DNA of 64,000 nucleotides, from the NCBI RefSeq assembly GCF_055900595.2, contig NZ_CM148325.1; one strand, 5' to 3'. The first letter of the stretch is position 1, and each line of letters starts with the position of its first letter. The notes under the pieces are model-generated. The model worked only from the letters and a program-made list of their open reading frames with translations, was not told where the DNA came from and did not search any database. The translations under genes were made by a program, and so were the position numbers. Positions 1 to 64,000 of this stretch are shown here, one piece after another.

Positions 1-489
1 GACGTTGGGCGGCCTCTTCATAGGCACGGTTTGACAAAGCCTGCGCTTGCTCGGCCAGGTCATCCCCTTTCAGATGAGGATAGGCGGCAATGTTGTACAA
101 CGTGGCCGCATGCAGCCAGTGACGACCACTGAGTTGTGGATCTTCTTCCGCACAAGCTTTTTGTTGCCACACCATCGCCTGGGTGGCCCATTCATAAATC
201 CAGTTGCCGCCGCGGTAGCCAATCACCGTATCGTATAAATCATCGTCGGTACGTTCAGCATCGCTCATCACAATACGCGCCTGAACGTCGAGGATTTCAC
301 GTGGGTCAATGCCGCGCCAGATCCACATCAGACGGTTTATCATGCGATACCAGTGGGGGATGGTTTTACCATCAAGGGCCGACTGCACAGGCGGTTGTGC
401 GCCGTGATTAAAGCGGCGGACTAGCGTCGAGGTTTCAGGATGTTTAAAGCGGGGTTTGAACAGGGTTTCGCTCAGGTTTGCCTGTGTCA
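1..489 (-). CDS. frsA: Fermentation/respiration switch protein FrsA (esterase), N-terminal part; gene continues beyond window start
   Basis: Minus-strand translation from the ATG at 489 reads [30 protein letters not shown]..., recognised as FrsA N-terminus; ORF runs off the window edge so it is absent from the ORF track; expected position next to gpt. Confidence 0.85.
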
Positions 490-581
490 TGGATGCAGCC
501 TCCAGAATACTTACTGGAAACTATTGTAACCTGCCTGAAGTTAAAAAGAACAACGCCCGGCAGTGCCAGGCGTTGAAAAGA

Positions 582-1040
582 TTAGCGCCCGGAGATTGGC
601 GGGACGAATACGACGCCCATATCCCACGGTTGTTCAATCCAGGTATCTTGTGGGATATCAACAACATAATCATCAACCAGCGGACGACCTGCCGGTTTAG
701 CGAAGATGGTGACAAAGTGCGCTTTTGGATACATTTCACGAATCGCAACCGCAGTACCGCCGGTATCCACCAGATCATCAATAACGATGAAGCCTTCGCC
801 ATCGCCTTCTGCGCGTTTCAGCACTTTAAGCTCGCGCTGGTTGTCGTGATCGTAGCTGGAAATACAAACGGTATCGACATGACGAATACCCAGTTCACGC
901 GCCAGTAACGCACCCGGTACCAGACCGCCACGGCTTACGGCAATAATGCCTTTCCATTGTTCAGAAGGCATCAGTCGGCTTGCGAGTTTACGTGCATGGA
1001 TCTGCAACATGTCCCAGGTGACGATGTATTTTTCGCTCAT
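582..1040 (-). CDS. gpt: Xanthine-guanine phosphoribosyltransferase
   Basis: 152-aa [34 protein letters not shown]... recognised as Gpt; PRTase motif [11 protein letters not shown]. Confidence 0.95.
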
Positions 1041-1300
1041 GTGAAGTGTCCCAGCCTGTTTATCTACGGCTTAAAAAGTGTTCGAGGGGAAAATAGGTTG
1101 CGCGAGATTATAGAGATCTGACGCACTAAAAACCAGTATTTCACATGAGTCCGCGTCTTTTTACGCACAGCCTCTCCCTGACGCGGGATAAAGTGGTATT
1201 CTCAAACATATCTCGCAAGCCTGTCTTGTGTTGACAACATTTTCTGCTAACCCTGTGACCTGCAATACTGTTTTGCGGGTGATCGACAAGGAGACTTAAC

Positions 1301-2758
1301 GTGTCTGAACTGTCTCAATTATCTCCACAGCCGCTGTGGGATATTTTTGCCAAAATCTGTTCTATTCCTCACCCGTCCTATCATGAAGAGCAACTCGCTG
1401 AATACATTGTTGGTTGGGCAAAAGAGAAAGGTTTCCATGTCGAACGCGATCAGGTGGGTAATATCCTGATTCGTAAACCTGCTACCGCAGGTATGGAAAA
1501 TCGTAAACCAGTCGTCTTGCAGGCCCACCTCGATATGGTGCCGCAGAAAAATAACGATACCGTGCACGATTTCACTAAAGATCCTATCCAGCCTTATATT
1601 GATGGCGAATGGGTTAAAGCGCGCGGTACCACGCTGGGTGCGGATAACGGCATTGGTATGGCCTCTGCACTGGCGGTTCTGGCTGACGAAAACGTGGTTC
1701 ACGGCCCGCTGGAAGTGCTGCTAACCATGACCGAAGAAGCCGGTATGGACGGGGCGTTCGGCTTACAGAGCAACTGGTTGCAGGCTGACATTCTGATTAA
1801 CACCGACTCCGAAGAAGAAGGTGAAATCTACATGGGTTGTGCTGGGGGTATCGACTTCACCTCCAACCTGCATTTAGATCGTGAAGCGGTTCCAGCTGGT
1901 TTTGAAACCTTCAAGTTAACCTTAAAAGGTCTGAAAGGCGGTCACTCCGGCGGTGAAATCCACGTTGGCCTGGGTAATGCCAACAAACTGCTGGTGCGCT
2001 TCCTGGCGGGTCATGCGGAAGAGCTGGACCTGCGCCTTATCGATTTCAACGGTGGCACACTGCGTAACGCCATCCCGCGTGAAGCCTTTGCGACCATCGC
2101 TGTCGCAGCTGATAAAGTCGACGCCCTGAAAACGCTGGTGAATACCTATCAGGAGATCCTGAAAAACGAGCTGGCAGAGAAAGAGAAAAATCTGGCATTG
2201 CTGCTGGACTCTGTTGCGAACGATAAAGCTGCCCTGATTGCGAAATCTCGCGATACCTTTATTCGTCTGCTGAACGCCACCCCGAACGGTGTGATCCGCA
2301 ACTCCGACGTGGCAAAAGGCGTGGTTGAAACCTCACTGAACGTCGGTGTCGTGACCATGACCGACAACAACGTAGAAATTCACTGCCTGATCCGTTCTCT
2401 GATCGACAGCGGTAAAGACTACGTGGTGAGCATGCTGGATTCGCTGGGTAAACTGGCAGGCGCGAAAACCGAAGCGAAAGGCGCATATCCTGGCTGGCAG
2501 CCGGACGCTAACTCTCCGGTGATGCATCTGGTACGTGAAACCTATCAGCGTCTGTTCAACAAGACGCCGAACATCCAGATTATTCACGCGGGTCTGGAAT
2601 GTGGCCTGTTTAAAAAGCCGTATCCGGAAATGGACATGGTTTCTATCGGGCCAACCATCACCGGTCCACACTCTCCGGATGAGCAAGTTCACATCGAAAG
2701 CGTAGGCCATTACTGGACACTGCTGACAGAACTGCTGAAAGAAATTCCGGCGAAGTAA
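1301..2758 (+). CDS. pepD: Cytosol non-specific dipeptidase (aminoacyl-histidine dipeptidase)
   Basis: 485-aa ORF recognised as PepD (M20 family); divergent from gpt as in E. coli. Confidence 0.95.
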   Translation: MSELSQLSPQPLWDIFAKICSIPHPSYHEEQLAEYIVGWAKEKGFHVERDQVGNILIRKPATAGMENRKPVVLQAHLDMVPQKNNDTVHDFTKDPIQPYIDGEWVKARGTTLGADNGIGMASALAVLADENVVHGPLEVLLTMTEEAGMDGAFGLQSNWLQADILINTDSEEEGEIYMGCAGGIDFTSNLHLDREAVPAGFETFKLTLKGLKGGHSGGEIHVGLGNANKLLVRFLAGHAEELDLRLIDFNGGTLRNAIPREAFATIAVAADKVDALKTLVNTYQEILKNELAEKEKNLALLLDSVANDKAALIAKSRDTFIRLLNATPNGVIRNSDVAKGVVETSLNVGVVTMTDNNVEIHCLIRSLIDSGKDYVVSMLDSLGKLAGAKTEAKGAYPGWQPDANSPVMHLVRETYQRLFNKTPNIQIIHAGLECGLFKKPYPEMDMVSIGPTITGPHSPDEQVHIESVGHYWTLLTELLKEIPAK

Positions 2759-2770
2759 TTTTTTGATTTG

Positions 2771-2805
2771 CTGCCGGATGGCGTTTGATCGCCTTCCGGC
2801 AGTTT
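2771..2805. terminator. Putative bidirectional hairpin between convergent pepD and prfH
   Basis: Inverted repeat ctgccgga...tccggcag immediately after the pepD stop; weak T-run. Confidence 0.35.
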
Positions 2806-2814
2806 CATCCTTTC

Positions 2815-3429
2815 TTATCCTTCGATAAAAGCCATCCCTGTAAACGTCCGTCGCGGGTTGCCACGTTCAATCTGGTGATGGAACATTCGCCGCTGCGATT
2901 TCAGCGCCGCGCTATTTTCCTGTTGCTGTTGCTCCAGCTTCCAGGCAATCAGCAATCGCGCCAGCCGTTTGTTGGCATGTTGGCTGCGCTCTGACTGAAC
3001 CTTCACGCTAATCCCGGATGCCAGATGCGTGGCGCGTACCGCCGAGTCGGTTTTATTGACATGTTGACCGCCCGGCCCCGACGAACGCAGCGTCTCATAA
3101 TGGATCGCATCGGATTGCTCCTGCTCATCTGCAGTAAAACGCCCAATGCCCAGAAACCAGTTTTTGCGCCCATGATGAGGGCGATACGGACTCGGACAAA
3201 TCCACTGGATAGTGCCACACCAGCTTTCGCTTAGTGCCCATGCGTTGTCGCCATCAAGTGAAACCAGCGCCGAACGCAGTGTGTCAGAGTAGCGACCCGT
3301 TTCTGTTTCCAGCACCGTTACCGCGACGTCTTGTCGGGCAGCTTCTTTAATCAGCCTGTCCAGTGCCTTTTTCACTGCGAGACAACATTCTTCCGGCCCC
3401 TGAGCTGAGGAGAGTTGTAGCAAGATCAT
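2815..3429 (-). CDS. prfH: Peptide chain release factor homolog PrfH (full-length form)
   Basis: ORF contains a release-factor domain with the GGQ motif ([16 protein letters not shown]); likely start at the internal Met ([14 protein letters not shown]...) giving ~204 aa; start overlaps the rtcB stop. Confidence 0.85.
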
Positions 3430-4565
3430 CCTTTTTTCCCTCCACTGTTTTTGAGCGTCAGCACCGGACGCAGTCGCGCGACAGGAATAATTAAACCGGC
3501 CTGCACCAGACATTGCACCACACTTTCAGCCGATTTATAGGCTTGTGGCGCTTCTTCAAAGATGAGTTGTTTATCGCGACAAATTACCCGACTGCCAAGT
3601 TCAGTACGTGAGAGTTGCGTCGCCGTGTATTTCGCTGCCAGACGCCCTTTACACTCGGTGCGCCCCCATTTACGCCCTGCCCCATGCGCCAGTGAGTGAA
3701 GCGTTTTTTCGTTCGCAACAGGTTTAACCAGCCAGGAGTAATCACCGCGTGAACCGGGAATAATCACCAGACCGTTGTCATCCGGCGTAGCCCCTTTACG
3801 GTGTAACCATCCTTGTTGATCGCCGATTCGACATGCGCTAACAAAGTTATGCGCCACATCCAGAACCGAATTTCCGTTGGCCTTAACTTGTTGCATTATG
3901 CGCAAAGCGATCAGCTGGCGATTAATACGCGCAAACGCCAGCGCATCATCATGTTCCGCAATATAACTTAGCGCGTCGTCACTGCCTTCCGGCAAACCAT
4001 GATGCGAAAACGAGGCAATATGCCGCTGTAAAATAGACTGCCCTAAACCACGCGAGCCGCTATGGACCAGCAGTTGCAGATGCTGCGCATCCAGACCTGA
4101 CAGTGCAAACAGTTCCGCGTCGATGATTTGATCAATCTGTTGCAGTTCTGCAAAGTGGTTACCGCCACCGATAGAGCCAAGCGCGCAGCGCCACGGATGC
4201 TGTGCAAACGCTGACGGCAGGTTTTCCTCCAGCCAGCTTTCTTCAGCAACGTCATCCAGCGCAGATAATCGCTTTTCAAACTTATCGGCGTTGTATTTAC
4301 GCGCGAGAATATCTGTTTGCCATAGCGCCATACCGCAGCCGATATCATTGCCGACCAGTGCCGGGTAAAAACGGCCTACGGAGAAGAACGCTGCGCCAAT
4401 CGGATAGCCGCGTCCGGGGTGCAAATCTGGCATCCCCACTACGCGCTGCATGTTGGGTAAATTTGCCGTGGTGTGTAATTGTTGGATCGCTGAACTCTCG
4501 ATCCACAGGTCATCAGATGCGATGGTAAATACCGCATCGGATAAGGGACGAATATATTTGCCCAT
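3426..4565 (-). CDS. rtcB: RtcB-family RNA ligase (RtcB2-type, paired with prfH)
   Basis: 379-aa [26 protein letters not shown]...[17 protein letters not shown]... recognised as RtcB family; translationally coupled to prfH. Confidence 0.85.
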
Positions 4566-4810
4566 GTATCATTCCATTTATACTCGTCATACTTCAAGTT
4601 GCATGTACTGCGACTCGAATTATTTAGAGTATATAAATATAAAAATCAGGAAATGGCAGACGAATCCAGGGCAAGAAAAAAAGAATTAATCCTGGAAAGG
4701 TCTGCAAAGAGTCATTGATAAAGGATTTTTCATGATTTACCTCCTTGCAGTTTGTGGAATAAGAAAACGCGCACATATTAGGCGGGCGTTATTTTCATTG
4801 CAAGCTGGAT

Positions 4811-5263
4811 TTAATGTTGCGGTTTATATCGCATATGAAAATTAGTAAACCACGCTCCCCGGCATTCAACGCGTTGCTGCTTAACTGTCTGAAAACCATA
4901 ACGTTCAAAAAAGGGTTTTGCGGTTATGCTGGCGTCCACCGTAAGTTCGGATTCAGACTTAATCAAAGGTTTTAACAAAGCGCTGGCAACCCCACGGCGA
5001 GTATATTCAGGGTCAACAAATAACATATCGATATAATGTTCAATGCGGGAAATAAAACCAACCGGTTGTGCATTAATCACAGCAACTCGCACTTGTGATT
5101 TCGCGAGTTGCTCTTTCCAGCGAGATTCGTCAATCTGCGCCCAGGCGGCAATTTGTTGTGGTGAATAATGCTGACTGGCGGTCATCGTAACCGCTCTAAT
5201 GAAAATAGCGCATAGTTGCTGAAAATCGCAAGGCTGATAGTTTCTTATTTGTATGTTATTCAT
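4811..5263 (-). CDS. yafP: GNAT family N-acetyltransferase YafP
   Basis: 150-aa ORF recognised as YafP; start overlaps dinB stop (operon). Confidence 0.9.
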
Positions 5264-6315
5264 AATCCCAGCACCAGTTGTCTTTCCATTTGCGGATCCA
5301 GCAACGTCACATGCAGCCCCACCAGCCGCACACCGCGCCCGCCACGGCGTTCATCCCAGGTTTTACGCGCAGTGGCGATCAAGTCAGCTTTATTCAGCCG
5401 CGGCCAGACGTGTTCCTGGGTGGTTTGCTGAAAATCGTCGAACTTTAATTTCACCCCCTGGCGGGCAATCAGTAAATCAGGTTTTACCTTTGCCAGACGA
5501 CGTTCAAGTTCCGGGTACAACCGCTCGATGATCGCTTCACATTCAGACCAGTGATGAATATCTTCCGCCATGGTGCGTTCTACACCGACGGATTTTCGCA
5601 ACCTTTCGCTGTTAACGTCGCGCTCGTCAATGCCCTGGCTACGCTCCCACAAAATGCGGCCAAATTTGCCAAAGCGTTTAAGCAACGTCACCAGATCACA
5701 CTTTTGTACATCGCCACAGGTTCGTAGCCCCATCGCTTCCAGTTTTGCCGCCGAGACTTTGCCGACACCGGGAATTTTTGCCAGCGGTAAGGTTTGCAGA
5801 AATGCCGGAACTTCTGCCGGCGTAATCACAAACTGACCGTTGGGTTTATTCATGTCTGAGGCGATTTTGGCGAGAAACTTGACCGGCGCAACGCCCGCAG
5901 ACGCCGTCAGTTGCAGCTCGTTGAAGATCGTCTGGCGGATTTCCTGAGCGATAAGGGTCGCAGAGCCGTGGCAATGGACACTATCGGTGACGTCGAGATA
6001 GGCTTCATCCAGTGACAGCGGCTCAATACGCGATGTGTAGCGAGAGAAGATTTCGCGGATATGATTTGACGCTTCTTTGTAGGCGTCAAAGCGCCCTGGA
6101 AGCAAGGTGAGATGCGGACACAGTTTGAGCGCCATGCCGGTTGGCATTGCGCTACGCACGCCAAATTTACGCGCGGGATAATTGGCGGTGCTGATCACCC
6201 CCCGGCGTTCGCGGCTGCCGCCAATAGCAATAGGGATATCGCGCAGGGCGGGATTGTCGCGCATCTCCACCGCGGCGAAAAAGCAGTCCATATCCACATG
6301 AATGATTTTACGCAT
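5260..6315 (-). CDS. dinB: DNA polymerase IV (Y-family translesion polymerase)
   Basis: 351-aa [36 protein letters not shown]... recognised as DinB. Confidence 0.95.
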
Positions 6316-6385
6316 TGCTCACCTCTCAATACTGGTAAAGTATACAGTGATTTCAGAGTTTGAGAAAAGCGTAAAGATTCAGCAT

Positions 6386-7120
6386 TTAACGCGTTCGCTG
6401 CGAAAGCACCTGCTGCTTATCCAGCTTTTTCACCAGCGGCTGCACCACCTTATCCCCATGCTGACCAAAATATTGATACAACGTATCGGACGCGCTTTTG
6501 GTGAGCACCATAATCTCAATGCGCCGGTTACCCGCGCTTTGTGGGTTTTTGGCATCCAGCAGCATCTGGTCCGCCATCGCGCTTACCTGCATCACTTTAT
6601 CTTCCGGCATCCCGGCGTCTTCCAGCACCCGACGGGCCGAGAGCGCGCGGTCACCCGAAAGGTTCCAGTTGTTGTAGATATTGCTTTTATAGGCCATCGC
6701 ATCGGTATGCCCGGTAATAATAATTTTGTTGTCGAGCGAGTCGAATACCGGCGCGAGTTCCACCAGCAGCGTTTTAAAGAACGGCATAATCTTCGCGCTG
6801 CCGCGTTCAAACATATTGCGGTTCTGGTCATCTTTAATCAGCACGCGTAATCCCTGCGGGACAATCTCCATCTCCAGATTGGCTTCCATATGCGCATCGC
6901 GGGCGATGGTGTTGATACTGGTCGCCAGCTCGCCAAGCTCAGTGGCAGACTTCTTCTTCACTAGCGCCGTTTTCTCGTTGACGTCGCGGGCTTTTTTCTC
7001 CGTCTCTTCCGGCACCGCCACGGTGGCAGGTTTCGGCGGATGCGTCGGGCTGATTTTATTTAACGGCGACAGCCCGCCGCCATTGAAAATCGACTGCCCG
7101 TGCAGCGCGGCGATAATGCT
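6386..7120 (-). pseudogene. lafU: MotB-like lateral flagellar motor protein LafU, 5'-truncated remnant
   Basis: ORF has a MotB/OmpA-like C-terminal peptidoglycan-binding region but lacks the N-terminal transmembrane segment; the ORF-track N-terminus is antisense read-through into lfhA'; boundary approximate. Confidence 0.7.
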
Positions 7121-7139
7121 TTCACGCTCAGATTTACTA

Positions 7140-8855
7140 ACACTGTTGACAATCAACTTTATTGTCGTCACCAAAGGGGCCGAGCGTATTTCCGAGGTTT
7201 CTGCCCGTTTTACCCTGGACGCGATGCCCGGCAAGCAGATGGCGATTGACGCCGATCTTAACGCCGGGTTGATCAACCAGGCGCAGGCGCAGACCCGCCG
7301 CAAAGATGTTGCCAGCGAGGCCGATTTCTACGGCGCGATGGACGGGGCATCGAAGTTTGTGCGCGGGGATGCCATCGCCGGGATGATGATTCTGGCGATC
7401 AACCTGATTGGCGGCGTTTGTATCGGGATCTTCAAATACAACCTGAGCGCCGATGCCGCCTTCCAGCAGTATGTGCTGATGACCATCGGTGACGGCCTGG
7501 TGGCGCAGATCCCTTCCCTGCTGCTCTCCACCGCGGCGGCGATTATCGTCACCCGCGTCAGCGACAACGGCGATATCGCCCATGATGTGCGCCACCAGCT
7601 GCTGGCAAGCCCGTCGGTGCTCTACACCGCCACCGGGATTATGTTCGTGCTGGCGGTGGTGCCGGGAATGCCGCACTTCCCGTTCCTGATGTTCAGCGCC
7701 TTGCTTGGCTTTACCGGCTGGCGAATGAGCAAACGCCCGCAGGCGGCGGAGGCGGAAGAGAAAAGCCTCGAAACGCTGACCCGCACAATCACTGAAACCA
7801 GCGAGCAACAGGTCAGTTGGGAAACCATTCCGCTGATCGAGCCCATCAGTTTAAGCCTCGGTTACAAACTGGTGGCGCTGGTGGATAAAGCGCAGGGCAA
7901 CCCGCTCACCCAGCGTATTCGCGGCGTGCGGCAGGTGATTTCCGACGGCAACGGCGTGCTGCTGCCGGAGATCCGCATTCGCGAAAACTTCCGCCTCAAG
8001 CCCAGTCAGTACGCCATTTTCATCAACGGCATTAAGGCCGATGAAGCGGATATTCCGGCGGATAAGCTGATGGCTCTGCCCTCCAGTGAAACCTACGGTG
8101 AGATTGACGGCGTGCTGGGGAACGACCCGGCGTACGGGATGCCGGTGACCTGGATCCAGCCTGCGCAGAAAGCGAAGGCGCTGAATATGGGGTATCAGGT
8201 GATCGACAGCGCCAGCGTAATTGCCACGCATGTGAATAAGATTGTGCGCAGCTATATTCCTGATTTGTTTAACTATGACGATATTACTCAGCTGCATAAC
8301 CGTTTGTCGTCGATGGCACCGCGCCTGGCGGAGGATTTGAGTGCGGCGCTGAATTACAGCCAGTTGCTGAAAGTGTACCGGGCACTGCTGACCGAAGGCG
8401 TTTCCCTGCGCGATATCGTCACCATCGCCACCGTGCTGGTCGCCAGTAGCACCGTCACCAAAGATCATATTCTGCTGGCGGCCGATGTGCGCCTGGCACT
8501 GCGGCGCAGCATTACCCATCCGTTCGTTCGCAAGCAGGAGCTGGCGGTGTATACGCTGAATAATGAACTGGAAAATCTGCTGACCAACGTGGTGAATCAG
8601 GCGCAACAGGGCGGCAAAGTGATGCTTGATAGCGTGCCAGTGGACCCGAATATGCTCAACCAGTTCCAGAGTACGATGCCGCAGGTAAAAGAGCAGATGA
8701 AAGCGGCGGGGAAAGACCCGGTGCTGCTGGTGCCGCCGCAGCTGCGCCCGTTGCTGGCGCGTTATGCGAAGTTGTTTGCGCCGGGGTTGCATGTGCTGTC
8801 GTATAACGAAGTGCCGGATGAGCTGGAGTTGAAGATAATGGGGGCGTTGATGTAG
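7140..8855 (+). pseudogene. lfhA: FlhA-like lateral flagellar export protein LfhA, N-terminally truncated remnant
   Basis: FlhA homology begins mid-protein at NFIVVTKGAERISEVSARFTLDAMPGKQMAIDADLNAG (about nt 7146); upstream part of the 709-aa ORF is not FlhA-like; boundary approximate. Confidence 0.75.
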
Positions 8856-8856
8856 G

Positions 8857-10990
<2,134 letters not shown>

Positions 10991-11099
10991 AAGGGATGAA
11001 ACAACAGCGCCTGACGGCGCTGTGTCTGGCATGCCTGCAATCCGGGAGACTGGACCAGGAAAAAACTTGCAGGCCGTAACAGTATCTACTGTTAAAGCA

Positions 11100-11247
<148 letters not shown>

Positions 11248-11745
11248 TTATAAAATGATACGCTCTCCGGCACTAAAATCCGTTACGTCCCCCGCCCAAT
11301 CGATGGGATATAACCCTTTCGCGACATCACGATGGAACGTTGAGAATGGCCAATCACTTACCTGCTTTACCCAGCCATGTTTTACTGGATTTATATAAAT
11401 ATAATCAACATGATGGCGATAATCTTTGGTGTTGCGGATGGCATGCTCCCAAAAACGCGGTTGCCAGATATTTTTCAATCCGCAAACATGGGTGAATTGC
11501 TTTTTAATCTCCCGCCAGCGCGAGGAAAAATCATCATCGCTTTCGGGTAATGTCCAGATACAGTGCATATGCTCCGGCAAAACGACCCAGGCGTTAATTT
11601 CAAAAGGCCTGTCTCGCTTAACGTTAATAATGGCGTTACGGAGCATCTGTAACTGAGCGGTCAAAAGTTGGCTTCGACGATTCCGTAAATTTACCGTGAA
11701 AAACCATGTTCCCCCCTTTATATAAAAACGACGATATTCAGACAT
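11248..11745 (-). CDS. rayT: REP-associated tyrosine transposase RayT (TnpA-REP, HUH Y1 family)
   Basis: 165-aa ORF MSEYRRFYIKGGTWFFTVNLRNRR... recognised as RayT/YafM; flanked on both sides by REP arrays. Confidence 0.9.
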   Translation of the reverse strand: MSEYRRFYIKGGTWFFTVNLRNRRSQLLTAQLQMLRNAIINVKRDRPFEINAWVVLPEHMHCIWTLPESDDDFSSRWREIKKQFTHVCGLKNIWQPRFWEHAIRNTKDYRHHVDYIYINPVKHGWVKQVSDWPFSTFHRDVAKGLYPIDWAGDVTDFSAGERIIL

Positions 11746-11809
11746 AGCGACTCCTTTTTCTCAACGGTAAGAAGAAAAGGAAAAGTCGACAATGCGGGTG
11801 TGTTATATC

Positions 11810-11921
11810 GGGAAAGCGGCTCGCAAAATATTCGCAGACTCGTAGGCATGATAAGACGCGCCAGCGTCGCATCAGGCATCGGCGCATAACCGCCGGATGC
11901 GGCGTACACGCCTTATCCGCC
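11810..11921. repeat. REP/BIME array
   Basis: gtaggcatgataagacgcgccagcgtcgcatcaggcatcggcgcat...gccggatgcggcgtacacgccttatcc. Confidence 0.75.
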
Positions 11922-12680
11922 CTACAAAATCGTCTCTTCTGTCAAAATCCTGCGCGCGCCCAAAAAGTGATCCTGCCAGAAAGGTTCAGCTAACCGACTT
12001 ACCCGAATGGTTTCCCCGGTGCGCGGCGACTCGATAAACTGACCGTCTCCCAGATACACGCCCATATGGTCGGCAATCTCGCGGCTGTGAATATGGAAAA
12101 ACAGCAAATCTCCCCGGCGCAGGTCGTTATTTGCCACAATGGTTGCCCGACGGTAGTGATACATCTCATTGGCCGTGCGCGGGAGTTTCGCCTCGAGGAT
12201 CTTGTTGTAGGCATAAAAAACCAACCCGCTACAGTCGAAGCCTTGATCGGGTCGCGTGCCACCCCAGACGTATGGCTTGCCAAGCTGCTGCTCCAGACGG
12301 TGAATCGCCACTTCGGTGATATTATGCAGGTGGTTACTGCTGAGGAAATGATTGTTTTCCGCCAGCGCCTGCCAGCGTCTGTCACTCGCCTTGAGCGGCG
12401 CAGGAAACCATTCTGGATGCTGTTTTATCTGTTCGCGGTTGTGTTGCCGCAGTGCCCTTCTGCTTTCAGCATTGCCTTCCACAATATAGCTGGCCTGCTT
12501 TTTCAGATGAATTTGGTACTGTTTTAATAAACGCGCACGGTTTTGCATCCGCTGGCGGGCGGCGTAGCTGAAAGAGATATGTGATGTGGTGGCGCTGGCG
12601 AGTAAAGGGAGCAAAACGCATAACGAAAACACGCCTGGATGCAGAAATCTGCCGAGCAAGAACGAAGACATGAAGGACAT
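11922..12680 (-). CDS. yafL: NlpC/P60-family lipoprotein peptidase YafL
   Basis: 252-aa ORF with signal peptide and NlpC/P60-type motif (GFDCSGLVFYAY). Confidence 0.85.
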   Translation of the reverse strand: MSFMSSFLLGRFLHPGVFSLCVLLPLLASATTSHISFSYAARQRMQNRARLLKQYQIHLKKQASYIVEGNAESRRALRQHNREQIKQHPEWFPAPLKASDRRWQALAENNHFLSSNHLHNITEVAIHRLEQQLGKPYVWGGTRPDQGFDCSGLVFYAYNKILEAKLPRTANEMYHYRRATIVANNDLRRGDLLFFHIHSREIADHMGVYLGDGQFIESPRTGETIRVSRLAEPFWQDHFLGARRILTEETIL

Positions 12681-12971
12681 AAACCGGCTGAATGAAGGTG
12701 AGAATTTTAAAAGACCGGAGGAGTAAACGGGATTATTAATTGCTTATTTGCATATTACTATTGAGGTTTCATAATCTTAGGAAATAAATGATACATGCGC
12801 TTTTCGGACTAATGAAAACTGCCCTTGTGCTAAATTTGTAAACCCTGCGCCGACAGGCTTGCGTAAAACTCTTTTGGTGATAATGTGAGCCTTCCAAATC
12901 CAGACTATTCCGATTTGGGATCCATTTTGCCGTCCTGGCGTGTGTAACCGTTTTATCAAGGAATAAGCAGT

Positions 12972-13712
12972 ATGCGTAAAATCGCATTAATTCTTGCGAT
13001 GTTGTTGATCCCGTGCGTTTCGTTTGCCGGTTTGCTGGGCAGCAGTAGCTCGACCACGCCAGTGAGCAAAGAGTATAAGCAGCAGTTGATGGGATCCCCT
13101 GTCTACATCCAGATCTTCAAGGAAGAACGTACGCTCGATCTCTACGTCAAAATGGGCGAGCAATATCAACTGCTCGACAGCTATAAAATCTGTAAATATT
13201 CCGGCGGCTTAGGGCCAAAACAGCGTCAGGGCGATTTCAAAAGCCCGGAAGGGTTTTATAGCGTCCAGCGTAATCAGTTAAAACCAGACAGCCGTTACTA
13301 CAAAGCGATTAATATTGGATTCCCCAATGCCTATGACCGTGCGCATGGTTATGAAGGGAAATACCTGATGATCCACGGCGATTGTGTTTCCATCGGCTGC
13401 TACGCGATGACCAATCAAGGTATTGATGAGATCTTCCAGTTCGTTACCGGCGCGCTGGTGTTTGGTCAGCCGAGTGTGCAGGTAAGTATTTATCCGTTCC
13501 GCATGACCGACGCCAACATGCAGCGCCATAAATATTCCAACTTTAAGGACTTCTGGGAGCAACTGAAGCCGGGCTACGACTACTTTGAACAGACCCGTAA
13601 GCCACCGACCGTTTCTGTGGTCAATGGCCGTTACGTCGTCAGCAAACCGTTGAGCCATGAAGTGGTGCAGCCACAGCTGGCATCAAACTACACGCTCCCC
13701 GAGGCAAAATAA
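12972..13712 (+). CDS. yafK: L,D-transpeptidase family periplasmic protein YafK
   Basis: 246-aa ORF with signal peptide and YkuD-type catalytic region ([12 protein letters not shown]). Confidence 0.85.
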
Positions 13713-14465
13713 GCGCCATTCGCCTGGCATAATCTTTTGCCAGGTTTCATTGCCCGTCAGCGGCTGTGTCGCAATCACCGTGACCACATCATTCGGTGTG
13801 GTCTGCGAGCTGAAGTCGATTTCCACATCCTGATCCAGCAACGTTGCCACGCCAAACGGCGCGCGGCGGGTGATCCAGTGCAGATTGGTCGAGCAATACG
13901 CCATTACATAGCGTCCGTCCGAAAGTAGCATGTTGAAAACGCCCTTCTGCCGCAGTTCATCCGCCAGTGAGGCGATATATTTAAACACTGCCGCCATGTT
14001 GCCCGGTGTGCGCGGGTAACGCTGCGTTAATTTATTCAGGAGCCAGCAGAAGGCTTTTTCGCTGTCGGTTTCGCCTACCGGGCGGAAGTTGCCAGTTTCC
14101 AGTGATTTGTAGCCCGTCAGTTGTCCGTTATGGGCATAAGTCCAGTTACGCCCCCATAACTCGCGGGTAAACGGATGAGTATTTTCCAGTGCCACCTCGC
14201 CCCGATTCGCCTGGCGAATATGAGCAATTACCGAGCAGGATTTGATTGGATAGTCCTGGACCAGTTTGGCGATAGGGGAATTAAAGCTGGGTTGCGGATC
14301 TTTAAATGTGCGACAGCCTTTACCTTCGTAAAAGGTAATGCCCCAGCCATCTTTATGTGGCCCGGTTCCACCACCACGCTGCACCAGACCGGTGAAACTA
14401 AAGCAGATATCGGTAGGGACGTTAGCGCTCATCCCGAGCAATTCGCACATGGGTAACCTCCACAA
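13683..14465 (-). CDS. yafJ: Class II glutamine amidotransferase-like protein YafJ
   Basis: ORF begins ...[19 protein letters not shown]..., the Cys-at-N-terminus GATase-2 signature; true start probably the internal MCELLG Met. Confidence 0.85.
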
Positions 14466-14499
14466 CAGCGAGGGCGCATGGCCCCCGGCGAAGATTGAT

Positions 14500-14650
14500 T
14501 TAAGAATTTTCAGGTCGGATGCGGCGTGAACGCATTATTCGGCCTACGGTTCGGGTACAGATTTGTAGGCATGATAAGACGCATCAGCGTCGCATCAGGC
14601 ATCAGCGCACAAGTGCCGGATGCGGCGTAAACGCCTTATCCAGCCTACGC
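14500..14650. repeat. REP/BIME array
   Basis: Repeated gtcggatgcggcg...cgccttatcc / gtaggcatgataagacgc units. Confidence 0.75.
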
Positions 14651-14655
14651 CAGAC

Positions 14656-15234
14656 TTACTTAACCATCTCTTTTTCAATTAACTGGATCAGGATATGGAT
14701 CACTTTAATGTGAATCTCCTGAATGCGGTCGGCATAACCAAAGTGTGGAACGCGAATTTCGATATCCGCCGTGCCAGCCATTTTGCCGCCGTCTTTACCG
14801 GTCAGGGTGATCACTTTCATCCCCTTCTCACGCGCCGCTGCGATCGCTTTGATCACGTTCGCAGAGTTACCGGAAGTGGAGATCCCCAGCAGTACATCGC
14901 CTTCGCGACCTACCGCTTCAACGTAACGGGAGAAAATATCGTTGAAACCAAAATCGTTACCGACGCAGGAAATATGACTAACGTCAGAAATGGCAATCGC
15001 CGGATAGCCCGGACGGTTTTCACGGTAGCGCCCCGTCAACTCTTCGGCAAAGTGCATGGCGTCGCAATGGGAACCGCCGTTGCCGCAGGAAAGCACTTTG
15101 CCACCGGCTTTAAAGCTGTCTGCTAACAGGACCGCCGCGCGCTGAATGGCGTGAATATTGGCGTCATCTTTTAAAAAGTTAGCCAGCGTTTCCGCCGCTT
15201 CGTTCAGTTCGTTACGAATAAGATCCTGGTACAT
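14656..15234 (-). CDS. gmhA: D-sedoheptulose-7-phosphate isomerase (phosphoheptose isomerase)
   Basis: SIS-domain protein; start set at internal Met [20 protein letters not shown]... (192 aa) instead of the longer ORF. Confidence 0.9.
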
Positions 15235-15473
15235 GAGGATATCCTTCAGCATAAATGTAATAGACAAAATGCAGTGTACCGGATACCGCCAAAAGCGAGA
15301 AGTACGGGCAGGTGCGATGACCAGGACTTTTTGACCTGAAGTGCGGATAAAAACAGCAACAATGTGAGCTTTGTTGTAATTATATTGTAAACACATTGCT
15401 AAATATTTTTACATCCACTACAACCATATCATCACAAGTGGTCAGACCTCCTACAAGTAAGGGGCTTTTCGTT

Positions 15474-17918
15474 ATGATGATTTTGAGTATTCTCGCTACG
15501 GTTGTCCTGCTCGGCGCGTTGTTCTATCACCGCGTGAGCTTATTTATCAGCAGTCTGATTTTGCTCGCCTGGACAGCCGCCCTCGGCGTCGCTGGTCTGT
15601 GGTCGGCGTGGGTACTGGTGCCTCTGGCCATTATCCTCGTACCGTTTAACTTTGCGCCTATGCGTAAGTCGATGATTTCTGCGCCGGTATTTCGTGGATT
15701 CCGTAAGGTGATGCCACCGATGTCACGCACTGAAAAAGAAGCGATTGATGCAGGCACTACCTGGTGGGAAGGCGACTTGTTCCAGGGTAAGCCGGACTGG
15801 AAAAAGCTGCATAACTATCCGCAGCCGCGCCTGACCGCAGAAGAGCAAGCGTTTCTCGACGGCCCGGTAGAAGAAGCCTGCCGGATGGCGAATGATTTCC
15901 AGATTACTCATGAGCTGGCGGATCTGCCGCCGGAGTTGTGGGCGTACCTTAAAGAGCATCGTTTCTTCGCGATGATTATCAAAAAAGAGTACGGCGGGCT
16001 GGAGTTCTCGGCTTATGCCCAGTCTCGTGTGCTGCAAAAACTCTCCGGCGTGAGCGGGATCCTGGCGATTACCGTCGGCGTGCCGAACTCATTAGGCCCG
16101 GGCGAGCTGCTGCAACATTACGGCACTGATGAGCAGAAAGATCACTATCTGCCGCGTCTGGCGCGTGGTCAGGAAATCCCTTGCTTTGCACTGACCAGCC
16201 CGGAAGCGGGTTCCGATGCGGGCGCTATCCCGGATACCGGGATTGTCTGCATGGGCGAGTGGCAGGGCCAGCAGGTGCTGGGGATGCGACTGACCTGGAA
16301 CAAACGCTACATTACGCTCGCGCCAATTGCGACCGTGCTTGGGCTGGCGTTTAAACTTTCCGACCCGGAAAAACTGCTGGGTGGCGCAGAAGATTTAGGC
16401 ATTACCTGTGCACTTATCCCGACCACCACGCCAGGCGTGGAAATTGGTCGTCGCCACTTCCCGCTGAACGTACCGTTCCAGAACGGACCGACGCGAGGTA
16501 AAGATGTCTTCGTACCGATCGACTACATTATCGGCGGACCAAAAATGGCCGGGCAAGGCTGGCGGATGCTGGTGGAGTGTCTCTCCGTGGGCCGCGGCAT
16601 CACCCTACCTTCCAACTCAACCGGCGGCGTGAAATCGGTAGCACTGGCAACGGGCGCGTATGCGCACATTCGCCGTCAGTTCAAAATCTCTATCGGTAAG
16701 ATGGAAGGGATTGAAGAGCCGCTGGCGCGTATTGCCGGTAATGCCTACGTGATGGATGCTGCGGCATCGCTGATTACCTACGGAATTATGCTCGGTGAAA
16801 AACCTGCCGTGCTGTCGGCTATCGTTAAGTATCATTGTACCCACCGTGGGCAGCAGTCGATTATTGATGCGATGGATATCACCGGGGGTAAAGGCATTAT
16901 GCTCGGTCAGAGCAACTTCCTGGCACGAGCTTACCAGGGCGCACCGATTGCCATCACCGTTGAAGGGGCCAACATTCTGACCCGCAGCATGATGATCTTC
17001 GGTCAGGGAGCGATTCGTTGCCATCCGTACGTGCTGGAAGAGATGGAAGCGGCGAAGAACAATGACGTTAACGCGTTCGATAAACTGCTGTTCAAACATA
17101 TTGGCCACGTCGGCAGTAACAAAGTTCGCAGCTTCTGGCTGGGCCTGACGCGCGGTTTAACCAGCAGCACACCAACCGGCGATGCCACTAAACGTTATTA
17201 TCAGCACCTGAACCGCCTGAGTGCCAACCTCGCCCTGCTTTCTGATGTCTCGATGGCTGTGCTGGGCGGCAGCCTGAAACGTCGTGAGCGTATCTCGGCA
17301 CGTCTGGGGGATATTTTAAGCCAGCTTTACCTCGCCTCTGCCGTTCTGAAGCGTTATGACGACGAAGGCCGTAATGAAGCCGATCTGCCGCTGGTGCACT
17401 GGGGCGTACAGGATGCGCTGTATCAGGCTGAACAGGCGATGGATGATTTACTGCAAAACTTCCCGAACCGCGTGGTTGCCGGGCTGCTGAATGTGGTGAT
17501 CTTCCCGACCGGACGTCATTATCTGGCACCGTCTGACAAGCTGGATCATAAGGTGGCGAAGATTTTACAAGTGCCGAACGCCACCCGTTCACGTATTGGT
17601 CGCGGTCAGTACCTGACCCCGAGCGAGCATAACCCGGTTGGTTTACTGGAAGAGGCGCTGGTGGATGTGATTGCCGCCGACCCAATTCATCAGCGGATCT
17701 GTAAAGAGCTGGGTAAAAACCTGCCGTTTACCCGTCTGGATGAACTGGCGCATAACGCGCTGGCGAAGGGGCTGATTGATAAAGATGAAGCCGCTATTCT
17801 TGTGAAAGCTGAAGAGAGTCGTCTGCGCAGTATTAACGTTGATGACTTTGATCCGGAAGAGCTGGCGACGAAGCCGGTAAAGTTGCCGGAGAAAGTGCGG
17901 AAAGTTGAAGCCGCATAA
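15474..17918 (+). CDS. fadE: Acyl-CoA dehydrogenase FadE
   Basis: Start set at [21 protein letters not shown]... within the 840-aa ORF (814 aa); acyl-CoA dehydrogenase domains. Confidence 0.9.
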
Positions 17919-17924
17919 TTGAAT

Positions 17925-17952
17925 AACGGAGCCGAAAGGCTCCGTTTCTTTA
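17925..17952. terminator. Bidirectional rho-independent terminator between fadE and ivy
   Basis: Hairpin cggagccgaaaggctccg followed by tttctttat. Confidence 0.7.
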
Positions 17953-17960
17953 TCCGCTAA

Positions 17961-18434
17961 TTATTTAAAATTAAAGCCATCCGGATGATTTTCCAGGCTG
18001 CCGGTCAACGCCGCGAATAGCACCGTTTTACCATCAATCGAAAGCGCATCATTCACATTCAACCAGGTGAGTTTCTCTTGCGAGGTTTTCTCATCAATGG
18101 TCGAGAACAGCCCCGTCATCTGATTAGATTTCTCGGACCACATCACAGCGATACGTTGCGAGCCACAGTCATGCGGTTTGCACGCGCTCATCACCTGATA
18201 CGTCTCATCTCCCAATGTCACGGTTTGTGCGGGGGTATAAGTACCGCCTTTCATCACCCAGGCAGGCAGCTTATGCCCTTGCACCATCTGACTAAACGCA
18301 GCTTTGGTGGTTTCGCCCTTTGCAAGGCTGCTAATGGTTAAATCATCCTGCGCCATTGCACTGGTGGCGATGACCAGTGCGGCGACTGTCGTTATTGCCT
18401 TAAACATCATTCCTCCCGAGCTTATCCTGCCCAT
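17961..18434 (-). CDS. ivy: Inhibitor of vertebrate lysozyme (periplasmic)
   Basis: 157-aa ORF with signal peptide, recognised as Ivy (CKPHDCG loop). Confidence 0.9.
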   Translation of the reverse strand: MGRISSGGMMFKAITTVAALVIATSAMAQDDLTISSLAKGETTKAAFSQMVQGHKLPAWVMKGGTYTPAQTVTLGDETYQVMSACKPHDCGSQRIAVMWSEKSNQMTGLFSTIDEKTSQEKLTWLNVNDALSIDGKTVLFAALTGSLENHPDGFNFK

Positions 18435-18578
18435 GTTATTAACCTCCTAAAGCCTGGCGATAACACGATAATTTGCAAATCAGATATTTCCAATATCAGC
18501 ATTTGTTATCAATTTATTCTGCGCTAAGGCAACTGCCTGATAAGGTGTTAGAGTTATAAAACCCTTCGCATAAAGGAG

Positions 18579-19343
18579 TTGTACACCGTGCCTGGTTTGA
18601 AGATTACGCTTTTACAGCAACCACTGGTGTGGATGGATGGTCCTGCCAACCTGCGTCATTTTGATCGTCAACTGGAAGGTATTACCGGGCGCGATGTGAT
18701 CGTTCTACCGGAGATGTTTACCAGCGGCTTTGCCATGGAAGCGGCAGCTTCGTCGCTAGCACAAGATGACGTAGTGAACTGGATGACAGCTAAAGCGCAG
18801 CAGTGCAATGCGCTGATTGCAGGCAGTGTTGCATTACAAACGGAGTCTGGTTCGGTTAACCGCTTTTTGCTGGTTGAGCCGGGCGGCACGGTACATTTTT
18901 ATGATAAGCGTCATCTGTTCCGAATGGCAGATGAGCATCTGCATTATAAAGCGGGCAATGCGCGAGTGATTGTGGAATGGCGCGGCTGGCGTATTTTGCC
19001 GCTGGTGTGCTACGACTTACGTTTTCCGGTGTGGTCGCGCAATCTCAACGATTATGACCTCGCCCTGTACGTTGCCAACTGGCCTGCTCCGCGCTCTCTG
19101 CACTGGCAGGCATTGCTGACAGCCCGCGCGATTGAGAATCAGGCGTATGTAGCGGGATGTAATCGCGTCGGCAGCGATGGCAACGGCTGCCATTATCGCG
19201 GTGACAGCCGGGTGATTAATCCACAGGGCGAGATTATCGCTACTGCCGACGCGCATCAGGCAACGCGCATTGATGCGGAGCTGTCGATGGCGGTGTTACG
19301 GGAATATAGAGAAAAGTTTCCGGCATGGCAGGATGCGGATTAG
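18579..19343 (+). CDS. yafV: Nitrilase/CN-hydrolase family omega-amidase YafV
   Basis: 254-aa ORF with carbon-nitrogen hydrolase signature; last conserved backbone gene before the island. Confidence 0.85.
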
Positions 19344-19784
19344 TTTAGGTTGTGGTGAGTGGGGGTTGTGTTTAGGGCCGGGGAGAGTTGGGGTATGACT
19401 ACGAAAGCCCGCTCTCCTGCGACCACTTTTATCATAGGAGTGTGGAAGTGCTTTTCCATCAATCGCGATGACGTCTTTGTCATCTGAAGAATGACATTCA
19501 CGCATCCGGTTAATAAAGCATTCGTGAAATTTTGCAGGACTGATACATGATACAACTCTGGCAATAGTATCGTGAACAGGAATACCATTTTCAAAATCAC
19601 CATATTGCTTCAAAAAATCGAGATGAGTTTCCCCGAAATCCTCTATATATTCCCAACCTTCTGCTCCAGAAATAACGGCACAAATAGTCAACAGTAGAAT
19701 ATCCGATAATTTATGTTCCACTTTCCAGGCTTGTCTGTAATCGGGGATAATAGAAATATGTTCCATCAATTTTTTAAGTTCCAT
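19296..19784 (-). pseudogene. H-repeat (ISAs1-family) transposase, N-terminal fragment
   Basis: [80 protein letters not shown]... matches Rhs-associated H-repeat protein N-terminus; C-terminal two-thirds absent. Confidence 0.75.
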
Positions 19785-19968
19785 TTTGTTCTCCTTAATT
19801 ATGTAAGGAGTATTTGATCATGTATAAGCAATAAAAAACAGCTTCAGGTAATGAGGAATATCTCAATTTTTAAACATAAAATGCGAATTGTTTAGTACAA
19901 AAAAGCAGCGTTACGTGATCTTTCCCTGCTAAGGCCGGTAAGGCTAACCTCGTCTGGTTCCGCCACCC

Positions 19969-20487
19969 GTGAGATTAGCCTCTCCGTTGGCGGTATTAAA
20001 ATCACTTAGTGGAGGTTGCCTTATGGCTACAATCCTCCCCCCTGATTATGATTTACTGTCCATTCCTTTCAGTTCTGCCACCGATTTAACTGACCTGGCC
20101 GATCACTGCGATCGTTTCGCTGAAACTCTTATAGAGTGTCACGATCCGGCGCTGAAAATGGCGCTATATGGGCGTCTTCGCGCCTGTCTCGCCATTCTGC
20201 ATCCCACGCTGAACGAGCCGATTCCGTCCCATCTGGTGGACAGCCTGACGCTTGATGATTTGCCGACGTCGTTTCCGCGCTTTGAACCAGATGCAGAACA
20301 GTTGTGTCAGTATTGCCTGACGTTGCTCCAGCTTCTGACGGAACGGGCGCAGGGATCGGAAACACAACAATCCCTTACTGGATTACTGTGCGAACTGGTC
20401 TGGTTCTTTGCAGCAAAACTGAAAGCACCACGCTGGCTGCATACTGCTGATGGCGTGGTCTTTATCGAAGATCTGATCGAACCATAA
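19969..20487 (+). CDS. Hypothetical protein (no recognisable family), within Rhs element tail
   Basis: 172-aa ORF; probable start at internal MATILPPDYDL; no motif recognised. Confidence 0.4.
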   Translation: MRLASPLAVLKSLSGGCLMATILPPDYDLLSIPFSSATDLTDLADHCDRFAETLIECHDPALKMALYGRLRACLAILHPTLNEPIPSHLVDSLTLDDLPTSFPRFEPDAEQLCQYCLTLLQLLTERAQGSETQQSLTGLLCELVWFFAAKLKAPRWLHTADGVVFIEDLIEP

Positions 20488-20653
20488 GATGGATATCCCC
20501 GGATTCTCGCCTGTAAGTGCAGGCAGAGATCCGGGAGAATACCCGCATACATTCAGCGCAAACATTCCTGCCAGACCATCCGCGCGCGGTTCCTCTGTCA
20601 GTCACAGTCCGCATCGTAGATAAACTGATGTTCCGTAGCTGATGTAATTAAAC

Positions 20654-21268
20654 TCATATATCCGTAAGTGATTTAAAATCAGCAACACGGGCAAATTCCT
20701 TTTTCGGTAGTACCAAAGACTCTAGTCGTGCTGATAGCAGTTCAACCATAAACTCTGCCCACCCTAAGTCAAATTCATCACAAAGAGGTCCACGACTTTC
20801 ATTTATAACTATTTTCCAATTACAATTTTTTTCTAATTTCCAGAATAAAACCTCTCCACTATCAGTTATACCAAACGGGAGAACACCATCTTCCGATGGA
20901 AAAAAATTGTATGGGAATTTTTCGCCATGAAGTTTGACCTCAGCAAGAGCCGAATTTATTTCCTTTGCTTGCTCGATTAAATTAATATATGGATTATCAA
21001 CAAACGGGCTAAAGATCCAAAGGAACCCATTTATTCGTCCTATCCCATATTCATCAATAAAGGATTTATAATCTTCTGGCAACAAAATACCTAGCCTAGA
21101 CTCTGCTTTCCGCCAGTCATTGACGCCATTATAATCGTCAATAAGGTTTTTATAATCATTAGACAATTGAATACCGAGTTCAGATTCTAACCGTCCCCAA
21201 TAAGTAGTTATTTTCTCATTAATAACTGCTGGTGGCGGAATTATTTTCTTTATCATATCAATAGACAT
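20654..21268 (-). CDS. SMI1/KNR4 (SUKH-type) family protein, candidate Rhs immunity protein
   Basis: 204-aa ORF with features remembered for SMI1/KNR4 immunity proteins; located downstream of the Rhs C-terminal toxin. Confidence 0.6.
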   Translation of the reverse strand: MSIDMIKKIIPPPAVINEKITTYWGRLESELGIQLSNDYKNLIDDYNGVNDWRKAESRLGILLPEDYKSFIDEYGIGRINGFLWIFSPFVDNPYINLIEQAKEINSALAEVKLHGEKFPYNFFPSEDGVLPFGITDSGEVLFWKLEKNCNWKIVINESRGPLCDEFDLGWAEFMVELLSARLESLVLPKKEFARVADFKSLTDI

Positions 21269-21313
21269 TGTCAGTTCCCTATTGGATTCAGTATAGAATC
21301 ATTAAGCACAGTT

Positions 21314-21511
21314 TCAATTTTCATAATCCAGAATTGGCTCATCTAATGCTTCTGAATAACGAAGAAGATTCTCTCGCAAATCTTCAAGGGATTCACCTCG
21401 CGGAGACACTGGTTTTTCACTATATCCACAAACCTTACCTGCTTCATTATAATATACCTCATAGATAGCAAGCTCCCCTTTAAATTGCATAACTCTATAA
21501 TTCCAAGTCAT
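21314..21511 (-). CDS. Small hypothetical protein immediately downstream of the Rhs toxin; candidate cognate immunity protein
   Basis: 65-aa ORF starting 9 nt after the Rhs stop; position typical of an Rhs immunity gene; weak HicB-like look. Confidence 0.45.
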   Translation of the reverse strand: MTWNYRVMQFKGELAIYEVYYNEAGKVCGYSEKPVSPRGESLEDLRENLLRYSEALDEPILDYEN

Positions 21512-21519
21512 ATCTCCTC

Positions 21520-22383
21520 CTATTTTTTATGATAATCAACAATATCATGAATAATTATTTCATTTTCTGTTTCAGAATATAAAACTCTATCTCCCCCTCT
21601 TCCTTTACCACTTCCTGGTAAGTCGGCTGCTGATTTCCCTTTTAAATCACCATGTAAAGAATGCTGGTTTTTTCCTGACTCACCACGAGAAAGCATAATT
21701 TTAATAGCATCATAGGCTTCAGCTTGTTTTCCTTTGAGCGCATCCCCCTTCTTCGCCGCCAAATCCTCCTCTATGATGGTTTTCATTTGGGTAGGACATT
21801 TTTCACCTGCCAGCCCCCACGGGTCGCACCAACCCACCGGATTATGCACATAAGACTGCGTATCCAGCCCGCCGCTCAGTTTCAGCGGATCCTGGCTTAA
21901 ATACTGCCCCGTCCCGGCGTCGTAGTAGCGGTGTAAATTATACCACAGCCCGCTCTCCTCATCCTGCCACTGGCCCATGAAGCCCGCATCGCAGCTTTCA
22001 CGCTCACTGTCCGGCGAGTCGTTTGCAGCCAGCCCCCACAGGCTGCGGTGTTTCGTCCACACCTTCCGCCCGTTCGCGCAGTACATCTCCTGCGGCGCGC
22101 CGTCCGGGCCGGTCACTACCGGGTAAAAATAACTTCTGTCATCATTCGCCGCCCGGCTTTCCTTCGCCAGCAGTTCAAATCTGCCCCCGGTAGTGCCACT
22201 GCTCCCGTAGCGCCGGGCTGCCGTCTGCATAGCGTTTCTCACTTGTGGAAAGCGCCATCCCAAGCCACTGGTAGCGTACTTCGCTGATGGCGTGCGGGCT
22301 TCGTTTCCACGCTGCCCGGATAACGCAGCGTTTTGCCGTTCGTCTGCCAAAGGCGTCGTAGCTGTACTGCCACACTTCACCAT
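21520..22383 (-). CDS. rhs: Rhs C-terminal segment: end of Rhs core (DPxGL motif) plus YoeB/RelE-like toxin domain; out of frame with the upstream Rhs ORF
   Basis: Contains GLWYNLHRYYDAGTGQYLSQDPLKLSGGLDTQSYVHNPVGWCDPWGL (Rhs core end) followed by ~95 aa ending ...GKGRGGDRVLYSETENEIIIHDIVDYHKK resembling YoeB/RelE toxins; overlaps the main Rhs ORF in another frame over 22175-22383. Confidence 0.7.
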   Translation of the reverse strand: MVKCGSTATTPLADERQNAALSGQRGNEARTPSAKYATSGLGWRFPQVRNAMQTAARRYGSSGTTGGRFELLAKESRAANDDRSYFYPVVTGPDGAPQEMYCANGRKVWTKHRSLWGLAANDSPDSERESCDAGFMGQWQDEESGLWYNLHRYYDAGTGQYLSQDPLKLSGGLDTQSYVHNPVGWCDPWGLAGEKCPTQMKTIIEEDLAAKKGDALKGKQAEAYDAIKIMLSRGESGKNQHSLHGDLKGKSAADLPGSGKGRGGDRVLYSETENEIIIHDIVDYHKK

Positions 22384-25300
22384 CTGGTGTCTTTATCTCG
22401 CGCAGACGGTCGAAGTCATCCCAGCGGTAGCGCCACTCCTGCGGGCGAAAGCCGAGTTTTTGGTCGGTGCGCTTTGTCACCCTGCCGCAGGCGTCGTATC
22501 CGTAGCGGCTGTCACCGGCCTGGTTCACACATTCATTATTGTACTGGTGCTGCGACAGAATACCGTTTATCCGGCTTTCCGCTATCTGCTCATTGACCGT
22601 ATAGCGGTAGCGCTCTTCCTGTGCCGGACCACTGGCGTCCAGCCGCAGTACGCTGGTTATCTGGTCGCGGGCATCGTACTGGTAGCGCGTTTCCCGCTCC
22701 GTACGCGTTTTCGACCACACTTCATGCCCGGTCAGGCGGCCCGATTTATCCCACGCGTAACGGTGTTCGCCCAGCGGTCGCCACGATGCCACGCTCTGGT
22801 GGCTGCCTGCCAGCCGCTCTGCGCCCTGTTTTTGCCATGCCGTACGTCCGCAGGTGTCGTATCCCTGCTCCTGCATATAGACCGCATGGTTCAGCGGCGT
22901 CTGCGCCAGCCAGCTTTCCTCATCCTCCGGGCGGTAACGCCGATTTTTTTCAAGGCCCGCGGGGGAATGACTGAAGTCCATCCGGTGACCGTTGCTGCGG
23001 TAGCCCGTCAGAATGCCCGAAGCGTCGTATTCTCTCTGTGTTTCCCCGTCCGGCGTTGTGGTGCCAGTCAGCCTTCCGGCTTCGTCGTAACGGTACTCCG
23101 TGCGCTGGCCGTCCTGCTCTTCCGCCACCAGACGATGGCGTTCGTCCCACTCCAGTTTTACCTCACTGGTGAGCGTATAGCCTGCTTCACTGCCGTCGCT
23201 GCGCTCATACACCTGCGCACTCACCATCCGGTCATGGCGGTCGTACTGATAGCTGAGTTTCTGATGCTCGCCGCTGATGGTCGCCACCCGGCCATATTCA
23301 TCCCTCGCATAGCGCCATACGCTGCCGTCCGGGCGGTGTTTTTCTGCCAGCCGGCCCTGTTCATCACGGATATAGACGGTTCTGCGTCCCGACCAGTCCT
23401 CCTCCCCGGCCATCTGGCCCGCCGCATCGTAGTACAGCCGCCACTGCTGGTTGCCGCTGCGCGTAAGCTGCGTGAGCCTTGCGGCACCATCGTAGTCGCA
23501 AAGTATCCGCTGCCCGCCCGCGTCCTCCACTTCCCGCAGCAGGTCAAATGCCCCGTGGCGGTAGCGCGTGGTCTGGCCCATGGCCCCGGTGTGGAGAGTG
23601 ATTTTGCCTTCACCATCATAGCGGAAGGTTTCAGCGCCACCGTCGGCCCGGATTACTGCGCTCAGTTTCTCATGCGGGTTATCGGCACCGGGGCGGTACT
23701 GCCAGTTCACGCTGCGCCCTTCAGCATCCACCAGCCCCGTCAGCCGCAGCCAGCGGTCTTCCGTGTAATGGGTTGTGCGGCCTTCACCATCGGTATGGGA
23801 AAGCAGGCCACCGTGAGCGCTGTAGCTCCACTGTTCGTGGCTGCCGTCCGGGTACTGTATCTCCTTGAGCAGACCGTCTTCGGTATGACGGTACTGCCAG
23901 TTCTGCCCGTTCACCTCCCGGCGGATAAGATTCCCTTCGGCGTTATAATGGTACGCCGCCGTGGTGCGGTGGTCCTGGTATGCCGTAACCTGACCAAATT
24001 CATCCCACTGCCATTCACGTTTACGCCCGTTCTCGTCCGTTTCGCTCAGGATACGCCCGGCATAATCGCGTTTTATCTGAGTAATGCGCCCACCCGGCTG
24101 GCGAATACACAGCGGCTGGTCGTATTCGTTACGCTCCCATTCAGTGATACGCCCCAGCGGGTCACGCTGTTTTTTCAGCAGCCAGGACTCATCGAACCAC
24201 AGCGTGGTGGTGGCTCCGGTGGCATCGGTGTAATCGGTTCTGCGCTCCTCCGGGAAGTAGCGGAAGGTGTCGTTATACAGGCCTTCCTGTGTGCCTGTGG
24301 CAGTCACCCGGCCTTCATCGTCATAGCGCAGGTGGAAGTGCGTCGGGCCGTTGTCGCGCCAGGAACTCAGCCAGCCCTGTTCGGTATAGGTATAATGCAA
24401 CGCGCCATTAAAGCGGGTCTGCACATCGCTCAGTCGCTGTTCATCGCCGTGACTGATATAGTCATAGCGCACCAGCTCGCTGCCGTCTGACTCGTCGATC
24501 ACACGGAATATCTGCCCCTGCGGGCCACACATCACCCGCAGATTCAGGCCGCTGCTGTGGGTTACGTTTGTCAGTTGGCCGATGACGTTATAGGTGAAGC
24601 GAATTTCGTTGCGGTTGCGGTCTTTTATTGCCGTTAGCCGCAGGCGGCGTGCGCCGGGGGAGATGGGCGTAAAGATATAACCCAATTGTGAGTATTCGTC
24701 GAAGATAATAGCCCGCTCACGGTTTCCCAGGAGGCGATAGTGCGGGACAAGCAGGTTACGGCTACTGTATGGTGCCTGCTCCGTGGAGTAGGCCAGACAT
24801 AGCCCCTCAGCATCAAAGTAGGTGACGTTTTTCCCGTTGCAATCGAACTCCAGAAACTGCGACCAGTTACACAACCAGCGACTGCCCAGCAAACCACTAA
24901 CCGGATGTCGGCCTGTATAAGCACGTTTCAGCGTCAGCGGTAAAATATGCGGATAGTTGAAATCAGTTCGGTAATCCAGATATTCACCCGTTCCGGTATC
25001 CACCGGATCGCTGAACCCCTGACTGATACGCTCATTTGCGGCTCTGTTTAACTGCTTTGCTCCCCATAGAGCTGTTAACACTTCCAGACTTGATACAACA
25101 GATTGCTCCAGCACCGTCATATCGGCATTAATCGGCCCATACTGTCCGGTCGTCTTATCAGCCGTAATGGTTTTACATCCTTCCTGAATAACTGCCGAGC
25201 AGGTAATTTTATGGCCCTTACGCGCCAGCGGCAGGCTGTTGACGGAAATAATTTTGCTCCCTTCCACTATCTGTGGAGGAGGACTGCCCGGATCCTTACT

Positions 25301-25942
25301 ACATTCAACCGGATCAGTGACGCGAGCTACCGCTTTTCCTTCAAAAAAAACATTAGGAGAGCCTTCTACAATCTGTCCGGTTTCAGATGCCCAGCGGGAA
25401 CCAATTACCATCGCTGCGCCACCGACAAATCCACCAGCTAATCCCCCGGCCCCGGCAGCAACGGTGGCAGCCAGCACACCCAATGCCGCGCCCCCTGTAG
25501 CGACAACCAGAGCTCCCACTGCAATCCCTACAATAAGTCCACCGATTAACCCACCAATAGCACCCAGAAAGGAATTGTTATGAACAATGTGATGACCCAC
25601 ACACGCAGGTATATCTGTTGGGCCGGAAACTGCGTGATCTTTACCCCAGGTATCCATGAACCAGTCACCTGCTTTGGTGCCCAGCCATCCCCCCAGCATC
25701 CCGCCAACCAGTCCGGCAATCAAAGGGCCTCCAAATCCTGCAACAGCTTTGGCTATTCCGGCTGCACAGGTGTTTGCTGCTGCGGCTGCCAGTCCTACCT
25801 TTGCCGTTGCTCCCACCATACTGACAGCCATTATTCCAGTACTGGCAATATGTCCTGTGGTAGCAATACTCTCCACTGTTTCGGCATTACTGTCCCGTTG
25901 ATCCAGCTCCGCTAACTTCTCCTGCGCGCTTTTTTCCGTCAT
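22175..25942 (-). CDS. rhs: prePAAR-TMD-PAAR-Rhs T6SS effector, main ORF (YD-repeat shell)
   Basis: 1255-aa ORF: N-terminal region with Gly-rich transmembrane helices and PAAR-like segment (GSPNVFFEGKAVARVTDPVEC), then many YD repeats; stop at 22175 where another frame continues. Confidence 0.8.
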   Translation of the reverse strand: MTEKSAQEKLAELDQRDSNAETVESIATTGHIASTGIMAVSMVGATAKVGLAAAAANTCAAGIAKAVAGFGGPLIAGLVGGMLGGWLGTKAGDWFMDTWGKDHAVSGPTDIPACVGHHIVHNNSFLGAIGGLIGGLIVGIAVGALVVATGGAALGVLAATVAAGAGGLAGGFVGGAAMVIGSRWASETGQIVEGSPNVFFEGKAVARVTDPVECSKDPGSPPPQIVEGSKIISVNSLPLARKGHKITCSAVIQEGCKTITADKTTGQYGPINADMTVLEQSVVSSLEVLTALWGAKQLNRAANERISQGFSDPVDTGTGEYLDYRTDFNYPHILPLTLKRAYTGRHPVSGLLGSRWLCNWSQFLEFDCNGKNVTYFDAEGLCLAYSTEQAPYSSRNLLVPHYRLLGNRERAIIFDEYSQLGYIFTPISPGARRLRLTAIKDRNRNEIRFTYNVIGQLTNVTHSSGLNLRVMCGPQGQIFRVIDESDGSELVRYDYISHGDEQRLSDVQTRFNGALHYTYTEQGWLSSWRDNGPTHFHLRYDDEGRVTATGTQEGLYNDTFRYFPEERRTDYTDATGATTTLWFDESWLLKKQRDPLGRITEWERNEYDQPLCIRQPGGRITQIKRDYAGRILSETDENGRKREWQWDEFGQVTAYQDHRTTAAYHYNAEGNLIRREVNGQNWQYRHTEDGLLKEIQYPDGSHEQWSYSAHGGLLSHTDGEGRTTHYTEDRWLRLTGLVDAEGRSVNWQYRPGADNPHEKLSAVIRADGGAETFRYDGEGKITLHTGAMGQTTRYRHGAFDLLREVEDAGGQRILCDYDGAARLTQLTRSGNQQWRLYYDAAGQMAGEEDWSGRRTVYIRDEQGRLAEKHRPDGSVWRYARDEYGRVATISGEHQKLSYQYDRHDRMVSAQVYERSDGSEAGYTLTSEVKLEWDERHRLVAEEQDGQRTEYRYDEAGRLTGTTTPDGETQREYDASGILTGYRSNGHRMDFSHSPAGLEKNRRYRPEDEESWLAQTPLNHAVYMQEQGYDTCGRTAWQKQGAERLAGSHQSVASWRPLGEHRYAWDKSGRLTGHEVWSKTRTERETRYQYDARDQITSVLRLDASGPAQEERYRYTVNEQIAESRINGILSQHQYNNECVNQAGDSRYGYDACGRVTKRTDQKLGFRPQEWRYRWDDFDRLREIKTPDGEVWQYSYDAFGRRTAKRCVIRAAWKRSPHAISEVRYQWLGMALSTSEKRYADGSPALREQWHYRGQI

Positions 25943-25972
25943 CTGTTCGTCCTTCCCGCTGAACTGGCTGGG

Positions 25973-26404
25973 TTATTTATCCTGTGGCATTCCAAAACAA
26001 AAATTCAATAATGCTCCCCGCATCGCTTTACGATCCTCCTCTGCCAGCGCCTGCGTTGAGGAATAGGTCAGCGTCAGTACTTGTCGCTCGTTCAGGATTA
26101 CCAGCAGCAACTGCTGTATCATCACCCCCTTGTTATCCCAGCTAAATTCCCAGTATTCCGCCGGGCGCTCCTGCACATGACAGCGTTCTTCTACGGTGAA
26201 CACCATTTTCGACAGTTCGGTACGGAATTTCTTTTTCTGCACCGCCAGATAGTCATCAAACTGCGCGCCTTCCGGCAATATTTCACGAGTGACAACTACA
26301 TTTGCTCCGGCAACCGCACTTAGTACTGGCGTCAGAATATTCATACTGCTGTCCTGCCAGTTTCCCGGCAGAGTGAAATGCCCTTCATTAATGAGATATT
26401 GCAT
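25973..26404 (-). CDS. eagR: DUF1795-family Eag chaperone for PAAR-Rhs effector
   Basis: 143-aa ORF between vgrG and the PAAR-Rhs gene, the canonical position and size of Eag chaperones. Confidence 0.7.
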   Translation of the reverse strand: MQYLINEGHFTLPGNWQDSSMNILTPVLSAVAGANVVVTREILPEGAQFDDYLAVQKKKFRTELSKMVFTVEERCHVQERPAEYWEFSWDNKGVMIQQLLLVILNERQVLTLTYSSTQALAEEDRKAMRGALLNFCFGMPQDK

Positions 26405-26436
26405 TGTTATTTTTCCCTGAAAATTAATGAAATGGA

Positions 26437-28656
26437 TTACTGTGGATTTAGCGCCAGATGGGTGGGTCCATCGAGGGTGATAGTGCCGTCTGAATTCATA
26501 ACAAGAGTGCTTTTTCCGACAGTCAACTTTATCTGCGTTGCTGCGGTAAGGTGTATCGCCCCGGTTTTTGACGTGATGGTGATATTCCCTTCTACCGTCT
26601 CCGTGCAGGTTCCCGTTTCTACCGTCACCTCGCGTTTACCCGTTTTCACCGTCAGAGACTGGTCGCCTTCCGTTACGGTAATATTCCGGTTGCCTTTGAT
26701 GGTTTCGGTATGCTTACCATCAACAAATTCCGTGCGGTCGATTTTTACCGTGGATGTTTCGTTATGAATGATGGTTTTCGTCCGATCTGCCTTTACCGTG
26801 TGTGTTTCGTTATTTTTCACGACGGTATTCAGATCTTTCTCCGCAAGAAACCTCACTTCTTCCGCCCCCGTTTTATCGTCAAAGCGCAGCATGTTTCCGT
26901 TGGTCGCCCCCCCCTGTAACGAGTGGCTGAATATCCCGCTCTGCGACGCCATGCCCGGTAGCCCCCACGGCGGCATGGTGTCCTGGTTGTAGGTGCGCCC
27001 CACGATAATCGGTAGATCCGGGTCGCCATTTTTGAAATCCACCAGCACTTCCTGGCCGATGCGCGGGATCTGGATCATGCCGAATCCTTTACCCGCCCAC
27101 GGATAGCTGACGCGGATCCAGCAGGAGCTGTTTTCGTCATTATTACCGTAACGATCCCAGCCAAACTGCACCTTCACCCGGCCATATTTATCCGTCCAGA
27201 TTTCCTGCCCTACCGGGCCGGTGACGATGGCGCTCTGCGGGCCTTTGGTGTGGGGTTTGCTCAGGGTTCGTTGTGGGCGGTAAACTTCGCGGGTGGGATG
27301 CAGTTCAAACGTGGTGACATAGGTAAAATGCTGATCCTGGCCGCTGTGCTGCGCGTTGTCCCGTAAAAACAGCGTGGTTTGTACCAACAGATATTCCTGA
27401 TTAATTTCTGCCGTCGGGTGATTCATCAACGTAAAGGTGTACCCGGTCATGAGGGTACGGATATGACCGGCCCCATGTGCCCGGCTGCCGGGGCTGCGCT
27501 GCGCTTCCATACGAATGCGCGTCAGCATCTCACCTTCGCCCGTAGTGAAGTAATCACCAGGCCATTCATAATGCTCATATTCAGCATGACCGGTATTACG
27601 CGGACTAGCCACGGTACTTTTAAGCAGCGAACGAGGCTTCATAAAATCAAAATCGTCCATCACCCACTTTCCAGTACGCAGTCTCTCACTGGCCGTAATG
27701 GTGTGGATAAATTCTTTGTCCAGTTTCAGCCCTTCCTGGTGCCACTCCACCAGTGGCGAGTCAGGGCACGCTTTATGACCATTGATGGCATCCGTCAGCA
27801 CCAGCGTATGGCAGTTCTCGCTGTGCTCAAACCACCAGTAGATTCCCCACTCCTGCATCAGGCGCTGGATGAAATCGAAGTCGGTTTCACCATACTGCAC
27901 CTGCCAGACGCGGGGTGGATAATTTTCCACCAGCCGCTTTTCCACCGGAAAGGAATATTCATCCAGTACTTCATCGAGAATATCCACCACGGTTTTGTTC
28001 TGGAACGCTTTGTAGTCGCTGGTATGGGTCAGCAGCTTCAGCCATGGCTCAATGCGTAATTCATACGTTACCGAACGGCCCTCATGGCCGACCACCCTCG
28101 CCGCCGTCACCAGCCCGCTGATATACCGTTTTCCGCCACCGTCCAGTTCGATACTGACGCACAGGTCTTTGCCTACCATGGGCTGAAGCGGCAGGTTGGC
28201 CGCGGGGGAAACGTATCCCAGGTTCAGGGCGTCCGGCGTTTTAAGCTGTACTGTGTAGGAAAACAGATTCCCAAGCCCTTCCGAACCATTCATGCCTGCG
28301 AACAGCAGCATCTGCGGCGGCACCGAACCACCACTTACTGTGACGTTATGCGCCCCCGGACCACCGGCTGCAAGCGACGCCGCCGCATCCTGAACTGCAC
28401 CAGCCATATCCGATATCCCTGCTGCTGCGGCGGCGGCTTGCGCAGCGGCTACTGCGGCTTTAACCAGACCTGACGGTTCCGGCAACGCACCAAACAGGTC
28501 CGCCACTGCCTGTTCTGCCATCTGCTCGGCGGCATCAGCTACATCGGTTGCGGCTGAACCTGTGCTCATACTGCCACTTTCGCCAGCTATTGGTGGTGTG
28601 GTGATGACGGGTCCACCGTTTCCAACTGGTTTATTACCCGTAGATACAAAACTCAT
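26437..28656 (-). CDS. vgrG: T6SS spike protein VgrG (TssI) with ~110-aa Ala/Gly-rich N-terminal extension
   Basis: 739-aa ORF with gp27/gp5-like regions (e.g. [15 protein letters not shown]) and C-terminal beta-helix repeats; canonical VgrG N-terminus begins after residue ~110. Confidence 0.9.
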
Positions 28657-28680
28657 GATATTTGCTCCTTTAATACCGGA

Positions 28681-29067
28681 TTAAAATCTAGCCCCTGGTG
28701 GCCAAAAAATATAAGTAATCACTCTCCATTGCCCGTCTTTATAATGAAACCAACATGTCAGATTCAAATCCCCCTGCAAATTCCAGAACATTTCCTTAAT
28801 AGGAACATTTTGAAATTCAGGATCTGTTATGCGATAAGTTTGATTCAAGCCGATATAATACTCACCAACAAATTTATATCGTGGCCTCACGAACTCATGA
28901 GCAGGCGGCCCATATTTCTTCATAAAAAAGATGTCATTACTTCCATCATGTATATCATTTTCTTCATAATATTTGGTGGATTGAGCAACTGCAGAAGGCG
29001 AGAAAACATTCACTGTAGTTATGTAAGTTATTGAAAGGAAAATCACTATAATACAGAAAAATTTCAT
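28681..29067 (-). CDS. Putative periplasmic immunity protein for the adjacent HExxH effector
   Basis: 128-aa ORF with N-terminal signal-like hydrophobic segment; overlaps effector stop; C-terminal half conserved with the paralog at 30776-31147 (PIKEMFW..GDLNLTC.FHYKDGQWRVI.Y.FWPPGA.F). Confidence 0.6.
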   Translation of the reverse strand: MKFFCIIVIFLSITYITTVNVFSPSAVAQSTKYYEENDIHDGSNDIFFMKKYGPPAHEFVRPRYKFVGEYYIGLNQTYRITDPEFQNVPIKEMFWNLQGDLNLTCWFHYKDGQWRVITYIFWPPGARF

Positions 29068-29765
29068 TTGGTTACATTCAATAAAGTAAATTTAGTTTCA
29101 GGCATTATGACATTCAACGTTATAGTTGCGTTTTTAAGGTATCGTTCCCGAAGCTCCATTCCCACATTCATCAACCCACTAATATCTCCAACATACGGAG
29201 ACGAAGAATCATAATCATCATCTAAGTAACCAAGTACATGTCCGGCTTCATGAGGTATATTTACTTGCAACGTATTATTACAGTTAATACATTTCGCTAC
29301 TTTTTCCAGGTCCGCTGAATCAACATGAACCGTACTGTTTTTAAAATCAACATATGTTCTTAAATCAGCACCAGGCAAAACCTTTGTTGCAATAACCAAC
29401 CAGTCTTCATTCTGAGATGCAGAAATTATTCTTACATCAAAAGGCAAAGCTTTACCCTGAAATTTTTTAGCGAACTCAGATTCACCGGAAACAGAATAAG
29501 TTATTTTCCCATTCCATGCCTGCTGAACAGATAAATATATCGCTCGCATAAAAATAGCTTTTTCCCATATAATCCAGTCATCTGTAACGGTATTATCTTT
29601 ATACCACTCATACTTCCATCTTATCACAGCCGTAATCGAACCAGTATTTTGATTTAATAAATACGTCCTCCTACCATCCTTATGTATAATGATATCGCCA
29701 TCAATATTTGTTTTTTCATAGTATTCGGCCAGCAAACTATTCTCATCATATTTAAGCTTGGTCAT
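29064..29765 (-). CDS. Putative T6SS effector with HExxH zinc-metallopeptidase-like motif
   Basis: 233-aa ORF, no signal peptide, contains NIPHEAGHVLGY; followed by overlapping signal-peptide ORF; sits between vgrG copies. Confidence 0.6.
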   Translation of the reverse strand: MTKLKYDENSLLAEYYEKTNIDGDIIIHKDGRRTYLLNQNTGSITAVIRWKYEWYKDNTVTDDWIIWEKAIFMRAIYLSVQQAWNGKITYSVSGESEFAKKFQGKALPFDVRIISASQNEDWLVIATKVLPGADLRTYVDFKNSTVHVDSADLEKVAKCINCNNTLQVNIPHEAGHVLGYLDDDYDSSSPYVGDISGLMNVGMELRERYLKNATITLNVIMPETKFTLLNVTK

Positions 29766-29831
29766 TTTACTCTCATTAAATACTAATTGTTTGTATCGAA
29801 AATATTATCTGGAAAAATATTATTTTATATA

Positions 29832-30751
29832 TTACGAGTATTGCCCCTTCAGCCGCAGCGCATCCACATACCGTCCTTCACTGCAGGGCAAGATTACGAA
29901 AGCCCGCCCCGCAAGGACTGACGCGAGGTAGTTTCTGTCCATGGCTGCTTTTATCATCTTACGTCTTAACCCTGCCTTGGTTTCGCCGTACTGCACCTGC
30001 CAGGCGCGGGGTGGATAATTTTCCACCAGCCGCTTTTCCACCGGAAAGGAATATTCATCCAGTACTTCATCGAGAATATCCACCACGGTTTTGTTCTGGA
30101 ACGCTTTGTAGTCGCTGGTATGGGTCAGCAGCTTCAGCCATGGCTCAATGCGTAATTCATACGTTACCGAACGGCCCTCATGGCCGACCACCCTCGCCGC
30201 CGTCACCAGCCCGCTGATATACCGTTTTCCGCCACCGTCCAGTTCGATACTGACGCACAGGTCTTTGCCTACCATGGGCTGAAGCGGCAGGTTGGCGGCG
30301 AGGGAGACATATCCGAGGTTCAGGGTGTCCGGGGTTTTAAGCTGTACTATGTAGGAAAACAGGTTTCCAAGCCCTTCCGAACCATTCATGCCTGCAAACA
30401 AAAGCAGCTGCGGCGGCACCGCACTACCACTTACTGTGACGTTATGCCCCCCGGACCACCGGCAGCAAGCGACGCCGCCGCATCCTGAACTGCACCAGCC
30501 ATATCCGAGATCCCTGCTGCGGCGGCTGCGGCTTGCGCAGCAGCTACTGCGGCTTTAACCAGACCTGACGGTTCCGGCAACGCACCAAACAGGTCCGCCG
30601 CGGCCTGTTCTGCCATCTGCTCGGCTGCATCAGCTACATCGGTTGCGGCTGAACTGGCGCTTACAGCACTACTTTCTCCGGCTATCGGTGGCGTGGAGAT
30701 AGCTGGCCCACCGTTACTGCCAGATTTATTACCCGTAGATACAAAACTCAT
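29832..30751 (-). pseudogene. vgrG: Truncated, frameshifted vgrG duplicate fused to H-repeat and tagF 3' remnants
   Basis: Two ORFs (30431-30751 and 29832-30419) match the first ~270 aa of the full vgrG; frame broken at a C-run near 30445-30455; 3' end reads ...[24 protein letters not shown] (H-repeat protein C-terminus) then ...[10 protein letters not shown] (tagF C-terminus). Confidence 0.75.
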
Positions 30752-30775
30752 GATATTTATTCCTTTAATATCGGA

Positions 30776-31147
30776 TTAAAATTTTGCGCCCGGCGGCCAG
30801 AAAAAATAAGAAATAACCCGCCACTGTCCATCTTTATAATGAAAAAAACATGTCAGATTTAAATCCCCCCGCAAATGCCAAAACATTTCTTTGATGGGGA
30901 TATTTCTGAATTCAGGATTCGTTGAGCGATAGACATTTTCAATCTCTATATAATACTCACCGACTAATTTATAACGAGGCTTTATAAATTCATACGCTGG
31001 CTGACCATAGTTATTTAATAGAACATTCTCTTCAACTCCATTATACACACCACTCGCATTCAGATAAGCATACCCAGGAATATCAGACATGCTATTTTTC
31101 GCCCCACCCACTATCAAAAAAATAATCACAGCGTATATTAGTTTCAT
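30776..31147 (-). CDS. Putative periplasmic immunity protein (paralog of 28681-29067)
   Basis: 123-aa ORF with N-terminal hydrophobic signal-like segment; C-terminal half conserved with the other immunity paralog. Confidence 0.6.
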   Translation of the reverse strand: MKLIYAVIIFLIVGGAKNSMSDIPGYAYLNASGVYNGVEENVLLNNYGQPAYEFIKPRYKLVGEYYIEIENVYRSTNPEFRNIPIKEMFWHLRGDLNLTCFFHYKDGQWRVISYFFWPPGAKF

Positions 31148-31160
31148 TTTTTTACGCTTT

Positions 31161-31882
31161 TCACAAAAAATTAGAACCCGGAACCATTCTATTTAACCGC
31201 TCAATGACATTTCCCATATAACGAGAGCGCAGTTCCATACCAATATTCATTAACGCACTGGCATCCCCGGAGAATGGTGTAGTTGCTTTATCTGCATCAT
31301 CACTATAGTATTCATCGGTAAGATATCCAATAATATGCCCAAGCTCATGAGACAGCCCCATTTGCTTAGAGCAAACTTTTGATGAACCAAGACATTTAGC
31401 TGCTGCAACTATATCTTTAGAGTCAAGTTCAACGTATCGACTATTCCAGACAATGGAACTCTGACGAAAACTATTTGGATCATCATTATCAATTTTAAAC
31501 ACCACCACATCCCAATACCCATGACGATCAGTCTGAATTATTTCTATTGTGAAAGATAAATCCTTACCATTAAACTTACTGACAAACTCAGACTTCCCAG
31601 AAACGGATAAAAAAACCTTATTATTCCATGTTTGATTAATGACAAAAATAACTTTTCCATGAAAGGCTTTTTTTCCATATCTGTCCAATCAGTTTTTGCA
31701 TCCCATCTTTTTATCCAATTATATTTCCATCTCAGCAACAATGAGATTGCACCATTTTCACGGTCAATTCTTAAATCTCCCCAGGCATCATTGTCCCTGA
31801 TATATCGTTTATCCAGCATTAAGTCGTCATAAGCATCGTATGCCTGCTGAATAGCCTCATCATGAGAGTCACCCATGTTCAC
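31161..31882 (-). pseudogene. HExxH-motif putative effector, paralog of 29064-29765, apparently frameshifted
   Basis: Two overlapping ORFs (31544-31882 N-terminal part, 31161-31688 C-terminal part with HELGHIIGY and LMNIGMELRSRY); frame break near a T/A homopolymer at ~31660-31690. Confidence 0.6.
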
Positions 31883-32068
31883 CTCCTTATATTGCTATAT
31901 ATCCAATAAACCTGAAGATGCTTGCTTACCCACCAACGCAGACGGGACCAAGGGTAGCCTGAAGTCAACAGATAGCAATCAACTTGAAGTTCATGGGGAT
32001 ATTTGTTTCCCCATCTACACGTTTATCGTCATATTTTTGTATAGCTATTCTCAGCATTCGTGGGTAGA

Positions 32069-32190
32069 TTATTTTTTTTCCAACCGCAGCGCATCCACAT
32101 ACCGCCCCTCGCTGTTCTGCTGCCACAACCAGCCCAGCCCCTGCTGCGCCTGCGTTAACATTTTTGCTAGCCAGCACGGTCACGGCAGGC
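32069..32190. repeat. Remnant of tagF 3' end
   Basis: Minus-strand reading gives [26 protein letters not shown], matching the C-terminus of the intact TagF at 33163-33260 ([31 protein letters not shown]). Confidence 0.75.
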
Positions 32191-32206
32191 AATTCTATGA
32201 CAGGTA

Positions 32207-32680
32207 CTACTCATCCGTACAACCCAGCCCCCGGCGCTGAACCACTTCACTGGCAAACGTAGCTCCGGTTTTTTTCATTATTCCTTTTTGTATTTTTTGC
32301 AGCGCGGGAAATGAGATTCTCCTGCATGAATCCTCTTCCCATATATCACCAGTTACAGGGCTAACTGAAAATAGTCCCCACACATCTGTCGCTCCGGCGG
32401 AAGGAGAATCATAACCTACCCCAAAACTAAAATACCCAGGATGATACAGGTTACCTTTTTTATCTTTCAGAGAACCGTCAAGAAAAAACCCAGACAATTC
32501 CACATTATATTTTTCATTTTTTAGTGAAAAAACCAATAATGCCTGCGCCTGTATTTCAGTAAGACCTGACTGGTTAACAGTCGTTAGATCAAACCGCGGC
32601 ACATTCCTGATAAGAATTTCAGCACAACAATTCACGGACACGACCATGAAAAGCAATACTGATATTAATTTACAGGACAT
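32207..32680 (-). CDS. Putative periplasmic immunity protein for the adjacent GH73-like effector
   Basis: 157-aa ORF with signal-like N-terminus MSCKLISVLLFMVVSVNCCA; overlaps effector stop. Confidence 0.5.
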   Translation of the reverse strand: MSCKLISVLLFMVVSVNCCAEILIRNVPRFDLTTVNQSGLTEIQAQALLVFSLKNEKYNVELSGFFLDGSLKDKKGNLYHPGYFSFGVGYDSPSAGATDVWGLFSVSPVTGDIWEEDSCRRISFPALQKIQKGIMKKTGATFASEVVQRRGLGCTDE

Positions 32681-33135
32681 GTTATTCTCCGCTTAACCAT
32701 ATTAATCACCCCCACTAACTCACTAGCATAACCGGTATGGCCGCCATTACTGTTTTTACCTGAATTAAAACCAGAATCAATCAATGCCTGCGCAAATTGC
32801 TCCGGAGATTTTTTATTTCTGACCGCATTACCAAATCGGATTGCAAAGGACTTTCCGCTAGTTGAAAAAGAGGTATAAGTGGCAACCCACACTTGATTAC
32901 TCCCCAGCGGGTGAACCTGTCCTGACTGTAAAGGTGCCGGACCATGCATGGAAAAGTAGTTATTGTATTCTGTCGCGATTCTACCCTGCCCGTAAAAGGA
33001 CTCCTTTGCAGCAAGCCCCAGGATATTTTCCACAGGCACATCAAGTTGCTTAGCGATTAATTCACATTCTTTCAGATATTGCTGTACAAACCTGACTGCA
33101 CCAGTGTTATTACAGGCTTTATCATAAGACCCCAT
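32665..33135 (-). CDS. Putative T6SS glycoside-hydrolase effector (GH73/FlgJ-like glucosaminidase motif)
   Basis: 156-aa ORF without signal peptide; LGLAAKESFYGQGRIATEYNNYFSMHG resembles the GH73 catalytic-Glu region (A-x-E-S-x-x-G ... NN-x-F-G) as remembered; directly downstream of tagF. Confidence 0.5.
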   Translation of the reverse strand: MGSYDKACNNTGAVRFVQQYLKECELIAKQLDVPVENILGLAAKESFYGQGRIATEYNNYFSMHGPAPLQSGQVHPLGSNQVWVATYTSFSTSGKSFAIRFGNAVRNKKSPEQFAQALIDSGFNSGKNSNGGHTGYASELVGVINMVKRRITCPVN

Positions 33136-33162
33136 GATTCACTACTCCTTGTCTGATTATTT

Positions 33163-33933
33163 TTAATGCGGCCGGATATCCAGCCGCAACGCATCCACAT
33201 ACCGCCCCTCGCTGTTCTGCTGCCAGAACCAGCCCTGCCCCTGCTGCGCCTGCGTCAGCATTTTGTCCGGCCAGCCCGGCCACGGCAGGTGGCGCACACC
33301 GGGCAGTTCCACTACCGGCACGTCCGGCAGGCCGGTGAGTTCCCGGCTACGCTGCGGTACACGTCGTAAGCCGCGTAGCCACTGCGCCCAGCGCGGCCCC
33401 GGTCGCCACATCGCCCAGAGCTGGTCTGTCTGCTCCGCCAGTCGACCGCAGCGTTCTGTCTGTGGTGAGACATGAGCTGCCGTCAACTGCGCCAGCCAGT
33501 ACAGCCAGCCCTGTGTGTCATCCAGGCTCTCTTCCAGCCATTCCCGCCCGACACGCTGGTAAATCACCAGTGGCCACGGCCTGCCCGTACTGTCACGCGA
33601 GGCGGTCAGCACCCCGGTCAGCCACTCATCGCGCCCGCCAATGGGGAGAAATCCCGGCGACAGCACAAAACTCCACGGCAATGGGTGGTGCTCCGGTAGT
33701 GCCGTTTTCTCACGTGGTGACAGGTGCATCCAGCCGTCATTTGTTCCGGCCTTCTCGGCATCCGCGCCGTCCGGCACCACGATATGCCGCCCCTGTCCCA
33801 GCCACGTCTGCTGGTTCAGCCACGCCTGCCACACCTGCCCTTCGTTCGCGCTCACCCGCCAGCGCACGTAGTCCCGCTGGTCCGGCAGTCTGCCGAACAT
33901 CGCCGGAGCCGATACCTCTGCCCGGCGCATCAC
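33163..33933 (-). CDS. tagF: T6SS-associated protein TagF
   Basis: 256-aa ORF translationally coupled to the tssM stop (ATGA overlap); region PWSFVLSPGFLPIGGRDEWLTGVLTASRDSTGRPWPLVIY resembles TagF as remembered. Confidence 0.7.
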   Translation of the reverse strand: MMRRAEVSAPAMFGRLPDQRDYVRWRVSANEGQVWQAWLNQQTWLGQGRHIVVPDGADAEKAGTNDGWMHLSPREKTALPEHHPLPWSFVLSPGFLPIGGRDEWLTGVLTASRDSTGRPWPLVIYQRVGREWLEESLDDTQGWLYWLAQLTAAHVSPQTERCGRLAEQTDQLWAMWRPGPRWAQWLRGLRRVPQRSRELTGLPDVPVVELPGVRHLPWPGWPDKMLTQAQQGQGWFWQQNSEGRYVDALRLDIRPH

Positions 33934-36900
33934 AGCGCTCGCTCCGGGCAGGCGAAGCGTTGCAATAGCCCGCGGTTCACCGGGTCAAAATCCCGTCCGG
34001 CGGTGATTTCCAGCACCACCCGCCGCCCGTCAAAACTGTACTCCACCTGCTGTGTTCCCCGTACCACCGTCTCCTGCGCGTTACCCGCATCCAGCAGGTG
34101 AAACAGCGCCCATGGCCCGTTAGTCAGCAACGTCGAGGTGTCCTGGCGGATGCGCGGGCTGGCGGTGATTTCCGCCATTGAGCCGTTGCGCGGCCCCGGC
34201 CAGTTCACTTTCAGCGGCCTGACCGGGCCGTGAGCGTAGCGAAGCACCTGGCCGTCAATGTCAATCACCAGTTCGGTGATGGCAGGGTCCATATCCACCA
34301 CCCGCACCTGCATCGCCCAGGAAAACTTTTTCCCGCCTTCCCCATTAAAAAAAACGCTGCGGATCTGTTTCGCCTCCTGAAACGGTGTCAGGTCCGGCCC
34401 AAGCAACGTCATGTTGCCTTCGGTCGGTTTGTAGCGCCACGGGTTGCTGGCGGTGTCCGCCAGTGGGGCCAGTTGCTTCGTCCAGAACGCATCCAGCACG
34501 CCGCCGCTGGCAAAGATATGGTTAAAATCGTCCGCGCTGACTTCCTGCGGGCTGTCGGTGAAGGGGTAGCGCCCGTCGATGGCGTCGCGGCACTCATCAC
34601 CGATCACCGCTTCCATCTGCGCGTTCAGCACTTCACCGGTGCCGGCGTTGATTTTTCGCGTTCCCTGCTGCGTGAGATCCAGCAGAATATTTTTCAGTGG
34701 CGCGGGCAGTTTTGCCGCCTCCAATTGCAGTTTATCCGCCGCAGAAATGCGGCCAGGTAATGTGCTCGCTGCCAGTGCACTATCAGCGATGGTGAGCTGG
34801 GTGTAATACTCATTGAGCATCGTCAGCAGCGAATTTAACTGCGGCGCGCCGCCGCCCTGCCCGCTGTCTGTCCGCCCGGAAACCACTTCCCGCAAGGCGG
34901 CGAAACGGTCATCCACCAGTGATTTCTCTAGCCGCTCTTCCGGGTGGATGTCCTGCAATAGCTTTGCCGTCTGCACTGCTTTTCCCACATTGCCGGAGAG
35001 CCGGTCCTGCGTGCGCTGGGCCATCTGCTTTTGTCTGGCCTGCGCATCCAGCGGCGGCACCAGCGTGGTCTGCTCCACCACCGCTTTACTCAGGCGCATC
35101 AGCGGGGAATCCGGCGAGGCCAGGGTACGCAGCACCTGAAGGTCATACGCCAGCCCGGGACTGCCGTCTTCCCCGGCACTGTTGATGCTGTGAATACTGG
35201 CCAGAAAATCCTGCCAGCGGCGGGCATATTCAGCCAGGTACAGGCGGCGTACCTCACGGGTAACCGGGAGTTCCTGCCCCGGCAACTGGCTCATCACAAT
35301 ATCCGTCGTTTTTTTTTGCGTGTTTTCCCGGCCCATCACCCAGGCGTCGTCCGCTGATGCGGCTGCGACAAACTCCGACAGCCGTTTGTCGAACAGTTCC
35401 CGGTAGCCTTCGCGAGTGAAGATGCCGGGCACGCCCCGATCCAGCGGCGCGCCATCCGTGCGGACAAAAACCGTTCCCGCATCCGCGCCCACAGCGCGAA
35501 CCAGCGAAAACTCCTGCGGTGCTTCGCTCTCCATGGAAGCCAGGGCTCGAGTGTAGATACGCTCGGTGCTGGTATGGCCGTCAAGGAAAGCTCGCGCCTG
35601 GCGGATCAGCCCCTCATCTTTTTCCCAGGGCAAATGCACCACGCGGCTGCCGTCAAACAGGGCATCGATATGCTCCAGCACGGCGGCGCGACCGCCGAAC
35701 TCCGCCACGCTGTCGCGGTTGCCCAGGTCGTTCAGCACCCAGGCGTGGATCTCCGCCGCGTTGTATTTATCCTCGTGGTCCTTATCGAGGTTCAGCAACA
35801 GATAAACATGCAGGGCGTCATAGGCGGCTTTGCTGTCCTGACGCGCAATCGCATCCGAAAGCACGTATTCCATGCGTTTCACCAGCGGTGGCAGCAGTAA
35901 CTGGTCCAGCAGACGGTCATACAGGGATGCGACGCTCTCCATCACCGGCGGAACGCTGTAAAGACCATAACACCAGGCCAGCGGCGGCGAGTCCGGGTCC
36001 AGTCCCGGCCATGCAGAGAGCGCCCGTGCCTGGTTCAGCAGGGCCGGAACAGGCTGCATAGCAGGTTTTCCGGTATAGGCTTTGACATCACCATCCAGTT
36101 GGGTCGTCCGGCTGGCGATTTCATTCAGATAACCGCTGTTCCCCTGCTGGCTACCCTGCATGCCCTGCCACAACCAGAAAGCCAGCGCCAGTACCAGCAG
36201 ATGCCCGCCAGTACGCAGCAGGCGATAACGCCAGGCCCATTGAAGATTCGGCTCCACCAGGTGCGCTTCGCGGAAGATAAACTGCGTCAGTAGATCGTGC
36301 AGGAAATAGCTGCGGTTGCCGTCCGGCAGGGTATGGGATGGGGAATCAGCCTTCCCTTTGATCGCCCGGACAAAACGCTGCCAGATGCCCGACTGGTCAG
36401 CCACGGCGTCTGCCTGCGCCTGCGCGGCGCTGGTAAAAAATACGCCGCGCAGGGTGTTGTTAAGCTGGGTGGCGTCAAATTTTGAGTCGAGGAAAATCTG
36501 CTCAATGGCTTCCAGCAGCGGCGCACCCAGCGCGGCAAATTCACGCGGGAAGCGGTAGAGCCGCTGGCGGCTTTGAAGGTCGTACTCTTCCTGCAACCGG
36601 GTATCCAGCCCCTGATCCAGCCGCAGCGTCAGGTTTGCCAGTTCCCGGCCACAGAGCGCATGCAGCGACTGCGGATCGCTGGCGTGACGCCTGCGGCTGT
36701 AAGGCAGGGTGAAGCCCCAAACCTGGGCGCGCAGGTGGCTGGTCAGCCCGTGGAAATACTCCGTAAAGCCCGGCAGCAGATCCATTTTGGTGACGACCAG
36801 ATAGACCGGAAAACGAATACCCAGCGTCTCCCGCAGTTCCGCCAGCCGCGCACGCAGGGCCGCACAGGCAGCCAGTCGTTCCGCCGGGGACTGCGCGGTC

Positions 36901-37796
36901 AGATCCGCCACGTTCAGCGTCAGGATCACACCGTTGAGCGGTGCGCCAGGGCGGTGCTTACGCAGCAGCCCAAGAAACCCCTGCCACTCCCCGGCGTTAC
37001 GCTGAGTCGCGCTGATTTCGCCGCCGTCATCGTGGCGGGCATAGCGCCCGGCGGTATCGATGAGTACAGCCTCGTTGGTGAACCACCAGTCACAGTGCAG
37101 CGTGCCGCCGCCCGGCACGGTGAGGATATGCGCGGTCTGCTCCATCTGCTCCGCCAGCGGAAACTGTAGCCCGGTGTTAAGTAGCGCGGTGGTTTTGCCA
37201 TCGCCGGGGCTGCCGATAACCATAAACCACGGCAGTTCGTACAGGAAGCGCTTCCCTTCCAGGACCTTACGCCAGCCGGGCAGGTCCACCCGCAGTTGTT
37301 TCAGTTGCCGGATGGCACGGGTGACAATATGGCTGACCGTGCGCAGGTCGGCTTTAATTTCCCCGGCCACCGGCACGTCTTCCCCGCGCGGATGCAGGAA
37401 ACGGCGCAGCAGTTGTTCATCCAGGCGCAGCGCCCGCCACAGTCGGTACAGGCCATAAAGCGCATAAGTCAGCAGGATCAGGCCGATAAGCGTCAGACGC
37501 AGCCACAGCGGCGCAAACGGGCGAACGTCACCGAAGGCCAGCAGGGGTGAAACAAAACCGATGACCAGGCACAGAACCGTTACGCCAATGATGCTCATCG
37601 ACCAGTTCACCAGCCACAGGGCGAGGAACATCAGTAACAGAACGATGGTGACTACCCGGCTCCCCACAGATGCCAGCGGATGCAGGGTATCAAACGCCAC
37701 CAGCGGCCCGATAAACCAGACCAGCAACGCCAGCATCACCACGCCGACAACGGCCAGCGCGCGGCGGGAAAACAGCATACTGAGAAATTTTTGCAT
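33930..37796 (-). CDS. tssM: T6SS membrane core protein TssM (IcmF)
   Basis: 1288-aa ORF with N-terminal transmembrane helices, Walker A (GSPGDGKTT) and long periplasmic region. Confidence 0.9.
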   Translation of the reverse strand: MQKFLSMLFSRRALAVVGVVMLALLVWFIGPLVAFDTLHPLASVGSRVVTIVLLLMFLALWLVNWSMSIIGVTVLCLVIGFVSPLLAFGDVRPFAPLWLRLTLIGLILLTYALYGLYRLWRALRLDEQLLRRFLHPRGEDVPVAGEIKADLRTVSHIVTRAIRQLKQLRVDLPGWRKVLEGKRFLYELPWFMVIGSPGDGKTTALLNTGLQFPLAEQMEQTAHILTVPGGGTLHCDWWFTNEAVLIDTAGRYARHDDGGEISATQRNAGEWQGFLGLLRKHRPGAPLNGVILTLNVADLTAQSPAERLAACAALRARLAELRETLGIRFPVYLVVTKMDLLPGFTEYFHGLTSHLRAQVWGFTLPYSRRRHASDPQSLHALCGRELANLTLRLDQGLDTRLQEEYDLQSRQRLYRFPREFAALGAPLLEAIEQIFLDSKFDATQLNNTLRGVFFTSAAQAQADAVADQSGIWQRFVRAIKGKADSPSHTLPDGNRSYFLHDLLTQFIFREAHLVEPNLQWAWRYRLLRTGGHLLVLALAFWLWQGMQGSQQGNSGYLNEIASRTTQLDGDVKAYTGKPAMQPVPALLNQARALSAWPGLDPDSPPLAWCYGLYSVPPVMESVASLYDRLLDQLLLPPLVKRMEYVLSDAIARQDSKAAYDALHVYLLLNLDKDHEDKYNAAEIHAWVLNDLGNRDSVAEFGGRAAVLEHIDALFDGSRVVHLPWEKDEGLIRQARAFLDGHTSTERIYTRALASMESEAPQEFSLVRAVGADAGTVFVRTDGAPLDRGVPGIFTREGYRELFDKRLSEFVAAASADDAWVMGRENTQKKTTDIVMSQLPGQELPVTREVRRLYLAEYARRWQDFLASIHSINSAGEDGSPGLAYDLQVLRTLASPDSPLMRLSKAVVEQTTLVPPLDAQARQKQMAQRTQDRLSGNVGKAVQTAKLLQDIHPEERLEKSLVDDRFAALREVVSGRTDSGQGGGAPQLNSLLTMLNEYYTQLTIADSALAASTLPGRISAADKLQLEAAKLPAPLKNILLDLTQQGTRKINAGTGEVLNAQMEAVIGDECRDAIDGRYPFTDSPQEVSADDFNHIFASGGVLDAFWTKQLAPLADTASNPWRYKPTEGNMTLLGPDLTPFQEAKQIRSVFFNGEGGKKFSWAMQVRVVDMDPAITELVIDIDGQVLRYAHGPVRPLKVNWPGPRNGSMAEITASPRIRQDTSTLLTNGPWALFHLLDAGNAQETVVRGTQQVEYSFDGRRVVLEITAGRDFDPVNRGLLQRFACPERAL

Positions 37797-38083
37797 TATT
37801 GTTCAGAACTCCATGCGAGAATCAGTAATAGCAAAATGCCGCAAGCTGAAAAAATCCTTCCAGTACGGGCTACTGAAAGAAAATAAAGAGCAATCTGAAC
37901 AATTATCAAAATAAAATAAATCAACATTTTGATTATTTCTCTGTTCCCATTTCCCTGAGGCAACGTTGTCATTGAAGGATCCATATCCTGCATCCATTGA
38001 TACTCATTCCCGGAAAAAAGCATGATGATGATCAGACCCATAATGAATAACAACCATCCTGATATCTGAATTATTCTTCTCAC
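37796..38083 (-). CDS. Small predicted membrane protein (2-3 TM helices), unknown function
   Basis: 95-aa ORF dominated by hydrophobic helices; between the 227-aa ORF and tssM. Confidence 0.45.
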   Translation of the reverse strand: MRRIIQISGWLLFIMGLIIIMLFSGNEYQWMQDMDPSMTTLPQGNGNREIIKMLIYFILIIVQIALYFLSVARTGRIFSACGILLLLILAWSSEQ

Positions 38084-38091
38084 GAAGACTC

Positions 38092-38775
38092 CTAATGGGC
38101 GATGAGTAAATTAGAGAAATGCAACCAGTTGTTGACAATAAAATTGCCATAGCTGGTATCTTCCTTTATTTTCTCCAGAGTAAGCGACATACCCCGGTTA
38201 TAACGGGCACCAATAATTCTTATCTGCTCTTTCGTCAGGTGTGGTAAGGAGGACTGAAATTCATCTCTTTCAGCTAATTGATAAAGATGTCTGGCCACAA
38301 GTTGAATATTAAAAATATCATGCTGGAGGCAATTTGCCAGTTCACGCAATTGAGAGGTATCCATTTTTGACTCATCAAGCCCAAGCGTTCTGGCTGCGGT
38401 TCGCAATTGCATACTCACTGCACCAAAAGATGTTTTTTCTGGTCTCGAAGTTATTGTGATATGTTCATCAATCCACTCAGGCCCACTCCAGTCAATAGTC
38501 CGAGCATCAAATGCCAGCATATCTACAATACTGGGATCCCCCCCGACTTCTATCCAACACACACCTGCCAGTAAAGGTGCTGGCAAATTATATGTATTGG
38601 CAGCCGATGTTATCAGAAGATGGTTATGTTTTACCCAGCCATCTTTGAAATAACGCCCAAACGGTACACCACCGCCCCATTTTTTTGGCGCTAATTTCCA
38701 GAAAAGAAATTCGGTCACGCCCCATACCGGTGAATGATTCGATGCATTGCAGTCCAGATTATTCATTTTTCTCAC
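38092..38775 (-). CDS. Hypothetical T6SS-embedded protein (227 aa), unknown function
   Basis: ORF overlapping the tssL stop; no signal peptide; no family recognised. Confidence 0.5.
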   Translation of the reverse strand: MRKMNNLDCNASNHSPVWGVTEFLFWKLAPKKWGGGVPFGRYFKDGWVKHNHLLITSAANTYNLPAPLLAGVCWIEVGGDPSIVDMLAFDARTIDWSGPEWIDEHITITSRPEKTSFGAVSMQLRTAARTLGLDESKMDTSQLRELANCLQHDIFNIQLVARHLYQLAERDEFQSSLPHLTKEQIRIIGARYNRGMSLTLEKIKEDTSYGNFIVNNWLHFSNLLIAH

Positions 38776-40088
38776 TCCACCACCAGAATTTCCACCCGAC
38801 GGTTCTGCGCCCGTCCGGTTTTAGTGCTGTTATCGGCCACCGGTACGGTATCTCCTTTCCCGACGACCCGAATCCGGCTGACCGGAACACCACCGGACGT
38901 CAGCAGTGAAGCCACTTCCGTCGCCCGTTTTTCCGACAACACCTGGTTGGAGGGGAATTCAGCGGAGTGGATCGGCTGACTGTCGGTGTGTCCGGTCACC
39001 GTCACCGCGCCGCCCACACGCGCAATCTCTCGCGCGGCCTTATCAATCACCGGGCTTAGCGCATCATTCACGGTTTTCTGCCCTGGTATAAACATCGTAT
39101 CGCCACGAAAGATTACACGGCTGTGATGGTCATCTTCCTCCACCGTCAGCAGGCCACGGGCGATTTCGTTCGCCAGCAGGATTTTCAGCCGCAGTTTATG
39201 CACTGGAACGGGTGGCGGCGGTAGATTTTTACCAATGGCGTCGATACGCTGTTGTACGGTTTCGATAGCGAGGTTCATCCGGTGGCTGTAAAGGCCAAAC
39301 AGCGTCAGCATCACCAGCAGGGCGATTCCGGCACTCAGCCAGACCGGCACGCGGCGCATCCGTCGCATTCGCCCACTGACGGCACCGGCAAAACCCGGCG
39401 AGAGCGTCGGCGTGATCGGATCGCGACGCTGGACCAGTTGAGTCAGCAGTTGCTGACGAATATCGTCCAGTTGTTTACGTCCGTCAGGCCGTACACTGTA
39501 GCGGCCTTCAAAACCCAGCCCCAGAATGTGGTAAATGATCTCCAGTACATCGTTGTGCTCCTGGAAGCTTGCGGCCAGACGCCCAATTATCTGAAACAGC
39601 TTGATGCCGCCTTCACTTTCGCCATGAAAAGTGACCAGCAGGCTTTTTCCAGCCCAGACACCGCGCCGCCCCCAGGTGGTGTTGTTGGCGGCTTCGTCCA
39701 GCGAAGTGCATAGGCAATAACGCACAGCCAGCACATGTTCGCGGCGAAGGTTTGCCTGATCGCATAACGTCTGATATCGACGAACTTCACGCTCCAGTAG
39801 GGCACGATAATGTTCGACAAAACCAGGGGATAGTTCACGGGGCATTTGCGCCAGCGCGCACAGCAGAGGGCTTGCCGCCGCTAAAAGGGGATTCACGGCA
39901 GCGGTGATTTCAGCCAGCCGGATCTTCACATCCGGGCCGTCTTCAACCACCACCTTTATATCTTCCCTGCGAAGGTTGTCCTGTATTGCCGTATCGTAAC
40001 CGTCACTGTCGGGCAGTTTTACTCCCCCGGCTGATGGCTGGAAGGGCAGGGTATTCGCCGCAGGCGGCGTCAGGATCTCATCGGTCAT
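38772..40088 (-). CDS. tssL: T6SS membrane protein TssL (DotU) fused to C-terminal OmpA-like peptidoglycan-binding domain
   Basis: 438-aa ORF: DotU-like cytoplasmic domain, one TM segment, C-terminal OmpA-type region (TVTGHTDS...NRRVEILV). Confidence 0.85.
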   Translation of the reverse strand: MTDEILTPPAANTLPFQPSAGGVKLPDSDGYDTAIQDNLRREDIKVVVEDGPDVKIRLAEITAAVNPLLAAASPLLCALAQMPRELSPGFVEHYRALLEREVRRYQTLCDQANLRREHVLAVRYCLCTSLDEAANNTTWGRRGVWAGKSLLVTFHGESEGGIKLFQIIGRLAASFQEHNDVLEIIYHILGLGFEGRYSVRPDGRKQLDDIRQQLLTQLVQRRDPITPTLSPGFAGAVSGRMRRMRRVPVWLSAGIALLVMLTLFGLYSHRMNLAIETVQQRIDAIGKNLPPPPVPVHKLRLKILLANEIARGLLTVEEDDHHSRVIFRGDTMFIPGQKTVNDALSPVIDKAAREIARVGGAVTVTGHTDSQPIHSAEFPSNQVLSEKRATEVASLLTSGGVPVSRIRVVGKGDTVPVADNSTKTGRAQNRRVEILVVE

Positions 40089-41428
40089 TTATCGCGAACT
40101 CCCCACAGCTCCAGCTCCAGCCCTGGAAACTCTCCGGCGGTATGCATTGCCATACCACCATAGCGGGCGATATGTTCCCACAACACGCCGTCGCGGCGGA
40201 TGTCGTAATAGATGTAACCGGACTGGAACGGGATCTGACGCGGCGGCACCGGCAATACCTGTAAAGCAAGACCCGGCAGGTGCGAGCGAATCAGTTCCGG
40301 CAGGCGTTCTGACGGCCCTATTTTGGTCTGAGCCGAAAAATGTTGTAGTAAGGTGTCGGCGGACATCTGTGCCTTCACCGCCAATACTAACGAGCTGAAA
40401 TCTGACAGTTCGGTAGGTTCAACCACCGCATTGAGAATACCGTAAATTCCCTCTTCCAGAGGGATTCGCTGCGCCCCACGTATTAGCACAGCATTCAGCA
40501 GATACTGAACCTCGTCCACCACCGATTTCAGCCCGGCATAGGGCGTCAAATGCTTATATTCTTTATATTCTTCCGGACGGCGTGTTTGCGGGCGCACGTA
40601 GGTAGAGAGTTCTCCGGCAAGTGCGCAGAGGTTACGATACAGCACCTCAGGCGACAGCGGTGTTTTCGACATATGGATCAGTAAGGGGCCGAAACGATTA
40701 AGAACTTGCAGAAGCAGGTAATCAGACACTTCCGCCGCTTCATGACCGTGTTTGTCGCTCCCCGTCAATCGTTCCGCCAGTGAATTTGCACGCATTTTTA
40801 TCAGATCGTTAATCCACGATAGCCAGGTACATATCAGCGTACTGGCCTGGTAGTTCGCTACTGGCGGGATCAACTCTTTGTCTATATCGACCCGACCATC
40901 GGGATGCAGCGCCGTGATGCGTGTCAGCGGCAGGCCGATCCACGCGTCTGTCACCGCCTTTTCAGGTAACAGTCGCAAGCGCAGGTGGCTAAGTTGCAGT
41001 AGTTGCGCGCCTCGCCCCAGCGAATTGGCATCACGGATTTCACTTTCATGTACCGAAAAACGTGCCAGTGATTCAGGGTTATTGTCGAAACTGGTTTCTT
41101 CACTGTTCGGCGTGCGTATTGGCACAGCCAGATAAATCAACTGGTTAAGATGCTCAGGAAGGATGGTCAGAGGCGGCGGGAGTGGTGTGTGCCCCGGCGC
41201 ATTAAAAGGTGTACCGTCAGCAAATACCCCGGAAGCCTTCGTTAGTACCAGCTTTCCGATGTTCAGCGCCTCACTACCAATACCATACTCATTGAAGCCC
41301 CAGAAAAAAGGTGAAAGAGGCAAACTGCGATAATGAATGACATGTTCCAGATAGCGTTCCTGCTGCTGAAACATCTGTGGCAGCAAAAATTGTCCTTCAC
41401 TCCAGACCACCCGGTTATTCCAACTCAT
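40085..41428 (-). CDS. tssK: T6SS baseplate protein TssK
   Basis: 447-aa ORF MSWNNRVVWSEGQFLLPQMFQQQERYLEH... recognised as TssK. Confidence 0.9.
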   Translation of the reverse strand: MSWNNRVVWSEGQFLLPQMFQQQERYLEHVIHYRSLPLSPFFWGFNEYGIGSEALNIGKLVLTKASGVFADGTPFNAPGHTPLPPPLTILPEHLNQLIYLAVPIRTPNSEETSFDNNPESLARFSVHESEIRDANSLGRGAQLLQLSHLRLRLLPEKAVTDAWIGLPLTRITALHPDGRVDIDKELIPPVANYQASTLICTWLSWINDLIKMRANSLAERLTGSDKHGHEAAEVSDYLLLQVLNRFGPLLIHMSKTPLSPEVLYRNLCALAGELSTYVRPQTRRPEEYKEYKHLTPYAGLKSVVDEVQYLLNAVLIRGAQRIPLEEGIYGILNAVVEPTELSDFSSLVLAVKAQMSADTLLQHFSAQTKIGPSERLPELIRSHLPGLALQVLPVPPRQIPFQSGYIYYDIRRDGVLWEHIARYGGMAMHTAGEFPGLELELWGVRDK

Positions 41429-41431
41429 AAT

Positions 41432-41965
41432 TTACTCATCCCGTTCTTTAATCACTATGGCGCTTTGCTCTATGCCTGCATCCAGTTCGACTTTTTTCTT
41501 TGGCATAAAGCGGCTGTACCAACTTTTTTCCGGTGGATCAGGAATTTTATATGTAGCCCGCCAGACCGATTTTCCCAGATTGCGGTATCCGGCGAGGATC
41601 CCCAGCGTGGTGGTTTCCTTATTGAGGGAGCGGCGCAATTTTTTCTCCTCGCCCGGACGCAGAATAAAGCTGTCGCGGTGGAGTAAATCATCAGCAAGAA
41701 CAGCCTTGTCATTGTCCTGAAGGGACCACCAGTCCGCCGCCGTGAAAGCTGCATCATTTTTCAGTTCATAAACGCGTATCTCTATGGGCGCGGCTTTTTT
41801 CTGATTGTCAGGATTCACCTTATCGGAAGCCTTCATCACCAGATCGAGTCTTTGTGACATCAGGTCCGGCACGTCGTCGCTGTCAATGCTGCACCCGGAA
41901 AGCAGGCAGACAAAAGACAAAGCTACCGCACATAACCACCCACCGGGGTTACGCCATTTATTCAC
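41432..41965 (-). CDS. tssJ: T6SS outer-membrane lipoprotein TssJ
   Basis: GTG start at 41965 preceded by aggaaa; lipobox LLSGC after signal peptide. Confidence 0.8.
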   Translation of the reverse strand: MNKWRNPGGWLCAVALSFVCLLSGCSIDSDDVPDLMSQRLDLVMKASDKVNPDNQKKAAPIEIRVYELKNDAAFTAADWWSLQDNDKAVLADDLLHRDSFILRPGEEKKLRRSLNKETTTLGILAGYRNLGKSVWRATYKIPDPPEKSWYSRFMPKKKVELDAGIEQSAIVIKERDE

Positions 41966-42032
41966 TGTAATTTCCTTTAAAATCAAATGATAAAAACCGG
42001 CCTGGCTATTTGCCGGGCCGGAAAAGTACCGC

Positions 42033-42524
42033 TTAAATTTCTTTATTGGCCTTGAAGTCGTAGCCTGCGGTGATGGTGCCGCCGCTGCCACCTTGCTGGT
42101 TTTGCACCACGTATTCCTGCTTCACGGTGCTGAAAGAGAGTTCGACTGTTTCACGGGAGGCAATTTCACCTTCTTTACTGCCGCTGGGCGATACAACCGC
42201 CACAATCAGGTCAGTGAAGGTATATTTGAGATATTCCAGCGGATTGCCGCCTGCTTTACGCATGGTCAGCACAGCTTTCGGAATGTGTTTGCCAGAGGCG
42301 CAGTACTTGAACAGGTTCGGACTGGCGCGATCGATATAGTGGTCAAAGTCCAGGTTAGTCACGGAGACTTTACCGGATCCCAGACCGCTGCCCGCGTGCA
42401 TGGTGGATTCCTGGTGGATATTCCAGCGCCAGCTCAGCACCTCAATTTCATTTTTATGTTTGTCATCCATTGACTCGCCGTCAATACCGTCAATTTTCAG
42501 AAAAATGTCATAAGCCATTTTCAT
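42033..42524 (-). CDS. hcp: T6SS tube protein Hcp (TssD)
   Basis: 163-aa ORF; MAYDIFLKIDGIDGES... typical Hcp N-terminus. Confidence 0.95.
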   Translation of the reverse strand: MKMAYDIFLKIDGIDGESMDDKHKNEIEVLSWRWNIHQESTMHAGSGLGSGKVSVTNLDFDHYIDRASPNLFKYCASGKHIPKAVLTMRKAGGNPLEYLKYTFTDLIVAVVSPSGSKEGEIASRETVELSFSTVKQEYVVQNQQGGSGGTITAGYDFKANKEI

Positions 42525-42753
42525 TTCCTTATTTAGAATTACTTAAAAATAACCTCTGATTTATCTGTACATCTGGATACAGGTAAACCATTGCCGTACA
42601 GAACCCCCTCTCCTTAATTTCAGAAGAACAGAAGGCTGTATAATTTCCGGTACTGAAATACCGGGAAGATATTTATTTACCTTATAAATAAATCATCAAA
42701 ACAATAATTTTAGCCCTGCGTTTCTCACTCAATATATTCACAAAATAAATAAA

Positions 42754-44268
42754 TTAGGCATTACCCTGTTTTACTGACGGCAGTTTTGTGACCAGGCGCA
42801 GCGACCCCGTTAATCCCTCAAGCTGAAAATGCGGGCGCAGGAAGAATTTGGCATCGTAATAACCCGGATTACCTTCCACCTCTTCCACCACCACTTCGGC
42901 AGCTGCTAGTGGGCGACGAGCTTTGGTTTCCTGTGAGGAGTTCACCGGATCGGCATCGACGTAGTTCATGATCCACTCATTGAGCCAGCGCTGCATATCT
43001 TCGCGCTCTTTGAACGAGCCGATCTTGTCGCGCACGATGCATTTGAGGAAGTGTGCAAATCTTGAACAGGCGAACAAATAGGGCAACCGGGCGGAGAGAT
43101 TGGCGTTGGCCGTGGCGTCCGGATCGTAATAATCCTGCGGTTTTTGCAGCGACTGTGCGCCAATAAAGGCGGCATAATCAGAGTTTTTGCGGTGGATCAG
43201 CGGGATAAAACCGTTTTTGGCCAGTTCAGCTTCACGGCGATCAGAGATGGCAATTTCCGTCGGGCATTTCATGTCCACGCCGCCGTCATCGGTCGGGAAG
43301 GTATGACAGGGCAGATTTTCCACCGCGCCACCAGATTCCACACCACGGATCAACGTACACCAACCATAATGTTTGAAAGAACGGTTGATATTTACACCCA
43401 TCGCATAGGCGGCATTGCTCCAGACATATTTGCTGTGATCTGCGCCATCCGCATCTTCTTCAAAATCAAACTCATCGACAGGGTTTGTTTTCGCACCATA
43501 AGGCAAACGGGAGAGAAAACGTGGCATCGTCAGGCCAATGTAGCGAGAATCCTCACTTTTTCGCAGCGAGTTCCACGGTGCGTATTCGAGGTTTTGGGTC
43601 ACGATTTTGGTCAAATCACGCGGGTTAGCCAGTTCCTGCCAGGAGTCCATCTGCAACACTGACGGAGAGGCACCGGCAATAAACGGCGCATGGGCTGAGG
43701 CTGCTACTTTGGCAATGGAACCGAGCAGATCCACATCCGGTGGCGTGTGATCAAAATAATAATCCGCAATAATACAACCGTAAGGTTCTCCACCTAACTG
43801 TCCATATTCAGCTTCATACAGCTTTTTGAACATGGGGCTTTGATCCCAGGCTATCCCTTTGTAACGTTTCATATTTTTCCGCAATTCATCCTTCGAAAGG
43901 TTCATAAAGCGGATTTTTAATTTTTCATCGGTTTCAGTGTTGTAAACCAAATGTTCCATCCCACGCCAGGAGGACTCCAGTTTCTGAAATTCCGGATGAC
44001 TCAGGATGAGTTTGATCTGCTCGGTTAATTTGAAATCAATCTGCTCAATAATCGCAGCAATACTTTTATAAGCGTCGTCACTGACGGTGACGGTATTTGT
44101 CAGAGCCTGTTGGGCCAGCGTCTGAACTGCTGCCTCAACAGCCTTTGCTGCCTGAGGTGTCTTGGGACGGAAGGCTTTATCCAGGAGCGAATCAAATTCA
44201 GTGTCCTGATAGGCAGTGGTTTGCGCAGCAGAGAGATCGCCAGTCGCCAGAAGAGTATCGTTTACCAT
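42754..44268 (-). CDS. tssC: T6SS contractile sheath large subunit TssC (VipB)
   Basis: 504-aa ORF recognised as TssC. Confidence 0.95.
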   Translation of the reverse strand: MVNDTLLATGDLSAAQTTAYQDTEFDSLLDKAFRPKTPQAAKAVEAAVQTLAQQALTNTVTVSDDAYKSIAAIIEQIDFKLTEQIKLILSHPEFQKLESSWRGMEHLVYNTETDEKLKIRFMNLSKDELRKNMKRYKGIAWDQSPMFKKLYEAEYGQLGGEPYGCIIADYYFDHTPPDVDLLGSIAKVAASAHAPFIAGASPSVLQMDSWQELANPRDLTKIVTQNLEYAPWNSLRKSEDSRYIGLTMPRFLSRLPYGAKTNPVDEFDFEEDADGADHSKYVWSNAAYAMGVNINRSFKHYGWCTLIRGVESGGAVENLPCHTFPTDDGGVDMKCPTEIAISDRREAELAKNGFIPLIHRKNSDYAAFIGAQSLQKPQDYYDPDATANANLSARLPYLFACSRFAHFLKCIVRDKIGSFKEREDMQRWLNEWIMNYVDADPVNSSQETKARRPLAAAEVVVEEVEGNPGYYDAKFFLRPHFQLEGLTGSLRLVTKLPSVKQGNA

Positions 44269-44292
44269 GAAAGTTCCTTAATAAAATCGCAG

Positions 44293-44838
44293 TTAGTCTG
44301 CTGTTCCTGTTTCACCTGATAAGACACTTTCCTGTTGAGCGACAGGTTTTGGCGCACTGGCCAGAGCTTTCAGTAACGTAGGGTCTTGTAATAGTTTGTT
44401 GATAAGATTTTCTGCTCCCGCTTTACCATCCATATACGTTTGTAGGTTGGCAAGCTGAGTACGCGCTTCCAGCAGCTGGTTCAGGGCATCCACCTTACGG
44501 GCAATTTGCGCAGGCGAAAAATCGTCCATATTCTCCAGCGTGATATCGACCATTAACTGCCCTTCGCCCGTCAGCGTATTGGGGACAGCAAACGCCACGC
44601 GCGGCGCAATGGCTTTCATCCGCTCGTTGAAGTTATCGATATCAATATCAAGGAATTTACGATCGGTGACCGGTGGCAGCTCTTCGCGTGGTTTACCGGC
44701 CAGATCGGCCAGCACTGCCATGACAAACGGTAGTTCGATTTTTTTCTCGGAGCCATAAATCTCAACGTCATACTCAATCTGCACGCGGGGCGCGCGGTTG
44801 CGGGCAATAAACTTCTGCGCGCTGTTGTTGATAGCCAT
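44293..44838 (-). CDS. tssB: T6SS contractile sheath small subunit TssB (VipA)
   Basis: 181-aa ORF recognised as TssB. Confidence 0.9.
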   Translation of the reverse strand: MAINNSAQKFIARNRAPRVQIEYDVEIYGSEKKIELPFVMAVLADLAGKPREELPPVTDRKFLDIDIDNFNERMKAIAPRVAFAVPNTLTGEGQLMVDITLENMDDFSPAQIARKVDALNQLLEARTQLANLQTYMDGKAGAENLINKLLQDPTLLKALASAPKPVAQQESVLSGETGTAD

Positions 44839-44899
44839 AATCCTTCATTTCCTTATCAGTGAGCCGACGACCACCAGGGGAGCGGTTCGACGGTACAGT

Positions 44900-45190
44900 T
44901 TAAAAATCATACGCAGAGAGTATTTTTATAATCTCTTTGTTTTCTTTGTACTTTTCCCGCAGCACAGGGAGTGATTTCTTCGCTGGAGGACACCAGGTAT
45001 CAACCCCCTTTTCGATGTCTCTTTTATCCTTCTCTGGTAAAGAACTGTCCCATTCACCAGCAAGATGCTGGCACATTTCCGCATTACTCAGAAAATGCTG
45101 CACATCCTGTGGTAAAGACGGTTCCCCCTGAACACTGAAAGCGAACATCATTAACAGGAATGTCCACAACACCGGATAACGAAATGTCAT
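44900..45190 (-). CDS. Small predicted secreted protein of unknown function within the T6SS operon
   Basis: 96-aa ORF with signal peptide (MTFRYPVLWTFLLMMFAFSVQG) and paired cysteines; between clpV and tssB. Confidence 0.45.
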   Translation of the reverse strand: MTFRYPVLWTFLLMMFAFSVQGEPSLPQDVQHFLSNAEMCQHLAGEWDSSLPEKDKRDIEKGVDTWCPPAKKSLPVLREKYKENKEIIKILSAYDF

Positions 45191-45408
45191 ACTTAATGTC
45201 CATCAATTGACCAGTGCATGAGATATGCTCTGGCGGGAGGGCGATATGTTGCAGAGATACTGCCCCTTGCACGCGCATTACCAAGCGCGCGCAAAAAATT
45301 TTCTACCGATGCACGAAAAGTCCCCTGCAAATCATTAGTGGAAGAACTTACAGGAAAGCGACTGACCCACATTGCGCCACTTAATTCTTTTGCCATAAGG
45401 ATGCTCCA

Positions 45409-48042
45409 TTAATCCGTTTCAAAAATAATCTGTTCATCCTCATCAACACGAATGCGGATTTGCGTGATGGCCGTTTTCTCTGTCATCGCCTGCAACCAAT
45501 AACGGGACAGTTGTGGGAGGATATGTTGTTCGATATAGCCGATGAGCAAACGAGCGCCGGTTTCGTGCATCGGGCAGCGCGACACAATATGCGTAATCAG
45601 TTCATCGCCATACACCAGTGAAACGCCATGCTGCTCCGCCATCCGAGCCATCAATCTGCCAAGATGCAGGCGGGCAATAACACCACGCGCGGTCTCATCC
45701 AGCGGTAAATAAGGAATAACCGTCACACGCCCCAGGAAAGCCGCCGGGAAGTGTTTACGTAACTCCGGCATTAACGCCTCTTTTAGTCCTGCCGAATCAG
45801 GCATCAGCGCCGGATCCTCACAGAGCTGGCTGATAAGTTCCGCCCCCGCGTTAGTAGTCAACAACAGCGTGGTATTTTTGAAATCGATGTGGACACCTTC
45901 GCCGTCCTCCATCGCGCCTTTATCGAATACCTGGTAGAACAACTCGTGGACGTCGTGATGGGCTTTTTCAATTTCATCCAACAGCACTACACTCCAGGGG
46001 TGACGGCGTACGGCTTCCGTCAACACACCGCCTTCGCCATAGCCGACGTAGCCGGGCGGCGCGCCTTTCAGCGTGGAGACGGTGTGAGACTCCTGAAACT
46101 CGCTCATGTTGATGGTGATCAGGTTCTGCTCACCGCCGTAAATAGATTCCGCCAGCGCCAGCGCGGTCTCGGTCTTGCCGACACCGGACGGCCCGGCCAG
46201 CAGAAAGACGCCCATCGGTTTACGCGGGTCGCCTAACCCCGCCCGCGCGGTCTGAATACGCTCGCCAATCTGCGCCAGCGCATCCATCTGCCCGGTAACA
46301 CGCTGCGCCAAACGGGTGGGCAATTCCAGTATCTGACTGGCTTCATCTTTCACCATCCGTCCGGCGGGAATACCGGTCCAGTCAGAGACAATCTCTGCCA
46401 CCACGGTTGCACTGACTTCCGGGTACACGACGGGGTTTTCACCCTGCCAGCCTCTTAATGCCGTTTCTGCCTGTTGTAGAGTGATTTCGTCGCGCTCGCC
46501 AGGCGCTGCGCCGCGTTGCTCCTGTAAACTGCGAACCAACTCCAGTTCCTGCTGCCACCGCGCTTCGGTGTCAGAAAGATCGGCATTAAGCGATATAATC
46601 CGCGCCGTCAGTACATCGCCCCGCTCCGAGCGGATACCCATTTTTTCCTGCTTTAATAACAACTCCTGCTCCAGTTCGGCAGCGTTGAGCTGCTGGCGCA
46701 GATACTGGACTCTCGCAGGCGGGGTATGCAGCGACAGCGCTACACGGGCCGCCGCCGTATCCAGCAGGCTGATGGCCTTATCCGGTAGTTGCCGGGCCGG
46801 AATGTAACGGTGAGAAAGCTGTACGGCGGCACGCACGGCCTCATCAAGGATCAGCACGTCATGGTGTTTTTCAAGCGTGGTGACTAACCCGCGTACCATC
46901 TCAACAGCCGCAACCTCTTCCGGCTCAGCAACCTGCAATACCTGAAAACGCCGGGTCAGCGCCGGATCCTTTTCGATATGGCGTTTGTACTCGCTCCAGG
47001 TGGTTGCGCCGATGGTGCGCAGGGTGCCACGCGCCAGCGCCGGTTTCAGCAGGTTGGCAGCATCCCCCGTACCGGATGTACCACCAGCGCCCACCAGCGT
47101 GTGAACTTCATCAACAAAAAGGATCACCGGCTGCGGCGAGCGCGCGGCCTCTTCCAGCAACGCTTTCAGGCGGGATTCAAATTCACCCTTCATGGAGGCC
47201 CCAGCCAGCAGCGCTCCAACATCCAGTGACAGCAATCGCACGTTACGCAGTGACGGCGGTACTTCCCCCCCGGCAATCGCCAGCGCGAATCCTTCCACCA
47301 CTGCCGTTTTCCCGACCCCCGCTTCGCCGGTCAGTAGCGGGTTGTTCTGGCGACGGCGCAGCAGAATATCCGTCATAGTACGGATCTCGTGTTCGCGACC
47401 GGTGACCGGATCGATATTGCCTTCACGGGCCAGCGCAGTCATGTCCTGGCAGTATTTCGCCAGCGCGGATTTGCTTCCGGTTGATTCGCCGGCAAAGACC
47501 TGGCTAGCTTCCCCCGGTACTGCAGAATTTAAATCCGAGCCGTCATAAGGCATTTCTGTTAATTCAGGAGATGAAGTGATTAAAGACGGAAGAATATCTA
47601 ATAGTTCATCTACCGGTAGCTCTGCCAATGGCGCACAAATATTTTTTAACACCCGACACAATTCTGGCGTGGTTAACCAGGCAAGTAATAACCATCCACT
47701 ACGAATTTTTTGATCGCCAAAGCGGATACTTGCTAACATCCAGGCTTTTTCAACTGAAAGATCGATATGATGGGAAAAATCGTTAATTACACTCGCTCCG
47801 GCAGGCAATATATTCAATTGCTGAATTAACGCCTTCTCAACATCAGCAGATGTTATTTGATAATGTCGAAGCACATTGTGAATGTCATTCTCTGGTTGTT
47901 GTATTAACTGATGCAACCAATGCGTCAGTTCGACATAAGGGTTAGCGCGTAATTTACAGAACGTCGTCGCAGATTCCAAAGATCTAAACAAAGATTTGGT
48001 TAGCTTTCCATACAGTGCACTGCGCGAAACAGGAGTGTCCAT
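45409..48042 (-). CDS. clpV: T6SS AAA+ ATPase ClpV (TssH)
   Basis: 877-aa ORF with two AAA+ modules (Walker A GEAGVGKTA and GPSGVGKTE). Confidence 0.95.
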   Translation of the reverse strand: MDTPVSRSALYGKLTKSLFRSLESATTFCKLRANPYVELTHWLHQLIQQPENDIHNVLRHYQITSADVEKALIQQLNILPAGASVINDFSHHIDLSVEKAWMLASIRFGDQKIRSGWLLLAWLTTPELCRVLKNICAPLAELPVDELLDILPSLITSSPELTEMPYDGSDLNSAVPGEASQVFAGESTGSKSALAKYCQDMTALAREGNIDPVTGREHEIRTMTDILLRRRQNNPLLTGEAGVGKTAVVEGFALAIAGGEVPPSLRNVRLLSLDVGALLAGASMKGEFESRLKALLEEAARSPQPVILFVDEVHTLVGAGGTSGTGDAANLLKPALARGTLRTIGATTWSEYKRHIEKDPALTRRFQVLQVAEPEEVAAVEMVRGLVTTLEKHHDVLILDEAVRAAVQLSHRYIPARQLPDKAISLLDTAAARVALSLHTPPARVQYLRQQLNAAELEQELLLKQEKMGIRSERGDVLTARIISLNADLSDTEARWQQELELVRSLQEQRGAAPGERDEITLQQAETALRGWQGENPVVYPEVSATVVAEIVSDWTGIPAGRMVKDEASQILELPTRLAQRVTGQMDALAQIGERIQTARAGLGDPRKPMGVFLLAGPSGVGKTETALALAESIYGGEQNLITINMSEFQESHTVSTLKGAPPGYVGYGEGGVLTEAVRRHPWSVVLLDEIEKAHHDVHELFYQVFDKGAMEDGEGVHIDFKNTTLLLTTNAGAELISQLCEDPALMPDSAGLKEALMPELRKHFPAAFLGRVTVIPYLPLDETARGVIARLHLGRLMARMAEQHGVSLVYGDELITHIVSRCPMHETGARLLIGYIEQHILPQLSRYWLQAMTEKTAITQIRIRVDEDEQIIFETD

Positions 48043-48374
48043 CTGTTACACCTAATGATGTAATAACATATAAATGATACATAAAAATAACTGTATCGAT
48101 TAAAACTTCTAATTAATAGAATTATCAAAAAGGCAGAATAAAACAATGATGCATATCACAGAACACAATGTAATATAGCAGGTAGTATCTTTTTCATGGT
48201 GATATTCAATAGAGCAAGCCAATTTCATACGCACCGTGAATATATTAAATTGTAAATCGCCACTATATATTTCCGTGAAAACTTATATTGATAAAGTAAA
48301 TTGATCAGCTTTGCTTATCTAAAAATTTAGAAAACTTATTCTTTTGAAAGAAACACTCTACACAGTGATACGCA
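48043..48374. promoter_or_regulatory. AT-rich divergent promoter region between the clpV-led and tagH-led T6SS operons
   Basis: ~330-bp strongly AT-rich non-coding stretch between divergently oriented operons; one GATC site near 48300. Confidence 0.5.
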
Positions 48375-49286
48375 ATGAAACCAAATATTACGTGGGAACT
48401 CCAAAAAATACAGGCGCATGGGATCGCCGATAACACAATTTACGCGACTGAAGGAACACAAATTATCTTCACCGTTACCTCTCCCTGGATTCCTGTTTTT
48501 GATGTGAATGATGATGTAAAGATTGCGCTCAGACTGACCCGCCACGAAGAAGCATGGTGGATTATCAATCAGTCTACCGAATATTGCTGTACGGTAAACG
48601 ACCAGATTGTGGAACCTCATCACCGTATGCGTCTGAATGAAGGCGACCTGATAGAATGGGGATTATCTTCATGGTGCCTTGTGCATGGCAATCCATCATC
48701 TCCGAACCTAAGCGCAGTAAAGACATCGCAGACTGCCACCACGTCGGAAACAATAACCGAATATCTGGATCTGGATTGGTTCAGGCAGCAGCATCTGACA
48801 TCACAAAATCCATTCGATATCATTCCTGTTCATGGAGCCTCCTCCACCGGAGAAGATGCGGAAAAAGAAAATGCCCTGACCCGACTTTATCAGGAATACC
48901 GCGAAGCGTTGTTATCTCCCGAACAAGATCTTCATCGCCATGCTGATCCTTTTCCCTTTAACGAAGAACCCTCCTCGCAGGATCTGGATTCATTGCGTGA
49001 CCTGGTCACCGAAGCCGAGACATTGCAGGATATGGTCACTGGCGGGTTAAGCATTGACGCTATTCTCAATGTACTGGATGCCACCGGCGAAGATGAAACT
49101 ATCTGGCCTGTCGAAAACACTCCCCCTGACATCCTGCATTTACTTTCCCCGGAATACGCCCCGGAAACAGCGCATAACACCGTTCTGCCCGACCTGACAC
49201 GCAAAGAGCATCGCATCATTGGCATTGACAGCCATTACCGGATAAACCCGGCACAACACGGAGATACCTCTCATGATAAACAATAA
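48375..49286 (+). CDS. tagH: T6SS FHA-domain protein (TagH-like)
   Basis: 303-aa ORF with FHA-like N-terminal segment. Confidence 0.65.
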   Translation: MKPNITWELQKIQAHGIADNTIYATEGTQIIFTVTSPWIPVFDVNDDVKIALRLTRHEEAWWIINQSTEYCCTVNDQIVEPHHRMRLNEGDLIEWGLSSWCLVHGNPSSPNLSAVKTSQTATTSETITEYLDLDWFRQQHLTSQNPFDIIPVHGASSTGEDAEKENALTRLYQEYREALLSPEQDLHRHADPFPFNEEPSSQDLDSLRDLVTEAETLQDMVTGGLSIDAILNVLDATGEDETIWPVENTPPDILHLLSPEYAPETAHNTVLPDLTRKEHRIIGIDSHYRINPAQHGDTSHDKQ

Positions 49287-50103
49287 CGAGCTACCGGCTA
49301 CCCTGTCGGCGCTGCTGCGGGATTATTCCGTGGCGGAAGGCATTCAGATGGCCGAGCAGCAGGTCAGGATGCTCCCAGCGCAGACCTTCCGCCGCCACAG
49401 TCTATTTCAGTTATTGTGCGTGGCAGGCGACTGGTCGCGGGCACTGCAACAGATCCAGCTATGCGCCCGGATGGACGCAAATTATACCCGCGAAGCGCAG
49501 GTATTTGGCGAGCTGATCCGCTGTGAGATATACCGCCACGCCTGCTTTCAGGGAGAACAACGGCCCGATTTTATTCTTCCGCCGCCCGCCTGGATGGAGG
49601 ATCTGCTGACCGCCCTCGCCTGTAACGCCCGTGGTGAAGCGCAGGAAGCTGACGCCCACCGCAGCCGCGCACTTGAGGCCATAACAGATACTGCAGGGCA
49701 GTGGAATGGCGGCGCATTTGACTGGATTAGCGACAGCGACTCCCGTATCGGTCCGGTACTCGAACTGATCGCGGGCGGGGTATATATCTGGCTGCCGTTT
49801 TCACAAATCTGTTCGCTGAAATCGCCGCGGCCTGCGCATCTGACCGATTTGCTCTGGAAACCCGTCAACGTCACCCTGCACAACGGTGACACGCACAGCG
49901 CCTGGCTGTTTCCCCGCTACAGCGGCTCTGAAAAGGCCGCCGATACCCTGCGTCTGTGCCGGGAAACGGTCTGGCAGGACGGGCCGGGAGAGACGCTGGT
50001 ACAGGCGCAGGGTCAGAGGGTGTGGCTCACCAGCCAGGGCGATATCAGCCTGCTGGATTTGTCCACCTGTACCTTTAATACCTCCGAAGGAAGCGACGCG
50101 TGA
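49273..50103 (+). CDS. tagJ: T6SS accessory protein TagJ (ImpE/SciE family)
   Basis: 276-aa ORF resembling ImpE-family proteins; position between fha and tssE. Confidence 0.65.
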   Translation: MINNNELPATLSALLRDYSVAEGIQMAEQQVRMLPAQTFRRHSLFQLLCVAGDWSRALQQIQLCARMDANYTREAQVFGELIRCEIYRHACFQGEQRPDFILPPPAWMEDLLTALACNARGEAQEADAHRSRALEAITDTAGQWNGGAFDWISDSDSRIGPVLELIAGGVYIWLPFSQICSLKSPRPAHLTDLLWKPVNVTLHNGDTHSAWLFPRYSGSEKAADTLRLCRETVWQDGPGETLVQAQGQRVWLTSQGDISLLDLSTCTFNTSEGSDA

Positions 50104-50594
50104 GCACCTCCCGCCAGCGTCCGGGCAGCCACCTGCTGCCCACACTGTTTGACCGCCTGTGCGATGACGCCCCAGACCAGAAGCGCGACCACGATATCAG
50201 CGTCAGCCCGGTTCAGCTTAAGGAGATCATCCGCCGGGATTTGTCGTTTCTGCTCAACACCGTCAGCCATGAAGATGATATTGATGCCGCACGTTACCCA
50301 CACGCGGCGGCATCCGTACTGAACTATGGCCTGCCGCCACTGGCGGGCAGCTTTCTGTACGAACACAAATGGGACGATATTCGCAGGGCCATTTTGCGTA
50401 CCATCATCCGGTTTGAACCCCGGCTGCAAGCGTCCACCCTGCAAATCATCCCACTTCAGGATGAGCGCCACCAGAGCGGCCATAACACATTACAGTTTGA
50501 AATTCGCGGCGAGATCCTCACGCAGCCCTACCCGATGGCATTCCGGGTACGCAGCGCGCTGGATATGGAACAGAGCCGCATTACGTTTTTTTAA
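50100..50594 (+). CDS. tssE: T6SS baseplate protein TssE (gp25-like)
   Basis: 164-aa ORF recognised as TssE. Confidence 0.85.
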   Translation: MSTSRQRPGSHLLPTLFDRLCDDAPDQKRDHDISVSPVQLKEIIRRDLSFLLNTVSHEDDIDAARYPHAAASVLNYGLPPLAGSFLYEHKWDDIRRAILRTIIRFEPRLQASTLQIIPLQDERHQSGHNTLQFEIRGEILTQPYPMAFRVRSALDMEQSRITFF

Positions 50595-50609
50595 TTCAGA
50601 GAGAAACCG

Positions 50610-52493
50610 ATGGATCCACGGCTACTGGAATACTACAACCGCGAACTGAGCTATCTGCGGGAAACGGGAGCCGAATTTGCCGCCCGTCATCCTAAAGTCG
50701 CCGCCAGACTGGGTATGCAGGGAACGGATATTGCCGATCCGTATGTGGAGCGTATGGTCGAAGCCTTTAGCTTCCTGACCGCCCGCACGCAGCTAAAAAT
50801 TGACGCTGAATTCCCCCGTTTCACCCAGCGCCTGCTGGAAGTAGTCAGCCCCAATTACGTCACCCCCACGCCCTCAATGAGCGTGGCGCAGCTCCATCCC
50901 GACCCGGAAGAAGGCGATCTGGCGAAGGGATTTACCGTCCCGCGCGACACGGCCTTTTTTTCCGCCATTCCGGAAGGCGAAAGTACCGCCTGTCAGTTTC
51001 GCAGCAGCCAGGATGTAACGCTGTGGCCGCTCGCCATCGAAGAGGTGCGACTGACCGCCGCACCGCCGGATATGCCTGCCCTGCACCGCTCTCTGCCAGC
51101 CAACATTCACGTCGCTGGTGCGCTGCGTATTACCCTGCGCACCTTTGGTGAACTGACATTCAGTCAGCTTGCAGGGCTGGACAGGCTTCCGTTTTATCTC
51201 TGTGGCGAGGAGCGCACGGCCTCACACCTGTTCGAACTGCTACATACCAGCGCCATCGCGACCCTGGCTGGCATTCCGGGGCATTTTGACGGTGCGCTGG
51301 ATGTGAATCTGCAACATCCCGTTATGTACGAAGGCCTGGAGCTGGATCAGGGGCTGCTGCCGCTGGCGTGGAACGTGTTTCACGGTCATAACCTGCTGCA
51401 TGAATATTTTGCCTGTCCAGAACGCTTTTATTTTTTCACCCCGACAGGCCTGTCTGCCGGGTTACAGAAAATTGACGGTGGCGTGGCGGAGATTGTTATC
51501 CTGCTGAACCGCCTGCCGCCGGACTGGCTGATCCACCAGACAAACGCGGCACAGTTCAGCCTGTTCTGTACCCCGATTATCAACCTGTTTCCCCGCGTCA
51601 CCGCACGGATCGATGTCACGCACAGCACGACGGAACAGCATCTGGTGGTAGACAGAACCCATCCACTGGATTATGAGGTGTTCTCGGTCCAGGAAGTGGA
51701 AGGGCTGGAAACCGACACCACACGGAAGATGGCCTTTCGCCCGCTCTACCACACCCGCAATAATGATGAAGGCAATCACGGACGTTATTTTTCCCTGCGC
51801 CGGGAGCCCCGCCGCTTATCAGAAAACGCCCGCCGTTACGGCACCCGTACCCCCTATACGGGCTCGGAAGTGTTCCTGTCGCTGGTTGACCAATATGAAG
51901 CGCCGTACCCAGAAAATCTGCGCCACATCACCATCACGGCCATGGTCACTAACCGCGATCTGCCCTGTCTTATTGCACGTAATGGCCGGGACGATCTAAC
52001 CGTGGATGCGGCAATCCCAGTGGCGGGCGTAGGGCTTATCCGCCCGCCGCGCTCGCCGCAGCCCCCGCTGGCTGAACGTGAGATGGCCTGGCGTTTGATC
52101 CGCCAGTTATCCTTTAATTATCTGCCGCTGGCCGATCTGGATCACCGTACCGGCGGCCAGGCGCTGCGCGATCTGCTTAACCTGTTTATTCCGGCGCATG
52201 ACAGCCCACAGTCGCGCCAGGTACGCAGTCTGATTGGCTGCAACACCACCCCGGTCACCCGCCGTCTGCCCGGTACCGGGCTGCTGGTCTATGGACGCGG
52301 CGTCAGTTGTGAACTGACGGTGGATGAGGAAGGGTTCTCCGGTATCAGTCCGTATCTGTTCGGCCTGGTGCTGGAGCACTATATCGCCCGTCATGTTTCC
52401 ATTAATACCTTCTCGCAGATGACGCTGCACAGCATGCAGCGCGGCAAAATTATGACCTGGCCTGTCAGGGCGGGACAGCGGGGAAGCGTATGA
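50610..52493 (+). CDS. tssF: T6SS baseplate protein TssF
   Basis: 627-aa ORF recognised as TssF. Confidence 0.9.
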   Translation: MDPRLLEYYNRELSYLRETGAEFAARHPKVAARLGMQGTDIADPYVERMVEAFSFLTARTQLKIDAEFPRFTQRLLEVVSPNYVTPTPSMSVAQLHPDPEEGDLAKGFTVPRDTAFFSAIPEGESTACQFRSSQDVTLWPLAIEEVRLTAAPPDMPALHRSLPANIHVAGALRITLRTFGELTFSQLAGLDRLPFYLCGEERTASHLFELLHTSAIATLAGIPGHFDGALDVNLQHPVMYEGLELDQGLLPLAWNVFHGHNLLHEYFACPERFYFFTPTGLSAGLQKIDGGVAEIVILLNRLPPDWLIHQTNAAQFSLFCTPIINLFPRVTARIDVTHSTTEQHLVVDRTHPLDYEVFSVQEVEGLETDTTRKMAFRPLYHTRNNDEGNHGRYFSLRREPRRLSENARRYGTRTPYTGSEVFLSLVDQYEAPYPENLRHITITAMVTNRDLPCLIARNGRDDLTVDAAIPVAGVGLIRPPRSPQPPLAEREMAWRLIRQLSFNYLPLADLDHRTGGQALRDLLNLFIPAHDSPQSRQVRSLIGCNTTPVTRRLPGTGLLVYGRGVSCELTVDEEGFSGISPYLFGLVLEHYIARHVSINTFSQMTLHSMQRGKIMTWPVRAGQRGSV

Positions 52494-53485
52494 GCGACGA
52501 TTTCACTCAGGCGCAGGAAACCCCATGGCGTTACGGTTTTCTGAACCTGATGCGCCGCGTGGATGTGCAGTTGTGTACCGTTCTGGCGGGCAACACCTGG
52601 CAACCACGGATGGAAAAATTTCGCCTCGGACAAACGCCCACGCTGACCTTTGCGCCACGGGAAATCGCCAGTGTGAGCTGGCAGGAAGGACGCCTGCACA
52701 TCAGCCTGTACAGTCTCGGGCTGTGGGGGCCGAACGGCCCGCTGCCGCTGCACTACACCGAACTGGCGCGTAACCGGACCGAAAGCCGCCGCGATCCGAC
52801 GCTGACCCGTTTTTCCGATCTTTTTCATCACCGCTGGCTGACGCAGTTTTACCAGGCCTGGCGCAGCGCCCAGTCCGCCGGAGGCGGTCTGGATAAACCG
52901 CAACATGACCGCTTTGCCTTTTATGTCGCCAGCCTCAGCGGGCAGGATTTGCGGGAGAGCGCCGACAGCCCGCTGCCGGATCACGTTCGCCTGGCAGCAT
53001 CGGCGCATCTGGTGCGTGAGTCCCGCAACCCCGACGGGCTGGCCGCCACGCTGGCTCACTATTTCGGCGTGCCTTTCCGGATACAAGAGTATGTCCTGCA
53101 CTGGATAGCCGTGGCGGACGATGAGATCACCCGGCTGGGGATGCCTGCTTCCTCTTCCGTTATTGGCAATGGCGCACTCATCGGCCAGGCGGTGCCGGAT
53201 ATGCAGTATAAATTCCGGCTGGTGATTGGCCCGCTGACGCTGGCCGATTATCAGCGTTTTCTGCCTGGCGGCAATAACCTGCCAGTCCTGACGGAACTGG
53301 TTCGCGCTTTCACCGGTTTTGAATACTGCTGGGAAATTGAGCTACAGCTTAAACCACATGCTGCCCCTCCGGCTGTTACCGGTGGCCCATACCAGCTTGG
53401 CTGGACCGCCTGGGCCGGTAAAGCCATGCACGACAACCCGGTGACGGGCATGATTTTCGAACCTGAACACTATCTGGCGCACTGA
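52490..53485 (+). CDS. tssG: T6SS baseplate protein TssG
   Basis: 331-aa ORF, translationally coupled to tssF. Confidence 0.9.
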   Translation: MSDDFTQAQETPWRYGFLNLMRRVDVQLCTVLAGNTWQPRMEKFRLGQTPTLTFAPREIASVSWQEGRLHISLYSLGLWGPNGPLPLHYTELARNRTESRRDPTLTRFSDLFHHRWLTQFYQAWRSAQSAGGGLDKPQHDRFAFYVASLSGQDLRESADSPLPDHVRLAASAHLVRESRNPDGLAATLAHYFGVPFRIQEYVLHWIAVADDEITRLGMPASSSVIGNGALIGQAVPDMQYKFRLVIGPLTLADYQRFLPGGNNLPVLTELVRAFTGFEYCWEIELQLKPHAAPPAVTGGPYQLGWTAWAGKAMHDNPVTGMIFEPEHYLAH

Positions 53486-53495
53486 GGATAATTTT

Positions 53496-54542
53496 ATGGA
53501 TACATCCCTGTCTGACCCTGTTTCGGCGGAATGCCCCTGCGGCCCGGATCTGGAGTACGATCCCGAGTACCTGCTGCTGTTCACCCGCGCCGCACCGCGT
53601 GAAGAAGCGCAATATGGCGATTTTGTCAGTACGCCGGAAATCATTAACTGGGCGGAGCTTGAGCGGGATGCCCGCCGCCTGCTGACGCGCAGTAAAGATA
53701 TCCGTATTCTGGTTGTCCTGCTGCGCTGCCGTATCCAGCAGGCCGGTGCCAGGGGACTGGCGGAGGTACTCACGCTGCTGGAAACGTTGTGCGCCACGTA
53801 CCCGGACGCCATCCACCCGCAACTGCTCGCGACTGAAGATATCACCGCCGAAGAGGCGGCTGTGGCACGCAGTAACGCGCTGGCGGCGTTGCTGGACCAC
53901 GAAGGCGTAATGGCGGATATCCGGGGTATCACGCTGTCAAATAATGTCGCCATGCGCCTTCAGGTACGGGATGTGGAGCGTTCGCTGTCTGCATCACGCC
54001 CGGCGGATGCGCTGGCACCGGAATCGGTACGCCAGCAACTGGCCGACCTGGAAGCGCGCGGCGCACTGCCACTTGACGCCTTTCGCCAGGCCGCAGAGAC
54101 CACTGAGCGGCTGCAACGCCATGCGCGTGAAACGCTGAATGAACAGGCACCGAACCTATCCCGTCTGACACAATTGCTGGCTCTGTTGCCGGGAGCGATA
54201 CGGACCACCACGCCGGAGATCCTGCCACAACCAGTGGTTGAACAGCCGGAGAGCACCGCCATCGTTCATACTGAACAGATATCGTCAGAGCAGATTGCGC
54301 TACCGGTGCATATCGCGGAGGAAATATCACCGATGTCCGGCGCAGAACCCAGGCAGATCCGCGACCGGAACGACGCGCTGGAACGCCTGCGTGTCATCCG
54401 TCGCTGGTTTGAGCACAGCGAACCGAGCAGCCCGACCATTCCTTTGCTGCGCCAGGCAGAGCGCCTGGTCGGAAAACGCTTCTCGGAGGTTATAAATGAA
54501 ATTCCAGTAGAACTGCTGGAAAAATGGGATGCGCTGGAGTAA
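53496..54542 (+). CDS. tssA: T6SS TssA-like protein (ImpA N-terminal domain)
   Basis: 348-aa ORF with ImpA_N-like N-terminus; last gene before aspV. Confidence 0.75.
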   Translation: MDTSLSDPVSAECPCGPDLEYDPEYLLLFTRAAPREEAQYGDFVSTPEIINWAELERDARRLLTRSKDIRILVVLLRCRIQQAGARGLAEVLTLLETLCATYPDAIHPQLLATEDITAEEAAVARSNALAALLDHEGVMADIRGITLSNNVAMRLQVRDVERSLSASRPADALAPESVRQQLADLEARGALPLDAFRQAAETTERLQRHARETLNEQAPNLSRLTQLLALLPGAIRTTTPEILPQPVVEQPESTAIVHTEQISSEQIALPVHIAEEISPMSGAEPRQIRDRNDALERLRVIRRWFEHSEPSSPTIPLLRQAERLVGKRFSEVINEIPVELLEKWDALE

Positions 54543-54547
54543 CAGAA

Positions 54548-54580
54548 GTGGCCAGAATTTATAATGTCTGGCCATTTTTT
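54548..54580 (+). terminator. Rho-independent terminator after the tssA-like gene
   Basis: Hairpin tggccagaatttataatgtctggcca followed by tttttt. Confidence 0.75.
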
Positions 54581-54674
54581 AAATCATATTCGTTTTACTT
54601 CCTGAGTGAAAAAATTCTCGCTTCACCAAAACGACGAAAGCCCGAATCATTACTGATTCGGGCTTTCTGAATAT

Positions 54675-54751
54675 TGGCGGAACGGACGGGACTCGAACCC
54701 GCGACCCCCTGCGTGACAGGCAGGTATTCTAACCGACTGAACTACCGCTCC
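54675..54751 (-). tRNA. aspV: tRNA-Asp (GUC)
   Basis: Exact reverse complement of the E. coli tRNA-Asp sequence as remembered; downstream of dnaQ; T6SS island abuts its 3' end. Confidence 0.95.
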
Positions 54752-54883
54752 GCGTTGTGTTCCGTTGGGAACGAGGCGAATATTACGGATTGCCTCACCC
54801 TTCGTCAACGGTTTTTCTCATCTTTTGAATCGTTTGCTGCAAAAATCGCCCAAGTCGCTATTTTTAGCGCCTTTTACAGGTAT

Positions 54884-55615
54884 TTATGCCCGCCAGAGGC
54901 AGCTTCCGCCCTTTTTCTGCACCAGATCGAGACGGGCTTCATGTGCCGCAAGCTCTTCATCTGTCGCAAAAACAACGCGTAACTTACTTGCCTGACGCAC
55001 AATGCGCTGAATTGTTGTTTCACCTTGTTGCTGCTGTGTCTCTCCTTCCATCGCAAAAGCCATCGACGTTTGACCACCGGTCATCGCCAGATAAACTTCC
55101 GCAAGGATCTGGGCATCGAGTAATGCCCCGTGCAGCGTTCGTTTACTGTTATCTATTTCGTAGCGGGCACATAACGCATCGAGGCTGTTACGTTTACCGG
55201 GAAACATTTTCCTCGCCACCGCAAGGCTATCGGTGACCTTACAGAAGGTATTGGTCTTCGGAATATCGCGCTTAAGTAACGAGAACTCGTAGTCCATAAA
55301 GCCGATATCGAACGCTGCGTTATGGATCACCAACTCAGCGCCGCGAATATAGTCCATGAACTCATCGGCTACCTCGGCAAACGTGGGCTTATCGAGCAAA
55401 AACTCATCGGCAATACCATGTACGCCAAAGGCTTCAGGATCCACCAGCCGATCGGGTTTGAGATAAACATGGAAGTTATTGCCCGTCAGACGACGGTTCA
55501 CTACTTCAACGGCACCAATCTCAATGATCTTGTGGCCTTCATAGTGCGCACCAATCTGGTTCATGCCGGTGGTTTCGGTATCGAGAACGATCTGGCGTGT
55601 AATTGCAGTGCTCAT
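54884..55615 (-). CDS. dnaQ: DNA polymerase III epsilon subunit (3'-5' proofreading exonuclease)
   Basis: Start set at [20 protein letters not shown]... (243 aa). Confidence 0.95.
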
Positions 55616-55679
55616 AGCGGTCATTTATGTCAGACTTGTCGTTTTACAGTTCGATTCAATTACAGGAAGTCTACCAGAG

Positions 55680-56147
55680 ATGCTTAAACAGGTAGAAATT
55701 TTCACCGATGGTTCGTGTCTGGGTAATCCTGGACCTGGTGGTTACGGCGCTATTTTACGCTATCGCGGACGCGAGAAAACCTTTAGCGCTGGCTACACCC
55801 GCACCACCAACAACCGTATGGAGTTGATGGCCGCTATTGTCGCGCTGGAGGCGTTAAAAGAACATTGCGAAGTCATTTTGAGTACCGACAGCCAGTATGT
55901 CCGCCAGGGTATCACCCAGTGGATCCATAACTGGAAAAAACGTGGCTGGAAAACAGCAGACAAAAAACCAGTAAAAAATGTCGATCTCTGGCAACGTCTT
56001 GATGCTGCATTGGGGCAGCATCAAATCAAATGGGAATGGGTTAAAGGCCATGCCGGACACCCGGAAAACGAACGCTGTGATGAACTGGCTCGTGCTGCGG
56101 CGATGAATCCCACACTGGAAGATACAGGCTATCAAGTCGAAGTTTAA
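55680..56147 (+). CDS. rnhA: Ribonuclease HI
   Basis: Start set at internal [26 protein letters not shown]... (155 aa); divergent from dnaQ. Confidence 0.95.
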
Positions 56148-56884
56148 GCCTGTGGTTTACGACATTGCCGGGTGGCACCAACCGCCTGGCGAATTCGTGG
56201 CTTGTTTTTACTCTGTTTCATCGGATTTAGCGTTAAAGGAATAGTCCGTTTCCGGGCAACGATAAGTTGTAAGCAACCAAGCGCAGGAATATGCGCATTC
56301 AATAGTTTTCCACCGTGTTTGTTCCACGGGAGAACGTGGAAACGGCTGGCGTGCAGCACTTCAAAATTCAACAAAGAGAGCCAGTCCAGTTGCCGCATCA
56401 GAGTAAACATCCGGCTGTTATAGGGCGAGTTTTTTCGCAATACCGGCACAAGTTTGCGTAATCCCATTAAACTGATGGGATTGAAGCCGCTAATGACCAA
56501 CCAACCATCATCAATCAATACCCGATCGGCTTCACGTAATAAACGATGCGGATCGGTGCACCACGGCAATGTATGTGCCAATAGACAAACATCAACGGAT
56601 TTATCGGCAAAAGGAAGATGAAGTGGGTCCGCCTGTACCTGGACGGGCATTCCTTGCGCAGAAACATTCACTTGATGAGAAACCGCGCACGCTTCGCAAT
56701 TGATTTCTGCGCTTAAATTGCCAATCTTAAGCAGATGAAAACCATACATTTTAGTGAACCACGGGTTGAGCTGGCGCTCCAGCGCTTTGCGATAAAGCTC
56801 TCCCCAGGGCAAATCGCCCCAGCGATCAGGAGCCACGACAGTTTGAGGGACTCTTGCCGGTTTCATCACAACCTTCCGTTTCAC
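56144..56884 (-). CDS. yafS: SAM-dependent methyltransferase-like protein YafS
   Basis: 246-aa ORF; true start may be the internal Met at 56866 (MKPARVPQT...). Confidence 0.8.
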
Positions 56885-56896
56885 ACTGAGAGGTAA

Positions 56897-57655
<759 letters not shown>

Positions 57656-57726
57656 TAAAACTTTCTTGTCATCGGCTCCGTTCGCCGTTATGATCGGTCG
57701 TCTTTTAAGCAACTATTGACACACAC

Positions 57727-59085
57727 ATGAAGGCAAAAGCGATATTACTCGCCTCTGTCCTGCTCGTGGGTTGCCAGAGTACCGGCAACGTTCAACAGCA
57801 CGCACAGAGCCTTTCTGCAGCTGGTCAAGGGGAAGCAGCAAAGTTTACAAGTCAGGCACGATGGATGGACGATGGGACGTCTATCGCGCCAGATGGTGAC
57901 TTGTGGGCTTTCATTGGCGACGAGCTAAAGATGGGAATTCCGGAAAATGACCGGATTCGCGAACAGAAACAGAAATATTTACGCAATAAGAGCTATCTCC
58001 ACGATGTAACTTTACGGGCAGAGCCGTATATGTACTGGATAGCCGGGCAAGTTAAAAAACGTAACATGCCTATGGAACTGGTACTACTACCCATAGTGGA
58101 GAGCGCTTTTGATCCTCACGCAACGTCTGGCGCCAATGCCGCAGGCATCTGGCAGATCATTCCGAGCACGGGGCGCAATTATGGTTTGAAACAGACCCGT
58201 AATTATGACGCGCGTCGCGATGTTGTTGCTTCAACAACTGCCGCGCTGAACATGATGCAGCGTCTGAACAAGATGTTTGACGGCGACTGGCTTCTGACCG
58301 TAGCGGCTTATAACAGCGGCGAAGGTCGGGTCATGAAGGCAATTAAAACGAACAAAGCGCGTGGGAAATCCACGGACTTCTGGTCATTACCATTGCCGCA
58401 GGAAACGAAGCAATACGTGCCTAAAATGCTGGCATTGAGTGATATTCTCAAAAACAGCAAGCGTTATGGTGTACGTCTGCCAACGACTGATGAAAGCCGT
58501 GCTCTGGCGCGTGTGCACCTGAGCAGCCCGGTTGAAATGGCGAAGGTTGCAGATATGGCGGGGATTTCCGTCAGCAAGCTGAAGACATTCAACGCTGGCG
58601 TGAAAGGCTCCACGCTGGGCGCAAGTGGCCCGCAGTACGTGATGGTGCCAAAGAAGCATGCAGATCAACTGCGTGAATCTCTGGCTTCTGGCGAAATTGC
58701 TGCCGTACAGTCGACACTGGTTGCCGACAATACGCCGCTTAACAGCCGTGTTTACACCGTACGCTCTGGCGACACGCTTTCAAGCATCGCTTCACGTCTC
58801 GGCGTAAGCACCAAAGATTTGCAGCAGTGGAACAAACTGCGGGGATCTAAGCTGAAAGCAGGCCAAAGTTTGACGATTGGCGCAGGTAGTAGCGCACAGC
58901 GGTTGGCAAACAACAGCGATAGCATTACGTATCGTGTACGCAAAGGCGATTCGCTTTCAAGCATTGCTAAACGCCACGGCGTGAACATCAAAGATGTGAT
59001 GCGCTGGAACAGCGACACTGCGAATCTGCAACCAGGCGATAAGCTGACGTTGTTTGTGAAAAACAACAACATGCCAGATTCCTGA
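57727..59085 (+). CDS. mltD: Membrane-bound lytic murein transglycosylase D (LysM-containing lipoprotein)
   Basis: 452-aa ORF with lipoprotein signal (LLVGCQS), SLT-like domain and C-terminal LysM repeats. Confidence 0.95.
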   Translation: MKAKAILLASVLLVGCQSTGNVQQHAQSLSAAGQGEAAKFTSQARWMDDGTSIAPDGDLWAFIGDELKMGIPENDRIREQKQKYLRNKSYLHDVTLRAEPYMYWIAGQVKKRNMPMELVLLPIVESAFDPHATSGANAAGIWQIIPSTGRNYGLKQTRNYDARRDVVASTTAALNMMQRLNKMFDGDWLLTVAAYNSGEGRVMKAIKTNKARGKSTDFWSLPLPQETKQYVPKMLALSDILKNSKRYGVRLPTTDESRALARVHLSSPVEMAKVADMAGISVSKLKTFNAGVKGSTLGASGPQYVMVPKKHADQLRESLASGEIAAVQSTLVADNTPLNSRVYTVRSGDTLSSIASRLGVSTKDLQQWNKLRGSKLKAGQSLTIGAGSSAQRLANNSDSITYRVRKGDSLSSIAKRHGVNIKDVMRWNSDTANLQPGDKLTLFVKNNNMPDS

Positions 59086-59100
59086 CAAACCAGATAATAA

Positions 59101-59132
59101 AAAGGCACCGATTCCCCCGGTGCCTTTTTTAT
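59101..59132. terminator. Bidirectional terminator between mltD and yafE
   Basis: Hairpin aaaggcaccg...cggtgcctttttt. Confidence 0.7.
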
Positions 59133-59903
59133 TTATGCTGCTTTATGTGCTTCTACCATGATGATATCACTGGTGAAAGAGCCATCATTCTGCAAGGCAA
59201 AATACGTTTTCACCTCTGTCGATGCGCTCTGTTGGTAAACGCGAATAGCGTCTACTAACGTTTCTGGCGTACGCATTCTCGCGACCCATGAAGAAAATTC
59301 CAGCGGTAACTTATCTGTAATTAAATTATCAACTATCAGATTGGCTTCATTGATTAACGCCAACCACTCACCGCAGGCGTAATTACGCACATGTGATGTA
59401 TCGCGTAACGCTTCTACCGTCTGTAACCAGATATCACGTACCGGATGTCCTGGCGACATGACGTCCATCACAATCAGCTTACCGCCAGGTTTCAATATCC
59501 GATTCACTTCACGCAGTGCTGCACCAACATCATGCCAGTGATGGGCAGAATAACGGCTGATAACAATATCAAATGCGTTATCGGCAAATGGCAGACTTTC
59601 GGCATATCCCTGGCGGGTGGTGATATTTTTCAGTTGCCGGGCTTCGGCAGCTTGTGCCACGACATCCAGCATATGGGCAGATAAGTCATACGCCACCACC
59701 GTGCTCACGTTTTGCGCAGCGACAAAGCTGGCATGCCCTGCTCCGCAGCCCATATCAAGTACACTTGCATCAGGATAATCAGCCAGACGCTCCGCCAGGC
59801 GCTGTAAATCTCGTCCGGATGCATGTACGGTACTGGTCAGATATTCGCTGGCTTGAGAGCTAAACTGCTTTTCTACGTGGTCATGGTGGGATTGTGTTGT
59901 CAT
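59133..59903 (-). CDS. yafE: Class I SAM-dependent methyltransferase YafE
   Basis: 256-aa ORF with methyltransferase motif VLDMGCGAGH. Confidence 0.85.
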   Translation of the reverse strand: MTTQSHHDHVEKQFSSQASEYLTSTVHASGRDLQRLAERLADYPDASVLDMGCGAGHASFVAAQNVSTVVAYDLSAHMLDVVAQAAEARQLKNITTRQGYAESLPFADNAFDIVISRYSAHHWHDVGAALREVNRILKPGGKLIVMDVMSPGHPVRDIWLQTVEALRDTSHVRNYACGEWLALINEANLIVDNLITDKLPLEFSSWVARMRTPETLVDAIRVYQQSASTEVKTYFALQNDGSFTSDIIMVEAHKAA

Positions 59904-59980
59904 TGCGCTGTCCTTTTGTTATTTGAGTATAAAAGGGCAGCGCCAAACGTTGGTCTGCCCTGTGGCAGACCTGACATACC

Positions 59981-60832
<852 letters not shown>

Positions 60833-61021
60833 CTACTGTTATAGGGATTTTAGCTCACTCTTTCAACGAGCAATTGTATATTGTTATGTAAGCAAGTGCT
60901 TACACCGGTCAGAAATTTGCTCATTATTGAGAACATTAAATCGGATGACATATCACGCATCCCGATGGTTTAATGACAAATAAATTCAAAATATCTCATC
61001 TATTTTGCAACAGGAGCAAAA

Positions 61022-61936
61022 ATGAAAGCCACGTCGGAAGAACTCGCCATTTTTGTTTCGGTCGTCGAAAGCGGCAGCTTTAGCCGGGCAGCGGAACAAT
61101 TAGGGCAAGCAAACTCAGCGGTAAGCCGGGCGGTGAAAAAGCTGGAGATGAAACTTGGCGTTAGCCTGCTTAATCGGACCACGCGGCAACTTAGCCTGAC
61201 GGAAGAAGGCGAGCGTTATTTTCGTCGCGTACAGTCAATTTTGCAGGAGATGGCAGCGGCAGAATCAGAAATTATGGAGACGCGTAATACGCCGCGTGGA
61301 CTGTTACGGATCGATGCTGCAACCCCTGTGGTGCTGCACTTCCTGATGCCGTTGATTAAGCCTTTCCGTGAACGCTATCCGGAAGTCACTTTATCGCTAG
61401 TCTCCTCCGAAACGATTATTAATTTGATTGAACGAAAAGTGGATGTCGCGATTCGCGCTGGTACGTTAACAGATTCCAGCTTACGAGCCAGGCCATTGTT
61501 TAACAGTTATCGAAAAATTATCGCCTCCCCCGATTATATTTCCCGCTACGGGAAGCCAGAAACGATCGACGATTTAAAGCAACATGTTTGCCTGGGATTC
61601 ACTGAACCCGCTTCCCTCAATACCTGGCCGATAGCCTGTAGTGATGGACAATTACATGAGGTAAAGTACGGTTTGTCATCCAATAGTGGGGAAACACTGA
61701 AACAGCTTTGCCTGAGTGGCAACGGGATTGCGTGTTTGTCCGACTACATGATCGACAGAGAAATCGCTCGCGGAGAATTGGTGGAGTTAATGGCAGATAA
61801 AGTGTTGCCAGTGGAAATGCCATTCAGTGCAGTCTATTACAGCGACCGTGCGGTAAGTACGCGCATCCGGGCTTTTATCGATTTCCTTAGCGAGCATGTA
61901 AAAACAGCTCCCAGAGGAGCTGTCAGAGAGGCTTAA
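61022..61936 (+). CDS. yafC: LysR-family transcriptional regulator YafC
   Basis: 304-aa ORF with N-terminal HTH and LysR substrate-binding domain; divergent from yafD. Confidence 0.9.
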
Positions 61937-62736
61937 TCCCATTCAGGAGCCAGACCTGCCGGGCTAACCAGGCGGTCGTTGCAATCCAGTGCGGCGATCG
62001 CTTTTTTATCTTCGGCATCAAACTGTAAATTTTGTGCCTTAAGATTACTCTCCAGGTTTTCACGTTTAGTAGAAGAAGGAATTACTGAGTAACCTTCCCC
62101 CATAGCCCACGCCAGAATCACTTGTGCCGGAGTCGCATTGTGTTTAGCTGCGATACGAGCAATAACCTCATTTTTCAGTGCATTACCATAAGCCAGCGTC
62201 ATATAGGAAGTAATATGGATGCCGTGCTGTTTAGCCCAATCAACCACTTTACGGTTTTGCAGATAAGGAGAGAGTTCAATCTGGTTAGTAGCGATGTTTT
62301 CAGCGCCAACAGCAGCAATCGCTTTTTCCATCAATGGGATCGTGAAGTTGGAAATACCGATCTCACGCGTCAGACCTTGTTTTTTCGCTTCCAGCAGCGC
62401 CTGCATAAACTCTTCAACAGAGACTTCATCGTTTGGTGACGGCCAGTGGATTAGCGTCAGATCAACATAATCGGTACGCAATTTTTGCAGGCTCTCTTTC
62501 AGACTTGGGGTCAATTTATCTTTGCTGAGATTTTCAATCCAGATTTTAGTGGTGATGTAGAGTTCATTACGTGGCACGCCACTTTCTGCAATCGCCTGAC
62601 CTACTGCGGCTTCGTTATCATAGATTTGTGCGGTATCAATTGCGCGATAACCAAGTTCAAGCGCCGTTTTCACAGATGAAATAACAACGTCGTCTTTCAG
62701 ACGAAAAGTACCTAAACCAAATGCAGGAATAGCCAT
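61933..62736 (-). CDS. dkgB: 2,5-diketo-D-gluconate reductase B (aldo-keto reductase)
   Basis: 267-aa [24 protein letters not shown]... recognised as DkgB/YafB. Confidence 0.95.
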
Positions 62737-62894
62737 AATATGCCTCTTTTAATGCTATGTTCGTTAACTGAGATGATTATGGACTTTAGACTGTTGCGGA
62801 AAAAGGGCATAAAATGCAGAGGATTTTTGCAATTATGGCAACAATAAACATACAGACGAAAATAAATATCCTCCGGCATAGCCGGAGGTTTTTC

Positions 62895-63530
62895 AAATGC
62901 GCCTGTAAGGCTCTGTTACCAGCCGCGCCCTAACAGGCGCATACGATCTGACATTTGCATTCAACTTCGTTACTTACGGCCCGTAAACGGGCTGCCCGGA
63001 TATGGAATCGATAACTGCTCCCCCATTTTATCCTCTTCAAGCTGGTGCTTTATGTAGTCCTGTATCTTCGCCGTGTTCTTACCCACCGTATCGACATAGT
63101 ACCCTCGGCACCAGAACTCCCTGTTTCTGTATTTGAATTTCAAATCCCCAAACTGCTCGTAAAGCATCAGACTGCTTTTCCCTTTCAGATATCCCATAAA
63201 GCCGGATACGCTCATTTTGGGTGGGATTTCCACAAGCATATGGATATGATCTGCGCAGCACTCTGCTTCCAGAATCCGTACGCTTTTCCACTCACACAGC
63301 TTTCTCAAAATACTGCCTATCGCCCTACGCTTCTCTCCGTAAAACGCCAGTCTTCGGTATTTCGGCGCAAAAACTATGTGATATTTACAGTTCCAGCGGG
63401 TGTGCGCTAAGCTCTTTTCGTCCCCCATTGGGACCCCCTTTTGATTTCTTGTTTGACACTTGCAGTTGCCAGACCGCAAGGTGTTTTAACAAATCAAAAG
63501 GGGTTTTAATAACTGGCTCAAAGCTGAAAG
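62895..63530 (-). mobile_element. IS200/IS605-family (IS200-like) insertion sequence; boundaries approximate
   Basis: Single small transposase gene with HUH Y1 motifs; stem-loop over the translation start region (ccccttttgatttc...caaatcaaaagggg) and a hairpin near the 3' end. Confidence 0.75.
62970..63428 (-). CDS. tnpA: IS200-family Y1 (HUH) transposase TnpA
   Basis: Start set at MGDEKSLAHTRWNCKYHIVFAPKYRR...; HxH motif in ADHIHMLVEIPP. Confidence 0.85.
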   Translation of the reverse strand: MGDEKSLAHTRWNCKYHIVFAPKYRRLAFYGEKRRAIGSILRKLCEWKSVRILEAECCADHIHMLVEIPPKMSVSGFMGYLKGKSSLMLYEQFGDLKFKYRNREFWCRGYYVDTVGKNTAKIQDYIKHQLEEDKMGEQLSIPYPGSPFTGRK

Positions 63531-63535
63531 CTTTC

Positions 63536-63606
63536 CGGAACCCCCAGCCTAGCCGGGGGTTTTCTGTGCACAAAAAAACCTCGAGCGTTAACTCGAGGCT
63601 TCTTAA
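63536..63606 (-). terminator. rrnH operon terminator hairpins downstream of aspU
   Basis: Minus-strand hairpin gcctcgagttaacgctcgaggc + T-run, followed by a second hairpin aaacccccggctaggctgggggtt. Confidence 0.75.
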
Positions 63607-63610
63607 TAAG

Positions 63611-63687
63611 TGGCGGAACGGACGGGACTCGAACCCGCGACCCCCTGCGTGACAGGCAGGTATTCTAACCGACTGAACTACCGCTCC
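63611..63687 (-). tRNA. aspU: tRNA-Asp (GUC), distal gene of the rrnH operon
   Basis: Second exact copy of the tRNA-Asp reverse complement, just downstream of the 5S rRNA. Confidence 0.95.
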
Positions 63688-63739
63688 ACCGAATTCTTTT
63701 ACAACCACCGGTTTTATGACCGGCTTACTGCTTAATTTG

Positions 63740-63859
63740 ATGCCTGGCAGTTCCCTACTCTCGCATGGGGAGACCCCACACTACCATCGGCGCTACGGCG
63801 TTTCACTTCTGAGTTCGGCATGGGGTCAGGTGGGACCACCGCGCTAAGGCCGCCAGGCA
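63740..63859 (-). rRNA. rrfH: 5S ribosomal RNA
   Basis: 120-nt match to the E. coli 5S rRNA reverse complement (atgcctggcagttccctactctcgcatgggg...). Confidence 0.95.
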
Positions 63860-63952
63860 AATTCTGTTTCATCAGACCGCTTCTGCGTTCTGATTTAATC
63901 TGTATCAGGCTGAAAATCTTCTCTCAATCCGCCAAAACATCTTCGGCGTTGT

Positions 63953-64000
63953 AAGGTTAAGCCTCACGGTTCATTAGTACCGGTTAGCTCAACGCATCGC
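63953..64000 (-). rRNA. rrlH: 23S ribosomal RNA, 3' end only (gene continues beyond window)
   Basis: aaggttaagcctcacggttcattagtaccggttagctcaacgcatcgc is the reverse complement of the 23S rRNA 3' terminus. Confidence 0.9.

Follow-up and report, generated by a model that had tools for sequence, protein, structure and literature searches.

A region of the window, by which we mean the whole stretch of 64,000 nucleotides that was analysed (contig NZ_CM148325.1 of NCBI RefSeq assembly GCF_055900595.2), is very probably an RtcB2-PrfH operon for ribosome rescue and repair that is complete, translationally coupled, and of the type found in E. coli ATCC 25922. Since the function of this pair was established in papers that appeared from 2022 to 2026, the rtcB2-prfH finding was already known; the module is common and the operon itself adds nothing new. 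The new part is that a conserved leader of the PA5471.1 type precedes rtcB2-prfH across Gammaproteobacteria, which should be useful to those who work on the regulation of RtcB2-PrfH. This leader joins two literatures that are not connected in the papers examined, namely, that on E. coli RtcB2-PrfH, where regulation is unaddressed, and that on Pseudomonas MexXY, where PA5471.1 is seen as a peculiarity of efflux regulation.

The rtcB2-prfH operon and its two proteins

The window is E. coli chromosome. The gene order is gpt, pepD, prfH, rtcB, yafP, and dinB, followed by lafU/flhA remnants, and the features around the operon are as follows.

582-1040, minus strand: gpt
1301-2758, plus strand: pepD
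2771..2802, no strand assigned: strong hairpin between the convergent prfH and pepD (-25.1 kcal/mol, z = -6.8)
2815..3429, minus strand: prfH, 204 aa, release factor H, GGQ at 120-122, without RF domain 1
3426..3429, minus strand: ATGA overlap of the rtcB2 stop TGA (3428-3426) and the prfH ATG (3429-3427), read from the sequence
3426..4565, minus strand: rtcB2, 379 aa, PrfH-coupled RtcB-family 3'-phosphate/5'-OH RNA ligase
4811-5263, minus strand: yafP
5260-6315, minus strand: dinB

The open reading frame that contains prfH spans 2815-3513 on the minus strand with its first ATG at 3513, and the true start is the ATG at 3429. When the reading frames and starts were re-read from the sequence, the coordinates that the initial annotation had given for rtcB-prfH were found to be exact. 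The ATGA overlap couples the two genes translationally. An overlap of this type, with rtcB2 directly upstream of prfH, was also found in 12 other loci, and a stop-start overlap of rtcB and prfH has been described as a trait of the family (PMC1586002). The synteny dinB-(yafP)-rtcB2-prfH-pepD is kept in Salmonella, Kosakonia, Cronobacter, and Entomohabitans. The hairpin at 2771..2802 has a T-rich tail only on the plus strand, that is, on the pepD side, and for prfH it forms a 3' stem-loop that has no U run.

PrfH scored 328 bits against the NCBIfam model TIGR03072 (release_prfH), with residues 2-201 on model positions 1-200 of 200, where the curated cut-off is 166.65 bits, and its Pfam domain is RF-1 (PF00472). 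The prfA and prfB models gave 81-92 bits on PrfH, far under their cut-offs, and the alignment to RF2 chains does not begin before about residue 115. This 204-aa protein has no RF domain 1, and its homology to RF1/RF2 is confined to domains 2-4. PrfH aligned from 1-204 to 1-204 of chain 8 of PDB 7SA4, which is the cryo-EM structure of E. coli PrfH on the damaged ribosome, with 200 of the 204 residues identical. The four differences from this chain are K20R, A31T, V56I, and H110R, the window protein having K20, A31, V56, and H110 where the EcPrfH of ATCC 25922 type differs, and none of them falls at a ribosome-contact residue. All of the published contact residues are kept (A9, G11, P12, R52, S53, R83, H85, H86, R88, K89, N90, R181, H184, R189, and Q122). 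In EcPrfH these contact the A1493 3'-phosphate, h18, S12, C1914, and C1054 (PMC9304027 section 8). The residues of the pocket with which the cleaved A1493 3'-phosphate and h18/S12/H69 are read (R83, H85, H86, R88, K89, N90, R52, S53, R181, H184, and R189) are identical in the window PrfH. Its GGQ is G120, G121, and Q122, and Q122 is a residue of EcPrfH that was mutated in PMC9304027. From the identity of 200/204 to EcPrfH, the window PrfH would be expected to release peptides only on damaged 70S ribosomes.

RtcB2 matched NF007153 with 642 bits over residues 1-378 of 379 (cut-off 407) and TIGR03073 (release_rtcB) with 623 bits over its full length (cut-off 272), and its Pfam domain is RtcB (PF01139). 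The metal-ligand and His-GMP motifs are present, namely, D74 and C77 (NDIGCG), H137 (GGNHF), H168 (VHSGSRG), H239 (AHNF), and H294 (AHGAGR), and they align to the RtcB proteins of T. thermophilus and P. horikoshii. The roles of these residues as metal ligands and GMP histidine we take to be those assigned through archaeal RtcB residue numbering. E. coli RtcB1, whose rtcBA operon is under RtcR/sigma54 control, shares the Pfam domain PF01139 and the ligation chemistry with RtcB2, but it has no prfH partner and belongs to different NCBIfam models. RtcB1 repairs tRNA and not the ColE3-cut 30S subunit, and the substrates of RtcB1 and RtcB2 are mutually exclusive (PMC9304027 section 9; PMC13166195). 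H294 is the catalytic histidine that was mutated to inactivate EcRtcB2 (PMC9304027 section 10). The PDB chains nearest to the window RtcB2 are distant RtcBs and not an RtcB2, and its 12-20 substitutions relative to the CFT073 and O104:H4 proteins count against the operon reading.

In the initial annotation both genes looked full-length (379 aa, and about 204 aa with GGQ), and this was borne out by the full-length matches to the family models and by alignment to the intact alleles of CFT073 and O104:H4, in which neither gene has a gap, a frameshift, or an internal stop. The proteins are of equal length to those of CFT073 and O104:H4 and have only the terminal stop; identity is 98.0-98.5% for PrfH and 94.7-96.8% for RtcB2, the latter with 12 substitutions and no gaps relative to CFT073. 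In the gene comparisons CFT073 was used as a stand-in for ATCC 25922, and CFT073 PrfH is identical to the 7SA4 chain. On the basis of 96.8% identity to the CFT073 protein, taken in place of ATCC 25922 RtcB2, the window RtcB2 would be expected to religate 16S rRNA cut at A1493/G1494 and not tRNA.

Compared to the EcRtcB2-EcPrfH system of ATCC 25922 (Tian 2022, PMC9304027; Maviza 2022, PMC9223846; PMC13166195; PDB 7SA4), the window has in common the species, chromosomal site, gene order, and overlap; relative to the CFT073-type sequence of that system its DNA is about 95% identical, with a short ERIC insert upstream and a G to A change in the rtcB2 ribosome-binding site (RBS). The pair was described in the initial annotation as one that acts on ribosomes damaged in 16S rRNA, for example by nucleases of the colicin E3 type, and this agrees with PMC9304027 and PMC9223846. 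The only substrate of PrfH is the 70S ribosome that ColE3-CT or CdiA-CT(ECL) has cleaved between A1493 and G1494, RtcB2 religates the 30S subunit and not tRNA, and together the two proteins undo the toxicity of E3-like toxins (PMC9304027). In E. coli ATCC 25922 the operon gives protection against colicin E3 in vivo (PMC9223846), and PrfH speeds up the repair of translating ribosomes (PMC13166195). Near-identity leads us to expect the same activity of the window pair. Thus, a nuclease of the ColE3 or CdiA-CT(ECL) type would cut 16S rRNA between A1493 and G1494 and stall the 70S ribosome, and PrfH, a release-factor paralogue without domain 1 that would not read codons, would bind in the A site. 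It would recognise the cleaved, 3'-phosphorylated A1493, and its GGQ (Q122) would hydrolyse the peptidyl-tRNA, which would allow the subunits to come apart. RtcB2, as a GTP/Mn-dependent ligase with a His294-GMP intermediate, would then reseal the rRNA of the 30S subunit. If so, the strain should tolerate toxins of the colicin E3 and CdiA-CT(ECL) types better than K-12.

Intact and degraded copies of the locus in E. coli

In MG1655, ykfJ and prfH are annotated as pseudogenes, and alignment to the window showed a single deletion of 1027 bp across both genes in K-12, corresponding to window positions 4358..3332 and bounded by the imperfect 7-nt repeat CCCGGCA/CCCGACA. The deletion takes out rtcB from codon 70 to codon 379 and prfH up to nt 98 and fuses rtcB codon 69 to prfH nt 99. 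This lesion had been described before (Baranov 2006, PMC1586002; Tian 2022, PMC9304027 section 5), and together these data bear out the statement in the initial annotation that the K-12 locus is degraded. K-12 shares the site and the leader with the window, its uORF being MTNPLSMTLCRPFQD, and it differs in having a full-length ERIC upstream and yafNO between dinB and yafP.

The same annotation overrated the rarity of an intact pair. Among 5,426 complete E. coli genomes, 5415 had any match to the locus, and it was full-length, with at least 80% of the coding region covered, in 2674 of the 5415 (about 49%); intact copies in CFT073, 042, and UTI89 were noted as early as 2006 (PMC1586002). In the remaining genomes the coverage is 42% (the class of the K-12 type) or 32% (a shorter class). 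The exact window allele was found in 8 of the 5,426 genomes. DNA identity of the window locus to other E. coli alleles is about 94-95% (94.1-95.4% to CFT073 and O104:H4). Horizontal replacement of the operon was considered as the cause of this divergence and was ruled out because the flanking yafP and dinB are just as divergent (93.8-96.9%). Therefore, the window belongs to a divergent lineage and does not carry a replaced operon.

It could be argued that the pair, although intact in sequence, is silent or decaying in this lineage, a cryptic remnant that is heading for a loss of the K-12 type and provides no defence against toxins. A deletion of 1027 bp or larger is present in about half of the complete E. 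coli genomes, an IS1 sits inside rtcB in 2 of the 8 genomes with the identical locus, the rtcB2 RBS motif of the window has the G to A change, and prfH is split in Intestinirhabdus. The first two of these observations, the insertions and the loss of the operon in half of E. coli, indicate that selection on the operon is weak or episodic. Against decay in this lineage are the window genes themselves, which have no stops, frameshifts, or indels, their protein identities to CFT073 and O104:H4, which equal or exceed the DNA identity, the catalytic and contact residues, all of which are kept, and the conservation of the leader and its helices. With this evidence we consider a silent remnant to be quite improbable, and an operon with working genes is the reading that we retain.

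A conserved leader upstream of rtcB2

The spacer between yafP and rtcB2 is more conserved than the surrounding genes in a comparison of four E. coli lineages. The region 4649-4807 upstream of rtcB2 has a promoter-like site, a strong SD, a uORF of 15 codons, and covarying helices. The elements of the leader and of the sequence up to the rtcB2 start, all on the minus strand, are given below.

4796..4807: -35-like TTGCAA (4803..4798), just past the yafP stop, from comparison
4772..4783: -10-like TAATAT (4780..4775), from comparison
4686..4746: leader SD AAGGAGGT (4746..4739) and, 5 nt downstream of it, the 15-codon uORF MKNPLSMTLCRPFQD with its stop (4733..4686)
4750..4741 with 4711..4702: P0 helix, from MFE folds only
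4705..4700 with 4661..4656: P1 outer helix GCAGAC/GUCUGC, from RNAalifold and covariation
4695..4691 with 4670..4666: P1 inner helix CCAGG/CCUGG, from RNAalifold and covariation
4656..4649: anti-SD CCAUUUCC, pairing with the rtcB2 RBS GGAAUGG, from RNAalifold and covariation
4579..4633: short ERIC-type repeat between the leader and the rtcB2 RBS
4563..4575: rtcB2 ribosome-binding region GGAAUGAUAC-AUG, the proposed partner of the anti-SD

A sigma-70 consensus scan of 2600-5300 reported no promoter. The pair TTGCAA-17-TAATAT was missed because it agrees with the consensus at 8 of 12 positions and the scan needs 9 of 12; it was found by comparison instead. Upstream of the uORF, Escherichia, Klebsiella, Citrobacter, Proteus, Providencia, and Pseudomonas share the pattern TTGC-N-N, 17 nt, TA-N-N-AT, and in other E. 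coli the -10-like site is TAGTAT or TGGTAT. These features suggest a promoter-like site before the uORF that is constitutive in appearance.

The SD, ATG, length (13-16 codons), frame, and stop of the uORF are kept in 20 loci from Enterobacterales, Pseudomonas, and Tahibacter, and the N-terminal codons diverge. Upstream of rtcB2 this layout recurs in Klebsiella, Citrobacter, Salmonella, Kosakonia, Cronobacter, Entomohabitans, Intestinirhabdus, Limnobaculum, Proteus, Providencia, Pseudomonas, and Tahibacter, whose RtcB2 proteins are only 60-80% identical. Conservation of the peptide is fair in its C-terminal part, LCRPFQD/E, and the window has the C-terminal part with LC(R/G) of the PA5471.1 type. 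The motif GGAWUGG of the rtcB2 RBS is kept in nearly all loci; the G to A change of the window is at the last G of the motif and is lineage-specific. The ERIC repeat is absent in CFT073 and E. whittamii, is about 55 nt long in the window and in O104:H4, and in K-12 and L005 is present at full length, with 72 more alignment columns. An Rfam scan of 2700-5000 gave nothing at the gathering score; the best match, a partial isrH at 4577-4643 with 26.8 bits against a threshold of 45, is the ERIC repeat.

A covariance model of the leader had one match in the window (124.6 bits). On the covariance-model alignment, which represents about 15 independent lineages, 91.6% of the alignment cells are paired in the leader helices taken from RNAalifold, a count that leans towards the structure because the alignment was fitted to it; in controls with slid partners 20-49% of the cells pair. 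Eight pairs change on both sides, compared to 3.0 +/- 1.1 in shuffles (0/500). Compensatory P1 pairs are GCAGGC:GCCUGC in Limnobaculum and GCAGAU:AUCUGC in Entomohabitans. The 3' arm of P1 in Proteus was misaligned by both MAFFT and the covariance model, and when read by eye the Proteus helix is GCGGAC:GUCCGC, which is a further compensatory pair outside the counts. The anti-SD covaries with the RBS, being CCAUU:AAUGG in E. coli and Salmonella and CCAAU:AUUGG in Kosakonia, Limnobaculum, and others. Thus, the putative P1 and anti-SD helices are supported by covariation, and the candidate P0 helix by MFE folds and sequence conservation. P0 pairs the SD region of the uORF (CUGCAAGGAG) with uORF codons 8-10 (CUCUUUGCAG), and it excludes the outer helix of P1, whose 5' arm GCAGAC is uORF codons 10-11. 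When a ribosome footprint was placed on the start or early codons of the uORF, the folds gave full P1, and the rtcB2 RBS opened in some species and not in others. Neither a scan nor reading of the sequence of the minus strand from 4566-4686 revealed an intrinsic terminator; a U run begins 8-12 nt past P1.

The P. aeruginosa counterpart and the proposed switch

In P. aeruginosa the uORF MIQFSTLCRLRLA lies at -254 nt from armZ and has Q3 and F4, both of which are part of the description of PA5471.1 (PMC13041342). Since this uORF fits that description, the window uORF is, judged by its sequence, an orthologue of PA5471.1. Through the PA5471.1 leader peptide, ribosome stalling can induce armZ-PA5470 (PMC3516279, PMC12057347, PMC13041342), and the system goes back to Morita 2006 and 2009 as these are cited in PMC3516279. 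The genes that follow, armZ (PA5471) and PA5470 (prfH), are the same pair as in the window, the RtcB2-family protein being 60% identical to the window RtcB2. Both organisms have a leader ORF of 13-15 codons in the SD context GCAAAGGAGG, the pairing segments CUUUGCAGRC/GYCUGCC, and an RBS of the type AUGGAUUGG. They differ in that the Pseudomonas spacer is about 210 nt long, GC-rich, and described as terminator-bearing, with control by transcriptional attenuation, whereas the enteric spacer is 60-120 nt long and U-rich. ArmZ also has an additional role in Pseudomonas as the anti-repressor of MexZ. To our knowledge, E. coli has neither mexXY nor mexZ. As the enteric spacer has no evident terminator, control of translation is suggested, and the enteric leader may act on translation instead of by attenuation.

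Based on these comparisons, we favour by a small margin the proposal that rtcB2-prfH of Enterobacterales is switched on by a uORF of the PA5471.1 type that senses impaired ribosomes, including those damaged by ColE3, through a P0/P1/anti-SD switch that acts on rtcB2 translation and not through a terminator. Early stalling of a ribosome on the uORF would release CUUUGCAGAC from the P0 helix with the uORF SD region, and the freed segment could pair with GUCUGC to form P1. As modelled, this shift from P0 to P1 would weaken the anti-SD helix over the rtcB2 start, so that rtcB2 expression would rise when ribosomes are impaired. ColE3-damaged ribosomes have been reported to stall at start codons. 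The comparison of leaders offers a testable model of how cells detect ribosome damage. If the model is true, then the ribosome-repair system is self-sensing and the leader of Pseudomonas armZ, which a 2025 review called unique to MexXY, is an ancestral feature of all gammaproteobacterial rtcB2-prfH operons.

An alternative reading is that the module serves mainly to relieve intact ribosomes that are stalled by antibiotics or otherwise, and not those damaged by nucleases. The orthologue of the leader, PA5471.1, responds to ribosome-targeting drugs (PMC12057347, PMC13041342), PA5470 is reported in work cited in PMC12057347 to release azithromycin-stalled ribosomes, and one PrfH subfamily works on both damaged and intact stalled ribosomes (PMC12829566). 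That subfamily is the long PrfH of Capnocytophaga gingivalis (PDB 9mor/9mq4; PMC12829566), which is homologous to the window PrfH over residues 3-201 (E = 2.5e-39), but it has 231 aa in 9mor and a C-terminal extension, whereas the window protein is the short form of 204 aa and lacks the extension. Moreover, EcPrfH, from which the window protein differs at 4 of 204 residues, was active only on damaged ribosomes (PMC9304027), and the operon gave no protection from tRNA-targeting colicins (PMC9223846 section 2.4). For these reasons we regard a main role on intact ribosomes as unlikely and keep to nuclease damage as the main target. Still less probable, in our view, is that the upstream element does not regulate rtcB2 at all and is a free-standing gene for a small protein or the 3' UTR or terminator region of yafP. 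The element does start directly after the yafP stop codon and the C-terminal part of the peptide is fairly conserved, but the N-terminal half is not, and the conserved part shows F to S and P to H changes, with covariation in the stem nucleotides. In addition, the element accompanies rtcB2 without yafP in Proteus, Providencia, Limnobaculum, Pseudomonas, and Tahibacter, and the Pseudomonas orthologue has been demonstrated by experiment to be a cis-acting leader (PMC13041342). A leader that regulates rtcB2 is thus the reading that we prefer.

The E. coli RtcB2-PrfH papers that were searched do not mention a promoter, a leader, or regulation. Literature searches for the two leader peptide sequences returned no paper, and a search on prfH together with leader returned only Pseudomonas reviews and unrelated papers. 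As indirect evidence for induction of the genes behind the leader, a passage of PMC3516279 that cites Morita 2006 reports that ykfJ of K-12 is inducible by 4-azaleucine.

The leader of the rtcB2-prfH operon

The region upstream of rtcB2 and the start of this gene contain the following features.

4649-4807, minus strand: conserved leader with a promoter-like site, a Shine-Dalgarno (SD) sequence, an upstream open reading frame (uORF) and covarying helices
within 4649-4807, minus strand: SD sequence of the leader, AAGGAGGT
4733..4686, minus strand: uORF of 15 codons, MKNPLSMTLCRPFQD
4579-4633, minus strand: polymorphic ERIC-type repeat between the leader and rtcB2
4563-4575, minus strand: ribosome-binding motif of rtcB2, GGAAUGAUAC-AUG

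The leader is the orthologue of PA5471.1, the Pseudomonas aeruginosa leader peptide upstream of armZ, and leaders of this type were found 5' of rtcB2-prfH across the Gammaproteobacteria. The literature on E. coli RtcB2-PrfH that was searched makes no mention of a leader of rtcB2. Codon 2 of the uORF is AAA (K) in the window whereas elsewhere it is ACA (T). The ribosome-binding motif of rtcB2 is GGAAUGAUAC-AUG in the window and GGAAUGGUAC/U at the other loci examined from E. coli and Escherichia; this G to A change costs the proposed anti-SD helix its terminal pair.

Insertions and disrupted copies

The ERIC-type repeat varies in length: K-12 has it in full, the window and O104:H4 have a short form of about 55 nt, and CFT073 and E. 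whittamii lack it. An ERIC-like insert is present at the same position between the leader and rtcB2 in Klebsiella spallanzanii (locus L011), and in Intestinirhabdus (locus L021) about 170 nt are inserted within the loop of P1, a proposed helix of the leader. In Intestinirhabdus alba prfH is seemingly in two genes coding for 144 aa and 61 aa (L021 2637-3312), which suggests a frameshift or a stop, and rtcB2 is intact. An IS1A insertion splits rtcB in two of the eight genomes with a locus 100% identical to the window, namely, NZ_CM128596.1 and NZ_CM128594.1 (matches H31 and H32).

Flanks of the operon and the rest of the window

A very stable hairpin lies between the convergent genes prfH and pepD, with a T-rich tail on the pepD side only.

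2771-2802: hairpin of 32 nt, -25.1 kcal/mol, z = -6.8

In some E. coli, MFDS1022581 (L024 858-1382) and others (H14, H15, H48-H52), about 900 extra bp separate prfH from pepD. This segment carries two genes. One, directly downstream of prfH and in the same orientation, codes for a 174-aa YdjM-family (PF04307) 'metal-dependent hydrolase'; the other is a hypothetical gene of 93 aa on the opposite strand. Neither protein matched any NCBIfam family.

On the other side, dinB and yafP overlap directly in an ATGA-type junction at 5260-5263, as in CFT073 and O104:H4 but unlike K-12, in which the yafN-yafO toxin-antitoxin pair is inserted between them (L001 1506-2200).

The remaining content was read by correspondence with NZ_CP098223.1 959208-1009200 of strain Z0117EC0005, a correspondence established for the locus only. 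If the window follows this strain throughout, it would also carry arfB, which is a further ribosome-rescue factor with GGQ, an rrn operon followed closely by an IS200/IS605 tnpA, and a truncated ImpA-family T6SS gene adjoining tRNA-Asp. What is left of the lateral flagellar (Flag-2) cluster occupies about 6386-8855; the annotation of a strain with an identical locus shows an intact lafU and an flhA-like gene truncated at its N-terminus, with IS110/IS3 fragments after it.

Follow-up and report, generated by a model that had tools for sequence, protein, structure and literature searches.

A dinB-yafP operon without yafNO and the direction of change at its junction within Escherichia

Introduction

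In Escherichia coli K-12 the gene for DNA polymerase IV opens a four-gene SOS operon, dinB-yafN-yafO-yafP (b0231-b0234), in which a toxin-antitoxin pair stands between the polymerase and an acetyltransferase. In the stretch of DNA analyzed here (64,000 nucleotides of contig NZ_CM148325.1, assembly GCF_055900595.2; hereafter the window), dinB runs directly into yafP. The locus raises the question of whether the toxin-antitoxin genes were lost from such an operon or were never part of it. The two-gene arrangement itself is already known, having been published in 2011: it was found in 40-50% of strains, always with an ATGA overlap, and CFT073 was chosen as a model for its two-gene, naturally yafNO-free form (Gutierrez et al. 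2011, NAR 39:4192, PMC3105422). The arrangement is an ordinary one and will not surprise a specialist. The same authors took the four-gene operon to be ancestral and inferred at least three independent losses, with the four-gene operon of E. fergusonii as the sole support for the parsimony argument (PMC3105422), whereas a later review describes dinB-yafP as an undisturbed bicistronic operon into which yafNO was inserted (Fraikin et al. 2020, PMC7167474). Because these two papers disagree on the direction of change, we examined it here, and the outgroup and divergence evidence on that direction is the only new part of what follows.

The dinB-yafP junction

The operon consists of two open reading frames on the minus strand (Table 1). 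The product of the first is 99.7% identical to K-12 DinB at the protein level and scores 547 bits against the NCBIfam equivalog model NF002677 (cut-off 256), and that of the second is 96% identical to K-12 YafP and scores 322 bits against the equivalog NF007338 (cut-off 146). Direct reading of the sequence gives TCAT on the plus strand at 5260-5263, and hence ATGA on the minus strand. The original prediction, which had placed an overlap of the dinB stop and the yafP start within positions 5240-5280, is thus borne out at the coordinates given.

Table 1. Features of the window discussed in the text. Positions are those of the window; minus-strand motifs are read on that strand.
Feature	Position	Strand	Description
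prfH	2815..3432	-	peptide chain release factor H, intact; TIGR03072, 328 bits; overlaps rtcB
rtcB-family RNA ligase	3426..4565	-	379 aa, intact; NF007153, 642 bits; directly downstream of yafP
yafP	4811..5263	-	GNAT-family N-acetyltransferase, 150 aa; second and last gene of the operon (ORF call)
ATGA stop/start overlap	5260..5263	-	yafP ATG at 5263..5261, dinB TGA at 5262..5260
ATTATGA (7 bp)	5266..5260	-	one copy left; flanks yafNO in four-gene strains
dinB	5260..6315	-	DNA polymerase IV, 351 aa; first gene of the operon (ORF call)
dinB Shine-Dalgarno, GAGAGGTGAG	6319..6328	-	strong; duplex with 16S 3' end, -11.9 kcal/mol
LexA (SOS) box core, CTGTATACTTTACCAG	6332..6347	-	same as in the K-12 dinB upstream region
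Promoter-like site	6366..6339		predicted -10 hexamer of the dinB promoter overlaps the LexA box
lfhA'/lafU Flag-2 scar	6316..8910		94.5% nucleotide identity to K-12
IS-related region	8911..11085		from the lfhA remnant to rayT
isrC sRNA	10387..10509	-	full-length Rfam match, 145 bits
naRNA4 (three)	11110..11181, 11845..11922, 14568..14645		REP-derived; Rfam matches
dinJ-yafQ site	12608..12831		between dpaA/yafK and yafL; 224 bp
Type VI secretion cluster	~20869..54542		complete; beside tRNA-Asp
tRNA-Asp	54675..54751	-

When the window is aligned with the K-12 dinB operon, the check that the original prediction had proposed, the result is a clean difference of 759 bp, which falls exactly at the junction and is the sole structural difference between the two sequences. 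The MG1655 record confirms the gene order on which the prediction relied, and the 759 bp found only there comprise the 51-bp dinB-yafN spacer, yafN, yafO and the 9-bp yafO-yafP spacer. The heptamer ATTATGA stands at both ends of this extra segment in K-12, and the window retains one copy. With K-12 YafN and YafO as tblastn queries, the best matches anywhere in the 64-kb window had E values of 1.5 and 4.4, respectively, so that neither protein is encoded there; blastn with the 755-bp yafNO cassette gave a best E value of 0.48 over the same 64 kb, indicating that no cassette DNA is present. Nor did tblastn or word-7 blastn detect remnants of yafN or yafO at the junction or elsewhere in the window, and the junction itself is seamless. 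Both genes that define this type II toxin-antitoxin system, the toxin gene yafO and the adjacent antitoxin gene yafN, are accordingly lacking from the window, and the claim that the YafO mRNase and its antitoxin are missing from the SOS operon stands for the locus and for the 64 kb around it. That the dinB stop is joined to the yafP start and that yafNO is missing is a structural fact rather than a statistical signal, and chance is therefore not at issue.

The chromosomal position of the operon is that of K-12, with the lafU'/lfhA' scar upstream and prfH/pepD downstream, and the two loci have the LexA box core as well as the two nearly identical proteins in common. K-12 alone has the additional 759 bp encoding the YafN antitoxin and the ribosome-dependent mRNA interferase YafO, bounded by the duplicated ATTATGA; its yafP is separated from yafO by a 9-nt spacer and has no overlap with dinB, in contrast to yafP of the window. 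The two-gene operon of CFT073 and UTI89 (PMC3105422, PMC7167474) has the same two genes with the same ATGA overlap, likewise lacks yafNO and has a LexA-controlled dinB promoter as well; the window differs from that type in that its dinB belongs to a rare, deep-branching sequence class, although the protein is nearly unchanged. By every defining feature that can be judged from sequence, the window contains the published two-gene dinB-yafP operon.

Regulation and translation of the two-gene operon

The 105 bp upstream of dinB are near-identical to those of K-12, the LexA box core included. A promoter and terminator scan of positions 4400-6600 gave counts no higher than those for shuffled sequence, and from it we use only the overlap of the predicted -10 hexamer with the LexA box; the scan found no terminator between dinB and yafP. 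An Rfam scan of positions 1-16000 gave no match at or near the dinB-yafP junction, its hits being limited to isrC and the three naRNA4 matches farther upstream (Table 1). The best Shine-Dalgarno-like site upstream of yafP is a weak GGUG, 9-12 nt upstream, with a predicted duplex energy of -5.6 kcal/mol, and K-12 yafP is essentially without such a site (-0.9 kcal/mol). Overlapping stop and start codons of the form AUGA are classically associated with termination-reinitiation coupling.

These features suggest how the operon may be expressed. DNA damage or entry into stationary phase would derepress the LexA-repressed dinB-yafP operon and yield one bicistronic mRNA, from which Pol IV would be translated by way of its strong Shine-Dalgarno sequence. 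As the site before yafP is only weak, YafP synthesis probably depends on ribosomes that finish dinB at its UGA and begin again at the AUG overlapping it. Such coupling would tie YafP to Pol IV and would keep the amount of YafP below that of Pol IV, and the cell would be provided with a Pol IV/YafP pair without an SOS-linked YafO mRNA interferase. In the two-gene operon of CFT073, expression of a YafP-YFP fusion rises on treatment with mitomycin C and in stationary phase, and the authors of that work described YafP synthesis at the overlap as 'frameshifting' (Gutierrez et al. 2011, PMC3105422). For the strain of the window, we infer from the conserved sequence both SOS-inducible co-transcription and synthesis of YafP from the overlapping start. 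A strain of this type, with an SOS response that includes Pol IV and YafP and lacks the YafO mRNA interferase, is a natural yafNO-free background.

Distribution of the two arrangements in E. coli

The complete E. coli genomes compared numbered 5,426. A 240-bp query with the junction at its center was matched over its full length in 2,569 of them, and yafNO DNA (K-12 query) was found in 2,847, with a median of one copy per genome. Together the two classes comprise 5,416 genomes, as many as carry dinB-yafP at all; at the DNA level, two-gene strains therefore almost never keep yafNO elsewhere. E. coli thus splits almost cleanly into two-gene and four-gene classes, with a handful of intermediates such as MEI003, in which part of yafN is left between dinB and yafP (H45, H110). 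As about half of E. coli is two-gene, the K-12 arrangement is not a suitable reference for the dinB operon. The practical consequences are small.

These counts also bear on two rival readings of the junction. It could have been produced by a collapse in the assembly or by a miscalled open reading frame; both reading frames, however, are full length and score above their equivalog cut-offs, and the same seamless junction recurs in the 2,569 complete genomes, eight of which are 99.9% identical to the window across the locus. This recurrence rules out an assembly artefact; nothing was found in favor of the explanation, and we give it practically no credence. Alternatively, yafNO or a functional equivalent of the YafO family might be located on a plasmid or in a part of the chromosome beyond the 64 kb that are visible here. 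Klebsiella plasmids often carry distant members of the YafO toxin family (32-37% identity), yafO is found on a few plasmids of E. coli, and 8 of the 2,861 places at which yafNO occurs in E. coli genomes are on plasmids. Since the junction and yafNO classes together account for the 5,416 genomes with dinB-yafP, and yafNO has a median of one copy per genome, such a relocation is very improbable.

Insertion or loss of yafNO

To call yafNO missing, as the original prediction did, is to take K-12 as the reference. We also looked at the arrangement in relatives of E. coli. Outgroup context was obtained by a protein search with YafP followed by look-ups of the contigs; a contig search by exactly matching YafP peptide patterns returned four Escherichia loci and one unrelated planctomycete GNAT protein. 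Escherichia marmotae has dinB-yafP without yafNO and with an ATGA overlap identical to that of the window, followed by rtcB-prfH and then pepD. In Citrobacter amalonaticus, dinB ends in TAA and is followed by a 5-nt spacer and the yafP ATG, and in Kluyvera the spacer after the TAA is 2 nt; neither has yafNO, and in both dinB-yafP lies directly upstream of pepD-gpt-frsA. All three thus resemble the window in having dinB followed by yafP, no toxin-antitoxin cassette and the pepD-gpt-frsA neighborhood, whereas Citrobacter and Kluyvera differ from it in having a spacer where Escherichia has an overlap and in a YafP that is only 56-58% identical. Within the genus, Escherichia sp. MOD1-EC7003 shares the two-gene junction of the window, and among the genomes sampled E. 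whittamii and SCPM-O-B-8794 are four-gene. Together with E. fergusonii (PMC3105422), these place four-gene operons in several Escherichia species, so that any insertion must be old or must have crossed between species.

The cassette is also younger than its surroundings. Across seven four-gene operons, mean dS is 0.21 for dinB and 0.165 for yafP, as against 0.089 for yafN and 0.042 for yafO, which puts synonymous divergence in the cassette 2-5 times below that of its flanks. K-12 and E. whittamii differ at 15 positions in the 755 bp of the cassette and at 95 in 1,509 bp of flanking sequence (Fisher p = 2e-6). The GC content of the cassette (41.9%) is well below that of dinB (54.2%), but that of yafP is low as well (43%), so that the cassette does not stand out by its base composition. 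The 752-bp unit brings its own spacer, with inverted repeats and a good Shine-Dalgarno sequence for yafN, and through the 7-bp duplication that bounds it dinB regains its stop and yafP its start. Such a duplication is what a target-site duplication would produce.

The two-gene outgroups, the youth of the cassette and its duplication-bounded form lead us to conclude that the two-gene operon is most likely the ancestral enterobacterial state and that the four-gene operon of K-12 was derived from it by insertion. The evidence supports the 'insertion' of the 2020 review against the 'repeated loss' of 2011. In the sequence of events that we propose, a cassette with its own operator region, bounded by duplicated ATTATGA, would have entered the dinB/yafP junction within Escherichia and would later have spread by recombination. 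A similar situation has been described for relA-mazEF-mazG of K-12, where a type II toxin-antitoxin cassette likewise lies between two otherwise adjacent cistrons and is present in some strains while the bicistronic operon is undisturbed in others; this is another locus with other toxin and antitoxin families, and it is compared here from the review alone (PMC7167474).

The contrary account is secondary loss, as in the scenario of Gutierrez et al. (PMC3105422): the ancestor of this lineage was four-gene, and the 759 bp were precisely deleted between the copies of ATTATGA/ATGA by replication slippage or short-homology recombination, which joined the dinB stop to the yafP start, the same deletion recurring independently in several E. 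coli lineages. A route for precise deletion exists, as the 7-bp direct repeats are kept in all seven four-gene operons examined, and other products of decay are found (the microhomology deletion in E1V33, the premature stop in SCPM-O-B-8794 and the partial deletion in MEI003, all described below). Closely related alleles also fall on both sides of the divide: the yafP genes of LTC201 (two-gene) and EC67 (four-gene) share 99.6% identity, O145:H28 (two-gene) and K-12 are 98.5-98.7% identical near the junction, and no SNP parts all two-gene from all four-gene alleles. Shared haplotypes of this kind are, however, equally explained by recombination that moved the cassette in. The two-gene state of E. 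marmotae and of the outgroups beyond the genus means that four genes are not the deep ancestral state, and the cassette dS of 0.04-0.09 is far below the divergence of the window's allele class from any four-gene allele (about 6% at the nucleotide level, nearly all of it synonymous), a class in which no four-gene member was seen among 5,426 genomes. We regard secondary loss as a serious possibility whose chance falls somewhat short of even.

The direction proposed in 2011 may have to be reversed altogether, in favor of a single insertion that was moved between lineages and species by homologous recombination and that never reached the allele class of the window; for this full version we consider the chances to be evenly balanced. 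If it is true, a toxin-antitoxin cassette that has no recombinase of its own and yet is bounded by a repeat resembling a target-site duplication would itself be worth explaining. The side result, made up of the two-gene outgroups and of a cassette younger than its flanks, contributes modestly to the question of how toxin-antitoxin cassettes of the chromosome become established within operons.

Several operons carry a decayed form of the cassette. In Escherichia sp. E1V33 (L005, 3967..4003), yafN is kept and yafO is reduced by a 379-bp deletion at a TTAT microhomology to a 10-codon remnant, the TGA of which overlaps the yafP ATG. In E. coli SCPM-O-B-8794 (L006, ~3940..3950) a premature TAA stands at codon 119 of yafO (K119*), and E. 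coli MEI003 (H45) carries the partial deletion mentioned above. The survival of an antitoxin gene whose toxin partner is gone suggests that, of the two, the toxin gene is usually the first to be lost.

History of the dinB allele

Whether the lineage of the window itself ever carried the cassette depends on the history of its allele. The dinB gene of the window is 93.7% identical to that of K-12 at the nucleotide level, with 62 synonymous and 1 non-synonymous codon differences, and 95.5% identical to that of the B2 strain E2348/69; its allele class is about 94% identical to (about 6% diverged from) nearly all other E. coli. Over dinB-yafP, only 32 of 5,424 records reach 95% identity to the window. 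All 22 of those at 95.5% or above are two-gene, and the few four-gene records lie right at the 95% boundary. Because the cassette coalesces much more recently than the alleles split, and because the class has no four-gene member among the 5,426 genomes, retention is favored: on balance, we lean slightly towards the view that the lineage of the window kept the ancestral state and never carried the cassette.

Two further possibilities were considered and set aside. For introgression of the dinB allele from a cryptic Escherichia clade no donor was identified, as the identity of the allele to K-12 and to the four other Escherichia genomes sampled (L005-L008) is much the same (92.7-93.7%). A diagnostic SNP near the junction, common to all two-gene alleles and pointing to a single origin, was also sought among 18-19 loci, a small sample chosen by similarity ranking, and none separated two-gene from four-gene alleles; given recombination, this lack does not separate recurrent deletion from import of the cassette. 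In the same small and non-random sample, divergence over the final 100 bp of dinB is 4.1% for two-gene and 2.0% for four-gene alleles, a weak trend. Across E. coli, dinB and yafP fall into several deep allele classes with up to 7% divergence.

Taken as a whole, the reading of the locus as a two-gene allele of the CFT073/UTI89 type, with SOS-controlled bicistronic expression, coupled synthesis of YafP and an ancestral arrangement into which the cassette was inserted within Escherichia, is one that we hold with high confidence.

Surroundings of the operon

The closest complete genome is Z0117EC0005 (NZ_CP098223.1), with 99.8-99.98% identity over the shared parts. Divergence from K-12 varies along the window: pepD-gpt-frsA and fadE-dpaA are about 96.9% identical to K-12 and are thus closer to it than dinB (93.7% over 5263..6315) and the adjacent Flag-2 scar. 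The K-12 scar region aligns to the window without gaps, which indicates that the same Flag-2 deletion scar is present in both. Directly downstream of the operon, the rtcB-family gene and prfH are intact, whereas their K-12 counterparts are the pseudogene fragments ykfJ and prfH.

A second toxin-antitoxin pair of K-12, dinJ-yafQ, is also absent. At its site, 830 bp of K-12 (yafQ, dinJ and the promoter region) are replaced by the 224 bp listed in Table 1, and tblastn detected no match to DinJ or YafQ in the 64-kb window. This strain is therefore without either of the mRNA-interferase modules found in K-12 within about 8 kb of dinB. As dinJ-yafQ DNA is found in 3,340 of 5,426 complete E. coli genomes, its absence is likewise a common polymorphism.

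Farther from the operon, ARAGORN called a 94-nt 'tRNA-His' at 52276..52369 on the plus strand, inside tssF; its length and location suggest a false positive. The type VI secretion cluster that contains this gene encodes TssM, TssL, TssK, TssC, ClpV/TssH, TssF, TssG, TssA, VgrG and a PAAR-Rhs effector protein. Z0117EC0005, otherwise 99.9% identical, lacks some 32.9 kb of the cluster (20869..53798) and has only a truncated ImpA/TssA fragment left at that site, and in the same genome the IS-related region beyond the lfhA remnant is annotated with fragments of IS3-family and IS110 elements.

Follow-up and report, generated by a model that had tools for sequence, protein, structure and literature searches.

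Genes and features of the locus

Within the window, the 64,000-nt stretch of DNA that was analysed, two gene fragments abut directly and divergently with zero inserted DNA at the joint: the 3′ part of the MotB-like gene lafU (mbhA) and the 3′ part of the FlhA-like gene lfhA (fhiA) (Table 1). It is virtually certain that positions 6386-8855 are the deletion scar of the Flag-2 (lateral flagella) cluster that bears the name fhiA-mbhA in K-12. The chromosomal setting is as in K-12, between dinB and rayT/yafL, and the homologous stretch in RefSeq (closest genome, K-12) carries 'LafU' and 'FlhA, incomplete, missing N-terminus'.

Table 1. Positions of the remnants, the joint and the associated reading frames in the window
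Feature	Position	Strand	Evidence and remarks
lafU (mbhA) remnant	6386..7154	-	domain profiles; aligns to L001 8813-9581
lfhA (fhiA) remnant	7152..8855	+	domain profiles; aligns to L001 44895-46598
Deletion joint, shared 3-nt 'ATC'	7152..7154	.	three-way alignment; common to both parental sequences
Retained half of the lafU hairpin	7138..7154	+	inverted-repeat scan, DNA fold
Chimeric ORF, 305 codons, through the joint	6386..7303	-	ORF list
Open frame, 709 codons	6726..8855	+	ORF list; holds the lfhA remnant; its upstream part is antisense lafU

An earlier note on this DNA had already read the stretch as a Flag-2 scar and had proposed alignment to an intact Flag-2 locus as a check. That alignment was run against E. 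coli ST540 Flag-2 (L001), and it defined the deletion endpoints and bore out the reading: lafU and lfhA are both 5′-truncated, and no full-length motB-like or flhA-like gene was recovered on realignment. Relative to the intact locus, 35,316 bp (L001 9582-44897) are missing, and the absent interior runs from lafT through lfhB. The limits given in the earlier note, 6386 and 8855, coincide exactly with the two stop codons. Its joint near 7100-7150 was roughly right, the true position falling 2-4 nt past that range, and the N-terminal truncation of the FlhA-like gene stood, with the size corrected from about 120 residues to 130 codons (390 nt). The genes had been described as meeting tail to tail, whereas it is the truncated 5′ ends that abut, head to head, with the 3′ ends pointing outward.

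The lafU remnant comprises the 3′ 769 nt of a 924-nt gene, stop codon (6386-6388) included, and encodes a linker and the OmpA-like peptidoglycan-binding domain; the 155 nt lost (about 52 codons) specified everything from the cytoplasmic N-terminus through the TM helix to the beginning of the plug. As the earlier description of a MotB-like gene without its transmembrane N-terminus implied, the minus-strand ORF matched only PF00691 (OmpA-like C-terminal) in Pfam, and MotB_plug, which covers residues 19-70 of intact LafU, was absent from the window product. The set of TM segment, plug and OmpA-like domain that marks a functional MotB/LafU stator is thus incomplete in this product. Against the NCBIfam LafU model, the window ORF spanned positions 43-297 of 297 with a score above the cutoff. 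The first ~50 codons of the chimeric ORF are antisense lfhA, and its leader at the joint reads ..TTIKL/IVNSVSK (the slash marking the joint); the PGAP-style LafU start is a GTG at 7171, giving 261 aa. This ORF is read as a by-product of the deletion and not as evidence of a gene.

The lfhA remnant consists of codons 131-697 and the stop codon (1704 nt) and encodes the conserved FHIPEP loop on the cytoplasmic side, the TM helices that are left and the cytoplasmic C-terminal domain; from the topology of FlhA, it presumably begins at the end of TM4. The FHIPEP/FlhA profile was matched only from position ~100-118 onward, and the FlhA equivalog model gave 591.6 bits, against a cutoff of 772.1, over profile positions 118-677 only, so that the remnant is neither full-length nor above the cutoff as a functional FlhA/FHIPEP export gate would be. 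It has no internal stop in the window and aligned without gaps to 14 other alleles. The start codon of the surrounding 709-codon frame is not conserved among lineages, and gene callers place it differently from genus to genus.

Sequences at the joint

The joint is base-for-base that of K-12, and the literature describes the same remnant, in agreement with the match to a known E. coli remnant suggested earlier. It sits in an imperfect direct repeat, CTGTTGACAATCCAC in lafU and CTGATGATCATCAAC in lfhA, which is unremarkable at 11 of 16 matches: more than 1000 lafU-lfhA site pairs match equally well or better (over 100 ranking above, ~1000 tied). An exact 11-nt repeat shared by lafU and lfhA elsewhere is never used. 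Since better repeats exist and the exact one is unused, microhomology was rejected as a sufficient cause of a hotspot.

In the intact locus, the lafU endpoint forms a hairpin, TGACGCTGT-TGACAATCC-ACAGCGTCA, with the crossover within its loop; the left arm kept in the window is TAACACTGT. This hairpin is the sole inverted repeat in lafU with arms of at least 8 nt; folded as DNA it has an energy of -10.1 kcal/mol (z = -5.9), and Kluyvera too is predicted to form a hairpin. It is a candidate break-directing sequence with a putative mechanistic role. At the lfhA endpoint, a 12-nt palindrome folded no better than shuffled sequences. The idea of palindromes at both endpoints was accordingly only half supported, the lafU hairpin being strong and the lfhA palindrome not significant.

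Three other possibilities were considered. The lafU site has 9-nt inverted arms and a 9-nt spacer, the lfhA palindrome is different, and 11 of 16 nt are common to the two; no recombinase or integrase gene is annotated in the cluster, and none is evident beside it. With dissimilar sites and no cognate recombinase annotated, the endpoints do not look like the excision sites of a site-specific recombinase. A mobile interior (an integrating circle) would not agree with an interior that is diverged between genera to the level of dinB (76-80% nt identity) and has no integrase annotated. RayT, the REP-associated transposase adjoining lfhA, was dismissed because the endpoints are not REP sequences and because the small ORF at its position in the Kluyvera, Citrobacter and Atlantibacter scars was assigned to no transposase-type family.

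Distribution within Escherichia

The identical contiguous joint was present in 4086 of 5426 complete E. coli genomes, a recurrence that rules out a chance feature. Undeleted endpoints were found in the same 5426 genomes 1322 times for lafU and 1291 times for lfhA. The sum of 4086 and 1322 is 5408, which is every genome that matched the lafU endpoint query; complete E. coli genomes thus carry, with hardly any exception, either the scar or the undeleted form. The position of the joint is the same in K-12, BL21-type strains, LF82, O157:H7, E2348/69 and E. albertii, and an alignment of 10 E. coli scars and E. albertii gave a single position. The metagenome loci L107 and L114 were left out as noisy assemblies.

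Compared with fhiA-mbhA of K-12, the window has the same gene fragments, divergent arrangement, chromosomal site and joint nucleotide. Its allele is nevertheless only ~94-95% identical to K-12-type scars and represents a rare, divergent haplotype, found at 99% identity or more in only 8 of the 5426 genomes; unlike K-12, it lacks yafNO beside dinB and carries, just past the end of lfhA, a nested IS110/IS3 insertion. Intact E. coli alleles were sampled sparsely, from six genomes (five distinct alleles, two with both arms), too few for variants private to scars or to intact alleles to be informative; the arms of the window are 94-97% identical to them. Two E. coli scars (L100 and L101) have both arms near-identical to intact ST540. 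The scars of E. coli diverge from each other by no more than 6%, and their arms are mosaic, with obvious recombination tracts.

Ren et al. (2005) are said to have taken a single ancient deletion as the origin of the scar. In such a history, one deletion would have been inherited and spread by homologous recombination through the remnants and the core-gene arms, and frequent recombination with intact alleles would keep the remnants looking purified. It would account for one junction class with a strictly present-or-absent polymorphism, for a joint common to E. albertii and for the mosaic arms. It requires no special mechanism, in agreement with the ordinary microhomology at the crossover, and a rough estimate inferred from E. 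coli recombination rates would allow crossovers within ~60 nt of the joint over the time concerned. For E. coli taken alone, this explanation is viable.

As a separate observation on these counts, a single junction class in ~5400 genomes is predicted by a single origin just as it is by a deletion hotspot, which counts against the latter.

The same joint in other genera

Scanning of contigs with the LfhA remnant protein returned mostly generic FlhA, as DAMPGKQM is a universal pattern, and gave at least three useful loci (E. albertii and two Citrobacter). Other genera were reached through a search with the LafU protein, followed by retrieval of the contigs encoding the matches. The identical joint was found in K. 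ascorbata, A. hermannii, Atlantibacter sp., C. gillenii, C. amalonaticus and Enterobacteriaceae H11S18, and these non-Escherichia scars align ungapped through the joint at 78-83% nt identity. The chimeric ..KL/IVNS leader was present in 34 of 140 LafU cluster representatives.

The K. ascorbata scar is 98.6% identical over 3.8 kb to an intact locus of K. ascorbata, and no difference separates the two in the 120 nt nearest the endpoint. Within that stretch, scar and intact form have in common three synonymous states specific to Kluyvera (+6, +18 and +24) and a Kluyvera-specific Glu-to-Asp change at +27. Scar-type LafU arms match their intact-type partners at 98.6-100%, against only 87-97% for the next scar lineage. 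The DNA flanking the joint thus appears to be native to each species, a statement tested in part, on the lafU side in one nucleotide-level pair (Kluyvera) and elsewhere by protein-level pairings, and on the lfhA side by comparisons between different species.

A 35-kb joint shared by several genera with species-native flanks is hard to explain by inheritance. A single deletion would need to be older than the divergence of Escherichia, Citrobacter, Kluyvera and Atlantibacter, among which synonymous sites are saturated. The 20-30 nt beside the joint could not be refreshed by crossing-over, yet they show only codon-conserving differences between genera, and in Kluyvera positions +1 to +120 are identical to the native intact allele. 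For the scars as a whole, one ancestral deletion is in our view possible but doubtful.

Horizontal movement of scar DNA between genera, with later replacement of the donor flanks by native sequence, would explain the identical joint without a hotspot, and the conserved core genes dinB and yafL, which flank the locus, could have served as recombination arms. Mismatch-repair anti-recombination, however, strongly suppresses recombination at ~80% identity. In the arms, native sequence extends as close as 6 nt to the joint, which crossing-over cannot achieve, and interior and flanks are equally diverged between genera, so that we judge such transfer very improbable.

Conservation and decay of the remnants

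Among E. coli scars, dN/dS is 0.03-0.05 with dS up to 0.25-0.37, a dS similar to that of neighbouring live genes. Between genera, where synonymous sites are saturated, it is 0.03-0.13 for the lfhA arm and 0.04-0.21 for the lafU arm, and the lfhA arm has zero indels in 567 codons. A neutral remnant as old as one shared deletion would require should carry many indels, yet all 567 lfhA codons are open in 7 of 8 lineages. The lafU frame is open in the window, as it is in every one of the 29 E. coli scars inspected.

Disruptions are also found. Of ~19 good metagenomic scars, 4 carry frameshifts; E2348/69 has acquired a stop codon and E. albertii has lost 22 bp. In ~15-20% of E. coli scars, lfhA has a frameshift or stop. 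Pairs of near-identical scars differ by amino-acid changes and indels. The remnants look like young copies of recently functional genes, and the recent changes in E. coli (frameshifts and amino-acid changes) look neutral.

Purifying selection since an old deletion, acting on a truncated LfhA or LafU that is still functional, would also leave most lineages with open frames and no indels. The low dN/dS of the lfhA arm between genera, which recurs between two scar-bearing Atlantibacter species, the undisrupted lafU and the score of the truncated LafU above the NCBIfam cutoff would all agree with it. We consider it improbable all the same, since the disrupted lfhA copies in E. coli, the deletion in E. 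albertii and the nature of the newest differences between near-identical scars speak against maintenance. There is no conserved start codon, both operon promoters are gone, no intergenic space is left, and the lafU product would have neither a membrane anchor nor an export signal. The lack of lafU disruptions is only weakly significant (~2.7 expected, p ~0.07, as an estimate), and the identity of the scar with the native intact allele up to the joint would be left unexplained. Nothing relevant turned up when the literature was searched for what lafU or lfhA might do in E. coli.

Origin of the deletion

The data are best explained by an illegitimate, non-homologous recombination that would have joined one point in lafU to one point in lfhA. 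The break in lafU would lie where the MotB-like TM helix reaches the periplasm and that in lfhA at the end of TM4, and the breaks may have been directed by sequences inside strongly conserved codons, such as the lafU hairpin. The event would have removed ~35 kb, that is, ~40 flagellar genes and both operon promoters, and left two promoterless, divergent 3′ gene fragments, which are probably pseudogenes not maintained at present.

On balance we lean slightly toward a recurrent hotspot, at which the deletion arose independently from native intact loci across species and genera, possibly more than once within E. coli. For the broader statement, that a conserved hotspot causes the loss of 35-45 kb at one and the same nucleotide in five or more Enterobacteriaceae genera, and probably repeatedly within species, the chances seem to us even. 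If deletions recur at such a hotspot, the remnants would look like selected genes only because each scar is young relative to the divergence of its flanks.

Comparison with known systems

The Flag-2 scar itself is already known, and its confirmation in the window adds nothing new: fhiA has been described as an lfhA pseudogene and mbhA as a lafU pseudogene (PMC3032704), and no intermediate forms between presence and absence of Flag-2 have been found (PMC5422975). In De Maayer et al. (2020, PMC6993521), Flag-2 is given as absent from 76 of 100 E. coli strains, all with truncated copies (citing Ren et al. 2005, J Bacteriol 187:1430), and an en bloc lfhA-lafU deletion is reported in 531 of 4028 Enterobacterales strains, Citrobacter included. 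The scars described here in Citrobacter, Kluyvera, Atlantibacter and an unclassified genus represent the same phenomenon. The accessible text of that paper does not report an identical joint nucleotide in all genera, species-native flanks up to the joint or a dN/dS of the remnants far below 1.

The remnants of Flag-2 are widely treated as old, neutral pseudogenes, and the present data point instead to young copies, which affects any use of them as neutral-rate references. Markers linked to lafU have been used beside dinB in K-12 genetics. If the hotspot is real, Flag-2 would be a cluster that is recurrently and cleanly switched off and not the relic of one ancestral accident, and it would be accounted for that 'pseudogene' remnants everywhere still resemble selected genes. 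The locus would then offer a natural, easily assayed case of a precise, recurrent large deletion with minimal homology, of relevance to the loss of costly gene clusters from bacteria and to the mechanisms of illegitimate recombination.

Intact Flag-2 loci (E. coli 042, W, ST540 and R32_14_1F) are homologous to the lateral flagella systems of Vibrio parahaemolyticus and Aeromonas. The arms of the scar correspond to the 3′ ends of their terminal genes, lafU and lfhA, and the scar differs from them in lacking all 35-45 kb between the endpoints, both 5′ gene ends and every promoter. E. coli has hotspots of short-homology illegitimate recombination and of hairpin-associated deletion, among them the lambda-bio hotspot junctions and the deletions at palindromes described by Glickman and Ripley. 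The Flag-2 scar resembles these cases in its recurrent identical junction, its overlap of a few bases and the position of one endpoint in a stable hairpin, and differs from them in that the sites are 35-45 kb apart, the direct repeat is not the best available and only one endpoint folds significantly.

Identity and endpoints of the deletion

Reading frames were listed and subjected to domain search, and the region was aligned to the intact Flag-2 (lateral flagellar) locus L001 of E. coli ST540, where the cluster sits between dinB and rayT and extends from lafU, across some 40 flagellar genes, to lfhA (flhA). The minus-strand frame of the lafU remnant has an OmpA-like domain as its sole Pfam match, and in the plus-strand frame of lfhA the FHIPEP/FlhA match starts at profile position ~100. 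Full-length LafU of the intact locus comprises MotB_plug (residues 19-70) and OmpA, and full-length LfhA matches the entire FHIPEP and FlhA models; the portions missing from the window products are exactly the N-terminal ones. The scar has E. coli core genes as neighbours, with rtcB, yafP and dinB on one flank and the IS nest, rayT and yafL on the other.

The ATC at the parental switch is common to both parents and lies in an imperfect direct repeat (CTGTTGACAATCCAC / CTGATGATCATCAAC). L001 9582-44897 (35,316 bp) is absent from the window, with a loss of 155 nt from lafU and 390 nt (130 codons) from lfhA. The earlier note had identified a Flag-2 deletion scar and proposed alignment to an intact locus, which defined both endpoints; these, the missing N-terminal domains and published reports bear out that identity, which is virtually certain. 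Its outer boundaries, 6386 and 8855, are exactly the two stop codons, and its N-terminal truncation of lfhA stands with 130 codons lost relative to L001 in place of about 120 residues. Its 'tail to tail' orientation has to be reversed: lafU lies on the minus and lfhA on the plus strand, so that the truncated 5' ends meet and the genes point outward, head to head.

Features of the window at the scar and in its surroundings
Feature	Position	Strand	Basis or remark
RtcB-family ligase gene	3426-4565		intact, 379 aa
yafP directly after dinB	4811-6315		stop and start codons overlapping
dinB	5260-6315
Segment matching L001 8627-9584	6200-7157		alignment
lafU remnant	ends 6386	-	ORF listing, domain search
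Segment matching L001 44886-46653	7143-8910		alignment
Parental switch	7152-7154		base-by-base comparison
lfhA remnant	ends 8855	+	ORF listing, domain search
Spacer after lfhA	8856-8910		REP-like (loci L005, L006, L008)
IS110-family transposase gene	9102-11040		just downstream of lfhA
IS110-family N-terminal ORF	9102-9335
IS3-family orfB	9328-10074	-	inserted in IS110 gene
IS3-family orfA	10194-10541	-	inserted in IS110 gene
IS110-family fragments	~10734-11040
Island	19414-54668		~35 kb

Frequency and haplotype in E. coli

The whole 2470-nt scar was contiguous in 4071 of 5426 genomes and the 401 nt centred on the joint in 4086 (75.3%); the undeleted lafU endpoint was found in 1322 and the undeleted lfhA endpoint in 1291. 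Since 4086 and 1322 add up to 5408, which is every genome with any match to the lafU endpoint query, there is in practice one deletion class beside the intact form. The window carries an uncommon haplotype, matched at >=99% identity across the scar in only 8 genomes, most E. coli scars being 94-95% identical to it. The closest genome, strain Z0117EC0005 (dog), has the same IS nest and differs in the lfhA remnant by 22 substitutions within the first 800 nt (22/22 synonymous) and by none beyond, which marks a recombination tract. In the genome searches, 15-17 matches to the scar lay on records labelled plasmid.

Sequence evolution of the remnants

The lfhA remnant alignment (1704 nt; 10 scars and 5 intact loci) contained no indels, and an internal stop in E2348/69 only. 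By simple counting methods and with few intact alleles sampled, lfhA dN/dS (Nei-Gojobori) averaged 0.030 between scars (dS up to 0.25) and was 0.016 between intact loci, and that of the lafU remnant was ~0.05 (dS up to 0.37; disrupted arms 0/29). Between the window and K-12, dS was 0.20 for lfhA and 0.31 for lafU (0.08-0.32 for neighbouring live genes), and remnant dN was just 0.008-0.010. One old neutral scar inherited by both strains would be expected to have dN close to dS. A single old deletion spread by recombination is in our view rather unlikely overall and still viable within E. coli alone.

Scar and intact alleles interleave in similarity. Metagenomic scars L100 and L101 are near-identical to intact ST540 on both retained arms: the lfhA arm of L100 (1704 nt) has 10 differences, none within the first 504 nt, and the lafU arm of L101 (769 nt) has 3, all more than 500 nt away from the joint. 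Scar L110 and intact strain 23779 have 12 differences, and intact alleles (97% identity) are nearer to the window than most scars. Deep allelic lineages seem to be carried by the whole dinB-to-yafL segment.

An exact junction-pattern scan yielded ~19-20 good metagenomic scars, among them 4 with an lfhA frameshift and 2 with an in-frame deletion; the E. albertii scar has a 22-bp deletion. Most of the differences within near-identical scar pairs are amino-acid changes or indels, and K-12 and scar L116 are separated by 2 non-synonymous and 0 synonymous changes and one 5-bp deletion. Both operon promoters are lost, and gene-caller start codons vary among lineages. The remnants are probably pseudogenes at an early stage of decay; that they are functional is very doubtful in view of the frameshifts, deletions, recent amino-acid changes, lost promoters and unsettled starts.

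The joint in other genera and its origin

With the annotated 'LafU' (261 aa) as query, a protein search retrieved truncated, OmpA-only LafU from Citrobacter gillenii, amalonaticus, farmeri and one further, unnamed species, and from Kluyvera, Atlantibacter and the unclassified Enterobacteriaceae H11S18. All open with the chimeric leader ..TTIKL/IVNSVSK, whose TTIKL part derives from antisense lfhA and whose IVNSVSK part belongs to LafU. Six non-E. coli scar loci, sharing the context yafL, lfhA', lafU', dinB, aligned to the window without gaps across the joint (78-83% identity), and in each of the six the lfhA remnant stays open over exactly 567 codons. Comparisons across genera gave saturated synonymous sites (pS 0.53-0.68), with dN/dS of 0.03-0.13 in the lfhA arm and as high as 0.21 in the lafU arm; the differences adjacent to the joint are third-position ones.

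The two parental sequences overlap by 2-3 nt at the joint, and the surrounding direct repeat matches at 11/16 positions. Generic microhomology was rejected as a sufficient explanation of the joint's specificity, because more than 1000 lafU/lfhA site pairs equal or surpass this unremarkable repeat and an exact 11-nt repeat at another position never serves as a joint. The lafU crossover falls within the loop of an inverted repeat (TGACGCTGT-9 nt-ACAGCGTCA), the only one in lafU with arms >=8 nt, with a predicted fold of -10.1 kcal/mol (z = -5.9); in Kluyvera the hairpin is predicted in a shifted register (z = -3.4). The lfhA crossover sits on the border of a perfect 12-nt palindrome, one of two in lfhA; this palindrome folds no better than shuffled sequences. 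Both endpoints probably coincide with transmembrane-helix ends and strongly conserved codons, which would keep any directing sequence constant across genera. No recombinase was evident in the intact Flag-2 loci inspected.

In the native-flank test, complete for one side of one species pair, the K. ascorbata scar (L119) and intact locus (L124) were 98.6% identical over 3.8 kb, with no difference in the 120 nt nearest the endpoint, a stretch with four positions at which Kluyvera differs from E. coli (synonymous at +6, +18 and +24; Glu-to-Asp at +27). At the protein level, scar-type and intact-type arms were 98.6-100% identical in E. coli, three Kluyvera lineages and C. gillenii, against only 87-97% for the next scar lineage; Atlantibacter (A. 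subterraneus) also has intact LafU. The cluster interior shows 76-80% nucleotide identity between genera and is as diverged as dinB, and the cluster is therefore ancestral, not recently mobile. For the final 20-30 nt next to a heterology border, exchange by crossing-over is impossible. This limit, and the agreement of scars with the conspecific intact allele as far as the joint, argue that the scars were made from that allele and thus that deletion was independent in different genera. Inter-genus transfer of the scar with subsequent flank replacement is very unlikely, and recurrent deletion at a hotspot is, with some reserve, the origin that we favour.

Neighbouring elements

The IS110/IS3 nest lies within the REP-rich spacer before rayT and is also annotated in Z0117EC0005. 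The spacer after lfhA, copies of which are dispersed across the intact Flag-2 locus, varies by strain, with rayT in some and hicA-hicB toxin-antitoxin genes in EC42405, 2013C-4282 and E2348/69. In E. albertii NBRC 107761 (L018 ~2886-3000), unrelated REP-like sequence replaces the lafU remnant 3' end and the spacer towards dinB, and the annotated lafU product is shorter (252 aa).

In the window, dinB shows unusual divergence from the K-12 gene (dS 0.32, dN/dS 0.004; dS 0.08-0.19 for gpt, pepD, dpaA, yafJ, lpcA, fadE and yafV). The yafN-yafO toxin-antitoxin pair, located between dinB and yafP in K-12, ST540, LF82 and O157, is missing in the window and likewise in Z0117, R32_14_1F, E2348/69 and others. 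In the closest genomes intact prfH lies beside rtcB; K-12 and ST540 have fragments of both. The island, flanked by yafV and the tRNA-Asp/dnaQ region, codes for a complete type VI secretion system (TssM/IcmF, TssL (DotU-OmpA), TssK, TssC, ClpV, TssF, TssG, TssA/ImpA, VgrG and a PAAR-Rhs toxin); its site holds only IS and remnant DNA in K-12 and only an ImpA fragment in the otherwise closest Z0117.

Comparison with published reports

The survey agrees with PMC6993521, in which 76/100 E. coli strains are Flag-2-negative and every one retains truncated copies, and with PMC5422975, which describes Flag-2 as 'present or entirely absent' and reports no intermediates; the scar finding is therefore correct and the feature already known. 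The literature examined does not describe the identity of the joint across genera or the 'fresh' condition of the remnants. Intact E. coli R32_14_1F carries an extra block inside the cluster (L117 23500-31200; ISAs1 copies, a GNAT acetyltransferase and hypothetical proteins), so that the interval to delete is longer than in ST540, and this block fits the 'cargo island' description in PMC6993521.

What the first reader, a model, noticed from the sequence alone, without database searches (positions are those of the whole stretch)
12681..12971. dinJ-yafQ toxin-antitoxin locus absent between yafL and yafK
K-12 carries dinJ-yafQ between yafK and yafL; here only ~290 bp of non-coding sequence separates them. 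With the missing yafNO, this strain lacks both TA modules of this region while carrying T6SS and Rhs cargo instead.
Basis: partly seen in the sequence, partly recalled or inferred. Interest (0 to 1): 0.45.

Follow-up and report, generated by a model that had tools for sequence, protein, structure and literature searches.

The report
Ancestral TA-free yafL–dpaA spacer
This E. coli strain does lack the dinJ-yafQ toxin-antitoxin genes that K-12 carries between yafL and yafK, but this is the original, never-occupied state of the site, shared by about 38% of complete E. coli genomes and by related species, and it is already described in the literature.

Summary
yafL (11922-12671, minus strand) and yafK/dpaA (12972-13712, plus strand) are separated by 300 bp (291 bp from the longest ORF). 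No DinJ, YafQ, YafN or YafO coding capacity was found in the spacer or anywhere in the 64-kb window.

The absence is not a loss. The spacer is collinear, base for base, with the yafL-yafK spacers of E. albertii, two cryptic Escherichia lineages and phylogroup B2. Citrobacter and Phytobacter also have yafL next to yafK with no toxin-antitoxin (TA) genes. K-12 therefore holds the derived state.

The difference from K-12 is a replacement, not a clean indel. An 838-bp K-12 segment stands in place of 232 bp of the window (12600-12831). That segment carries dinJ-yafQ, their LexA-box promoter and a different version of the first 24 yafL codons.

Among 5,426 complete E. coli genomes, 3,340 carry dinJ-yafQ and 2,084 carry the empty allele. 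The two counts are almost perfectly complementary.

Published work already scores dinJ-yafQ as an acquisition of phylogroups E/B1/A and F, and describes dinB-yafP without yafNO.

The T6SS and Rhs genes are real. They sit at the aspV tRNA, 7-42 kb away, so they are not there "instead" of the TA genes.

This is an ordinary, known polymorphism of low interest.

The parts
11922..12671 (-). yafL (C40/NlpC-P60 peptidase), 249 aa from the PGAP start; the longest ORF runs to 12680
   Evidence: ORF list. The identical allele is annotated in NZ_CP098223.1. It is 90% aa identical to K-12 YafL.
12600..12671 (-). First 24 codons of yafL (signal peptide MSSFLLGRFLHPGVFSLCVLLPLL, ending just before the shared ASATTSH). 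This is the ancestral type and has no detectable DNA homology to the K-12 version (MSLPSIPSFVLSGLLLICLPFSSF).
   Evidence: Pairwise alignment with K-12 and translations. The window type is shared with E. albertii, L006, L007 and B2, and resembles Citrobacter. The K-12 type was seen only in the TA-bearing alleles examined.
12600..12831 (.). 232-bp allele-specific segment, replaced in K-12 by 838 bp (L002 2947-3784) that hold the alternative yafL 5' end, the 209-bp yafL-dinJ spacer, dinJ, yafQ and 15 bp downstream
   Evidence: The segment is present once in 2,084 of 5,426 complete E. coli genomes.
12734..12788 (.). Block nearly invariant across Escherichia (E. coli to E. albertii). It contains a sigma-70-like site on the + strand, TTTGCA-17-CATAAT at 12747-12775. 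It is presumed to be divergent promoter/operator DNA for yafL and/or an upstream dpaA promoter.
   Evidence: Alignments and promoter scan, 9 of 12 matches. Function is inferred, not shown.
12788..12789 (.). Site of an 11-bp deletion specific to the window's sub-allele, relative to B2 (ATCC 25922), E. albertii and Escherichia sp. E1V33. It creates a non-conserved 17-codon ORF (12789-12842).
   Evidence: Four-way alignment and six-frame translation.
12832..12971 (+). 140-bp dpaA promoter and leader block. It is identical in K-12 and conserved across Enterobacteriaceae genera: TGTAAAC, CTTGCG(A/T)AAAA (-35-like), GGTG(A/C)TAATGTGAG (-10-like), a hairpin at about 12893-12921, invariant TGCCGTCCTGGC, and the Shine-Dalgarno AAGGA.
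   Evidence: 81-sequence alignment. The K-12 breakpoint sits exactly at its upstream edge. ldtF (= yafK) has its own RpoS-dependent promoter according to PMC6428754.
12972..13712 (+). dpaA (yafK/ldtF), the amidase that detaches Braun lipoprotein from peptidoglycan
   Evidence: ORF list, annotation, function from the papers listed.
4811..6315 (-). dinB-yafP with a 4-nt overlap and no yafN-yafO between them
   Evidence: The same arrangement is described for UTI89 in PMC7167474.
19969..54751 (.). T6SS island with a PAAR-Rhs effector, ending at tRNA-Asp (aspV, 54675-54751). It is context only and not part of the spacer.
   Evidence: NCBIfam hits to TssM, VgrG, TssH and TssC, and to YD-repeat/RHS core/PAAR. 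tRNA scan.

Best explanation
The 300-bp yafL-dpaA spacer is the ancestral, never-occupied form of a chromosomal site into which the dinJ-yafQ module was later introduced in other E. coli lineages. It works as an ordinary divergent regulatory region.

The dpaA-proximal 140 bp carry dpaA's own conserved promoter and leader. This promoter is known to be RpoS-dependent in K-12. The distal part carries the yafL 5' region and an Escherichia-conserved block that probably holds the yafL promoter and perhaps a second dpaA promoter. That last point is inferred.

In K-12-type strains, an 838-bp segment replaced 232 bp of this spacer. The segment holds dinJ-yafQ, their LexA-box promoter and an alternative yafL start with its signal peptide. 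It was most likely brought in by recombination from another lineage that already carried the module at this site, and it spread between Escherichia lineages by homologous recombination in the flanks (inferred).
For: 1. There is no TA coding capacity or remnant in the spacer or the window.

2. The window spacer, including the yafL 5' end, aligns without rearrangement to E. albertii NBRC 107761 (L008), Escherichia sp. E1V33 (L007), 'E. coli' SCPM-O-B-8794 (L006) and B2 strain ATCC 25922.

3. Nine Citrobacter loci and Phytobacter massiliensis have yafL directly upstream of yafK with no DinJ or YafQ.

4. Among the 80 species-level loci, only Escherichia sp. MOD1-EC7003 (L009) carries the module. 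Its TA genes are 98-99% identical to K-12 while its yafL is 89% identical, which fits transfer.

5. The population counts are complementary: dinJ-yafQ in 3,340 genomes and the empty segment in 2,084, out of 5,426, with a median of one copy each.

6. The K-12 breakpoints are at yafL codon 24/25 and exactly at the upstream edge of the conserved dpaA promoter block.

7. PMC6896753 scores yafQ-dinJ as present in all EB1A genomes and only phylogroup F of the FGB2 lineage, and lists it among independent acquisitions. PMC7167474 and PMC5120126 treat E. coli chromosomal TA modules as horizontally acquired inserts.

8. YafQ-family toxins occur on 1,185 plasmid records across many genera.
Against: Direction of change rests on parsimony over a few outgroup genomes, not on a formal ancestral-state reconstruction.

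E. fergusonii and the GTDB E. coli representative were not among the loci returned.

The donor of the K-12-type segment was not found. The K-12-type YafL N-terminus was seen only in Escherichia.

yafL itself is mosaic: the mature part is 91.9% identical between the window and K-12. Recombination has therefore blurred the history.

Only the 64-kb window was available. Absence of dinJ-yafQ elsewhere in the source genome is inferred from the complementary counts, not observed.
Confidence: 0.88

Rival explanations
1. Secondary loss: the window's lineage once carried dinJ-yafQ at this site and deleted it, leaving a 300-bp scar.
For: TA modules are known to decay and be lost in E. coli; PMC7167474 cites work on the decay of ccdO157. 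A minority allele, BS-01 (L005), lacks the TA yet has a 12-nt K-12-like insertion in the yafL 5' end, so some secondary or mosaic events do occur at this site.
Against: The window spacer is collinear with outgroup spacers over its full length, including the ancestral-type yafL signal peptide. A deletion from the K-12 allele could not regenerate those 232 bp. No dinJ or yafQ fragment was detected by any method.
Confidence: 0.05
2. The ancestral spacer is itself the eroded remnant of a much older RelE/YafQ-type module.
For: There is a short resemblance at the right junction. The window reads CATGCG-CTTTTCGGACTAA and the K-12 yafQ 3' end reads CACGCGGCGCTCTTTGGGTAA. One frame of the window reads IHALFG, against the YafQ C-terminus HAALFG.
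Against: The resemblance covers about 20 nt and is not significant: phmmer scores were negative and nhmmer found no hit. The reading frame is not conserved in E. albertii or B2, where 11 extra bp and substitutions break it. Citrobacter lacks the motif. It is as likely to be chance, or microhomology used at the junction.
Confidence: 0.03
3. The spacer encodes an unannotated small product (a small protein or sRNA) that occupies the place of the TA module.
For: A sigma-70-like site at 12747-12775 is followed by AGGAAA and a 17-codon hydrophobic ORF at 12789-12842. A 55-bp block at 12734-12788 is nearly invariant across Escherichia.
Against: The ORF exists only because of an 11-bp deletion specific to this sub-allele and is absent in B2, E. 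albertii and E1V33. There is no Rfam match in the interval at E <= 1. The ORFs of 46-72 aa match no NCBIfam or PADLOC family. The conserved block is adequately explained as promoter/operator DNA.
Confidence: 0.04

Closest known systems
dinJ-yafQ locus of E. coli K-12 (b0226-b0225), a type II TA module: RelB/DinJ antitoxin plus the ribosome-dependent mRNA interferase YafQ
   Same: Same chromosomal site. The flanking genes yafL and dpaA/yafK are the same, and the 140-bp dpaA promoter block is identical.
   Different: The window has no dinJ, no yafQ, no LexA-box promoter and no K-12-type yafL 5' end. 232 bp stand in place of 838 bp.
TA-poor configuration of phylogroups B2, D and G (for example UTI89, ST131, ST95, ATCC 25922), as described by Fiedoruk et al. 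2015 (cited in PMC7167474), Fraikin et al. 2020 (PMC7167474) and Gonzalez-Alba et al. 2019 (PMC6896753)
   Same: The same empty yafL-dpaA spacer and the same dinB-yafP operon without yafNO.
   Different: The window's sub-allele differs from the B2 sub-allele by an 11-bp deletion and about 8% substitutions within the 233-bp query (12600-12832). 823 genomes are at 95-100% identity to the window and 1,231 at 90-95%.
yafL-yafK spacers of E. albertii, cryptic Escherichia lineages and Citrobacter
   Same: Same gene order with no TA. Within Escherichia the spacers are collinear at roughly 85-90% identity. The dpaA promoter block is conserved across genera.
   Different: Citrobacter spacers are about 70 bp longer and alignable only in the dpaA-proximal block and in the yafL coding part.

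Membership tests
DinJ-YafQ type II toxin-antitoxin module | An ORF encoding a RelB/DinJ-family antitoxin (about 86 aa) | tested here: not met
   tblastn with K-12 DinJ: best E = 0.11 in the window, and nothing in 12600-12971. phmmer on six frames gave negative scores. The interval ORFs have no NCBIfam or PADLOC match.
DinJ-YafQ type II toxin-antitoxin module | An adjacent ORF encoding a YafQ (RelE-fold) toxin (about 92 aa) | tested here: not met
   tblastn with K-12 YafQ: best E = 0.29, elsewhere in the window. phmmer and nhmmer were negative on the interval.
DinJ-YafQ type II toxin-antitoxin module | A promoter with a LexA box (CTG-N10-CAG) upstream of dinJ | tested here: not met
   No CTG-N10-CAG in 12600-12980. 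The dinB LexA box at 6332 was found as a positive control.
Degraded TA locus (deletion scar or pseudogene) | Residual dinJ or yafQ sequence, or K-12-type flanks, at the junction | tested here: not met
   blastn with word size 7 matched only the shared flank. nhmmer found nothing. The yafL 5' end is of the ancestral type, not the K-12 type.
Ancestral unoccupied integration site | The spacer is collinear with that of outgroup species lacking the insert | tested here: met
   Alignments with E. albertii, L006, L007 and B2. Citrobacter and Phytobacter have yafL-yafK adjacent with no TA.
Ancestral unoccupied integration site | The occupied and empty alleles are mutually exclusive and together account for the species | tested here: met
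   3,340 genomes with dinJ-yafQ plus 2,084 with the empty segment make 5,424 of 5,426, with a median of one copy. 2,082 genomes have the contiguous spacer.
Ancestral unoccupied integration site | The distribution on the species tree is compatible with gain rather than loss | not tested
   No tree was built here. PMC6896753 reports presence in all EB1A genomes and in phylogroup F only, and scores it as acquisition.

The most novel reading that the evidence does not exclude
The polymorphism is more than two genes present or absent. The TA-bearing allele is an 838-bp foreign segment that also swapped the yafL promoter and the 24-codon YafL signal peptide, and placed an SOS/DinJ-controlled promoter upstream of dpaA. 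TA-free strains such as this one keep the ancestral regulation and export signal of two peptidoglycan-remodelling enzymes, YafL and DpaA. These may therefore be expressed or exported differently in D/G/B2 strains than in A/B1/E strains. If so, phenotypes of dinJ-yafQ deletions in K-12 could partly reflect effects on these neighbouring genes.
Probability: 0.2. Interest if true: 0.3.

Novelty: already known. Interest (0 to 1): 0.1.

Why it matters
It matters little as a discovery. Presence or absence of dinJ-yafQ and yafNO among E. coli phylogroups is published, and TA modules are accepted as accessory, horizontally acquired genes.

It has three practical uses.

1. K-12 is the derived state here, so "missing" genes in pathogenic or commensal lineages should not be read as losses or trade-offs.

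2. The allele boundary lies inside yafL and exactly at the edge of dpaA's own conserved promoter. This corrects the published assumption that yafK has no promoter and depends on the TA operon. It also warns that TA deletions or allele comparisons may touch YafL export and regulation.

3. The spacer type (K-12 type, B2 type, or window type with the 11-bp deletion) is a simple lineage marker.

Tried and rejected
1. I looked for a hidden or degraded TA in the spacer using tblastn, phmmer on stop-masked six-frame translations, nhmmer, low-stringency blastn, and NCBIfam and PADLOC on every ORF of 46 aa or more. All were negative.

2. An Rfam scan at E <= 1 over 10000-15500 found only isrC and REP-type naRNA4 hits outside the spacer.

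3. The resemblance between IHALFG in the window and the YafQ C-terminus is about 20 nt, not significant and not conserved. I rejected it as evidence of a remnant.

4. The 17-codon ORF downstream of a promoter-like site was rejected because it is created by a sub-allele-specific 11-bp deletion.

5. I searched for the donor of the K-12-type segment with YafL homologues. The K-12-type N-terminus occurs only in Escherichia proteins. One such protein (P0003, locus L086) again sits next to dinJ-yafQ. No other genus was identified as donor.

6. yafL body identities do not single out a donor lineage, because the gene is mosaic.

7. A structured-RNA reading of the conserved dpaA leader got no support. 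RNAalifold predicted only a 4-pair hairpin with no covariation.

8. No complete RefSeq genome matches the window beyond position 20868, so I could not identify the exact source genome or search it whole.

Full report
**What is in the sequence.** The window is E. coli chromosome, in the orientation opposite to the K-12 map: gpt, pepD, prfH/rtcB, yafP, dinB, lafU/lfhA remnants, IS elements, rayT, yafL, yafK (dpaA), yafJ, gmhA, fadE, and then a T6SS island. yafL lies on the minus strand at 11922-12671. That start is the one PGAP uses for the identical allele in NZ_CP098223.1; the longest ORF reaches 12680. dpaA/yafK lies on the plus strand at 12972-13712. In K-12 MG1655 the same two genes are 906 bp apart, with dinJ (261 bp) and yafQ (279 bp) between them.

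**Is anything of dinJ-yafQ left?** No.
- tblastn with K-12 DinJ, YafQ, YafN and YafO gave no hit better than E = 0.1 in the whole window and none in the interval.
- phmmer against the six reading frames of 12560-13010, with stops masked so that a decayed gene could still align, gave only negative bit scores. nhmmer found nothing. blastn with 7-nt words matched only the flank shared with K-12.
- The three ORFs of 46-72 aa in the interval match no NCBIfam or PADLOC family.
- Rfam has no match in the spacer at E <= 1.
- No LexA-box core is present, whereas the dinB box at 6332 is found.

**The difference from K-12 is a replacement, not a clean indel.** In the pairwise alignment, homology runs through yafL up to window 12599. 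That position is codon 24/25, the end of the signal peptide, just before the shared ASATTSH. Homology resumes at 12832, exactly 140 bp upstream of the dpaA start codon. Between these points the window has 232 bp and K-12 has 838 bp (L002 2947-3784). The K-12 segment holds an alternative set of the first 24 yafL codons (MSLPSIPSFVLSGLLLICLPFSSF against MSSFLLGRFLHPGVFSLCVLLPLL here). The two versions have the same length and the same hydrophobic architecture, but no detectable DNA homology. The segment also holds the 209-bp yafL-dinJ spacer with the LexA-box promoter, dinJ, yafQ and 15 bp more.

**Which state is ancestral?** I scanned one genome per GTDB species for YafK and obtained 80 loci.
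- Three of the four Escherichia loci have rayT-yafL-yafK with no TA: E. albertii NBRC 107761, Escherichia sp. E1V33, and a divergent 'E. coli' SCPM-O-B-8794.
- Nine Citrobacter loci and Phytobacter massiliensis also have yafL directly upstream of yafK with no DinJ or YafQ.
- The window spacer, including the yafL signal-peptide codons, aligns collinearly with the Escherichia outgroups and with B2 strain ATCC 25922.
- The Citrobacter YafL N-termini (…PGLLSLCVV…) resemble the window type.
- Only Escherichia sp. MOD1-EC7003 carries dinJ-yafQ. Its TA genes are 98-99% identical to K-12, while its yafL is only 89% identical. That pattern suggests transfer rather than common descent.

The TA-free spacer is therefore the ancestral state, and K-12 carries the derived insertion. 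A deletion from the K-12 allele could not recreate the 232 ancestral base pairs, so secondary loss is very unlikely for this window.

**Population picture.** Among 5,426 complete E. coli genomes:
- 2,082 have the contiguous TA-free arrangement.
- 2,084 carry the empty-allele segment (searched as window 12600-12832), once each.
- 3,340 carry dinJ-yafQ, with a median of one copy.

The counts add to 5,424, so the alleles are essentially mutually exclusive. Genomes with the empty site do not, as a rule, hold dinJ-yafQ elsewhere.

The empty allele has two main forms. The window's form is found at 95-100% identity in 823 genomes. A form at 90-95% identity, carrying 11 extra bp, is found in 1,231 genomes, including ST131, ST95 and ATCC 25922, that is, B2. 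The outgroups share the 11 bp, so the window's form has a small secondary deletion at about 12788. A rare third form (28 genomes at 60-80% identity, and strain BS-01 at 83%) is mosaic.

**What the literature says.**
- Gonzalez-Alba et al. 2019 (PMC6896753) report yafQ-dinJ in all genomes of the E/B1/A lineage and only in phylogroup F of the F/G/B2 lineage, and list it among independent acquisitions.
- Fraikin et al. 2020 (PMC7167474) stress that no type II TA is shared by MG1655, W, EDL933 and UTI89. They also state that where yafNO is absent, as in UTI89, dinB-yafP forms an undisturbed operon.
- Ramisetty et al. 2016 (PMC5120126) describe E. coli TA modules as horizontally transferred inserts and give the 209-bp and 155-bp spacers around dinJ-yafQ.

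YafQ-family toxins are common on plasmids, with 1,185 records across many genera. The finding is thus already known.

**How the spacer most likely works.** The dpaA-proximal 140 bp (12832-12971) are identical in K-12 and strongly conserved across Enterobacteriaceae genera. The conserved elements are TGTAAAC, a -35-like CTTGCG(A/T)AAAA, a -10-like GGTG(A/C)TAATGTGAG, a hairpin, an invariant TGCCGTCCTGGC, and the Shine-Dalgarno sequence. Morè et al. 2019 (PMC6428754) showed with lacZ fusions that ldtF (= yafK/dpaA) has its own promoter, which is RpoS-dependent and induced in stationary phase. The TA insertion stopped exactly at the edge of this block. dpaA therefore keeps its own promoter in both alleles, contrary to the "No promoter, likely cotranscribed" entry in PMC5120126.

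Upstream, a 55-bp block (12734-12788) is nearly invariant within Escherichia and contains a sigma-70-like site facing dpaA. I infer that it is promoter/operator DNA for yafL and/or a second dpaA promoter; this is not shown. In K-12 this block is gone, and the dinJ promoter takes its place.

- yafNO is absent. dinB (5260-6315) and yafP (4811-5263) overlap by ATGA, as in the nearest complete genome.
- A T6SS (TssM, VgrG, TssH/ClpV, TssC) and a 1,255-aa PAAR-Rhs protein are present.
- The island abuts tRNA-Asp at 54675-54751 and spans about 19969-54542, which is 7-42 kb from the spacer.
- The closest complete relatives share the TA-free spacer at 99.9% identity but lack the island, keeping only an ImpA fragment.

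The word "instead" is therefore not justified.

**What remains open.** The donor of the K-12-type segment was not identified. The K-12-type YafL N-terminus occurs only in Escherichia proteins. In one further genome (L086) it again lies next to dinJ-yafQ, with a yafL body only 90% identical to K-12. yafL is mosaic overall, at 91.9% identity between the window and K-12 in the mature part. The conserved dpaA leader shows no covariation support for a structured RNA.

**Verdict.** This is an ordinary, already described polymorphism in which the window holds the ancestral state.

Noticed in passing
window 12832-12971: The 140 bp upstream of dpaA/yafK are identical in K-12 and strongly conserved across Enterobacteriaceae genera. 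The conserved elements are TGTAAAC, CTTGCG(A/T)AAAA, GGTG(A/C)TAATGTGAG, a hairpin at about 12893-12921 and an invariant TGCCGTCCTGGC. There is no Rfam match, and RNAalifold found no covariation. This fits the RpoS-dependent ldtF promoter reported in PMC6428754 and contradicts the "no promoter" entry in PMC5120126. One Citrobacter amalonaticus locus (L020) has a 58-nt insertion in the hairpin loop.
   Followed up: partly
window 12600-12671; K-12 locus L002 3713-3784: The TA-bearing and TA-free alleles encode different 24-residue YafL signal peptides of equal length with no DNA homology. The K-12 type was found only next to dinJ-yafQ (K-12, L009, L086). I did not see this linkage mentioned in the papers I read.
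   Followed up: partly
L005 (E. coli BS-01, NZ_CP172816.1) 2500-2870: A third, rare spacer allele (BS-01 itself at 83% identity, plus 28 genomes at 60-80% identity to the window segment). It is TA-free but has a 12-nt K-12-like insertion in the yafL 5' end and a shortened right junction, so it looks like a recombinant or mosaic.
   Followed up: partly
window 12788-12842: An 11-bp deletion relative to B2 and the outgroups, between repeated AAATAA motifs, creates a non-conserved 17-codon hydrophobic ORF (MIHALFGLMKTALVLNL).
   Followed up: yes
window 11925-12599: The mature part of yafL is only 91.9% identical in DNA between the window and K-12. It is 88-91% identical among Escherichia lineages, with no clean tree-like pattern. 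yafL appears to be a mosaic, recombination-prone core gene.
   Followed up: partly
window 2815-4565: Full-length ORFs lie at the rtcB-like ligase and prfH position, where K-12 has the pseudogenes ykfJ and prfH. The nearest complete genome annotates both genes as intact.
   Followed up: no
window 6386-11245: This is a lateral-flagella (Flag-2) deletion scar: a lafU gene and an N-terminally truncated FlhA-like (lfhA) fragment. It is followed by an IS3-family element, IS110 and transposase fragments, and an Rfam isrC hit (10387-10509, 145 bits) that lies inside the IS3 region.
   Followed up: no
window 11110-11181, 11845-11922, 14568-14645: REP-type naRNA4 (RF02564) matches above the gathering score flank rayT and lie between yafJ and gmhA, as expected for the RayT/REP system.
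   Followed up: no
window 20868 onward (about 19969-54542): The closest complete genomes (99.9% identity over 1-20868) lack the T6SS/Rhs island and keep only an ImpA fragment beside aspV. No complete RefSeq genome matches the window across the junction. The island is therefore variable even among near-identical backgrounds.
   Followed up: partly
window 52276-52369: ARAGORN calls a 94-nt tRNA-His inside the T6SS gene cluster. It is over-long and lies within coding sequence, so it is probably a false positive.
   Followed up: no

Follow-up and report, generated by a model that had tools for sequence, protein, structure and literature searches.

The immunity region of phage P4 consists of the PLE leader with seqA, the CI RNA/seqB and seqC, and of the initial ORFs of the left operon behind it; the leader is both source and target of the antisense RNA. 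In the immI region of phages P1 and P7 (c4, icd, ant), two antisense elements, a′ and b′, face two downstream targets, a2 and b2, and in P1 the first gene has its ribosome-binding site within the b2 target. Ner of phage Mu and EnrR of Edwardsiella represent a family (HTH_35) of xenogeneic regulators on genomic islands. The H-repeats found at E. coli Rhs elements are placed distal to the Rhs toxin/immunity tail.

Features related to several of these systems meet in a short interval beside yafV in the window, i.e., the 64,000-nucleotide stretch of contig NZ_CM148325.1 (RefSeq assembly GCF_055900595.2) that was analyzed as a whole. We assign a probability of about 0.75 to the reading that this interval represents the yafV-side end, now decayed, of an aspV-linked T6SS-1/Rhs island of E. 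coli, composed of an ISEc1 relic and the stump of a P4-type operon (Table 1), and likewise to the view that the gene preserved in it, orf154, is an intact but orphaned remnant of a P4-type immunity operon and not an Rhs component. The H-repeat copy of the window has the same placement as those at other Rhs elements. Here, a P4-type relic separates it from the immunity genes, whereas most E. coli lack that relic.

Table 1. Features of the yafV-side island edge, in window coordinates.
Feature	Position	Strand	Evidence or remarks
yafV (2-oxoglutaramate amidase)	18588..19343	+	Pfam CN_hydrolase 3e-33; RefSeq yafV in the 99.9%-identical L001
yafV-IS spacer	19344..19388		conserved with K-12
ISEc1 (H-repeat, ISAs1 family), internally deleted	19389..19929	-	alignment to full-length copies in L002 and L092
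Right inverted repeat, degenerate	19389..19403		tggggtatgactacg; consensus CAGGGCAAGATTACG
Internal-deletion junction	19410..19417		8-bp microhomology CGCTC(C/T)CC
Transposase pseudogene, N-terminal ~125 codons	19410..19784	-	RefSeq pseudogene 'missing C-terminus'
Left inverted repeat	19914..19929		reverse complement gcagggaaagatcacg
C4/CI-type antisense RNA gene, 3′ 41 nt	19930..19970	+	model positions ~47-87
a2 antisense target TTAGCCT	19975..19981	+	complementary to C4 a′ element
b2 antisense target CTTAGTGGA	20005..20013 (feature 20005..20015)	+	overlaps Shine-Dalgarno GGAGG 20011-20015
orf154, intact member of the unnamed ~153-aa 'orf153' family	20023..20487	+	154 aa
Spacer to convergent SMI1/KNR4 gene	20488..20653		strong imperfect palindrome/hairpin at 20488-20547
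SMI1/KNR4 (SUKH) immunity gene, first of Rhs toxin/immunity tail; boundary marker	20654..21268	-	PF14568 2e-18, PF09346 5e-12

The yafV junction and the ISEc1 remnant

In the alignment, the K-12 chromosome was collinear with positions 18478-19417 of the window at 97.6%. The yafV allele of the window ends with a TAG codon, where K-12 has GAG, and is five codons shorter than in K-12 and L001, whose stop corresponds to 19356-19358. Judged from the alignment, the spacer that follows is chromosomal and not island DNA. An earlier note on this DNA had let the island start right at the yafV stop; variable DNA begins at about 19389 with the right inverted repeat of the IS, 46 bp past the stop of the window. 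The overlap of a transposase fragment with the yafV 3′ end, also proposed there, turned out to be an artefact: homology to the transposase stops at 19410, where the RefSeq pseudogene ends likewise, and the last 38 codons of the mechanically called minus-strand ORF 19296-19784 are a read-through across the end of the IS and the spacer toward yafV. The first ~125 codons of this ORF represent the N-terminus of an ISAs1-family transposase with matches to PF13808 (DDE_Tnp_1_assoc type, 9e-32, transposase residues 8-92) and NF033564 (3.5e-32, profile positions 1-96 of 314); the Pfam search gave no match of the fragment to the catalytic domain DDE_Tnp_1. The assignment of family and N-terminus in the earlier note was correct, but more than an N-terminal piece is present, as both IS termini are kept.

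The remnant measures 541 bp versus about 1.29 kb for the full element and lacks ~750 bp relative to the complete copies of L002 and L092, 1294 bp of which aligned with each other at 96%. Window positions 19300-19420 aligned to L092 5964-6083 and positions 19410-19903 to L092 6825-7317, and the microhomology at the junction is present twice in the full IS, once close to the right end and once within the transposase gene. The right inverted repeat is degenerate in L092 and K-12, too, and the left terminus (...CTTTCCCTGC) is exactly alike in the window, L002, L092, and L014; L094 retains the IS up to ...CTTTCCCTG. A left end at ~19899, with 19900-19927 as flanking DNA, was considered and rejected, since the comparison of five copies sets the terminus at 19929. 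No copies of the interval were found elsewhere in the window at E ≤ 1e-3. On its sequence, the ISEc1 copy is a defective remnant with deleted catalytic domain and both inverted repeats, which would be unable to transpose on its own.

K-12 indeed has the smaller remnant at this position that had been assumed (yafF, yafU, ykfM, and yafT, with yafV and aspV about 2.4 kb apart), and the presence of an H-repeat remnant at the yafV-side end of an aspV-linked T6SS/Rhs island was borne out. The K-12 yafF gene is itself an H-repeat at an Rhs element end; it belongs to the same IS family, and its junction with yafV is identical to that of the window. It retains the C-terminal ~190 bp, whereas the window copy retains both termini and the N-terminal 125 codons around an internal deletion. 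These data are consistent with an old ISEc1 copy that would have inserted about 45 bp beyond yafV, with yafF as another ISEc1 remnant at the same junction, and with a deletion between the 8-bp repeats that would have removed about 750 bp including the catalytic domain.

orf154 and the orf153 family

The plus-strand ORF between the IS and the Rhs immunity genes had been described in the earlier note as an orphan of 172 aa. It exists at this place, but the mechanical call (19969-20487, GTG start at 19969) is too long, as its 18 extra codons translate leader sequence. The real start is the ATG at 20023 with GGAGG 7 nt upstream; all 30 aligned homologues begin at this methionine, and the RefSeq CDS has 465 nt (WP_032302449.1). 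K-12 ykfM was tried as positional homologue and rejected, DNA similarity being absent. Coding signal and conservation of the ORF both held up, with 196 homologues of about 153 aa and a dN/dS of 0.17-0.3 for the family (about 0.2, at dS up to 1.4), indicating purifying selection. A profile search gave 235 representative clusters at 50% identity, and the family is widespread in Enterobacterales, occurring in many of them; for complete genomes of E. coli, the count was 1646 of 5426. The orf154 product shared 57-89% identity over the full length with 30 members, with 20 invariant columns and the LLCELVW and KAPRW motifs present.

The alternative of a plus-strand ORF that is open by chance, in DNA that is non-coding or encodes RNA, applies to the N-terminal extension of 18 codons alone: the first 54 nt of the 172-aa call fall on leader and C4 sequence, and the neighboring 'Ash' ORFs (PF10554) coincide with the C4 RNA gene. 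For 20023-20487 it is effectively refuted by the conservation of length and start codon in 30/30 aligned homologues, the low dN/dS, a confident structure prediction, and a Shine-Dalgarno sequence that is conserved and targeted by an antisense RNA, so that as an explanation of the whole ORF it is extremely improbable.

The acidic gene product (pI 4.4) was modeled by AlphaFold2 as a four-helix bundle with a C-terminal β-hairpin (pLDDT 83), a fold that matched only generic helical bundles. Searches of Pfam, NCBIfam (E ≤ 1), PHROG, and PADLOC yielded no family match, and tblastn against 50,697 phage records retrieved just one unannotated 1.5-kb fragment. Domain fusions were not informative, because longer proteins with an orf153 domain carry only Phage_ASH, which overlaps the RNA gene. 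Any biochemical role suggested for orf153 from the predicted fold would be unsupported by homology. Three assignments were tried and rejected: P4 ORF151, suggested by the position after the cI region (hhalign probability 0.2%), P4 epsilon (no match to PF25738), and an Rhs/T6SS immunity protein of the SUKH or Imm families (no match in Pfam, NCBIfam, or PADLOC, and location on the strand opposite to the Rhs tail).

The C4 leader and its antisense targets

The genomic context in relatives places the ORF, which the earlier note had left unassigned, as the first gene of a P4-type operon controlled by a C4/CI antisense RNA. The usual order is c4-a1b1/isrK/C4 RNA, orf153, a Ner/EnrR-like HTH gene, Integrase_1, P4-type integrase, and tRNA. 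Among 70 species-level loci, C4/ash was located upstream of orf153 in 51 (C4 scored by regex and tblastn proxies), HTH_35 was downstream in 33, and Integrase_1 and the P4-type integrase were present in 24 and 23, respectively. The HTH_35 protein, which is island-borne like EnrR, matched Mu Ner (1NEQ, 1e-24) and EnrR (7F9H, 3e-21). These partners are missing from the window, where the next genes are SMI1/KNR4 and Rhs; tblastn over 19700-20800 revealed no trace of the Ner-like gene behind orf154.

In the relatives L004 and L002, Rfam identified c4-a1b1, isrK, and C4 upstream of orf153, with scores for C4 and isrK of 84.6 and 61.4 bits (L004) and of 71.6 and 65.3 bits (L002). In the interval of the window, Rfam gave no match, with the C4 covariance model (RF01695) remaining silent even at E ≤ 1; the RNA context is visible only in intact relatives. 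The alignment with L002 contained a 308-bp gap that opens exactly at the IS terminus. The left terminus of the IS abuts C4 position ~47, so that the a′ element (AGGCTAA, 19941-19947) is kept, and the promoter, c4-a1b1, isrK, and the 5′ half of C4 with the b′ loop are missing.

The P4 immunity region gave the same three Rfam matches (C4, 74.9 bits), ordered and spaced as upstream of orf153 in intact relatives, and the orf153 elements resemble P4 also in having a P4-type integrase beside a tRNA gene. Compared with P4, the window has kept only the targets and the last 41 nt of C4. Unlike in the orf153 modules, the downstream genes in P4 encode epsilon (PF25738), ORF151, ORF106, and the alpha primase, which are unrelated, and none of the P4 capsid-hijacking or replication genes (sid, delta, psu, alpha) was called beside orf153 in the gene maps inspected. 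The arrangement of two antisense elements and two targets is that of the P1/P7 immI region, and P4-like prophages that match window positions 19930-20042 carry RefSeq 'Icd-like' genes at the equivalent position. The similarity to P1 ends with the proteins: orf153 resembles neither Icd nor Ant in sequence (NCBIfam and Pfam gave no match), and the second gene encodes a Ner-like HTH protein and not an antirepressor.

The b′ loop of C4 was complementary to the sequence abutting the Shine-Dalgarno sequence over a mean of 8.6 nt in cognate versus 4.6 nt in non-cognate combinations. When the pairing of C4 with both targets was evaluated across 32 modules, 96.5% of cells were paired versus 75% in shuffles and 27-47% when the sequences were slid, and 107 cells were doubly changed versus 30 in shuffles, none of the 500 shuffles reaching as high. 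In helix 1 (b′-b2), 93.8% of cells were paired with compensatory changes in 7 of 9 pairs, and in helix 2 (a′-a2) 100% with changes in 5 of 7, amounting to 12 of 16 pairs for both helices. The b2 target abuts the Shine-Dalgarno sequence of orf153, so this gene would be the first one gated by the C4 RNA. The pairing lies within one transcript region and by itself does not prove repression in trans.

By analogy to P1 c4-icd-ant and P4 CI-seqA/seqC, we infer that C4 represses orf153. In intact relatives, the promoter-proximal leader carries c4-a1b1, isrK, and the C4/CI antisense RNA. By pairing of its exposed a′ and b′ elements with the leader sites a2 and b2, this RNA would prevent expression of orf153 and of the Ner/EnrR-like DNA-binding protein encoded on the same transcript, as long as it is neither titrated nor lost. 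The two proteins would then presumably switch the state of the island, which in such cases also holds an Integrase_1 (relaxase-like) protein and the P4-type integrase beside the tRNA gene.

Between the IS end and the ATG at 20023, no σ70-like promoter was found. A promoter-like plus-strand site inside the IS (19722-19751) faces the ORF, and together with the intact ORF and strong Shine-Dalgarno sequence it could be taken to mean that orf154 is expressed from an IS-derived or fortuitous promoter as a C4-free constitutive regulator that would act, e.g., on silencing or expression of the adjacent AT-rich T6SS/Rhs genes. The usual partner of orf153 is of the Ner/EnrR type, and EnrR counteracts H-NS on T3SS/T6SS islands (PMC9023278). 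However, the Ner-like partner is missing from the window, the promoter-like site is a weak match with a terminator-like hairpin behind it, and the predicted fold shows no DNA-binding or regulatory domain. Near-identical strains that have lost 32.9 kb of T6SS genes still have orf154, a retention that fits a constitutive gene but speaks against a T6SS-specific role. Overall, we consider such a regulator very unlikely, and orf154 is probably silent or only fortuitously transcribed in the window.

Rhs neighborhood and decay of the island edge

The Rhs immunity genes have a GC content of 35-37% versus 52-54% for orf154, and homology of the interval with other Rhs-tail copies stops at about 20505-20540. 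Escherichia, Pseudocitrobacter, and Salmonella salamae have close copies (82-90% amino acid identity) next to their Rhs immunity tails; Citrobacter has close proteins and one partial copy. E. coli, at both yafV and dkgB, and S. salamae share the gene order ISAs1, orf153, immunity genes, Rhs, Eag, VgrG; Pseudocitrobacter has it without the IS, and the immunity and toxin cassettes vary among these loci. Together with a dN/dS below 1 in the Rhs-tail subclade (about 0.2-0.5) and the VgrG/Rhs cargo that several canonical islands bear beside the module, this recurrence could be explained by orf154 being a true component of the Rhs tail, either an orphan immunity/accessory gene or an anchor for cassette exchange, that is kept by selection. 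We regard this explanation as quite unlikely. T6SS genes (Rhs/VgrG) lie within 10 kb in only 4 of the 70 species-level loci, orf154 is oriented opposite to the immunity genes with a GC content 15-18% higher and matches neither an immunity family nor any Pfam family, and the C4-targeted leader that precedes it marks it as part of a different operon. Moreover, the copies at Rhs tails have decayed to different degrees, with truncations in L014, L094, L085, and L090, and in most E. coli the same ISEc1 remnant lies directly against the Rhs immunity genes without orf154.

A nested series of deletions at the same IS terminus was observed: in L092 an Rhs fragment is left as well as isrK and C4, in L002 the remaining piece of Rhs is shorter, the window has only the 3′ portion of C4 left, and in L014 the deletion extends to codon ~23 of the ORF. 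Most likely, these junctions arose from deletions anchored at the IS terminus. In the window, the Rhs immunity tail would have taken the place of the Ner-like gene. We interpret orf154 as an orphaned relic because the promoter, a1b1, isrK, the b′ loop, and the Ner-like gene are gone, and it probably contributes nothing to Rhs toxin or immunity function. The ORF has stayed intact in the window, which counts against a relic. Recurrence beside Rhs tails and the subclade dN/dS could reflect retention for a function there, and a C4 RNA or promoter could act on orf154 in trans or from afar. A combined scenario, in which orf153 is a new effector of a P4-type (C4/CI RNA) immunity switch in integrative, probably mobilisable enterobacterial islands, with its translation gated by the antisense RNA, and its Rhs-tail copies are additionally kept as a useful protein or as a recombination anchor by the H-repeat, appears unlikely.

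For the window, the left boundary of the T6SS island is explained as layered decay, and one ORF is struck off the list of Rhs/T6SS candidates. The coincidence of Pfam Phage_ASH matches with the C4/CI RNA gene affects the scoring of P4-like elements. The results suggest that many integrase islands without P4 capsid-hijacking genes still use the immunity logic of P4. A widespread family of hypothetical proteins is placed as the first gene targeted at its ribosome-binding site behind a P4-type CI/C4 RNA, followed by a Ner/EnrR-like regulator; with this defined regulatory position, the orf153 family is therefore experimentally approachable.

The left boundary of the island and its IS remnant

The window has the E. 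coli chromosomal order fadE, ivy, yafV, a T6SS-1/Rhs island of approximately 35 kb, tRNA-Asp aspV, and dnaQ. Collinearity with K-12 extends over 18478-19417 and resumes at aspV. The only K-12 content between these stretches is yafF, yafU, ykfM, and yafT; thus, the earlier note was correct in stating that K-12 has a smaller remnant here. The yafV stop codon of the window is TAG (19341-19343) where K-12 has GAG, and the product lacks the last five residues of the usual 256-aa protein; in 99.9%-identical strains, the gene is annotated 15 nt longer.

The minus-strand ORF 19296-19784 matched the ISAs1/ISEc1 transposase in its first ~125 residues only (PF13808, 9e-32; NF033564, positions 1-96 of 314), as expected for the N-terminal H-repeat (ISAs1-family) fragment described earlier. 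Its supposed overlap with the yafV 3' end is an artifact, as the last 38 codons are only a continuation of the frame across the IS end and the spacer into 48 nt of yafV. In 99.9%-identical genomes, the RefSeq annotation places an ISAs1 pseudogene without C-terminus at exactly 19410-19784. The IS anatomy was determined by aligning the window to full-length copies of the H-repeat ISEc1 in L002 and L092, two comparison loci from other genomes (96% over 1294 bp between the two copies). An 8-bp repeat joins a point ~20 bp in from the right end directly to transposase codon ~125, with ~750 bp missing between them; other E. coli and Escherichia sp. E1V33 share this internal deletion. The right-terminus repeat is degenerate, with the same degeneration in L092 and K-12, and K-12 yafF represents the C-terminal ~190 bp of ISEc1 with a yafV junction identical to that of the window. 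The sole other match to yafF in the window marks another H-repeat scar within the island, a solo ISEc1 right end of ~95 bp (29884-29979) beside ORF 29832-30419; its inverted repeat CAGGGCAAGATTACG is perfect, and it abuts a truncated vgrG with only the N-terminal part of Phage_GPD.

Further observations concern the adjacent Rhs genes. Compared with its intact 1473-aa counterpart in L002, the main Rhs effector gene has one additional C in a C-run at ~22188 (22175-22383), which divides it into two ORFs, 22175-25942 and 21520-22383, that overlap in different frames; either the gene is a pseudogene or the additional base is a homopolymer sequencing error. A 65-aa minus-strand ORF (21314-21511), flanked by the SMI1/KNR4 immunity gene and the Rhs C-terminus, has conserved counterparts in L002, L011, and L092 and matches PHROG 21321 (7e-8), which has no known function.

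Features of the window and of reference loci (window positions unless stated otherwise)
Feature	Position	Sequence or remark
fadE	15396-17918	
yafV	3' end at 19343	
IS right terminus, retained	19389-19403	tggggtatgactacg; alignment to full-length copies
IS internal-deletion junction	19410-19417	8-bp repeat CGCTC(C/T)CC; alignment to full-length copies
IS left terminus, retained	ends 19929	...GATCTTTCCCTGC; alignment to full-length copies
C4 positions ~47-87	19930-19970	directly after IS terminus
a'	19941-19947	inside C4 remnant
a2	19975-19981	between C4 remnant and b2
b2 and Shine-Dalgarno	20005-20015	followed by the ORF
Alternative pairing partners	~19959-19967 and 19988-19995	alignment A3 columns 45-51 and 70-79
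tRNA-Asp aspV	~54678-54751	
PF10554-matched ORFs	phage P4 (L099) 8168-8584; L004 7865-8023	span C4/CI RNA gene
Rfam matches isrC, naRNA4 (three, REP-derived), STnc490 (Hfq-binding sRNA)	10387-10509; 11110-11181, 11845-11922, 14568-14645; 63438-63561	gathering level; elsewhere in the window

The orf153 family and its genomic context

The plus-strand ORF previously read as an orphan of 172 aa is a real coding gene, its correct length being 154 aa (orf154, 20023-20487). The start methionine is common to every aligned homologue, a GGAGG Shine-Dalgarno motif is located at 20011-20015, and a RefSeq CDS of the same 465 nt is annotated as 'hypothetical protein'. A homologue search identified 196 proteins of ~153 aa each (family orf153) from Escherichia, Salmonella, Klebsiella, Citrobacter, Enterobacter, Hafnia, Pantoea, Dickeya, Brenneria, and Sodalis, and a profile search gave 235 representative clusters. 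With dN/dS values of 0.17-0.3 at dS up to 1.4, the conservation and coding signal that the earlier note had left to be checked are both present. The orf154 protein is acidic (pI 4.4), and AlphaFold2 confidently modeled a four-helix bundle with a short C-terminal hairpin (pLDDT 83). No name for it was found in Pfam, NCBIfam, PHROGs, or PADLOC, and fold searches with the model retrieved generic bundles only.

In E. coli and Klebsiella gene maps, the order is an 'Ash' ORF, orf153, an HTH_35 gene, an Integrase_1/Phage_int_SAM_2 protein, a P4-type integrase on the opposite strand, and the chromosomal flank, with defence or T6SS cargo on the other side of the module. Among 70 species-level loci, each with a near-full-length orf153 copy, Ash/C4 was present upstream in 51, and HTH_35, Integrase_1, and P4-type integrase downstream in 33, 24, and 23, respectively; VgrG/Rhs/Eag was found within 10 kb in four. 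The HTH_35 protein resembles Ner/EnrR (1NEQ, 1e-24; 7F9H, 3e-21); EnrR is an island-encoded H-NS counter-silencer (PMC9023278). PF12835 has been taken as a relaxase-like signature of mobilisable islands (PMC10484663).

A P4-type leader upstream of orf153

Directly upstream of orf153, Rfam identified c4-a1b1, isrK, and the C4 antisense RNA both in L004, a canonical locus, and in L002, which is 93.5% identical to the window over 19410-20700; the C4 scores were 84.6 and 71.6 bits, respectively (gathering score 45). The same trio is found in phage P4 (8420-8705), where the C4 match is the P4 CI RNA. Phage_ASH (PF10554) matches the old P4 'cI' ORF spanning this RNA, not epsilon (PF25738); therefore, 'Ash' hits and 'Ash family protein' annotations mark an RNA gene, and surveys with PF10554 as epsilon proxy (e.g. 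PMC8628076) in effect detect the immunity RNA region.

In 31 distinct modules, the second C4 hairpin has an apical loop with 7-10 nt of complementarity to the sequence directly adjoining the orf153 Shine-Dalgarno motif. Loop and target change together, the mean complementarity being 8.6 nt for cognate versus 4.6 nt for non-cognate combinations. Two helices, b'-b2 and a'-a2 (a' being an unpaired multiloop segment of C4), were evaluated in a 32-sequence alignment: 96.5% of the cells were paired, compared with 75% after shuffling and 27-47% with the partner slid. Compensatory changes occurred in 12 of the 16 pairs of both helices, and 107 doubly changed cells were observed versus 30 in shuffled data (0/500 shuffles reached the observed value). 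This is the two-site logic known from P1 c4/icd-ant and P4 CI/seqA-seqC. With one of the two sites at its Shine-Dalgarno motif, orf153 is therefore the first gene gated by the C4 RNA; by analogy, the effect would be repression. A conserved downstream GGTGG/GGCGG leader run offers another pairing partner for the 3' strand of the C4 closing stem (CCGCCACC), and both seem to co-vary; this may be an alternative structure of the unprocessed transcript.

Part of the leader in the window (19930-20042) shows a ~76% match to P4-like prophages, with an 'Icd-like' gene annotated there. By comparison with relatives and by Rfam, the window leader lacks the promoter, a1b1, isrK, most of the b' loop, and the 5' strand of the C4 stem. 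No sigma-70-like promoter was predicted from the IS end to the ATG, and no Ner-like gene remnant was found after orf154, whose stop codon is followed by a strong palindrome.

Origin of the junction and relation to the Rhs genes

In four loci, the DNA beyond the same IS left terminus is collinear, and its endpoints are nested. In L092, a yafV locus with full-length IS, it is followed by a 332-bp Rhs core fragment (7342-7673, 95% identical to the main Rhs gene), isrK, C4, and orf154; thus, the P4-type module is embedded among Rhs remnants. L002 retains 78 bp of this fragment before isrK, C4, and orf154, the window only the C4 3' part and orf154, and L014 orf154 from codon ~23. The endpoints would fit IS-end-anchored deletions; alternatively, recombination within H-repeats could account for the nesting. 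In L002 (7228-8520; E. coli Ec-U9-1 and six similar genomes), the full-length ISEc1 truncates dkgB on one side and borders the Rhs fragment, isrK, C4, orf154, SMI1, and Rhs on the other, an arrangement suggestive of an inversion of the aspV-dkgB segment associated with the IS.

Close copies of orf154 (82-90% amino acid identity) lie between H-repeat or chromosomal flank and differing immunity/Rhs cassettes in E. coli, Pseudocitrobacter, and S. salamae, as would suit a component of the Rhs tail; in Citrobacter, close proteins and a partial copy were found at the sequence level. Arguing against a Rhs component, several Rhs-adjacent copies are 5'-truncated or mere fragments, in most E. coli this IS remnant adjoins the immunity genes directly, without orf154, and 19928-20653 is covered to at least 80% in only 21 of 5426 genomes. 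Moreover, eight near-identical complete E. coli genomes (L001/L098 type; window flanks 99.9-100% identical) have a 32.9-kb deletion (20869-53798) with endpoints within the SMI1/KNR4 gene and within tssA, which removes the entire T6SS cluster and leaves the IS remnant and orf154 in place. Strand, GC content, and C4 leader of orf154 are all foreign to a Rhs tail. We conclude that orf154 is a hitch-hiking remnant, left from an island backbone that formerly carried Rhs cargo; canonical islands in which Rhs/DUF2169 fragments adjoin the module do exist. The earlier reading of the boundary thus stands in part, both as observation and as interpretation: the feature is ordinary decay, the one informative part of it being an orphaned gene from an uncharacterised family gated by C4.
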